A stretch of DNA of 32,525 bases from assembly GCA_043826455.1 (NCBI GenBank), contig JBDRQD010000060.1, positions 1-32,525 of the forward strand. The letters run 5' to 3'. Source of the DNA: Candidatus Bathyarchaeota archaeon. Its GTDB lineage: Archaea > Thermoproteota > Bathyarchaeia > TCS64. The notes under the pieces were generated by a model. It did not search any database and was not told the DNA's origin. It saw nothing but the letters and a program-made list of their open reading frames with translations. Positions 1 through 32,525 of this stretch are shown piece by piece (the stretch's first letter is position 1; every line of letters begins with the position of its first letter). Both the position numbers and the translations under genes were made by a program.

Positions 1-1
1 A

Positions 2-394
2 CCTATTGATATAAGGCATAAAGCTATTCGTACACCTATAGTCTATAGACCAGATATCTACTTTAAATATAAAAAAAGAAATGGGTATATAATTATTGAG
101 GTTTTACACAGTCAGAATAAAGATGCTAATTTAACTTGGGCTGATGCAATTCTATCGTATTTAGTAAAAGATGTAAAACGGGTATTTTTTGTAACAACCA
201 GTACTGAAGATAAACTTGAAGATATTGAAAATGGTGTATTAAATATCTTAAAAATATTATCAAGTATGAAAACACCTAATATAGATTTTCTTCCAAAAGA
301 TGTTAGAGTATATCCCATCTCCGACGAAAAGGAACTAAATGAAAAAAATATAATGGAACAAATTAATCAATATGCAAAAGAGGATAACTGGTAG
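2..394 (+). CDS. 5'-truncated AT-rich ORF, putative PD-(D/E)xK-fold nuclease-like protein (C-terminal 130 aa)
   Basis: Frame 2 is open from the window edge to TAG at 392-394. Manual translation gives ...VYRPDIYFKYKKRNGYIIIEVLHSQ...EDNW*, a PD-x(n)-hhhE pattern. It is missing from the ORF track because the start lies outside the window. Confidence 0.6.
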   Translation, partial: PIDIRHKAIRTPIVYRPDIYFKYKKRNGYIIIEVLHSQNKDANLTWADAILSYLVKDVKRVFFVTTSTEDKLEDIENGVLNILKILSSMKTPNIDFLPKDVRVYPISDEKELNEKNIMEQINQYAKEDNW

Positions 395-636
395 TTTCCC
401 GTAGATTCATTTCCTCTTTTCTATTAGCTTCGCAGTAATGTGAGTTCGCTCAGAAGTACATCTTCTTAGTCTTGTTATTTCATTCGCTAGAGCATACGTA
501 ATTCTCAATCAGAGGAATTATCTATTACCTTATCCCTACTCAGCTCTTTGAAGCAGAGTACGTTTGTGAGCATACATTCAGATTTTTTATTGAGTAGAGT
601 CTTTATAATCCCCTTATTTATTGGTGGAAAGCTGAA

Positions 637-700
637 TGGTAGCGGGGAGGTAGATTTGAGCTACCGACATTGGGGTTATGAGCCCCATGGGTTAACCTGG
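637..700 (-). pseudogene. tRNA-iMet(CAT) 3' fragment (about positions 16-76), degenerate
   Basis: The minus strand reads CCAGGTTAACCC-A-TGGGG-CTCATAA-CCCCA-ATGTC-GGTAG-CTCAAAT-CTACC-TCCCCGCT-A-CCA. It has a perfect anticodon arm with the initiator GGG/CCC pairs and a CCGCT-A-CCA end. The 5' acceptor strand is absent, the T-loop starts CTC rather than TTC, and the acceptor strand has one extra nucleotide. Confidence 0.8.
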
Positions 701-759
701 ATGCTCCCAGTGATAGCGCAGCATCAAAGAAATACCGGTTATATTAATCAAGTCTCAGC

Positions 760-1037
760 CTAGGATTTCTTGTACACCCTCTTCCGGGTATCCAGGTGAG
801 TCACGTATATTGTGCTCTCTTCCTTATCAACGGCGAATATGATCCTGTACCTGCCCACCCTGACCCTGAACGCCTTGTCTGCCCCTCTTATGACTGCGAC
901 ATCCATCTCCCGGAGAGAAACCGGGTACCCCTCAAGGCTCTCCATCGCCTCTATGAGGCTTGCCTCTGCCCCTCATCATCAAGGCCGTTCAGAAACCTGA
1001 GAACTCTACGATGCGCGACCACCCCGTACCTAGGCAC
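760..1037 (-). pseudogene. relE: RelE/ParE-family toxin, frameshifted
   Basis: The C-terminal ORF 760-945 has the RelE motif FRVRVGRYRIIF...RKRVYK. The N-terminal part MPRYGVVAHRRVLRFLNGLDDEGQRQ starts at GTG 1037, overlaps the antitoxin stop, and lies in another frame (1-nt deletion near 960). Confidence 0.75.
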
Positions 1038-1254
1038 CTTTGAGCGCCTCAAGGGTCACGTAGTTCCCTTTCCTCATTTCCTCCACCGAGGACCGGATCT
1101 CCTTCAGCTTCTCCTCGCTGAGTTTGACGCCGGGTAATCCCATGATTATTATCTCTTCGATCACCCTCTCGATGACGCTCAGTCTCTCGTTCACCTTTCT
1201 CACTTCATCGTAGATGGCTTCGAGGGTCGGCTGGTCAACCAACTTCTTCGTCAA
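1030..1254 (-). CDS. Putative type II antitoxin (archaeal RelB-like), 74 aa
   Basis: Small charged helical protein ending EEMRKGNYVTLEAL, directly upstream of and overlapping the RelE-like gene. Confidence 0.7.
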   Translation of the reverse strand: MTKKLVDQPTLEAIYDEVRKVNERLSVIERVIEEIIIMGLPGVKLSEEKLKEIRSSVEEMRKGNYVTLEALKGA

Positions 1255-1645
1255 CTACAACCCTCCGGGGTTCATACTCCTTTCTTTGCAGTAAACTAAA
1301 TGAATGTAAAATATGGTTGAGGACCTGATTTACCTTCACAGATATGAGATACCGTGAAGGTCACCCACGCATGCACCCGGCATAACTACGTCACCGATAC
1401 TCACCGCCACTACCCCCCGTTACCATCCCCCGGCGGACAACCAGCACACCGCGGACACCGCCAACCACCGCCGCCACCAAAGAACCCCTGAAAAGCCTCC
1501 AAAACAAAAAACAACCCAGAAAACCGGGAACCGCGGCGGTGGCGGCGGGCCCCCCCTCCCCCCAAGCGCACACACAGAAACCTAACGTTAAAGAGAGTGT
1601 TTCAAACCACCGAACTTACCCATCTACTAAAGACACGCCCAGCAG

Positions 1646-1933
1646 CTACTCCTGGACGTCCACGGAGACAGGCCGCCCCCTCTCAAACACCACCCTCAGG
1701 CCCCTGAACGCCACCTCAAATATCCTGATCTTACCATACCTCTTCTCCCTGAGCAGACCCAGCCTCTGAAGCTTCACAAGGTGCCTCTCCACGCTCGTAT
1801 AGTTGAGGCCCGTGCGGCGACTCACCTCACTAATATTAAGCTCCCCGCTCTCCGACAGCACCTGCAGCACCCTGACCCTGCCCTTGCTGCCCAGTATCTC
1901 CTCGGCCCTGAGGTCCGGCTTACCTCTGCTCAA
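1646..1933 (-). CDS. ArsR-like winged HTH transcriptional regulator
   Basis: RVRVLQVL...LNISEVSRRTGLNYTSVERHLVKLQRLGLL wHTH pattern; overlaps the 3' end of cdc6. Confidence 0.85.
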   Translation of the reverse strand: MSRGKPDLRAEEILGSKGRVRVLQVLSESGELNISEVSRRTGLNYTSVERHLVKLQRLGLLREKRYGKIRIFEVAFRGLRVVFERGRPVSVDVQE

Positions 1934-3092
1934 TGATCTGCTTCACCTCCCTCTCCAGGCTCCTGGCCGGCACCCGCTCCAGGCTAATGAACTGGGTGCG
2001 GCCCATGCTGCTGGCCTGAAGCTTCACGTTGACAAAGTCCAGGCCGCTCAGGTTCTTCAGGTACTTCCAGTACTGGGTGTGGGCCCTGGGGGCCTCACCG
2101 TACTCCTCGCAGGCCAGCCGGTACGCCTCCTCTATCTCCCCGGTGGTGCCGTGGGTGACGCTGTGGGCCTGGAAGAACCTGGCCACCCCCAGGAGCACCA
2201 GCTGCTCGTGGAGGCTGAGCTGACGGACGGTCTCCTTCTTCAGTGTCTGGAAGACCCCCATGGCTGCCTCCCTCACGTGCTCAGGCATTATCTGGGGGGC
2301 CTGGCTGGTCTCGGCCATCTTCCCCGACCCGTGGAGGACGTCTATGGCGTACCTGGCGTCGCCGTGCTCCTTGACGGCCAGCTCGGATATGAAGTCCACT
2401 ATCTCGGGGGGAACCGCGTCCCTCCTGAAGGCCCGCTCCACCCTGTACGCCAGTATATCAGTTATCTGGCCCCTCTCGTACTCGGGCAGCCTTATGACGT
2501 TGCGCTGGAGGCTGCTGAGGGTGCTCCTGTCCAGCTTGGCGAAGACCTCAGGGTCCTTGCTGATGAGTATGAGGCTGAGGCGGCGGGCCTCCTCCGGCTC
2601 AGCCTCGTGGAACCTGGTGAGGTAGTACAGGGCGTCGCTTCCCTCGTTCTCTATGAGCACATCCACCTCGTCCAGGCAGAGTAGGACCTGGGAGTTGTCC
2701 TCCTCCATGATCTGCCTCATGATGTTCATGAGCTCGTTGGCCGCGTAGCCCCTCTCCGGGAACTCGGGGCGGAGCCGCTTGACGGCGCGGCTCAGGATCA
2801 TGAAGAGGCTACCCCGGAGCTCCCGGCAGTTCAGGTGGATGTGGGTGAGCTTCACCCGGCGCTGGGCCGCCTTCTCCCGGAGCCTCCTGCCGTAGTACTG
2901 GGCAAGGAGGGTCTTGCCGCTGCCCACGCCGCCCACGACGACGGCTTTCTGGCTCACCTCGTAGGGGGTCGAGACCATGTGGTCGAAGAGGGCCTCCAGC
3001 ATCCTGTACTGGTCCTCCCGGTGGAGGATGGCGTCGGGTATGTAGTTTATGTCGAGGATCGCCTCGTCGATGAAGATGTCTCGGTGCGCCAT
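1920..3092 (-). CDS. cdc6: Orc1/Cdc6 replication initiator (AAA+ with C-terminal wHTH)
   Basis: YIPDAILHRE N-terminal motif, Walker A GGVGSGKT, Walker B LCLDEVD, GDARYAID, and a C-terminal winged helix with a GRT wing. Confidence 0.95.
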   Translation of the reverse strand: MAHRDIFIDEAILDINYIPDAILHREDQYRMLEALFDHMVSTPYEVSQKAVVVGGVGSGKTLLAQYYGRRLREKAAQRRVKLTHIHLNCRELRGSLFMILSRAVKRLRPEFPERGYAANELMNIMRQIMEEDNSQVLLCLDEVDVLIENEGSDALYYLTRFHEAEPEEARRLSLILISKDPEVFAKLDRSTLSSLQRNVIRLPEYERGQITDILAYRVERAFRRDAVPPEIVDFISELAVKEHGDARYAIDVLHGSGKMAETSQAPQIMPEHVREAAMGVFQTLKKETVRQLSLHEQLVLLGVARFFQAHSVTHGTTGEIEEAYRLACEEYGEAPRAHTQYWKYLKNLSGLDFVNVKLQASSMGRTQFISLERVPARSLEREVKQIIEQR

Positions 3093-3179
3093 CTAACCCC
3101 GTTTCTGGGTCGGAGTTTGGGGATTTATGCATTTCGTAGGTTCTAACCAACTGTTAGTGGAGGGGTGAGTGAAAGTGGC

Positions 3180-4211
3180 TCAGGTGTGCTCCCCCAGCAC
3201 CCTGTACAGCTCATCCTGGCCCACGCAGTCCACAGACACCACTGAGCCATCCGCCCCAACCATGAAACGCTCCAAGCCCTTCGTCATCTCCCCGATCACC
3301 CGCGCCTCAACTCCTACGCTTTCCAGGGCTGACAGAGCCGCCTCCGCCCTCGACGAGTCCACGGTGATCAGCAGGGCCCCGCTGCTGAGAAGCCTGAGCG
3401 GGTCCACGGACAGGGCCCCGCATATGGCCAGGGTCTCCGGGGCCACCAGGAGGTCCTTCTCGAATATCTTGAAGCCTAGCCTAGACGCCTCGGACACCTC
3501 CAGAAGCCCATTGAGGACGCCGCCCTCAGTGGGCGTATGGATGCTGTGGACGCCCTTGATTTTGCTGACCGCCAGCGCCTCCGGGACCACGCTCACCTGT
3601 CTGAGCATATCCGCGGCCTTCTCCAGAGTCCCCTCATCCACGCTACCTGCCAGCCTGTCCCTGAGGTCCACAGCCAGTATCCCGGTGCCCTCGACGCCCG
3701 CACCCTTAGACAGAATGATCTTATCACCGGCCCGGGCCCCACCCGTAGTGATGTAGCTGCCCTTCTCAGCCTCCCCCAGCATGAACCCCGAGACGATGGG
3801 TCGGGTCAGCCCTGGGGCTACCTCGGTGTGACCCCCCATGACGCACACCCCCAGCTCGCAGCACGCCTCATGTTGCTCCCTCATGATGGTCTCCAGAAGG
3901 CTCTCATGCGCCCCCTCCGGGAGCAGAACGACGCTCATGTACCACCTGGGCTCAGCGCCCCTTACCGCCACGTCGTTGGCGTTGATGTGGACGGCCAGCC
4001 ACCCGATCCTCGACTCGGCCCCTGTAATGGGGTTGGCCTTGGCCACCAGAACCCTGTCCCCCATGTCCAGAACCGCCGAGTCCTCTCCAATGTGGGGCCC
4101 CTTGAGGACCCGGCCGCTGGGCACCCCCAGGCACGTGAATACAAGCCTCTTCAGCACGTCCTTGGGTACCTTACCTGTGGGTAGGCTGCCTGCCAATGTC
4201 ATCTCCACCAT
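3180..4211 (-). CDS. AIR synthase/PurM-like family protein (HypE-related, lacking the C-terminal Cys)
   Basis: GEDSAV, HINANDVA, GGHTEV, GARAGD and PTEGG motifs; ends QDELYRVLGEHT. Confidence 0.85.
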   Translation of the reverse strand: MVEMTLAGSLPTGKVPKDVLKRLVFTCLGVPSGRVLKGPHIGEDSAVLDMGDRVLVAKANPITGAESRIGWLAVHINANDVAVRGAEPRWYMSVVLLPEGAHESLLETIMREQHEACCELGVCVMGGHTEVAPGLTRPIVSGFMLGEAEKGSYITTGGARAGDKIILSKGAGVEGTGILAVDLRDRLAGSVDEGTLEKAADMLRQVSVVPEALAVSKIKGVHSIHTPTEGGVLNGLLEVSEASRLGFKIFEKDLLVAPETLAICGALSVDPLRLLSSGALLITVDSSRAEAALSALESVGVEARVIGEMTKGLERFMVGADGSVVSVDCVGQDELYRVLGEHT

Positions 4212-4244
4212 TGATTCGTCCTCGTGTGCTTATGGTTTTTCTGG

Positions 4245-5078
4245 CTACTTGACGCAGGTTACGCCCATGACCTGGGGGTGGTACCGGGTAGAGCTGAACC
4301 CGGCCTCCCGGAGCCGCCTAGACACGCCCCTCTGCAGATTGACGCCTCTGTACCTGGACCGGGGCTCACCAGTGTAGTGGAACATCTTGCTGCCGGGCGC
4401 CATGAGCCTGTGGAGCCTCCTGTAGTAGTCCAGCCCGTAGAGGTGTCCGGCGTGGTCGTGACGCGGCGGGTCGTGGATAACGTAGTCGAAGAAGGACTCG
4501 GGGAAAATGCTGGACACCGTGTACGTGTCCCCCATGACCTTGTGGATAGTCTCATCCGTGAAGAGGGGCGCGGACCACGGGTTCATCAGGGCTATCCTCA
4601 CAACCTGGGGCTCCAGCTCCACAGTCACCACCAGCTCTGCACCTCTCCGCGCCGACTCGATGGCCGTGTACCCCAGCCCCATACACGTGTCCAGGACCCT
4701 ACCCCCATCCAGCCCGAGAACTTCCAGCTTGGCCCTCGTGTCCTGGTCCGGAGTCGTCCCGCTGGTCCTGTGCATCCTGACGCCGTCTATCTCCAGGGTC
4801 GGGGCCCGACCCGTTGGAACAAGCTTATAAAAGTGTTTCCCCGCCACGGCCACCTGGAAGACGCCCCCGCTTTCGACGAAGTAGGCCGAGTTCTCCTTTT
4901 CAGATATTTTTTTCATAGCCTTTCTGCCGACAGTTTCGCCTTCGGGGAGAGTCCACCCTGTTTTCGTCGGATTTATCGTCGTTTCGGTCAAGCCCAGGTC
5001 GAGGCTAACCCTGGTTTTCCCCTCCAGAAGCGTTTTTGCCGTATCAGGCGTTATGATGGGCGGTACCCTGTGAAGCAT
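4245..5078 (-). CDS. Predicted archaeal SAM-dependent methyltransferase (COG2521-like)
   Basis: PTLEIDGVRMH, VLDTCMGLGYTA (SAM motif I) and IHDPPR. Confidence 0.85.
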   Translation of the reverse strand: MLHRVPPIITPDTAKTLLEGKTRVSLDLGLTETTINPTKTGWTLPEGETVGRKAMKKISEKENSAYFVESGGVFQVAVAGKHFYKLVPTGRAPTLEIDGVRMHRTSGTTPDQDTRAKLEVLGLDGGRVLDTCMGLGYTAIESARRGAELVVTVELEPQVVRIALMNPWSAPLFTDETIHKVMGDTYTVSSIFPESFFDYVIHDPPRHDHAGHLYGLDYYRRLHRLMAPGSKMFHYTGEPRSRYRGVNLQRGVSRRLREAGFSSTRYHPQVMGVTCVK

Positions 5079-5346
5079 GTCTCAGCGTTTTTCCATCGAT
5101 TGTGGCGTTTCTTAAGGTTTTACATCGCCAACGGGGCCTGTGGCCCATTTTTTATAGCGGGTGAAACGTTTTCCTGCTTCGAGTTTTATGTTCAGAAATA
5201 AATATTCTCAACCTGTAACAACAATATGGATTAAGGGTGTTAAGTTACAGGCTCATTCTCGCCGGGTTTTATACCTTTAAATTAAACCAGGTTGGTGCCT
5301 CTAGGAACCCTTATATTGGTTATTTCGCCGTTGCTTCCCGAATGCT

Positions 5347-5616
5347 ATGGCTTCCGATGAGAAACAGAACGGCCTGAAGGGCATCGTGAAGGACGTCATC
5401 GACCAGATCCTTCCCCCCAGCGAGGTCGAGCTGGAAACCATCAAGGAGGAGATATGGGCGGACCTCTCCGCCCTGTACTACAAGTATGAGGACGAGGAGC
5501 AGAAGAAGGCCTTCAGGGAGGTCATGCTGGACATATGCGAGAAGCTGAGCCTGGGTAAGTGGGACGCCGTGTATGGGAAGCTTTACCGGGCTGAGCAGAA
5601 GGACAAGGCTTTCTAG
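5347..5616 (+). CDS. Hypothetical helical protein, 89 aa
   Basis: Host-like codon usage, ATG start, TATA-like CTTATATT about 35 nt upstream. Confidence 0.75.
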   Translation: MASDEKQNGLKGIVKDVIDQILPPSEVELETIKEEIWADLSALYYKYEDEEQKKAFREVMLDICEKLSLGKWDAVYGKLYRAEQKDKAF

Positions 5617-5849
5617 TATCCTGCGCGCCGACTGTCTCCATTAAACATCTCTGTCACCTTTTCAATCTTGATCCGGCGACAAATGTGAATGTTTAAAAAG
5701 AAATGAACGTATACACCAAGCGGTAAGACTCGCTGGTTTCATTGCGTTTCCCACCAATTACACCACGAGTCTTACCACCATGATCACACCACCGGGCGAC
5801 CATCATTAACTGATTGTAACCCTCTACAAGGCCCCCAGAGAAGAGGGTT

Positions 5850-6164
5850 CTAGACGTAAACCTCGTTCCAGGGGGGAAGATAGAACTCGAAGTAGAGAAC
5901 CTTACCGTACTCGGTGTCGTCGTAGCCGGCCGCGGATACGTTCAGCATGCATGCCTTGGTCACCACCCTCAGCACGTCCTCCTGGCTCGCAGCCTTCGGC
6001 TCCCCTACGAGCATCTTCAGGGCGGCCCCCTCCAACCTGATGCCCACGATGTCCACGACCCGGTCCAGCCGCTCTATGAAGTCGGCCAGGTACTCGCCCT
6101 CGAAGGTGAGGTTGGTGCCCACGCCCCTGATCCTGTCCACCGTCTGCCTGACCTCGTCGTTCAA
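5850..6164 (-). CDS. Hypothetical protein, 104 aa
   Basis: Host-like codon usage; GGGGTGA Shine-Dalgarno before a TTG start. Confidence 0.75.
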   Translation of the reverse strand: MNDEVRQTVDRIRGVGTNLTFEGEYLADFIERLDRVVDIVGIRLEGAALKMLVGEPKAASQEDVLRVVTKACMLNVSAAGYDDTEYGKVLYFEFYLPPWNEVYV

Positions 6165-6220
6165 TGGCTTTCACCCCTTGACTGGAGGAGAGCCAGATAA
6201 CCTTTACTGGAAAAAAGGGG

Positions 6221-7507
6221 CTACTTGACCCGGGTCAGGTGCACAGAGCACGAGATGCAGGGGTCGTAGGCCCTGACCATGACCTCTATGGCGTTCTTGA
6301 TGGCAGCGTCGTCCTCAGCGACCAGGTTCCCGGCTATGACCCGGGCGTCCTTCTCTATGTTGGCCGCGTTCTGAGCCGTGGGCGTGATGATGTTCGCCTT
6401 CACTACCCTGCCCTCGCCGTCGAAGCTGTAGTCGTGGTACAGGAGGCCCCTAGGGGCCTCGATGGCGTTGATGCCTCTGGCCTCGAACACCTCGTACTCC
6501 ACGGGCTCCTCCTGCCTGAGGCCTTGGGACAGGAGCTCGTCGATGTCGTTGACAGCCCTCTGCACGTCGTGGACCAGCTCCAAGGCCTGGCACAGGTTGT
6601 TGCTGAGGGAGTTACCCGCCTTGATGAGGCCCCTGTGCTCTTTATAGAGCTCACCAGCGTCCCCGTCCATCTTTCTCCCAGAGAGCACCATCCTGGGCAG
6701 GGCACCCACCATAAAGGGGCCACCGTCGTACTTAGAGAATTTAGCGTAGGAGTGGCCCACCACCTTCTCGTTGGTCAACGACAGGTACTGCGCCTCCGGG
6801 ACCCGCTCCCCTCTGGATGTGAGTACGTGGTCGCCCATGTACCCGAACCGGGGCCCCGAGTCTATGGCCATCAACAGGTTCTCCGACTCAGCGTACTGGG
6901 GCGGCTCGACGGCTGAGAGGAGCTTCACCGCCAGCTCCGTAACCGGTATCACGCCCAGTAATTCGTTCATCACCTTCTTCAGCTGCGCCCCCGACGGAAC
7001 CCTGCTGAACCCACCGACCCCCTCGTTCATGCCGTGGACCTCCCGGCCGCTGAGAGCGGTGTGGATCATGTTTCCCACCTTCTTGAGGCGTAGAGCCATC
7101 TTCACGGCGTCCAGGTGCTCTGAGGCCATGCTTATGGCGTCCGGGTAGCCGAGGAAGTCTGGCAGGGCCAGCATGAACACGTGCAGCGCATGGCTCTCAA
7201 TGGCCTCCCCGTGGATGAGGAGGTCCCTGAGAAGCCTGGTCTGGGGGGTGACCTCAACATTGAAGGCGTTCTCTATGGCCCCTATGGAGGCAAGGCTGTG
7301 GGACGCGGTGCATATGGCGCATATGCGCCGGGTGATGTCGGGTATCTTCTCGTGGTGAACCCCCTTGATGAGGTGCTCGAAGAACCTGGGCCCCTCGAAT
7401 ATCTGGAATTTCACCGACCTGACCTTCTTCCTGCTGAGGACCACCTCGATGCCTCCGTGGCCCTCTACCCTGGTCAGTTCCTCGATACTGAGTGTCCTCG
7501 ACATCAC
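6221..7507 (-). CDS. hydA: Group 3b [NiFe]-hydrogenase large (alpha) subunit
   Basis: TRVEGHG, L1 motif RRICAIC, EAPRGLLYH, and L2 motif RAYDPCISCSVH followed by a short LTRVK extension. Confidence 0.95.
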   Translation of the reverse strand: MMSRTLSIEELTRVEGHGGIEVVLSRKKVRSVKFQIFEGPRFFEHLIKGVHHEKIPDITRRICAICTASHSLASIGAIENAFNVEVTPQTRLLRDLLIHGEAIESHALHVFMLALPDFLGYPDAISMASEHLDAVKMALRLKKVGNMIHTALSGREVHGMNEGVGGFSRVPSGAQLKKVMNELLGVIPVTELAVKLLSAVEPPQYAESENLLMAIDSGPRFGYMGDHVLTSRGERVPEAQYLSLTNEKVVGHSYAKFSKYDGGPFMVGALPRMVLSGRKMDGDAGELYKEHRGLIKAGNSLSNNLCQALELVHDVQRAVNDIDELLSQGLRQEEPVEYEVFEARGINAIEAPRGLLYHDYSFDGEGRVVKANIITPTAQNAANIEKDARVIAGNLVAEDDAAIKNAIEVMVRAYDPCISCSVHLTRVK

Positions 7508-8271
7508 TCCGCGCCCTCCATTAGGTCCTCAGGCAGCTTACCGCTGAACACCTTGAGCCTGTTCATAATGTACTCCCGCGTGTAACCCTTGTCCAGAAGC
7601 ATCTTCAGCTCCGCCGCGTAGTTGCCTCCCCCCTCTATAGGCCCCCGGCAACCTATGCAGTCCAGGCCCAGGCCCGGGCACCGAGCCTTGCAGCCGGCCC
7701 TGACTACTGGGCCCAGGCAGGGCTTGTTCTCCTCCAGTATCAGGCACGGGTACTCCAGAAGCTTGCACTCCACGCACACCGGGTAGGCGTACCTTGGGGG
7801 GCTGTCCCCGTGCAGGAGGCTGGTTATGCCCCTGAGAACCTCGTCCTTCTCCACCGGGCAACCCGGTATGCTGTGGTCCACCTTGACGTAGGCCTCCAGG
7901 GGCCTGGGCTCCAAGGCAGCGGTGACCGTCACCTTGACGCCGTACACCTCCTTCATCCTCTCCTCCAGGGTGGTCTCCTCGTTCCTCATGGCCTGGACGC
8001 AGCCCTCCGTGGCGCAGTTGCCCAGAGCCACCAGGACGCTGGCCCTCTCCCTTATGTCCCGCAGGTGGTGGAGGTCCCTCTCCGTGGACACGGTTCCCTC
8101 GACGAAGGCGATGTCCAGGGGCCCCTTTTCTTTGCGGCTGCTGCCCTCCTGGAAGTCCACGATGTTGAGCCGGGCCACAAGGTCCAGGAGCTCGTCCTCC
8201 ATGTTGAGTATCTGGAGCTGGTCTCCACCGCAACCCGTTAAGCCGAATATCCCTACTCTCGGTTTAGCCAT
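7504..8271 (-). CDS. hydD: Group 3b [NiFe]-hydrogenase small (delta) subunit, 255 aa
   Basis: The true start is ATG 8271 (MAKPRVGIFGLTGCGGDQLQ) with a GGAGG SD. Motifs: FVEG, GNCA, PGCP, VCVEC and CLGP-GC-CP-CIGCRG. Confidence 0.93.
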   Translation of the reverse strand: MAKPRVGIFGLTGCGGDQLQILNMEDELLDLVARLNIVDFQEGSSRKEKGPLDIAFVEGTVSTERDLHHLRDIRERASVLVALGNCATEGCVQAMRNEETTLEERMKEVYGVKVTVTAALEPRPLEAYVKVDHSIPGCPVEKDEVLRGITSLLHGDSPPRYAYPVCVECKLLEYPCLILEENKPCLGPVVRAGCKARCPGLGLDCIGCRGPIEGGGNYAAELKMLLDKGYTREYIMNRLKVFSGKLPEDLMEGAE

Positions 8272-8282
8272 CTCAGTGCCTC

Positions 8283-9167
8283 CTAGATCATCCCCTTGGT
8301 GTTCATGGCGTCCCACATGGTGAAGACGGGCCCGTCCTTGCAGACGTACTTGATGGACTTGCCTGTGCCCACTATGCACTGGCCGCACTGGCCCAGGCCG
8401 CACCTCATGCGCCTCTCCAGGGTCATGTAGATGCGCTCGGGGGGCAGCCCCAGCTTCTCCAGCTCCCCCACAGTGAACCTGTACATGATGGGCGGGCCCC
8501 CCAGGATAGCGTAGGTGTTGCGGGTGGGCGGATCGATCTTGCCGAAGAGAGATGTGACCAGGCCCTTCATGCATCTGTCGCTCCTCTCGCACTCCAGCCC
8601 GTAGCAGGCCTGGTCGCTCTCGTCCTCGTAGCTGAGGTAGAGCTTTACGCCCTGCCTGTCGCCGTCCCGGAAGTAGCTCAGTATGTCGTCCTTGAAGAGC
8701 ATGAGGTCGTAGCACCTGACGCCGTAGAGGACGCTGATCTCGCCGAACCTCTCCCTGTTCATGAGGGCGTACTGGAGCACCCCCCGTATGGGGGCTATGC
8801 CCAGGCCGCCGGCGACCAGGAGGAGGTCGCTCCCCTCGAACCTGTCCATGGGGAACCCGTTGCCGTAGGGGCCTCTCACCCAGACTATGTTCCCGGCCTT
8901 GAGGCTGTGGATGGCGTTGGTCACCCTGCCGGCGTTCCTTATGCAGAGCTCCAGGCCGGGCTCGCCGGTCTGGGCCGTGCATATGGAGATGGGTGCCTCG
9001 CCGACGCCCATGACGCCCAGCTTGATGAACTGGCCCGGGGTGTAGGTGAAGTTCTCGGCGTACTCCTTGTCCTGGAACTTGATGGTCACCAGCTTCTCGA
9101 TACCCGTCATCTCACGTATCTCGGTTATCCTGGCCTTGGCCGGCTCCAACGGGTTGAAAGTCGTCAC
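8283..9167 (-). CDS. hydG: Sulfhydrogenase gamma subunit (FAD/NAD(P)-binding, [2Fe-2S]; AsrB-like)
   Basis: PGQF, GEAPISI, RGPYGNGF, AGGLGIAP and ERRMRCGLGQCGQC...CKDGPVF. Confidence 0.92.
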   Translation of the reverse strand: MTTFNPLEPAKARITEIREMTGIEKLVTIKFQDKEYAENFTYTPGQFIKLGVMGVGEAPISICTAQTGEPGLELCIRNAGRVTNAIHSLKAGNIVWVRGPYGNGFPMDRFEGSDLLLVAGGLGIAPIRGVLQYALMNRERFGEISVLYGVRCYDLMLFKDDILSYFRDGDRQGVKLYLSYEDESDQACYGLECERSDRCMKGLVTSLFGKIDPPTRNTYAILGGPPIMYRFTVGELEKLGLPPERIYMTLERRMRCGLGQCGQCIVGTGKSIKYVCKDGPVFTMWDAMNTKGMI

Positions 9168-10189
9168 TGCGCGTCACCTCTCACCTTACTCATGACCTCC
9201 ACGAAGTCTATGTCTGCGGGACAGAAAGTGGAGCACCTGCCGCAGCCCACGCAGTTGGGCAGACCCTCCCGTAGGCTCCCCTTGCAGTTGAACCTGTTAC
9301 GGAGGCGTTCCGCTGGGGACGGCCTGAAGTTGTGGCCCCCAGCCACCAGCCCGTGCTCCTTGAGCATGCACGAGTACCATGTCCGCACTCTCTCACCCGT
9401 GTTCATGTCCAGGTTCAGGTAGTCTTGGACGTCGTAGCACCTGCACCGGGGGCACACAAGGTTGCATGAGCCGCAGCCGAGGCATCTGTCGCCGTATTCT
9501 TTCCAGACCGGTGAATCGTAGGTCACGTCCAGAAACTCCTGGAGGCCCGACATCTCCAGGCTCAGAGTGAACGCCTCGTGCCGACGCTTCTCGGCCTCCT
9601 TGAAGGCCTCGATGTCCGCGGCCTCCGCTGGTGTGAAGAGCCTGGGGTGGGCCTTCACTATGTTGCTTCCCTTGAGGCTTCCCACTCGCACCAGGTACCT
9701 GTCCTCGATGTCGTTGAGAAACAGCTCGTACCCCTCCTGGGCGAAGCTGGTGCCAGTGGACTCGCAGAAGCAGTGCTCATCGGGCGTACAGCTGACCCCC
9801 ACGATGACGGAGTTGCGCCTGCGGTCCAGGTAGTACTTGTCAGGGAGCTCCTCCATGAAGACGCGGGCCAGCAGGTTCATGGCGTTGATGTCGCAGGCGT
9901 GGACGCCCAGGAGCACCATTGCCCTGTCTATATTAGGGGGCTCCGCGTACTCCTCCCGCTCCTTGTCGAACGTGAATATGATCTCCTCCGGGTGTATGAA
10001 GTACTTCTTGGGAGGTATCATGGTCCGCGTGTAGGAAAGGTCAGCCTCCTCCAGAGCCCGGACGATCTGGAACCTGTGGGTCTTCTCTGTGGCCTTTACG
10101 GGGGCCGCCACGTCCCCGTAGCCCTGGAGGGCCTGGAAGAACTCCTTCATCCGAGATTTGCTGAGAACTTTAACAAGTGGTTCACTCAA
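9164..10189 (-). CDS. hydB: Sulfhydrogenase beta subunit (Fe-S; AsrA-like)
   Basis: PPKKYF, GVHACD, CTPDEHCFC, CLGCGSCNLVCPRCRC and CVGCGRCSTFCP; overlaps the hydG start. Confidence 0.92.
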   Translation of the reverse strand: MSEPLVKVLSKSRMKEFFQALQGYGDVAAPVKATEKTHRFQIVRALEEADLSYTRTMIPPKKYFIHPEEIIFTFDKEREEYAEPPNIDRAMVLLGVHACDINAMNLLARVFMEELPDKYYLDRRRNSVIVGVSCTPDEHCFCESTGTSFAQEGYELFLNDIEDRYLVRVGSLKGSNIVKAHPRLFTPAEAADIEAFKEAEKRRHEAFTLSLEMSGLQEFLDVTYDSPVWKEYGDRCLGCGSCNLVCPRCRCYDVQDYLNLDMNTGERVRTWYSCMLKEHGLVAGGHNFRPSPAERLRNRFNCKGSLREGLPNCVGCGRCSTFCPADIDFVEVMSKVRGDAQ

Positions 10190-10218
10190 AGCCTGGTCCC
10201 TTAGAGGGACAGTATGTG

Positions 10219-10235
10219 GTAATTATGTTAATTAC
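10219..10235. promoter_or_regulatory. Perfect palindrome GTAATTA-tgt-TAATTAC in the hydBGDA promoter
   Basis: 7-3-7 inverted repeat 30-46 nt upstream of the hydB start, within AT-rich promoter DNA. Confidence 0.55.
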
Positions 10236-10320
10236 ATTTATTATCGGAGAACCGGAAAAAAGGTTGAAAAACGAACCATCAACCGTGCTACGCTTCTGTA
10301 AAACGGAATAAGGAGCACGC

Positions 10321-11064
10321 CTACAACCCACAGAGCTTCGTGAGGTTCCTGGTGGCCGCCTCGCCTACCTCGAGGCGCGTGTGCCCCTTAATCTCAGCTA
10401 TGAGGTCGCAGACGGTGTGGACGCCCTGGGGTGTCCCGCTGTCCGTCTCCGTAAGGATGTACTCCAGAGGGACGGCTTTCACGGCCTTCCTGTAGTTCTC
10501 GTCGGCGCCCTGGATGGTCCTAAGCCCGATGGAGAGGTAGACCCCGTGGTCTACGCACCTCTTGGCGTACTCGGCGTCCTTGTTGAAGCCATGGATGGCT
10601 ACCCCTGTAGAGAGGTTGTCCGACTTCAGCAGGGTGTCCAGTATCTCCTGGCCCGGCGCCCTGTCGTGGACTATGGCGGGGAGATTCAGCTCGTGGGCGA
10701 GCCCTAGCTGAGCCCTGAGCGTCCGGTACTGGGTCTTCTTGTCGATGAACCTCTCCTCCCGGACCCACTCCTTGGTCATCCGGCCCACGAAGTCCAACCC
10801 GATCTCGCTTATGGCGACTACCTCGGGGTCCCCGGCCAGCTCCCTGAACCGGGCCTCCACTTCGCCGCTGTACTCGTCGGCGTACCAAGGGTGCACGCCA
10901 ACGCAGCCCTTTACGATGCCGAACTTTTTCGCCGTCTCGGCGGCCTCCTCGGATGATTTCAGGTCGATCCCCGCGGATAGCAGGAGCTTGAAGCCATCCG
11001 CCTCGGCCTTCTCCACAGCCTCGGGCGTGATGGCCCTCAGGTGACAGTGACTCTCAGAATACAT
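10321..11064 (-). CDS. tatD: TatD-family metal-dependent hydrolase
   Basis: N-terminal SHCHL, GVHP, SEIGLD, VHDR, IHGF and TETD. Confidence 0.9.
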   Translation of the reverse strand: MYSESHCHLRAITPEAVEKAEADGFKLLLSAGIDLKSSEEAAETAKKFGIVKGCVGVHPWYADEYSGEVEARFRELAGDPEVVAISEIGLDFVGRMTKEWVREERFIDKKTQYRTLRAQLGLAHELNLPAIVHDRAPGQEILDTLLKSDNLSTGVAIHGFNKDAEYAKRCVDHGVYLSIGLRTIQGADENYRKAVKAVPLEYILTETDSGTPQGVHTVCDLIAEIKGHTRLEVGEAATRNLTKLCGL

Positions 11065-11065
11065 G

Positions 11066-11094
11066 CCATAAAATACGCCTCAGAGATTTTATGG
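11066..11094. promoter_or_regulatory. Inverted repeat CCATAAAAT-N11-ATTTTATGG between tatD and hdrC
   Basis: Perfect 9-bp arms in the 88-bp divergent intergenic region. Confidence 0.5.
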
Positions 11095-11152
11095 GTTTCC
11101 CAGTTTAAACTCAACTCTTTTAATCAACGAAATAAGGGTAATTAGGATAAAT

Positions 11153-11632
11153 ATGGCAGAGGGAGCGATGGTCGACCTAACAGGGTCCGACACGCGTTTT
11201 CTGAGAAGCCTCAGCAAGGAGCTCGGAGCAGCCGACCTCTCCAAGTGCTTCCAGTGCGGCGTATGCACCGCCTCGTGCCCCGTCAGGGAGATGGAGGAAA
11301 GGTTCAACCCGCGAAAGATAATGAAGCTGGCCAAGCTGGGCCTGAAGGACGAGGTATTCAAGAGCGACTTCATCTGGCTGTGCAGCATGTGCTTCATGTG
11401 CCACGAGAGGTGCCCCCAGGACGTCAAGCCACCGGACGTGATGACCGTCCTCAGGAACATGGCGGCCAAGGAGGGCAAGGCGCCCCCCAACCTGGTGAAG
11501 CTGATGAGCATCCTGGCCGAGAACGGCCGCGTATACCCCCTGGACGACTTCACAGCTGAGGAGCGGGAGGACCGGGACCTGCCTGAGCTGGAGCAGGAGC
11601 CGGGCTTCGTGAAGAAGATAGCGGAGGCATGA
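11153..11632 (+). CDS. hdrC: Heterodisulfide reductase subunit C
   Basis: CFQCGVCTASCP and WLCSMCFMCHERCP. Confidence 0.93.
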   Translation: MAEGAMVDLTGSDTRFLRSLSKELGAADLSKCFQCGVCTASCPVREMEERFNPRKIMKLAKLGLKDEVFKSDFIWLCSMCFMCHERCPQDVKPPDVMTVLRNMAAKEGKAPPNLVKLMSILAENGRVYPLDDFTAEEREDRDLPELEQEPGFVKKIAEA

Positions 11633-12504
11633 AGTTGAAGTACCAACTGTTCCTAGGATGCACCATACCGGCTCGGCAGTCCAACTACGAGCAGTCTGCC
11701 CGGAAAGTGTCCGAAGCCCTGGGCATAGAGCTCTCCGACCCAGAGTTCGGGTGCTGCGGGTTCCCCATAGAGCCCGTGGACGAGGTGAAGGCCCTAGCCA
11801 TGGCGGCAGTGAACCTGAAGAAGGCGGATGAGGATGACAGCTCGGTGGTAACCCTTTGCTCGGCTTGCGGAGAGATGCTCGTCAAAGCGGAGAAGCTCCT
11901 AGGCGACGAGGAGACAGCCAAGAAGGTTAACGCGGTGCTGACCAAGAGCGTGGGGACAACCTACGAGGGCGAGAAGCCGGAGGTCCTCCACTTCGCCAGG
12001 ATGCTCCACCAGGTCTACGGCCTGGACAAGATCAGGGAGAAGGTGAAGAAGCCCCTCGGCCTCAAGGTGGCCACCCACCCGGGATGCCACTACGTCAGGC
12101 CCAAGGACCTGTTCGCAGGCTTCGACGACCCGGAGTACCCGCGGAGCCTGGACGAGCTTGTGGAGGCCACGGGCGCCGAGTCCGTGGACTACGTGGGCAA
12201 GACGGACTGCTGCGGGGGCAGCCTGCTGGCCGTGGACGAGAGGGTGTCCAAGGCCATGACCCGGAAGAAGCTGGACAGGCTCAAGGGGAAGGTGGACGCC
12301 CTGGTGCTCATCTGCCCCTTCTGCGGTATAATGTACGACAAGTACCAGAGGCTCCTGGAGGAGGAAGCAGATACCAAGTACGGTGTGCCTGTGCTCTACT
12401 ACCCTCAGCTCCTGGGCCTAGCCCTGGGCCTGGACCCAGGCGACCTGGGCTTCGACGTGAACTCAGTATCCGTTAAGCAGTTGCTGGAGAAGGTGATGAA
12501 ATGA
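11629..12504 (+). CDS. hdrB: Heterodisulfide reductase subunit B
   Basis: Two CCG domains: LGC...GCCG...CSAC and HPGCH...DCCGG...CPFC; also YYPQLLGLALG. Confidence 0.93.
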   Translation: MKLKYQLFLGCTIPARQSNYEQSARKVSEALGIELSDPEFGCCGFPIEPVDEVKALAMAAVNLKKADEDDSSVVTLCSACGEMLVKAEKLLGDEETAKKVNAVLTKSVGTTYEGEKPEVLHFARMLHQVYGLDKIREKVKKPLGLKVATHPGCHYVRPKDLFAGFDDPEYPRSLDELVEATGAESVDYVGKTDCCGGSLLAVDERVSKAMTRKKLDRLKGKVDALVLICPFCGIMYDKYQRLLEEEADTKYGVPVLYYPQLLGLALGLDPGDLGFDVNSVSVKQLLEKVMK

Positions 12505-14819
12505 CTGGAGTGTTCATCTGCCGCTGCGGCGGCAACATAAGCGGCACCGTGAAGTGTGAGGAGGTCAGGGACGCAGTCAAGGGCATGGAGGGCGTGAAAA
12601 CCGCCCAGGTCACCGACTTCCTGTGCAGCAAGCCTGGGCTTCAGCTCATCAGAAACGCCATCAAGAACAGGAAGCTGGACAGGGTGGTGGTGGCCTGCTG
12701 CAGCCCTCACATGCACGAGAAGATGTTCCAGAACGTCATCGAGGAGGAGGGCGTCAACAGGTACCAGATGGTCCACGTGAACCTCCGGGAGCACTGTAGC
12801 TGGATACACGACAAGGGGGCCACCGAGAAGGCCGTCAGCCTCGTTAAGGGGGGCGTCAAGCGGGCTCAGGCCCTGCAGCCCCTCCAGGACAAGGAGATAG
12901 ATGTCAACAGGGACGTCATGGTGGTGGGCGGAGGCGTGGCGGGCATCACAGCCGCCCTGCAGCTCGCGGAGGCCGGGTTCAACGTCAACCTGGTGGAGCG
13001 AAACCCCAGCATAGGGGGCAGGATGGCCCAGCTGAGCAAGACCTTCCCCACCCTAGACTGCAGCCCCTGTATACTCAGCCCCAGGATGGCCGAGGTGGAG
13101 AACACCCCCAACATCACCCTCTACACCAACAGCGAGGTCCAGGAGCTATCCGGAGGCCCAGGTAACTTCCGGGTCAAGGTCAAGGCGAGGGCCCGGGGCG
13201 TGGACGCCGACAAGTGCCTCAAGTGTGGGCGGTGCAGCCAGGTCTGCCCCACAGAGGTGCCCAGCGAGTTCGAGGAGGGCATGTACCCAAGGAAGGCCAT
13301 ATACCTGCCCTTCCCCCAGGCCGTGCCCAGCAGCTACATAGTGGACTTCGAGCACTGCATCGGCTGCCAGGCCTGCGTAGACGCTTGCCCGGTGAAGGCC
13401 GTGAACCTAGACGAACAGGACAAGGAGATCGAGGTGGACGTGGGCTCCATAGTCGTGGCCACGGGCTTCGACCTCATAGACGACACCCACCTCAGGAGCT
13501 ACAGGCCCGACCACCCCCAGGTCATCAACGCCATGCAGGTGGAGAGGCTCATAGAGAACGAGCTCACCGAGGGCAAGGTGCTCACCACCCCCAGCGGGGG
13601 CAGGGTGAAGAGCCTGGCATACATCCTGTGCGCAGGCAGCAGGGACCCCCACAGGGGCGTCAGCTACTGCAGCAGCGTCTGCTGCCCCTACACTGTGAAA
13701 CAGGCCATACTGCTGAAGAAGTTCCTACCCTACCTCAAGATATACATATACTACACGGACATGAGGATGACGGGCCGAGGCTTCGAAGACTTTTACCGTG
13801 AGGCCCGGGAGAAGGACATAATCTTCATCCACGGCAAACCAGGCAACCTAACGCCTCTACCGGAGGGCGGCGTGGAGATCAAGGTGGAGGACATGGACAC
13901 CGGGCTCCTCACCAGGAACCTGGTGGATATAGCGGTCCTAAGCTCAGCCATGGTACCCTCCAAGGGCACGGCTGAGCTGGCCAACAGGCTGGGCATAGCT
14001 CTGGGCGAGGACCTGTTTATTGCCAGCAAGCATGTGAAGCTGGACCCCATAAGCACCCTGAAGGAGGGCATCTACGCGGCGGGGGTGGCCACGGGAACTA
14101 AAGACATCCACGACTCCGTCATAGACGCCCGAGCCGCCTCCAGCCACGTAACCAACTTCCTAGGGGAGGGCAAGCTGAAGCTGAGCCCCTTCAAGCCGGT
14201 GCACGTGGGCGAGTGTGACCACTGCGGCCTCTGCGTGGAGGCCTGCAACAGGAACGCCGTGAAGCTGGAGGAGCAGGGACCGGTCATCGAGCTTGTGAGC
14301 TGCAACGGCTGCGGAGCCTGTGTGGCAGCCTGCCAGATGGGCGGACTCACGCTTCCCAACTACACCAAGAAGGCACTTCTGGGCGAAGTAGAGGGCCTCC
14401 TGGAGGACAAGGGGGACGAGGTGGCCGTCGTAGGCTTCTTTGACGACAACATAAGCTACACTGCCGCCGACAACGCCGGCACGGCCAGACTCCACTACCC
14501 CACCAACATGAAGATCGTCAGGACAACCACTACCGCTATCCTCGACAAGGACATCATCCTGAGAACCTTCGCCCTGGGCGCCGACGGCGTCATGGTGAGT
14601 GAGGTGGAGGAAAGCCACGAGGCCGAGCTGGCCCACCGGCTGGTGGACGACGTGAAGAAGGCGCTGAGTGAGAGGGGCGTGGAGCCCGAGAGGGCCATGT
14701 TCCAGCCCATGGTTCTACCCATCTTCAAGGTGCTCCCCAAGTTCATCTCGGACTTCACCGACAAGGTGAAGGCCCTGGGCATGATACCTGACGACAAGAG
14801 GAGGAGCCTCCTCTCCTAA
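12501..14819 (+). CDS. hdrA: Heterodisulfide reductase subunit A with a fused C-terminal MvhD-like domain
   Basis: CRCGGNI/ACCSP/REHCSW N-domain, GGGVAG FAD site, KTFPTLDCSPCIL, inserted ferredoxin, CAGSRD...CSSVCC and a C-terminal ferredoxin, followed by SYTAADNAGTARLHYP...GADGV...GVEPER (MvhD-like). Confidence 0.93.
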   Translation: MTGVFICRCGGNISGTVKCEEVRDAVKGMEGVKTAQVTDFLCSKPGLQLIRNAIKNRKLDRVVVACCSPHMHEKMFQNVIEEEGVNRYQMVHVNLREHCSWIHDKGATEKAVSLVKGGVKRAQALQPLQDKEIDVNRDVMVVGGGVAGITAALQLAEAGFNVNLVERNPSIGGRMAQLSKTFPTLDCSPCILSPRMAEVENTPNITLYTNSEVQELSGGPGNFRVKVKARARGVDADKCLKCGRCSQVCPTEVPSEFEEGMYPRKAIYLPFPQAVPSSYIVDFEHCIGCQACVDACPVKAVNLDEQDKEIEVDVGSIVVATGFDLIDDTHLRSYRPDHPQVINAMQVERLIENELTEGKVLTTPSGGRVKSLAYILCAGSRDPHRGVSYCSSVCCPYTVKQAILLKKFLPYLKIYIYYTDMRMTGRGFEDFYREAREKDIIFIHGKPGNLTPLPEGGVEIKVEDMDTGLLTRNLVDIAVLSSAMVPSKGTAELANRLGIALGEDLFIASKHVKLDPISTLKEGIYAAGVATGTKDIHDSVIDARAASSHVTNFLGEGKLKLSPFKPVHVGECDHCGLCVEACNRNAVKLEEQGPVIELVSCNGCGACVAACQMGGLTLPNYTKKALLGEVEGLLEDKGDEVAVVGFFDDNISYTAADNAGTARLHYPTNMKIVRTTTTAILDKDIILRTFALGADGVMVSEVEESHEAELAHRLVDDVKKALSERGVEPERAMFQPMVLPIFKVLPKFISDFTDKVKALGMIPDDKRRSLLS

Positions 14820-14870
14820 CTTTTTCAAGTTCTACTTAGTAATTGTAATGTAGGCAACGATAATGGAGGC

Positions 14871-15023
14871 TTAAGCCAGTGCCTCGTTCTCCAGAACCGG
14901 CTCAGCTTCAACAAGATTTACCTCAGGCGAGACAAGCACACGGGTTCTGATGACCCACAAGGCCGCCGCGGCCACCAATAAGTAGCAGACGACGCACAAG
15001 GCGATGAGGTCCGTGGCGTACAT
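14871..15023 (-). CDS. Small single-pass membrane protein, 50 aa (below the ORF-track cutoff)
   Basis: Manual translation: MYATDLIALCVVCYLLVAAAALWVIRTRVLVSPEVNLVEAEPVLENEALA*. Confidence 0.55.
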   Translation of the reverse strand: MYATDLIALCVVCYLLVAAAALWVIRTRVLVSPEVNLVEAEPVLENEALA

Positions 15024-15090
15024 GAGTACCTGATCGTGCCTTCGTTGGCGAGGTTAATACGCCTTGGATGTAGACGCCGGCTACAGAACG

Positions 15091-15978
15091 CTACCAGTCC
15101 GCCTGCCGCTTGTACATGGTGTAGAGGTCGATGATGGCCAGGTTCTCCAGGGCGCCGGTGACGAAGCTCAGGTATAGCCCTACCCAGGGAATCACTCCTA
15201 GCCCCATCAACACAAGAAAGAGGAGCAGAGTGATGCCCAGGTAGGACATGGCGCGCCTCCGGGTGAACCCCACCGTGAGCCTCAGTGCCTCCACGAAGCC
15301 CACATCCTCACCCACCATAACTATGTAGACAGGGCCTACGAGGAATACAGCCACGATGAGGGCCGCGGTGAACAGCAGGCCCATCCACACGGCCGCCTCG
15401 AACCCTACGGCGTCTCTCCCCATGATCAAGACAACGTATACAGCCCCAGCGAGAAACGAGAAAAGGGCAGTCCACAGGCTGGCCACGATGAACCGTCCAA
15501 GGTTCCGCGCAATGTACCTGTAGCTGGACTGCACATCTCCCTCCTCACCGCGGAGGATTCTCCAAGACAGGTGTATGGAGGCAAGGGACGAGGCCCAGCT
15601 CAGCAGCCCCAGGAAGAGGACAGCCACGGGCACCCAGCCCAGGAAACGCGTGTAGTCGAAGAGGCCTGAGGCGTAGGCCGCGGGGGACATCCCCGCCTGG
15701 GCCTCAAATAGTCGCCATAGGTACGCCATGAAGTCCTGGTAGACGTCCCACGACTCCACCACGTAGCCGCTGAGAAGGGAGAACACGGCGCCGATTGCAC
15801 CCGGAATGAACACCCTGGGGCTTCTCCTGGCCACATCTGCAGCGTACTTGAGGTGCTCTACTGCGCCTGTGCGCTCCGGCCTCACGGCCTCCGAGACACG
15901 AGGGAACTCGGTTCCGCAGCGCGGACACTTGGCGGCCTCGGCCACGACCTCCAGGCCGCAGCGTGGACAATAAACCAT
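15091..15978 (-). CDS. Zinc-ribbon domain multi-pass membrane protein
   Basis: N-terminal CPRCG...CPRCG followed by several hydrophobic helices. Confidence 0.85.
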   Translation of the reverse strand: MVYCPRCGLEVVAEAAKCPRCGTEFPRVSEAVRPERTGAVEHLKYAADVARRSPRVFIPGAIGAVFSLLSGYVVESWDVYQDFMAYLWRLFEAQAGMSPAAYASGLFDYTRFLGWVPVAVLFLGLLSWASSLASIHLSWRILRGEEGDVQSSYRYIARNLGRFIVASLWTALFSFLAGAVYVVLIMGRDAVGFEAAVWMGLLFTAALIVAVFLVGPVYIVMVGEDVGFVEALRLTVGFTRRRAMSYLGITLLLFLVLMGLGVIPWVGLYLSFVTGALENLAIIDLYTMYKRQADW

Positions 15979-16150
15979 GATACTTCACCAGGTTTCCAGT
16001 GCTTGTGTTTTTCCTAGACTAGAGTAATTTACCCACATTAAATAGCTGTGCAGATGGAAAGCTGTAATTGAGTTATCTACTGAACTGATGAGCGCACGAG
16101 AGAGCATGGAAAACAGATAATTATTTTCTTCGTCAAATCAGATATGAGTC

Positions 16151-16552
16151 TTGATGCACATGGACGGATTTGAGACCAAAAAACTGTCTAAAAAAAGATG
16201 CGACGTGGCGCCTGATGGCTCCGACGCCAGAACATTATTGAAGCTCAGTAGGGGAAGCCTGGTGCACTTCGAGCTACCGCCAGACGCGGTCTCGAGGGCT
16301 GGAGTCCATGATAATGTCGAAGAGATATGGTACGTTCTGAAGGGACGAGGTGAAATGTGGCGCAAACGCGATGAGCGGGATTTGATCGTCGCTTTGGAGC
16401 CTGGGGTATGTGTGACAGTCCCCCCCAGCACGCACTTCCAGTTCCGATCAACCGGCTTCGAGCCGTTATCAGCCATAGTAGTAACTATGCCTCCTTGGCC
16501 CGGGCCGCAGGAATGGAGCGAAGTAAAAGGAGTGTGGCCGCCCACAGTTTAG
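16151..16552 (+). CDS. Cupin domain protein
   Basis: HDNVEEIWYVLKGRG...PGVCVTVPPSTHFQF cupin motifs 1 and 2. Confidence 0.85.
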   Translation: MMHMDGFETKKLSKKRCDVAPDGSDARTLLKLSRGSLVHFELPPDAVSRAGVHDNVEEIWYVLKGRGEMWRKRDERDLIVALEPGVCVTVPPSTHFQFRSTGFEPLSAIVVTMPPWPGPQEWSEVKGVWPPTV

Positions 16553-16605
16553 GTCTCACACACACTCGTAACAGAGTGATCATGGGCGCAGAGCCTTGGA
16601 TAAGA

Positions 16606-17562
16606 TTAGCGCCGCACCTGGGCCACGTGTTCGGCTGTAAGCCCGACGGCCTCGGCGCTGCTGTGCCTCGGGGCCCAGCCGATGGACCGCAGCAGGCTCA
16701 TGTCCAGCTGCATATACTTGACGTCGCCCTTCCAGCCGCGGCCGCCGTCCACGCCCCCCGTGAGGACCACTTCAGCGTCTGGGTACCCGGCGGCCCTCTT
16801 CACTATCTCGGCTATCTCCAGGACCGTCACCCTGTCCTCTGAGCCCAGGTTGTAGATGGCCACCTGTCCGCCTGACTCAGCGCCTCTGAGGAACCCCTCG
16901 ACGCAGTCGCTCACGTGGAGGTAGGACTTGCTCTGGCTGCCGTCCCCCAGGACCTCCAGGGTGTCCGGGTCTCCGCGAAGCTTCCCAGTAAAGTCCCATA
17001 TGACTCCGTGGTTGCTCCTGGGGCCCACGATGTTGGCCAGCCTGTATATGACGGCCCTGAACCCGTACATGGAGGCGTAGGCCGTGATCATGGCCTCGCA
17101 GGCCAGCTTGCTGGCCCCGTAAAGGCTTATGGGGGCCAGGGGACCGTAGTCCTCGGGGGTGGGTAGAACCGCGGCGTCGCCGTAGACGGTGGACGAGGAC
17201 GCGAAGGCCAGGAGCTCGACCTTTGAGCCTCTCACAGCTTCCAGGAGGCTGTAGGTGGCCTCGATGTTCTGCCTGAAGTGGTCCTCGGGGCTGGCCTTGT
17301 TGGCCTGGACCTCAGGGTTGGCGGCTATGTGATAGACTTGGGCGCACCCCTCGACGGCTCTCCTGGTCGTCTCCCTGTCCAGTAGGTCGCCCCTGATGAA
17401 CTCGAAGGACGGGTTGTCTTTCCACTGCTCTAGGTTGGCCATGGAGCCTGAGGCCAGGTTGTCCAGCACCCTCACCTTGTGGCCCTCGGCCATGAGCCTG
17501 TCCACCAGGTGGCTGCCTATGAATCCGGCTCCCCCTGTCACCAGTACGCGCATGGGTTTCAA
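16606..17562 (-). CDS. NAD-dependent epimerase/dehydratase (UDP-glucose 4-epimerase-like)
   Basis: TGGAGFIG, SSSTVYG, YGASK and GRGWKGDV. Confidence 0.9.
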   Translation of the reverse strand: MKPMRVLVTGGAGFIGSHLVDRLMAEGHKVRVLDNLASGSMANLEQWKDNPSFEFIRGDLLDRETTRRAVEGCAQVYHIAANPEVQANKASPEDHFRQNIEATYSLLEAVRGSKVELLAFASSSTVYGDAAVLPTPEDYGPLAPISLYGASKLACEAMITAYASMYGFRAVIYRLANIVGPRSNHGVIWDFTGKLRGDPDTLEVLGDGSQSKSYLHVSDCVEGFLRGAESGGQVAIYNLGSEDRVTVLEIAEIVKRAAGYPDAEVVLTGGVDGGRGWKGDVKYMQLDMSLLRSIGWAPRHSSAEAVGLTAEHVAQVRR

Positions 17563-17604
17563 TAGGTGAGTTGGGGGGTCCTGATTTGAAAGTATTGATC
17601 GCGG

Positions 17605-18645
17605 CTACCTGCGGGGTGGACGAAGGAGGCCGCCTACGAGTATCTGGGCTCCTACCATGGTGATGAAGAGGGGGACCACGACCCGCCAGGTGAAGAAACT
17701 GAAGCCGTAGGACTGCACTAGGTAAGCCAACAGGAAGTTGAAGACCCCGCCCACTATGTCCTGGGGCGCCCTCCAGGGGCTCCAGGCCATCAGGTACCTT
17801 ATCGCGGCTGACAGAATGCTCCAGGAGCCCATGGCCATGAAGAACCAGTAGGCGGCCGGGGCCAGCTCAGCGGGGGGCCACGATAGCCCGCTGACGCCCC
17901 AGCTGCGGACCCATTCAACCAGCACCGTGCGCAGGCCCGGGTTGTTGAGGGCGATGGTGGCCACCACGATGAGGAAGACGCCGAAGCCGGCGGAGTCCAG
18001 GGGGTCAACCCTGCCGCCCCAGTCGCTCATCCTGACGACGGGCCCGCTGCGAGGCGTCCCCGTGAACACGTGCTCTCCTCGCAGGCTGGGTATAACAGGG
18101 CTGCCGTACCTGGCCACGTAGGTCTTGGCCATAGTGTCGGTGAACCTGTTCCTAGGGTCGTCGCCCAGGAGGAGGCCCAGGAGGACGTCCAGGAGCAGAA
18201 GCGCGCCATGCACCTTGGAGAGGCTCCTCATGAGGGCTTGGGTCACGGTAGGGCGTCCGCCGCTCTCGGCCTCCACCCGGAGCCCCATCAGCTGTTTGCC
18301 GAAGCTGGCTCCGTGAAATGACTCCATGACTGTGAAGTAGATGACCTGGCCTGCCCCGATGAAGAAGGGTATCTGCCAGACCCCTCTCCAGCTCCACAGG
18401 CCGCTGAAGGCTGAGCCCACCACGAGGGGGATGTACGCCAGGAGGGTCAGCAGCAGGCCCACCACCGCGACAATAGCCGTGTCTACCACGTAGGCTATTA
18501 GCCTCAGGAGCCACAGGCTTTGGGCGTTGAAGTCGTACCTGAGCTTGTCGAAGCCCGTCTCCCTTCCTCGGAGGGCTTGGCTGCATTTTCTGCAGTAGGC
18601 GGCGTCCTCCGGGTTGCTCTCTCCGCATCTCGGGCAGCGAACCAT
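17605..18645 (-). CDS. Zinc-ribbon + RDD-domain membrane protein
   Basis: CPRCG...CRKC, RLIAYVVD, GASFGKQLMGLRV and RFTDTMAKTYV, plus extra C-terminal TM helices. Confidence 0.85.
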   Translation of the reverse strand: MVRCPRCGESNPEDAAYCRKCSQALRGRETGFDKLRYDFNAQSLWLLRLIAYVVDTAIVAVVGLLLTLLAYIPLVVGSAFSGLWSWRGVWQIPFFIGAGQVIYFTVMESFHGASFGKQLMGLRVEAESGGRPTVTQALMRSLSKVHGALLLLDVLLGLLLGDDPRNRFTDTMAKTYVARYGSPVIPSLRGEHVFTGTPRSGPVVRMSDWGGRVDPLDSAGFGVFLIVVATIALNNPGLRTVLVEWVRSWGVSGLSWPPAELAPAAYWFFMAMGSWSILSAAIRYLMAWSPWRAPQDIVGGVFNFLLAYLVQSYGFSFFTWRVVVPLFITMVGAQILVGGLLRPPRR

Positions 18646-18676
18646 GCTGATCGTGTAGTGAGACGGGAGGATAAAT

Positions 18677-19522
18677 TTAAACAGAGGGCATGGGGACGCT
18701 GTCGTAGCTCCACTTGAGGTTGAACATGGTGCCCAGAGCCCGAGCCACCCCGGGATGGCTGGTCAAGGCGGCCTCCCTCAGGAAGAAGGGCACACCCTCC
18801 TCCTCAACCAGGAACAGGGCCCTGCCGGCCCCCTCGGGGTCGATGATGCACCCTCTGATCTCCACCTTGTCCGAGACCCTGACGCTCAAGCCTTCATCCA
18901 TGCACTCTCTGAGCCGCTCCAGGGCCCTCCTCTGTTTCACCCGGTCCGACTCTGACAGGGTCTCAGGAGCCCTCATGAGAATCCTTACGCTCACCCCTCT
19001 GCAGCATGCGTCCACCAGGTCGCCCCACACCTGGTCCAGGTACTCCATGGCCCTCGTCGAGATCAGCAGCTCGCCCCCGGCCGCCCGGTACAGCTTCCTG
19101 GTCTCCTCCAGGGAGACGTCCCCCACGCTCACCACCCGTATCAGGCTCGTGCGCTGCTCGCTGGTCCCCGCCTTCAGGTACATTTCCCCGGCTGCGTCCT
19201 CGAAGTCCCTGCGGTAGGTCTCCACGACGCTGAGCCTCTTTCTGATCTCCTCTCTGGAGACCGAGGCCAGTGCGTCGGCGATCTCCTCAGGCGACAGGGG
19301 CGCGTAGAGGGCTGGCCTGCCCGGCCTCATGATGATCAGCCCCTTCTGGCTCAGCTCGTCCAGGACCCCGTAGATTCTGGCGTTGGGGACGCCGCTGGCC
19401 TTGCTGAGGGTGGTGGCCTTGGTCTCGCCCAGGTACATGAGGTGGGCGAGGGCCGAAGCCTGGTACTCGTTGAGCCCCATGTTCATGAGGGTGAACTTTA
19501 CCTGGTTGATCTTGGCCTCCAA
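18677..19522 (-). CDS. trmB: TrmB-family transcriptional regulator
   Basis: GLNEYQA...LSKASGVPNARIYGVLDELSQKGLI...GRPALY wHTH, followed by a C-terminal effector domain (GVSVRIL). Confidence 0.9.
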   Translation of the reverse strand: MEAKINQVKFTLMNMGLNEYQASALAHLMYLGETKATTLSKASGVPNARIYGVLDELSQKGLIIMRPGRPALYAPLSPEEIADALASVSREEIRKRLSVVETYRRDFEDAAGEMYLKAGTSEQRTSLIRVVSVGDVSLEETRKLYRAAGGELLISTRAMEYLDQVWGDLVDACCRGVSVRILMRAPETLSESDRVKQRRALERLRECMDEGLSVRVSDKVEIRGCIIDPEGAGRALFLVEEEGVPFFLREAALTSHPGVARALGTMFNLKWSYDSVPMPSV

Positions 19523-19535
19523 GGTGGGTCATATG

Positions 19536-19596
19536 TATGTTGGTGCTTCGACAACATAAATTTATAAGCCCTAAAGTTACTATCCTCGAGTAGTAA
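19536..19596. promoter_or_regulatory. Divergent trmB/sqdB promoter with a TATA box flanked by two palindromes
   Basis: TATGTTG-N9-CAACATA (19536-19558), TTTATAA (19561-19567) and TTACTA-N8-TAGTAA (19577-19596). Confidence 0.6.
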
Positions 19597-19630
19597 AATC
19601 AAATACTGGTTAGTGTTGGAGGAAGACCGG

Positions 19631-20785
19631 ATGAAAGTAATGATCATGGGAATGGACGGCTACCTGGGCTGGACCCTCAGCATGTACCTCAGCGGCCGAG
19701 GCCACGACGTCTGCGGCGTTGACAACATGAGCCGCAGGAAGATGGTGGCCGAGATCGGCAGCTGGAGCGCCACACCTATTAAGCCCATGGAGCAGAGGCT
19801 CAAGGCCTACAAGAAGGCCACGGGCCGCAGCCTCCGCTTCTACAGGGGCGACCTGGTGGAGCCCAGCTTCACCGACCTGGTCGTAGGCAAGGAGAAACCC
19901 GACTGCATAGTGCACCTGGGGGAGATACCCAGCGCACCTTACAGCATGATTGACGTCCACCACTGCAACTATACGCAGGTCAATAACATAGTGGGCAACA
20001 ACAACATCCTCTTCGCCATGAAGGACCATGTCCCGGAGTGCCACCTCCTGAAGCTGGGCACCATGGGCGAGTACGGGACACCCAACATAGACATCCCGGA
20101 GGGCTTCTTCGAGATAGAGTACAGGGGCCGCAAGGACAGGCTGCCCTTCCCCCGCCAGCCGGGGAGCTGGTACCACCTCACCAAGGTCCACGACACCTGG
20201 AACCTCATGTTCGCCAACAAGATATGGGGCATCAGGGCTACGGATGTGATGCAGGGCGTCGTCCACGGCATACTCACCGAGGACATGGTGAACGACGACC
20301 TCCTCACCAGGTTCGACTTCGACGAGGTATGGGGCACAGCCATTAACAGGTTCTGCGCCCAGGCCACCATAGGCCACGAGCTCACTCCCTACGGCAAGGG
20401 CGGCCAGACCCGTGGCTACCTGGCGCTCCGCGACAGCATGCAGTGCTTCACCATCGCCATAGAGAAGCCGCCAAAGGAGCGGGAGTACAGGGTCTTCAAC
20501 CAGTTTGAGGAGACCTACAGCGCCAACGACCTGGCTGAGCGGGTCAGCAAGGTGGCCCAGGAGTTCGGCCTGGAGGGTAAGATATGGAACATCCCCAACC
20601 CTAGGCTGGAGGCCGAGGAGCACTACTATAAGCCGGACATCAACCATCTGCCCGCCCTGGGTTTCAAGCCCACTTACACGCTGGAGGACGAGCTCAGGAT
20701 CACCCTGCCTAAGCTCCTGGAGTACAAGGACAGGATAGAGTGCAAGCGGGAGTGCATAATGCCCAAGGTCAAGTGGACCGACTAA
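19631..20785 (+). CDS. sqdB: UDP-sulfoquinovose synthase (SqdB/SQD1/Agl3 family)
   Basis: GMDGYLGW, PSAPYSM, HLLKLGTMGEYGTPN, PGSWYHLTKVHD, QGVVHG, NRFCAQA, YGKGGQTRG, RVFNQF and NPRLEAEEHYY; GGAGG SD before ATG 19631. Confidence 0.93.
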   Translation: MKVMIMGMDGYLGWTLSMYLSGRGHDVCGVDNMSRRKMVAEIGSWSATPIKPMEQRLKAYKKATGRSLRFYRGDLVEPSFTDLVVGKEKPDCIVHLGEIPSAPYSMIDVHHCNYTQVNNIVGNNNILFAMKDHVPECHLLKLGTMGEYGTPNIDIPEGFFEIEYRGRKDRLPFPRQPGSWYHLTKVHDTWNLMFANKIWGIRATDVMQGVVHGILTEDMVNDDLLTRFDFDEVWGTAINRFCAQATIGHELTPYGKGGQTRGYLALRDSMQCFTIAIEKPPKEREYRVFNQFEETYSANDLAERVSKVAQEFGLEGKIWNIPNPRLEAEEHYYKPDINHLPALGFKPTYTLEDELRITLPKLLEYKDRIECKRECIMPKVKWTD

Positions 20786-20825
20786 CCCTTTTTTATCCTT
20801 CACACGAAGCTTCATGGTGATACAC

Positions 20826-21767
20826 ATGAGGGTGGCGCTAACAGGCGGAGCAGGATACATAGGCTCGACTCTTGTAGCCAAGCTGGTTGAACATGGCGAC
20901 AGCGTCGTGTCCGTGGACAACCAGAGCATAGGCGACTACGGGCACCTGAAGGGCAGCAAGCTGGGAGGTAGAGCCGAGCTGCTGGTGGGGGACATCCGCG
21001 ACCAGAAGCTGCTAGAGGAGAAGTGGAGAGGCTGCGACGCCGTAGCCCACCTGGCAGCACTACCAGGTCTAGTGAGGTGCAGGGACAACCCGGAGGAAGC
21101 AGTCTCTGTGAACGTTTACGGGACCCACTGCGTCATGGAGGCCGCCCGGAGGCTGGACATCAAGAGGGTCGTGTTCTGCTCCAGCGCCGCCACCTACGGG
21201 GTGCCCGTCAGGATGCCGGTGACCGAGGACCACCCCCTGAGGCCGCTGAACCTCTACGGGGTAACTAAGGTCTCCGGGGAGCAGATCGTCAACACCTACT
21301 GGGACAACTACGGGATAGAGACGGTGAACCTCAGGTTCGGCAACATCTACGGCGTGGGCGTATTCACCAGGTGGGACACGGTGATACCCAAGTTCGTGAA
21401 CCAGGCCGTGGGCGGAGAGCCCCTCACCGTCTACGGCGACGGGGAGTATAGCAGAGACTTCGTCCACGTCCAGGACATCACCAAGGCCATGATGCTCAGC
21501 CTCACAACCCCCGGTATAGGGAGTGAGGCCTTCAACGTGGGGGGCGAGACCCTCACTATAAACAGGCTCGCGGAGATCGTCAAGGAAGAGTTGACCAACG
21601 AGACGGGGGACGAGGCCGAGGCCGTGAACACGCCGCCCAGGCAGGGAGAGACCAAACAGTTCAGCTACGACCTGAAGAAGATTCGGAGCAGGCTCGGGTT
21701 CGTCAACGACTGGACGGTCAGGGAAGGCGTGAAGCAGCTCATCAGGTACCGCCTGAAGCAAGGGTGA
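20826..21767 (+). CDS. NAD-dependent epimerase/dehydratase
   Basis: TGGAGYIG, SSAATYG, YGVTK and RDFVHV; the start is 20826 or 20814. Confidence 0.9.
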   Translation: MRVALTGGAGYIGSTLVAKLVEHGDSVVSVDNQSIGDYGHLKGSKLGGRAELLVGDIRDQKLLEEKWRGCDAVAHLAALPGLVRCRDNPEEAVSVNVYGTHCVMEAARRLDIKRVVFCSSAATYGVPVRMPVTEDHPLRPLNLYGVTKVSGEQIVNTYWDNYGIETVNLRFGNIYGVGVFTRWDTVIPKFVNQAVGGEPLTVYGDGEYSRDFVHVQDITKAMMLSLTTPGIGSEAFNVGGETLTINRLAEIVKEELTNETGDEAEAVNTPPRQGETKQFSYDLKKIRSRLGFVNDWTVREGVKQLIRYRLKQG

Positions 21768-21771
21768 TGCG

Positions 21772-22416
21772 TTGAGCACGGAGGCCGCCGAGAAGCCAAG
21801 GGTCTCAGCGGTCATCCCGGCATTCTACGAGGAGAAGACCATAGGTGAAGTCGTGCAGGGGTGCCTCCCCCACGTGGGCGAGGTGCTGGTGGTGGACGAC
21901 GGCAGCGGTGACGACACAGCTGTCAACGCCGAGTCAGCCGGTGCCAGAGTCATCAGGCTGCCCAGGAACATGGGGGTCCTGAAGGCCGTGGAGAAGGGGC
22001 TCAGCGAGGCGGGGGGAGACATAATTGTCACCCTGGACGCGGACGGCCAGCACAGCCCCGGGGACATACCTAAGCTTATCCAGCCTATAATCGACGGAGA
22101 GGCGGACCTGGTCATGGGTGTTCGCCCCAGCTTCCCCCACCTCAGCGAGAAGGTGATCACCTGGGTCACTTGCCTCAGGGTTCCAGTGGGGGACGCCAGC
22201 ACAGGGTTCAGGGCCATCAGAAAGGAGACGGCGGACAAGATGAGGCTTCACGGCGCGTGCCTCTGCGGCACCTTTGTCTTGGAGGCGGCCAGAAACGGGG
22301 CCAGGGTCAAGGATGTTTCTATCACTGTGGCCGAGAGGAAGGAAGGCAGACGCAGGATACAGACAAGACACATAAGGCAGCTACTCCACGTGGCCTGGGA
22401 CGTGCTAAGGCTCTAG
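21772..22416 (+). CDS. Glycosyltransferase family 2 (DPM1-like)
   Basis: VIPAFYEE, VVDDGSGD, LDADGQH and DASTGFRA. Confidence 0.9.
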   Translation: MSTEAAEKPRVSAVIPAFYEEKTIGEVVQGCLPHVGEVLVVDDGSGDDTAVNAESAGARVIRLPRNMGVLKAVEKGLSEAGGDIIVTLDADGQHSPGDIPKLIQPIIDGEADLVMGVRPSFPHLSEKVITWVTCLRVPVGDASTGFRAIRKETADKMRLHGACLCGTFVLEAARNGARVKDVSITVAERKEGRRRIQTRHIRQLLHVAWDVLRL

Positions 22417-22468
22417 GAAAGCATATAGATAGAATGAGACTCAGATACTGGATTCAGGTAGATCGAAG

Positions 22469-22993
22469 ATGACCAAAGGCGTAACGGTGTGGTTCACGGG
22501 GCTGCCTTGCAGCGGCAAGACAACGGTTGCGGACAGGGTGGCCGAGACACTGAAGAAGCAGGGATGCAAGGTGGAGCGCCTGGACGGGGACACCGTCAGG
22601 AAGGGCCTCACCAGCGACCTGGGGTTCAGCAAAAAGGACAGGGACGAGAACATCAAACGGGTCACCTTCGTGGCCAAGCTCCTCACCCGCAACGACGTGA
22701 TAGTGCTGGCCACCTTCGTCTCACCCTACCGGGAGAGGAGACTGCTCACCCGGGAAGAGATAGGCAGCTTCATGGAGGTCTACGTCCGGTGTAGCCTGGA
22801 GGAGTGCATGAAGCGGGACATCAAGGGCATGTACAGGAAGGCCATGGCCGGGGAGATCAAGGACTTCACCGGGGTGGACGACCCCTACGAGGAGCCCGAG
22901 AGCCCGGAGCTCATCCTGGACACCGACAAGGAGACGGTGGAGGAGAGCGCAGAGAAGGTTCTAGGGAAGATGAAGAGCCTGGGCTACCTATAG
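22469..22993 (+). CDS. cysC: Adenylyl-sulfate (APS) kinase
   Basis: WFTGLPCSGKTT, LDGD, DLGFS...DRDENIKR, FVSPY and FTGVDDPYEEP. Confidence 0.95.
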   Translation: MTKGVTVWFTGLPCSGKTTVADRVAETLKKQGCKVERLDGDTVRKGLTSDLGFSKKDRDENIKRVTFVAKLLTRNDVIVLATFVSPYRERRLLTREEIGSFMEVYVRCSLEECMKRDIKGMYRKAMAGEIKDFTGVDDPYEEPESPELILDTDKETVEESAEKVLGKMKSLGYL

Positions 22994-23027
22994 CTCCACC
23001 CAAGAAAGGGGTAGTAAAAGGTGGGGC

Positions 23028-23258
23028 CTAGTCCACCACGATCATGGTCAAAGTAGACCTGACGTGGTTGAGACGCCTGATCTTGGTCGTTATCACGTCC
23101 TTGAGCTTCTGCATGGTGTCAGCCTCAAGGCGAACGACGAAGTCGTAGACCCCGTAGACCCCGTGGACTTCCTTCACTTCAGGGATCTCTCCCAGGGCCT
23201 TCTCGACGTCGGTGCCCTCACCAAGGTCTGTATTAATGAGTACGAAAGCTATACTCAA
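23028..23258 (-). CDS. Stand-alone Lrp/AsnC ligand-binding (RAM) domain protein, 76 aa
   Basis: AFVLIN...VYGVYDFVVRLEA...IRRLNHVRSTLT; no HTH domain. Confidence 0.9.
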   Translation of the reverse strand: MSIAFVLINTDLGEGTDVEKALGEIPEVKEVHGVYGVYDFVVRLEADTMQKLKDVITTKIRRLNHVRSTLTMIVVD

Positions 23259-23400
23259 GCATTACACCTGTTTGAAAAAACTGGTATCATCTTTTAACCT
23301 TTTCCAGCCGATAAATAGTCATGAACTTACTATAAATACTTTAATGACTGGAATAAGGTAGGAGAGTATACTGAAAGAAGGATAATTATACGACGTTGGT

Positions 23401-23414
23401 CGAACATGTGTTCG
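23401..23414. promoter_or_regulatory. Palindrome CGAAC-ATGT-GTTCG just upstream of the thiolase TATA box
   Basis: 5-4-5 inverted repeat followed by TTTTAATAT at about 23422; ATG at 23460. Confidence 0.45.
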
Positions 23415-23459
23415 TCACAAGTTTTAATATCGGCAAAACCAAGGGCCGAACTGATAAAA

Positions 23460-24695
23460 ATGTCCTTACACCGAAACGTCTGCATAGTGGGAGCCGGGAT
23501 GACCCGCTTCCACCACAAGCTCCACGCCGACAAGCAGGGTCGCGAGTTATTCGTGGAGGCCGCCCTGGAGGCCGCCGCCTCTGTGGACAAGGACTTCACT
23601 CTGGGCGACGCCGAAGCCCTCTACTTGGGGTACTTCAGCAGCGACATGTTCGAGCGCCAGGCTCACACCTCGGCCCTCATGGCTGACTGGCTGGGCGTCA
23701 ACCCCATACCCGCCACCCGGATAGAGACGGCCTGCGCCAGCAGCGGGGCCGCCGTCAACGTGGGGGCATTGGCCGTGGCCTCGGGCCTGTACGACGTTGT
23801 GCTGGTGGGGGGTGTGGAGAAGATGAGGAACCTGGATACAGGCCAGGTGACGGACACCCTGGCATTGGCCGCGGACGCCAGCTACGAGGCAGCCATGGGG
23901 TTCACCTTCCCCGGGCTGTACGCGGCCATGGCCGACGCCCACTTCAGCAAACACGGTAGCACGTGGGAGCAGCTGGCGGCCATAGCCGTGAAGAACCATG
24001 TGAACGGAGCCCTGAACGATAAGGCTCAGTACCAGGAGACAATCATGGAGATCGCGGGGAAGCTGGGGGAGCGCAAGGGGCTCAAGTTCAGGGATGAGCT
24101 GGAGTTCCTCAGATCAGAGCTGAACCCGTTTGTGGCCTCACCCCTGCGCCTGTTCGACTGCTGCCCCATATCCGACGGGGCCGCCGTGGTCGTGCTGGCC
24201 GCCGAGGAGGTGGCCCACAAGTACACTGACACGCCGGTGAAGCTTCTCGGCCTGAGCCAGGCCTCTGACACCATGGCCATACATGACAGGGAGGACCTGA
24301 CCACGCTGAAGGCAACGACACTAGCCTCGCGTCAGGCCTACAAGATGGCCGGGGTGAAGTCCAAGGATGTGGACGTGGCCTGCGTCCACGACTGCTTCAC
24401 CATAGCCGAGCTTGTGGCCACGGAGGACCTGGGCTTCTTCCCCAAGGGCAAGGGCGGCGTGGCCGCCGTGGAGGGCAGAACTGGCCTCAGCGGCGACAAG
24501 CCCATAAACCCCGACGGCGGCTTGAAGGCCAAGGGCCACCCGGTGGGCGCCACGGGCGCGGCCATGGTGGTGGAGATGTTCAAGCAGCTGCGGGGCCAGG
24601 CCGGCCGACGCCAGGTGAAGGACGCCGAGGTGGGCCTGACGCAGAACGTGGGGGCGGCGGGGGCCACCGTCGTCGTCCAGGTGTACGGGAGGTGA
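23460..24695 (+). CDS. Thiolase (archaeal/SCP2-type acetyl-CoA acyltransferase)
   Basis: ETACASSG catalytic Cys, DCCPISDGAA, VHDCFT and GHPVGATG; likely start ATG 23460. Confidence 0.92.
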   Translation: MSLHRNVCIVGAGMTRFHHKLHADKQGRELFVEAALEAAASVDKDFTLGDAEALYLGYFSSDMFERQAHTSALMADWLGVNPIPATRIETACASSGAAVNVGALAVASGLYDVVLVGGVEKMRNLDTGQVTDTLALAADASYEAAMGFTFPGLYAAMADAHFSKHGSTWEQLAAIAVKNHVNGALNDKAQYQETIMEIAGKLGERKGLKFRDELEFLRSELNPFVASPLRLFDCCPISDGAAVVVLAAEEVAHKYTDTPVKLLGLSQASDTMAIHDREDLTTLKATTLASRQAYKMAGVKSKDVDVACVHDCFTIAELVATEDLGFFPKGKGGVAAVEGRTGLSGDKPINPDGGLKAKGHPVGATGAAMVVEMFKQLRGQAGRRQVKDAEVGLTQNVGAAGATVVVQVYGR

Positions 24696-24699
24696 TGCT

Positions 24700-25074
24700 G
24701 TGAGCGAGTTCACTACTGTCGATTCGTTCGTCAAGGGGTTAGCCGAGGGGAAGCTGAAGGGGTGTAGGTGTAAAGCCTGCGGGAGGCTCATGGTTCCGCC
24801 CAGGCCCATCTGCCGCAGCTGCGGCTCCACCGACCTTGAGCCCTACGTGTTCAAGGGTACCGGGAAGTTAGCGGCGTCCACCGTCATCTACGTGCCCCTC
24901 ACCAGGTTCCAGACCATGTGCCCCTACTCCGTGGGCGTGGTCCAGCTTGACGAGGGGGAGAGCATAAGCGGCCTCATCCTGAGCGACGGAAAACACTTGA
25001 CGCCTGGAACAAAGGTCAAGGCAAAATACCTGAAGGAGGAAGGCCGGGTGACCCTGGCCTTCCAGCCCGCCTAG
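24700..25074 (+). CDS. DUF35 Zn-ribbon/OB-fold thiolase partner
   Basis: CKACG...PPRPICRSC followed by an OB-fold; directly downstream of the thiolase. Confidence 0.9.
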   Translation: MSEFTTVDSFVKGLAEGKLKGCRCKACGRLMVPPRPICRSCGSTDLEPYVFKGTGKLAASTVIYVPLTRFQTMCPYSVGVVQLDEGESISGLILSDGKHLTPGTKVKAKYLKEEGRVTLAFQPA

Positions 25075-26885
25075 GACCTGTAGACGGGCTTCCTCTTCTC
25101 GTTGAAGGCCGTGATGCCCTCACGAAGCTCCCCGTGGTCCCAGAGGCCGGTGAAGGCGTCCTCCTCGGCCTTCAGGGCCTTGGATAGCTGGGGGTCCAGG
25201 CTCAGGAGCCTCTTGATCTCAGCAATGGCGTGGGGCGGCCCCTCCGCCATCTTCTTGGCGTACTCCCAGACTCGGGCCTCGAACTCGGCCGCCGGGTAGA
25301 CTGTGTTAACCAGCCCGGCCTTGTGGGCCTCCTCGGCGTCCAGTCTCCTGCCCGTGAGGATCATCTCCCCGGCCAGGGTCTTGCCCACCAGCCTGGACAG
25401 CATGTAGGTGGCGCCCCAGCCCGGCATGAGACCCAGGGTCACCTCGGGTTGACCAAACCGTGCCTTTTCCGAGGCCAGCCTGATGTCGCAGAAGAGGGCT
25501 AGCTCGCATCCTCCCCCCAGACAGTAGCCGTTCACTGCAGCCACCACCGGCTTAGGAGTCTCCATGATCTTCTTGAAGACCCTGTGGCCGGTCTGGGGCA
25601 CCTTCCTGGCCTGGGTCTTGTTGAACTCCAGGAAGGCGTTGATGTCGGCCCCGGCGCTGAAGGCCCTGTCTCCGGCTCCCTTGAACAGGATGCAGCCCAC
25701 AGAGGCGTCCTTAGCGGCTTCCTCCAGGGCCGCCTCTATCTGCTCCAGCATGTCCAGTGTGAGGCTGTTGAGCTTGGCCGGCCTGTTGATGGTTATGACG
25801 TAGACTCCCTCCTTTTTCTCGGTGAGGATGGGCTTCTCCTCGCCCAGCCCGGCCTGCCTCATCTCGAAGGGGCCCTTGGGGATGTTGGCGCCCAGCTTCA
25901 TGGCCGTGTCCACGTCTGCCTCCGAGGCCACACCCTCCTTGACCAGCTTCTCGGCCTCAGCCACGAAGGGCCGCAGCAGCAGTGCCACGTCGAAGCCCTC
26001 TGCCTGGGCCTCGGTGACGCTGGGCCTCTCCTTGTAGCCGTAGAAGCCTTGGCCTGTCTTGCGGCCCAGCTTCTTGGCCTCGTAGAGGGCCGTGATGCGT
26101 TTGTCTGGCTTGTACCCTGGGCCCAGTTTCTCCTCGAACACTTTGAGTATGTCGTGGACTATGTCCAGTCCTATGAGGTCGCTGAGCATGAAGGGGCCCA
26201 GGGGCATGCCCGCCTTGTGCTGCATGGCCGCGTCTATCTGCTCCACGCTGTACTTGTCCAGGAGCTTGGCGGCGTCGTTGAGGTAGGTGACGAGGACCCT
26301 GTTCACTATGAATCCCGGAGAGTCTTTCTTTACGTGGACGGGGGTCTTGCCCATGCGCTTGGCCAGCTCAATGACCGTCTCAACGGTCTCAGGCTTGGTC
26401 TCGGCGCCCTGGTTGACCTCCACCAGCCTCATGAGGGCCGGCGGGTTGAAGAAGTGCATGCCTATGAAGCGGCCCGGGCCTGGCACGGCCTCGGCTATCT
26501 CGGTGATGCTGAGGCTGCTGGTGTTGCTGGCCAGTATGGTGTCCTTGGGCGCCTTGGAGGCCACCTCCTTCCAGACGCTGTGCTTGATGCTCATCTTCTC
26601 CGGGATGGCCTCCACCACCAGTTGGGCATCCTTCACGGCCTCGCCGAGGTCCACGGTGAACCTGATCCTCGCCAGAGTCGCCTCCATGTCCCCGGGGCTC
26701 ATCCGGCCCCGCTCCACAAGCTTCCCGAGGCTTCCCCTGATTCCCTCCTCCGCCTTGGCCAGGAACTCCTGGGCTATGTCCCTGACGGTGACCGTGTACC
26801 CGGCGGAGGCGGCCACCTGGGCTATGCCGTGGCCCATGACCCCCGCGCCGAGGACAGTGATCCTCTGAACCTGATCAGCCTTCAT
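25071..26885 (-). CDS. 3-hydroxyacyl-CoA dehydrogenase / enoyl-CoA hydratase fusion
   Basis: HAD part: GAGVMGHGIA, SNTSSL, GMHFFNP, PGFIVNR. Crotonase part: NRPAKLN, FSAGADI, GGGCELA, GQPEV. Confidence 0.95.
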   Translation of the reverse strand: MKADQVQRITVLGAGVMGHGIAQVAASAGYTVTVRDIAQEFLAKAEEGIRGSLGKLVERGRMSPGDMEATLARIRFTVDLGEAVKDAQLVVEAIPEKMSIKHSVWKEVASKAPKDTILASNTSSLSITEIAEAVPGPGRFIGMHFFNPPALMRLVEVNQGAETKPETVETVIELAKRMGKTPVHVKKDSPGFIVNRVLVTYLNDAAKLLDKYSVEQIDAAMQHKAGMPLGPFMLSDLIGLDIVHDILKVFEEKLGPGYKPDKRITALYEAKKLGRKTGQGFYGYKERPSVTEAQAEGFDVALLLRPFVAEAEKLVKEGVASEADVDTAMKLGANIPKGPFEMRQAGLGEEKPILTEKKEGVYVITINRPAKLNSLTLDMLEQIEAALEEAAKDASVGCILFKGAGDRAFSAGADINAFLEFNKTQARKVPQTGHRVFKKIMETPKPVVAAVNGYCLGGGCELALFCDIRLASEKARFGQPEVTLGLMPGWGATYMLSRLVGKTLAGEMILTGRRLDAEEAHKAGLVNTVYPAAEFEARVWEYAKKMAEGPPHAIAEIKRLLSLDPQLSKALKAEEDAFTGLWDHGELREGITAFNEKRKPVYRS

Positions 26886-26980
26886 TACGTTTCAAGGGTT
26901 TATCAGAGTCTGGGTTTAAAGCGTTTTTCGGGTGGTAAAGGCTTTAACCGCATCACCCCATGATAGCCGGGAGAAAAACG

Positions 26981-27766
26981 ATGAGGCAGATAGTTCTGCT
27001 GAAGGACATACCGGACCTCACGGAGATCAAGGTGGACTCGGAGACCCGGGCGCCCAGGGTGGAGGGCGTGAAGCGCAGGATCAGCGACCTGGATAAGCGG
27101 GCTCTGGAGGCCGCTATCAGGCTCAAGGAGACGGTGGGCGGCGAGATTCTGGCCCTATCCATGGGGGACGACAAGACCAGGACCGCGATGCTGGAGGCCC
27201 TGGCCATGGGGGCCGACGCTGCCTACGTGGTAGACGAGCCCGGGTTTAGGGGCCTGGACACCAACGCCACCAGCATCGTCCTGGAGGCCGCCATACGCAA
27301 GATTGGTGAATACGACCTGATTGTCTCTGGGGAGATGACCCTGGACAGCCTCAGCAGCCAGGTGGGGCCCAGGGTGGCCGAGCTCCTGGACCTGCCCCAG
27401 CTCACATACGTCAAGGAGGTGTCGGTTGGCGGAGGCAAGGTGAAGGCCGTCAGGGACCTGGAGGACGCGGATGAGGTGGCCGAAGCTCCGCTGCCGGCGC
27501 TCATCACCGTTGTCCGGGAGATCAATGAGCCTAGGATACCCAGTCTCATGAACATCATGAAGGCCAAGAGGAAGCCCCAGTCCGTGTGGACGGCCCAGGA
27601 CCTGGGTCTGGACCCGGCCGGGGTGCAGGCCATGAGCCACGTGAAAGTTCTGGGAGTCACCGCGCCCAAGGTGGAGCGGAAGCAGATCAGGGTGGAGGCC
27701 GACACCGTGGAGGAGGCGGCTGCCAAGCTGGTGGAGCACCTGGTGGGGGAGGGGGTCATAAGATGA
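26981..27766 (+). CDS. etfB: Electron transfer flavoprotein beta subunit
   Basis: LKDIPD, DKRALEAA, ALAMGAD, QVGPRVAELL and INEPRIPS; the start is 26981 or 26960. Confidence 0.92.
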   Translation: MRQIVLLKDIPDLTEIKVDSETRAPRVEGVKRRISDLDKRALEAAIRLKETVGGEILALSMGDDKTRTAMLEALAMGADAAYVVDEPGFRGLDTNATSIVLEAAIRKIGEYDLIVSGEMTLDSLSSQVGPRVAELLDLPQLTYVKEVSVGGGKVKAVRDLEDADEVAEAPLPALITVVREINEPRIPSLMNIMKAKRKPQSVWTAQDLGLDPAGVQAMSHVKVLGVTAPKVERKQIRVEADTVEEAAAKLVEHLVGEGVIR

Positions 27767-28689
27767 GGTTCCTAGTTTTCAGCGAAGACCCTGAGGTCGG
27801 CGCCCAGCTCACGGGCAGGGCTAGAGCCCTAGCCAACCAGACCGGGGGGGAAGTAATTGCATTGACCACAGGAGACCCTGCCCTGTGTTTCAGGTTCGGC
27901 GCGGGTAGAGTGGTGAAGGTTGATGGGTTAGGTGAGTTCGCCGTTGAGCCCTACAAGGTGGCCATGGTTCGCGCAGTTGAGGCAGTCAACCCTAACGTGG
28001 TGCTGATTGGCGCTACCAGGAGGGGAAAGGAGCTGGCCCCCAGGCTGGCCGCCGCTCTCCGGGTGGGCTCCATGACGGAGTGCACCTCAGTGGACATAGT
28101 TGACGGGCGGGTAGTCGTTGAGCGTCTCACCTACGGGGGCTCAACAGTAGCCAGGGAGGCTTGCACCAGCAGCCCCACGGTGATATCGGTGCCGCCCCGC
28201 ACCTACGCGAAGCCTGAGCCCTCAGACAAGGCCGGGGAAGTTATCGAGCTGAAGGTTGAGGCCCCCGAGCCAAGAGTGAAGGTGCTGGAGAGGCGCCCCA
28301 AGCCCAAGGCGTCAGCGGACCTGGAGAGTGCCTCCATCATCGTGTCCGCGGGCCGCGGCTTCAAGGCCAAGGAGGACCTGAGGCTCCTAGAAGAGCTGGC
28401 CGAGGTCCTGGGCGCCCAGATGGGGTGCACCAGGCCGATCAGCGCGGACCTGGGATGGATGGACCAGTGGGTAGGGATAAGCGGCAAGAAGGTGAGGCCC
28501 AGTCTCTACGTGGCCTGCGGCATCAGCGGCACCATCCAGCACGTGGCGGGCATCAGGGACAGCCAGATCATCGTCAGCGTCAACAGCGACGAGTCGGCGG
28601 GCATCCACGGCATCAGCGACTACAGCATCGTGGGAGACGTGTACAAAGTGCTACCCGCCCTGGCTAAGGCTCTCAGGGAACGAGCCTAA
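27763..28689 (+). CDS. etfA: Electron transfer flavoprotein alpha subunit, 308 aa
   Basis: ATGA overlap with the etfB stop; IVSAGRG, GCTRP, VGISG, LYVACGISGTIQH and IVGD. Confidence 0.92.
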   Translation: MRFLVFSEDPEVGAQLTGRARALANQTGGEVIALTTGDPALCFRFGAGRVVKVDGLGEFAVEPYKVAMVRAVEAVNPNVVLIGATRRGKELAPRLAAALRVGSMTECTSVDIVDGRVVVERLTYGGSTVAREACTSSPTVISVPPRTYAKPEPSDKAGEVIELKVEAPEPRVKVLERRPKPKASADLESASIIVSAGRGFKAKEDLRLLEELAEVLGAQMGCTRPISADLGWMDQWVGISGKKVRPSLYVACGISGTIQHVAGIRDSQIIVSVNSDESAGIHGISDYSIVGDVYKVLPALAKALRERA

Positions 28690-28721
28690 GTTTTTTCACC
28701 CACCAAACACATTATTCTCAC

Positions 28722-29498
28722 ATGGTTCTAGGCGAGGAGACCCTCAAGGCCATCAGGGACGCCGCAAGGATGATCGTTGACAGCAGCTACGTCACCTGCC
28801 TCACCGGAGCAGGCATCAGTGTGGAGAGCGGCATCAGGCCCTTCAGAGGCCCCGGCGGCCTGTGGACGGAGAGAGGGGAGCCCCCCATGGACGGGTACCA
28901 GCGGTTCATCCGGGACCCCAAAGCTTACTGGGAGCGCCGCATGAAGGACACAGGAGAGTTCGGCATCAGCATCATGGGGGCCAATCCCAACCCGGGCCAC
29001 CTGGCCCTGGCCGAGCTGGAGGGAATGGGTGTCCTCAGGTGGCTCATCACCCAGAACATAGACAACCTCCACTTGGCGGCGGGGAGCAGGAACGTCCTGG
29101 AGATACACGGAAACAGCATGTACCTGCGGTGCCTGGAGTGCTCCTCCAAGTGGCCCGTGGCCGAGTTCAGGCTGGAAGACATTCCCCCCAGGTGCCCCGA
29201 GTGTGATGGCATAGTGAAGAGCGACACGGTGATGTTCGGGGAGCCCATACCGGCGACGGTGCTGGCCAGGTGCTTCGAGGAGGCGGGCCGGAGCGACTGC
29301 ATGATGGTGGCGGGGACCAGCGCCACGGTGACCCCGGCCGCCAACCTGCCCGTCATGGTGAAGAGGGGCGGCGGTAGGCTGGCGGAGTTCAACATCAGGA
29401 GCAGCGAGATAAGCTATATCTGCGACGCCAACGTGTACGCGCCTTCAGGCGAGTCTCTGCCCGTGCTGGTAGAGGAAATAAAGAGAATTTATCGATAA
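28722..29498 (+). CDS. cobB: Sir2-family NAD-dependent protein deacylase
   Basis: TGAGISVESGI, TQNIDNLH, EIHG, CLEC/CPEC zinc site, VMFGE and GTS. Confidence 0.92.
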   Translation: MVLGEETLKAIRDAARMIVDSSYVTCLTGAGISVESGIRPFRGPGGLWTERGEPPMDGYQRFIRDPKAYWERRMKDTGEFGISIMGANPNPGHLALAELEGMGVLRWLITQNIDNLHLAAGSRNVLEIHGNSMYLRCLECSSKWPVAEFRLEDIPPRCPECDGIVKSDTVMFGEPIPATVLARCFEEAGRSDCMMVAGTSATVTPAANLPVMVKRGGGRLAEFNIRSSEISYICDANVYAPSGESLPVLVEEIKRIYR

Positions 29499-29879
29499 GC
29501 CATGTTAATTTATTTCACAAGCGCGCGCTGTGTGTGGCCATATCAGGTTCATTAGCCTTACCATAAGGTCAACTCTTGTCTTGAAGGTCATCTGGTTGAC
29601 TGGATCAAGCATATTAGCCCATATGACTGGAGAAATAGGATCGACGAGAAACGCGGACGTGAACCTATGCTGAGGCTGCGGTCGCTGTCCGTCTCAGATT
29701 TGTCCATCAGCTGAGACTAAACGTTACTCGATTTAAGTGTTATTTGACGACAGTCCTCTATACGGCTGTTGCAAATAATTCACTCTAAATTGCGTTAGGA
29801 GAAATTAAGGTTTTACTTTAGTGCTGGAATGTATTCAGTTGGCTGTATAGTTGGGGCTTCGGTTGAAGGAAAACGTTTA

Positions 29880-29907
29880 TTATGTTAAATGTTTACACTT
29901 GACATAA
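29880..29907. promoter_or_regulatory. 28-bp palindromic operator between the TATA box and the start of the HTH gene
   Basis: TTATGTTAAATGT-TT-ACACTTGACATAA (11 of 13 pairs), following GAAAACGTTTATTA (BRE/TATA) and ending 4 nt before ATG 29912. Confidence 0.7.
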
Positions 29908-29911
29908 GACT

Positions 29912-30397
29912 ATGTCGTTCAGAGCCGGCTACCTCACCCCACGGGAAACAGAGATATGGAGCCTCAGGAGACGAATCCCCAACCAGTCCGAGATCGCCAG
30001 AACCCTAGGAGTCAGCAGGCAGGCCGTCAACATATCCCTGGGCATAATAACAGGGAAGATGGAGCAAACCTTCCAGGAGTGCCTGGACGCCAACAACCTG
30101 AAGCCCAGGAAGATCAACCTCGTCGAAGGCGTCATGGAGGCCTACAGCCCGGCATACGAGTTGCCGGTCATCGTCAGCCTCAGCGTCGCCAACGGCCTGA
30201 AGGTCTGGTACCTCTACGAGGGCAGGTGTGGCCGCTGCGACCTGGAGCGAGGATGCCGGAGGGCGCTTCTGGGTGAGGCGCGTGAGAGGTGCGTGGAGCT
30301 GGGGCCCGAGGAGGTGAGGCTTGAGCCGACGAGGCTCGCCCATAAGATATTCTCAAGGTACCTGACGGAGGAGCACACCGTTGACAAGAAAGAGTGA
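29912..30397 (+). CDS. HTH DNA-binding protein (sigma70-r4/Tfx-like) with a C-terminal CxxC-x5-C motif
   Basis: LTPRETEIW...QSEIARTLGVSRQAVN and CGRCDLERGC. Confidence 0.85.
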   Translation: MSFRAGYLTPRETEIWSLRRRIPNQSEIARTLGVSRQAVNISLGIITGKMEQTFQECLDANNLKPRKINLVEGVMEAYSPAYELPVIVSLSVANGLKVWYLYEGRCGRCDLERGCRRALLGEARERCVELGPEEVRLEPTRLAHKIFSRYLTEEHTVDKKE

Positions 30398-32174
30398 CAC
30401 GCTGGACGCGTGCCCGTTCCCGCCTGACAGGTCACCTCCACCTAAAACGGCGTCAACCAATGTTCTTGAGTACGCTGACCGGTTCTTCGAGGGCTGGAGG
30501 AACTACATGGGGTTAGTGACGATGATGGGCCTCGTTTTAGCGTACAGCCTGCTAGTGATACCTCCACCACTGATCACCAGGGCCACTACACCCGAGACCT
30601 GGAACACGCCGATGGAGTATAGGCAGTCACATGTAGACTATTTCAAATGGGTGAATGTGAGGGAGCCGGACTACAGCACCTCAAAACAATTAATTCTGGA
30701 AGGCGACCAGGTGCTTGAGTTCAAGGACCAGACAGTAAATTTCACTGATCTCGTCCTAGTAAAGGGCAACGCCAAGATTATACTAAGGAATTCGACGCTC
30801 ATCGCCCCGGACTACCCGGGGTACATGTTCGAGGATATATTCCACGATTACGCTGGGATGGTGTTCAACGGCAGTGCAAGGCTTGAGGCCTACGACTCGT
30901 TCGTCACGCCCTCTAGACGTTTCATTCCGAATCCATCTTTACAGTTAACCTTTAACATTGGTTTCATGGGGCAAAGCAGCTGCTATCTTGAGAATACATT
31001 GATCGTCAACTGCACTCTAAATTTCGACGATTCAGCGACGCTAGAAGCCATAGAGTCGTCCATCTATGGAGTGAACGCAGACCGCTCGAGCTCCCTCAAG
31101 CTCGTAAACTCCTACGTAAGTGTGTTAAAACAAGATAACTATTGGAGGAGCAGGTGGGCGAACCCTGTGAAGGAGGTGGACGCGTCCGCCTACCTTGAAG
31201 GTTCAAGGGTCGATTTGCTCATGGTTAGAGTCGTGAACAGCTCAAGCTGCCAAATAACCGGTAATGTGGGGGAGCAGAGCTTCTGGAATATCTATGACGC
31301 CTTCAAGATAGACGGCGACACAATGAACGTCACCCTGCGCGGGGGCTCGACTGCCGGGTCGGTCTGGGTCTACGCGATAAACAGCAGACTCAACATCACG
31401 GACGCGGAGGTCTACTTCGTGCAGGCGAGACGGTCAAAGGTGTCGATGAAGGATACCAAGGTCATCTCTGTTTCACTGTATGGCGACTCCAGCCTCACGG
31501 CCAAGGACTCGAACATCTATTCATTCGTCGCGGAATCCCATCCACCCAACATGGAATATCTCTGGGGCGTGCCCGCGGGGAGGTTTCACCAGAACGCTTC
31601 AATAGCGAAGACGCGGCTCGAGAGCATGAGGCTGGGCGCTAATTGTAGGTACAACTTCTCTGATGTCTACGTGGGCGACGCCTCAATCCGAGGCTTCGAG
31701 AGCGTTCTTTCGGGTAGCATCGCCTGGGGGCAGGGCATCAGCAACGAGTTCTACTTAACTCCATACGATAGGTTCGCGTTCACCCAAGTCTTTGAGGTCC
31801 ACACCCAGGGCCAGGAACGAGTGCTCCCCGGAGTCAGCTTTGTTCTCACCGACAAGGACGGCAATGTTGTGTGGGAGGGCGCCAGCGACGGGAACGGCGT
31901 GGCGTCCTTCAACATCACCTTCTGCCAATACTACCCCCTGCACGAGCCCTACAAGTATGTCACCAACTATATGGACGAGTGGAGGCTGAAGGCCATCTAC
32001 GGGGATAAAACCATGGAGACCGGCGTCGCACTGTTCAAAACAGGATCACCGATAGTGTTCGAGTTCTCTGAAGACAAACCTGTGCTTCCAGTAAGTAACG
32101 CTGCCTTAACCTATGCCAGTATGACCATAATCCTTCTAGCGACAACTCTGAAGTTCTGGACACTGCGACAGTGA
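30381..32174 (+). CDS. Large membrane-anchored surface protein (beta-rich/solenoid-like, C-terminal Ig-like domain)
   Basis: N-terminal TM segment (GLVTMMGLVLAYSLLVI), Ser/Asn-rich beta repeats, VLTDKDGNVVWEGASDGNG and a C-terminal hydrophobic anchor. The start is TTG 30381 or a later ATG. Confidence 0.75.
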   Translation: MTRKSDTLDACPFPPDRSPPPKTASTNVLEYADRFFEGWRNYMGLVTMMGLVLAYSLLVIPPPLITRATTPETWNTPMEYRQSHVDYFKWVNVREPDYSTSKQLILEGDQVLEFKDQTVNFTDLVLVKGNAKIILRNSTLIAPDYPGYMFEDIFHDYAGMVFNGSARLEAYDSFVTPSRRFIPNPSLQLTFNIGFMGQSSCYLENTLIVNCTLNFDDSATLEAIESSIYGVNADRSSSLKLVNSYVSVLKQDNYWRSRWANPVKEVDASAYLEGSRVDLLMVRVVNSSSCQITGNVGEQSFWNIYDAFKIDGDTMNVTLRGGSTAGSVWVYAINSRLNITDAEVYFVQARRSKVSMKDTKVISVSLYGDSSLTAKDSNIYSFVAESHPPNMEYLWGVPAGRFHQNASIAKTRLESMRLGANCRYNFSDVYVGDASIRGFESVLSGSIAWGQGISNEFYLTPYDRFAFTQVFEVHTQGQERVLPGVSFVLTDKDGNVVWEGASDGNGVASFNITFCQYYPLHEPYKYVTNYMDEWRLKAIYGDKTMETGVALFKTGSPIVFEFSEDKPVLPVSNAALTYASMTIILLATTLKFWTLRQ

Positions 32175-32525
32175 TATTCAAAACACCAGGTCATTCGATC
32201 ATCATCATGCCTCATCAACATTCTAAAATTCTCCTAATAAATTTCAAAATCATTTAATTTAACTCCCCAGTTAAAATAAGCCATATTATCTGGAGCTCAC
32301 CCCCCTAAAAGAGGAAAGCATCTCACCGAGGGGAAAGCATGAGGCAGAAGATGGAATTTTTTTTCCGCCTTATACCCTCTAGGACGGTATAAGCCACCCG
32401 GAGGAGGGAAGGTGTACGTACCCAGCCCACCCCGAGGCCGCGGCGAGAGGGGGAGTAGAGCAAAAAACCGGAAACAGACGCCCGCAGTCAAAAGGAGACC
32501 GGGAAACGCGCCTTTACGATCCCAT

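Follow-up and report, generated by a model that had tools for sequence, protein, structure and literature searches.

A cysteine-less MvhD domain fused to HdrA in a heterodisulfide reductase operon of Bathyarchaeia

How can an HdrA receive electrons when the MvhD domain fused to it has lost the ligands of its [2Fe-2S] cluster? The question is raised by a 772-residue HdrA encoded on contig JBDRQD010000060.1 of a Candidatus Bathyarchaeota archaeon, in a stretch of 32,525 nucleotides that was analysed as a whole (the window). The last Cys of the protein is C611, and its C-terminal domain begins with residue 641 at position 14421. An earlier sequence-only reading had regarded this tail as an MvhD domain without any cluster Cys, serving either as a cofactor-less docking module or with Asp/Glu/His ligands in a different HdrA subtype. 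The features concerned are listed in Table 1.

Table 1. Features of the hdr operon and of the fused HdrA in the window
Feature	Position	Strand	Basis or remark
hdrC	11153..11632	+	159 aa; two [4Fe-4S] motifs intact; Pfam Fer4_8
hdrB	11629..12504	+	291 aa; two CCG domains (Pfam CCG, 2 stretches)
hdrA-mvhD* fusion	12501..14819	+	772 aa; complete four-domain HdrA in residues 1-635
C187-x-x-C190, Cys pair beside FAD	13059..13070	+	C202/C205 of M. marburgensis; 74/74 covering rows
E348	13542..13544	+	Glu356 of M. thermolithotrophicus HdrA, which positions Lys409; 77/77 rows
K400	13698..13700	+	Lys409, FAD N5 lysine; alignment; 77/77 rows
C-terminal 2x[4Fe-4S] ferredoxin domain, C572-C611	14214..14333	+	fully intact
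Cys-less MvhD domain, residues 641-762	14421..14786	+	Pfam PF02662, Foldseek, dN/dS
D648 at ligand C13	14442..14444	+	D 74, E 2 among 76
T677 at ligand C42	14529..14531	+	S 72, T 4 among 76
E701-V702-E703 at G66-C67-H68	14601..14609	+	C72 loop deleted
PMVLPIFKxLP, new near-invariant motif	14706..14738	+	replaces canonical WxSAxEG; alignments

An MvhD domain without cluster ligands

The assignment of the tail to MvhD was confirmed by both sequence and predicted structure. The Pfam FlpD/MvhD family (PF02662) matched residues 643-760 over the complete model (1-123 of 123; 77.9 bits against a cut-off of 22.3; E 9e-22), six solved MvhD/VhuD/ElpC sequences matched the domain with E values from 1.5e-11 to 1.2e-7, and Foldseek aligned the predicted domain with four solved MvhD/ElpC chains (TM 0.86-0.89, rmsd 1.8-2.2 Å). 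Only FlpD clusters were found in the ESM Atlas, with feature scores below 0.9. The AlphaFold model of the full-length fusion had a mean pLDDT of 91.7, and residues 651-670 reached 89/91 in the full protein versus 69/63 in the isolated domain (alignment depths of 90 and 33, respectively).

Ligand numbers were taken from a pairwise alignment with M. marburgensis MvhD (9sw2_D). The window domain shares its fold and scaffold with MvhD/VhuD/ElpC/BamF of the Mvh-Hdr, Fdh-Hdr, Elp-Hdr and BCRII complexes (PDB 5ODC, 7BKB, 8RVU, 9SW2) and differs from them in being covalently fused to HdrA and in lacking all four cluster ligands (C13, C42, C67, C72) as well as Cys16, H73, Y74 and the GN that starts the docking helix. 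C13, C16, C42, G66, C67 and H68 are replaced by D648, I651, T677, E701, V702 and E703, and C72 is deleted rather than substituted, because five residues are missing from the loop that holds D71-C72-H73-Y74 in MvhD. Thus, Asp71 and His68, which face the HdrA Cys pair in MvhD, are deleted with the loop and changed to Glu, respectively. The motif replacements that had been proposed earlier are correct for the Cys positions, which are replaced or deleted, but not for H706 of 'SEVEESH', which is no conserved counterpart of the His of CHY. H706 was also rejected as a ligand, and a His ligand is unlikely, because this residue is not conserved (His in only 50 of 75 homologues).

A run of 132 residues without Cys would be unremarkable on its own (p about 0.07-0.27 at a Cys content of 1-2%). 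The loss at the cluster-ligand positions is not due to chance: these positions are Cys in all 30 canonical MvhD rows and in none of the 76 homologues, 75 of which cover position 702. Assembly error was ruled out by the identical substitutions in the 76 homologues. E701 is E/D in 74 of 75 homologues and E703 in 75 of 75, and V702 is variable. Position 700, the sole place where a Cys recurs (35 of 75), was considered as a shifted C67 and rejected, being a strand position that also accepts S, F, W or M. Across 81 Cys-less domains, D/E was found at the C13 position in 79, S/T at C42 in 81 and E/D at G66 in 80, and this triad persists down to 25% identity. The residues held in common with canonical MvhD are scaffold positions; those found only in canonical proteins are the Cys, G44, G66, CHY and the GN of the docking helix, the mean charge of which shows a modest shift with overlapping ranges (+2.2 versus +0.1). 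P740, the second Pro of the new motif, is common to the whole Cys-less clade.

The reading frame is intact with host-like codons, as had been noted: TGA, TGC and TGT are all absent in frame within the domain, and GC3 is 0.88 versus 0.86 in the HdrA part. Selenocysteine and decay had both been dismissed, which agrees with the lack of TGA, the Pfam match, the predicted fold and a domain dN/dS of 0.05-0.19, with purifying selection in 13 of 14 pairs and one pair saturated. Simple degeneration, in which a non-functional MvhD tail would have drifted since the fusion, would be in line with a smaller fraction of strongly conserved columns in the domain (0.33 versus 0.45-0.50 in the FAD core) and with a dN/dS somewhat above that of the core in most pairs. 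However, the low dN/dS, the new near-invariant motifs, the intact predicted fold, the lack of a stop within any match listed in the class searches and the persistence of the domain in several archaeal lineages leave this explanation practically no probability, and it is refuted for the Cys-less clade. The domain is therefore a copy of MvhD that has lost its four cluster Cys, with its sequence under purifying selection and its fold kept as predicted.

In the domain tree, 28 Cys-less rows fell on one side of a 97/86 branch, and this group spans Bathyarchaeia subfamilies, the HdrA of Methanobacterium and HdrA1 of Methanosarcina acetivorans. Eleven loci from Chloroflexota and Zixibacteria with a YTAADNAG pattern were excluded from the members, since they carry ordinary Cys-bearing MvhD. 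Plasmid tblastn gave one bacterial match per search, to which no weight was given. Cys-less HdrA fusions thus form a widespread natural class without the MvhD cluster and, as had been suspected, a distinct HdrA subtype marked by this domain; a literature search found no description of a cluster-less MvhD domain fused to HdrA.

The HdrA core, its operon and its known relatives

Residues 3-636 match PDB 5odc_A with E 4e-166, and the N-terminal, inserted and C-terminal Fe-S Cys, the HA4 Cys and the FAD-binding motif are all present, with 28 of 28 HdrA Cys invariant in the homologues covering them. The role of the Cys pair beside FAD has been described for M. marburgensis HdrA in the accessible portion of PMC13580544. 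The window HdrA thus has the sequence features of a core of the bifurcating type I, including Glu356 and Lys409. The eight Cys of the C-terminal ferredoxin domain occur in 77/77 rows and 33/33 wider clade members; this domain is intact despite the loss of the cluster that normally serves as its outlet.

The operon has the order hdrC-hdrB-hdrA, which is fixed, with hdrB overlapping each neighbour by 4 nt, and contains no genes for MvhAG, FdhAB or ElpAB. HdrC and HdrB scored under the cut-offs of TIGR03290 (112.5 bits versus 160) and TIGR03288 (235 versus 345), respectively; HdrB has 10 of 10 Cys in its two non-cubane motifs. The examination of gene neighbourhoods that had been suggested showed hdrB upstream in 23 of the 23 loci having upstream DNA, mvhG/mvhA in no operon of the related loci, and otherwise variable neighbours. 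Promoter and terminator scans of the window were at chance level (2 versus 0.8 expected with a bacterial model, the host being archaeal, and 3 versus 3.4 expected). A contig from a DNA run was identical to the window over 11534-15000, which is not independent support, as the run is possibly its source. A sediment metatranscriptome contig of a relative spans 13956-14802 with 67 differences in 847 nt; contigs of this kind cannot show transcription.

Two named methanogen families resemble the window protein, namely HdrA1 of M. acetivorans (MA3126-MA3128; NF041778) and hdrA_Methbact of Methanobacterium (NF041891), both called ferredoxin:CoB-CoM heterodisulfide reductase subunit HdrA. In each, HdrA is followed by a Cys-less MvhD domain that falls into one clade with the window domain, a trait found here and absent from the family definitions, and each lies in a three-gene operon with hdrB and hdrC but no donor module and keeps Lys409 and the CxxC pair. 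M. acetivorans WP_048065616.1 ends in this domain, and its N-terminus agrees with as much of the MA3128_HdrA1 row as the supplement of PMC9012536 shows; that row stops before the C-terminus, and HdrA1 was linked to the domain through metagenome loci and cluster names, with the domain present in 34/34 complete HdrA1-type metagenome proteins. A review describes HdrA1 as being without MvhD homology.

On the other hand, core identity to these proteins is about 36%, the window protein scores below both models (611 bits versus 1400 for NF041778, 632 versus 1300 for NF041891), the gene order is C-B-A instead of A-C-B, and mcrA was not found in the host genome (97.66% complete). Glu356 is kept in 13 of 13 rows of the window group, which lacks the KLAEEC insertion, whereas HdrA1-type proteins have Ala at this position (6 of 6) and carry the insertion. 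The core tree included just 10 rows that are not Cys-less, none of them a canonical methanogen HdrA, and it fixes neither its root nor the sequence of events. The 13 rows of the window group (100/100) and the 6 rows of the methanogen HdrA1-type group (91/99) were joined in 0 of its 200 bootstrap trees. As the cores do not form one clade, HdrA1 is an analogue rather than an orthologue of the window HdrA. Whether the subtype had already been characterised can accordingly be answered in part: HdrA1 has been studied genetically, but the domain went unrecognised in the portions of that work consulted, and the window core lies on another branch.

The best-scoring NCBIfam model for the window HdrA is NF040770 (786 bits, under the cut-off of 1100), which represents type Ia HdrA such as that of M. 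acetivorans HdrA2B2C2 (PMC5296606, PMC12054007). Both end in an MvhD domain, but type Ia by definition carries one [2Fe-2S] there, as does HdrA2 by iron count and motif, whereas the window domain has no ligands.

Routes of electron entry

Of the functions suggested at the outset, a cofactor-less module is the best reading of the domain, which by itself quite probably binds no cofactor. For the mechanism as a whole, in which the domain is a cofactor-less brace in the mobile arm of HdrA and reduced ferredoxin is the donor, the probability is roughly one half. With no [2Fe-2S] bound, the input line from MvhG/FdhB via HA1/HA2 and MvhD to FAD would be cut; hydrogenase feeding by the textbook route is likely impossible because the cluster Cys are lost, and ferredoxin is the likely substitute. 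[quoted passage not shown] By analogy with HdrA1B1C1, ferredoxin would load the inserted ferredoxin domain, the HA3 shuttle cluster and the Cys pair would pass electrons to FAD (the low-potential branch in reverse), and electrons would leave through HA4 and HdrC and arrive at HdrB, the site where a disulfide would be reduced. This disulfide is probably not CoM-S-S-CoB, given that mcrA was not found.

Several observations stand against this ferredoxin model. The C-terminal ferredoxin domain keeps all 8 Cys, which the model does not need, and the flavin environment linked to bifurcation (Glu356) is intact in the window group. According to the part of PMC5296606 seen, ferredoxin reduces HdrB2C2 without HdrA2, and a plain ferredoxin:disulfide reductase would therefore not obviously need HdrA. 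Moreover, HdrA1 is an analogue only. In favour of the model, genetics suggests that HdrA1B1C1 is a non-bifurcating ferredoxin:heterodisulfide reductase: passages of PMC4561719 conclude that it competes with Rnf for ferredoxin electrons and does not bifurcate, in an organism without expressed hydrogenase. The evidence for this ferredoxin role consists of physiology and modelling, and PMC6019823, as excerpted, still proposes a bifurcating role and calls for validation.

Since the window HdrA keeps the Glu356/Lys409 pair, bifurcation with another donor is possible, and a rather unlikely alternative is that the domain is cofactor-less while the enzyme still bifurcates or confurcates, with F420H2 or NAD(P)H exchanging hydride directly at the HdrA flavin, as has been reported of HdrA2B2C2. 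The [2Fe-2S] relay would then be dispensable, and ferredoxin and the HdrB disulfide would be the two one-electron partners. This is consistent with the invariance of E348/K400, C187/C190 and all HA clusters, with CofE and one FrhB/FdhB gene in the host genome, with a sister subfamily in which a fumarate-reductase-like high-potential module accompanies this HdrA type, and with frequent NAD(P)H-linked neighbours (group 3b hydrogenase, Ech with a GltD-fused subunit, NfnAB, EtfAB), which are, however, not conserved. HdrA2 alone reacts with F420 despite having no recognisable F420 site (PMC5296606, PMC12054007, in the parts available), but NAD does not replace F420 for it (PMC5296606, same part), HdrA2 has its [2Fe-2S], a search of the host genome, at the completeness given above, did not find CofD, and the sole Cys-less member studied in vivo acts as non-bifurcating (PMC4561719, as excerpted). 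An improbable explanation is a carboxylate-ligated metal in the emptied pocket, held by D/E648, S/T677 and E701, with D649 and E703 added in the subfamily, which could be structural or could share the ligand observed between the HdrA Cys pair and MvhD Asp71/His68 and so keep a relay to FAD. The triad and the E/D at the His68 position agree with it, as does an extra density held by Cys202/Cys205 and MvhD Asp71 near His68 in the accessible part of PMC13580544. Nevertheless, two relatives within the subfamily have G or Q at the C13 position, 34/34 Methanosarcina-type proteins have N there, E703 is kept in the window subfamily only, H706 is variable, and the loop bearing Asp71 is missing. D648 and T677 are also predicted to start helices, a place at which D/N/S/T commonly serve as caps. 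The suggestion of Asp/Glu/His ligands is thus weakly supported for Asp/Glu and unsupported for His.

A [2Fe-2S] relay supplied in trans, by the MvhD arm of a canonical HdrA, a separate Cys-bearing MvhD or the neighbouring hydrogenase, is quite improbable. In solved dimers the MvhD of one protomer feeds the FAD of the other (PMC13580544, in part), HdrA heterodimers have been proposed (PMC9012536, in part), and two free-standing canonical MvhD genes occur in the host genome alongside two fusions that bear the Cys. However, the 11 HdrA matches in five selected genomes (85-97% complete) were without exception Cys-less fusions, and one such genome (86% complete) gave no match to any other MvhD domain or to a NiFe large subunit. 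The Cys-bearing double-MvhD polyferredoxin was found in 0/24 genomes of the window's own genus, host included, and sits in an mvhGA-nfnA operon. A group 3b hydrogenase is divergently adjacent to the hdr operon in the window and L022, and partly in L011, but it lies beside only 2 of 27 related loci and was rejected as a dedicated partner.

A broader and tentative reading is that Bathyarchaeial HdrA* is a bifurcating flavoprotein without MvhD [2Fe-2S] input that retains Glu356/Lys409, the Cys pair and the shuttle cluster and would be loaded by hydride or by a carboxylate metal shared with the Cys pair. It may serve as a chassis for varied acceptors: HdrBC here and, equally tentatively, fumarate-reductase-like TfrAB/HdrB, HdrD or EtfAB. 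If this holds, electrons would have a second way into the HdrA flavin, and nature would have supplied a knock-out of the unsolved step from MvhD to FAD. How electrons cover the 22-30 Å separating the [2Fe-2S] from the bifurcating FAD is, according to portions of the 2025-2026 structure papers PMC12350162, PMC13580544 and PMC13518236, an open gap. Cluster loss and Glu356 are separable, in that methanogen members lost Glu356 and Bathyarchaeial members kept it, and one member, HdrA1, belongs to M. acetivorans, which can be manipulated genetically and for which deletion and overexpression strains are available. Cys-less fusions are labelled by Pfam/NCBI as 'hydrogenase iron-sulfur subunit' or HdrA-MvhD fusion, so genome papers inferring H2-driven bifurcation in Bathyarchaeia from these genes would read too much into them.

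Identity and conservation of the MvhD-like domain

The C-terminal domain of HdrA* (the HdrA encoded in the window) belongs to the MvhD family, as the sequence-only reading had proposed: HdrA residues 643-760 match the Pfam FlpD/MvhD model across its full length, and six solved MvhD-type chains also match the domain in sequence comparison. AlphaFold predicts the isolated domain with pLDDT 87, and superposition of that model on four solved MvhD/ElpC chains gives TM 0.86-0.89, other matches among those listed reaching at most TM 0.57; when the whole protein is modelled, ten-residue blocks of the domain have pLDDT values of 86-96. Residues 3-636 align to solved HdrA (E 4e-166). We take C13, C42, C67 and C72 of M. 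marburgensis MvhD to be the cluster ligands, an assignment that fits their invariance in 30/30 canonical rows (C16, 26/30). Alignment to this protein confirmed the proposed complete ligand loss: D648 replaces C13, I651 C16 and T677 C42, E701-V702-E703 stand where G66-C67-H68 are, and the D71-C72-H73-Y74 loop is five residues shorter. No TGA, TGC or TGT occurs among the codons of the domain, and GC3 is much the same there as in the rest of hdrA, in agreement with the earlier view of host-like codons without in-frame TGA.

A search with residues 620-772 yielded 76 homologues (domain identity 53-97%; one a fragment). Cysteine was found at position 648, 651 or 677 in none of the 76, and at 702 in none of the 75 reaching it; position 700, on a strand, is Cys in 35, and S, F, W or M also occur. 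Decay of the MvhD tail might be suggested by its slightly lower conservation (33% of columns at least 95% conserved vs 45-50% in the core), but is hardly conceivable given dN/dS values of 0.048-0.185 in 13 of 14 close, hand-picked pairs (Nei-Gojobori; one saturated; HdrA core, 0.042-0.102) and the near-invariant motifs new to the domain (FFDDxISY, RxPSTA, ExE and PMVLPIFKxLP). The earlier judgement of no obvious decay thus holds, and the Cys-less MvhD domain is real and conserved.

Features of the window and related loci (L, loci; G, genomes, G000 being the host; C, contigs)
Feature	Location	Strand	Remark
Group 3b (sulfhydrogenase-like) hydrogenase, 4 genes	window, 6221-10189	-	beta, gamma, delta, alpha
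ORF, 492 aa	window, 7504-8982		overlaps group 3b gamma gene; small-subunit start probably near 8286
hdrC	window, 11153-11632	+	operon gene, overlaps next
hdrB	window, 11629-12504	+	operon gene, overlaps both neighbours
hdrA, 772 aa	window, 12501-14819	+	third gene of overlapping three-gene operon
tatD	window	-	opposite strand to hdrCBA
Beta-oxidation-type cluster	window, 23406-28689		thiolase, ChsH2-like, 3-hydroxyacyl-CoA dehydrogenase/enoyl-CoA hydratase fusion, EtfAB
ORF, 597 aa	window, 30381-32174	+	no Pfam match at E <= 0.001
Tandem HdrA-MvhD fusions	L009 (G000:C66:50133-54775)
C78 operon	L007:250-7377 (G000:C78)		HdrB-like / SdhB-like / TfrA-like flavoprotein / Cys-less HdrA-MvhD / malic enzyme
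Ech-like group 4 hydrogenase	L017:3418-5217		also L015, L021, L023-L025
Polyferredoxin with two Cys-bearing MvhD domains, ~400 aa	L181:6310-11310 (G012:C12)		also L108, L111-L113

Breadth of the Cys-less clade and relationship with HdrA1

The host genome encodes six FlpD domains: two canonical free MvhD, two four-Cys fusions, that of the window and that of contig C78, a second Cys-less HdrA-MvhD fusion with 204 homologues (120 listed). Among 301 class genomes, the window alignment matches 50 at E <= 1e-25 (25 of these at <= 1e-33) and the C78 domain 104 at E <= 1e-20. Among the 104 distinct full-length MvhD domains collected, 81 are of the Cys-less kind; these have D/E at the C13 position in 79, S/T at C42 in 81 and E/D at G66 in 80, with C67 variable and C72 deleted or G/D. 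A 54-row domain tree (identity kept below 80%) contains a 100/100 branch with all 38 Cys-less rows on the same side. When 1.84 billion representatives were searched with a profile, the 150 proteins among the matches listed had four Cys (104), none (43, several being fragments) or an intermediate number (3). Among the named Cys-less members are an HdrA of Methanobacterium that exceeds the NF041891 cut-off and one protein each from Methanoperedenaceae and Nitrososphaerales. Two half-way domains (P0281, with full-length cluster mate P0393, and P0296; C13->D and C42->S/D, yet C16 and C67 retained) branch between canonical and Cys-less ones. The tandem fusions of the host genome, with four MvhD Cys, Ala at Glu356 and an adjoining Mvh-like hydrogenase, are the mirror image of HdrA*.

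The NCBIfam model of the Methanosarcina-type 'ferredoxin:CoB-CoM' HdrA (HdrA1, NF041778) spans 771 positions. In the PMC9012536 supplement, the MA3128_HdrA1 row ends before the C-terminus; a short motif taken from this row retrieved 37 metagenome loci, and all 34 with a C-terminus have N at C13, T at C42 and E-D at G66-C67. Pfam FlpD was found in both tails tested (E 9e-16 and 1e-14); the NF041778 cut-off was passed by two full-length proteins and failed by a third, truncated one. Their operons are ordered hdrA-hdrC-hdrB. M. acetivorans WP_048065616.1, of the same cluster, matches the MA3128 row at its N-terminus, as far as that row is visible and as judged by eye, and ends in the same Cys-less tail; the single Cys of HdrA1-type tails does not occupy a ligand position. 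A 60-row domain tree contains a 97/86 branch with all 28 Cys-less rows on the same side, the long-branched HdrA1 among them. These data contradict PMC6019823, which states that HdrA1 lacks the extension homologous to MvhD that distinguishes it from HdrA2.

On the other hand, a FAD-core tree (29 rows, 10 not Cys-less) shows two groups among the 19 Cys-less proteins, one of Bathyarchaeia type with 13 members (100/100) and one of methanogen type with six (91/99), which are joined in 0/200 bootstrap trees. Both groups share Lys409 and the CxxC pair, whereas Glu356 is kept in the former and is Ala in the latter (HdrA1-type) group; PMC12054007 describes Glu356 and Lys409 as bifurcation-linked flavin contacts. 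HdrA* scores 611, 632 and 786 against cut-offs of 1400, 1300 and 1100 (HdrA1, Methanobacterium HdrA and HdrA2 models). Given the separate core groups and differing Glu356, HdrA* stands outside the HdrA1 family and at most works like HdrA1. Two histories fit this sampling: an exchange of the domain between cores, or two separate losses of the ligands.

Type Ia HdrA is defined with a [2Fe-2S] MvhD in PMC12054007, whereas the HdrA* domain lacks ligands. A fused MvhD without ligands was not mentioned in the accessible parts of the literature on HdrA/MvhD fusions, HdrA1/HdrA2, Bathyarchaeia and Methanobacterium (PMC12054007, PMC5296606, PMC6019823, PMC4561719, PMC12350162, PMC11237513, 10.1101/2024.09.26.615249, 10.64898/2026.04.10.717634, PMC13580544, PMC13518236 and PMC9012536), although the supplements of PMC12054007, the figures of PMC9012536, Appel 2021 and Buan & Metcalf 2010 may bear on the point.

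Possible working modes of HdrCBA*

[quoted passage not shown] Because the ligands are gone, the HA1/HA2-MvhD-FAD line would be cut in HdrA*. The Cys-less domain keeps scaffold residues (F, Y, D, G, R, YP, GADG and R). Its ligands are lost, and so are the CHY loop and the GN at the beginning of the donor-docking helix; this helix has a mean charge of +0.1 instead of +2.2, and the two ranges overlap. D648, T677 and S705 lie at helix starts in AlphaFold models, an ordinary place for D/S/T. The kept scaffold, these losses and the helix-start positions favour a cofactor-less brace, which the domain probably is. HdrCBA* would then work as a ferredoxin-fed disulfide reductase, and this combined reading has a probability of roughly 0.5; PMC4561719 concludes, on the basis of overexpression, yields and modelling, that electrons from ferredoxin serve HdrA1B1C1 for direct reduction of the heterodisulfide.

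Neither the intact C-terminal ferredoxin nor Glu356 is accounted for by the brace and ferredoxin-fed reductase. A doubtful but conceivable alternative is bifurcation in which a hydride donor acts directly. A carboxylate metal site in the emptied pocket is unlikely, the helix-start location giving D648 and T677 an ordinary explanation, and a [2Fe-2S] relay supplied in trans appears slightly less likely still.

Genomic context of hdrCBA*

The window is the whole of contig C60 of a 2.95 Mb genome (completeness 97.66%, contamination 7.21%), in which CofE and one FrhB/FdhB are present and mcrA and CofD were not found; 26 of 27 closely related loci carry a Bathyarchaeia label. Four of these 27 subfamily loci begin inside hdrA; hdrB is immediately upstream of hdrA* in 23/23 with upstream DNA, and an hdrC ORF is present in 20/21. 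Variable neighbours include an Ech-like hydrogenase with a GltD-fused subunit (six loci), an HdrDE-like membrane protein (four), a molybdopterin oxidoreductase (three) and group 3b hydrogenase (two related loci, one partial). None of the hdrCBA* operons of the subfamily loci contains mvhG/mvhA; in one locus (L019), a canonical mvh/hdr cluster converges on hdrCBA* from downstream. Sister subfamilies adjoin a TfrA/SdhB/HdrB-like set with fumarase and malic enzyme, or HdrD, EtfAB, GcvH and NfnAB. In five genomes picked for absence of a strong canonical FlpD match, 11/11 HdrA matches are Cys-less fusions.

Several additional observations were made. In its six loci, the Ech-like hydrogenase sits immediately upstream of hdrCBA* and in the same orientation; its 30-kDa subunit forms a fusion with a GltD/NfnB-type flavoprotein. 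The beta-oxidation-type cluster sits 9 kb downstream of hdrCBA, and EtfAB genes follow HdrA* in another subfamily too. The C78 operon, with divergent fumarase genes in relatives L125-L127, is a candidate soluble fumarate-reducing Hdr-type complex; its domain is matched at >= 52% identity in 51/301 class genomes. The double-MvhD polyferredoxin (90/301 class genomes, 0 of the window's own genus) occurs in an mvhG-mvhA-protease-polyferredoxin-nfnA operon or beside nfnAB, which suggests an Mvh-Nfn module without HdrA. Finally, locus L011 carries the label Candidatus Desulfaltia, yet it is syntenic with the window, the proteins (Cdc6 among them) being 88-97% identical, and it is probably a contig of Bathyarchaeia that was misbinned; the hydrogenase cluster in L011 has shrunk to a single 174-aa ORF matching both HydB and HydA.
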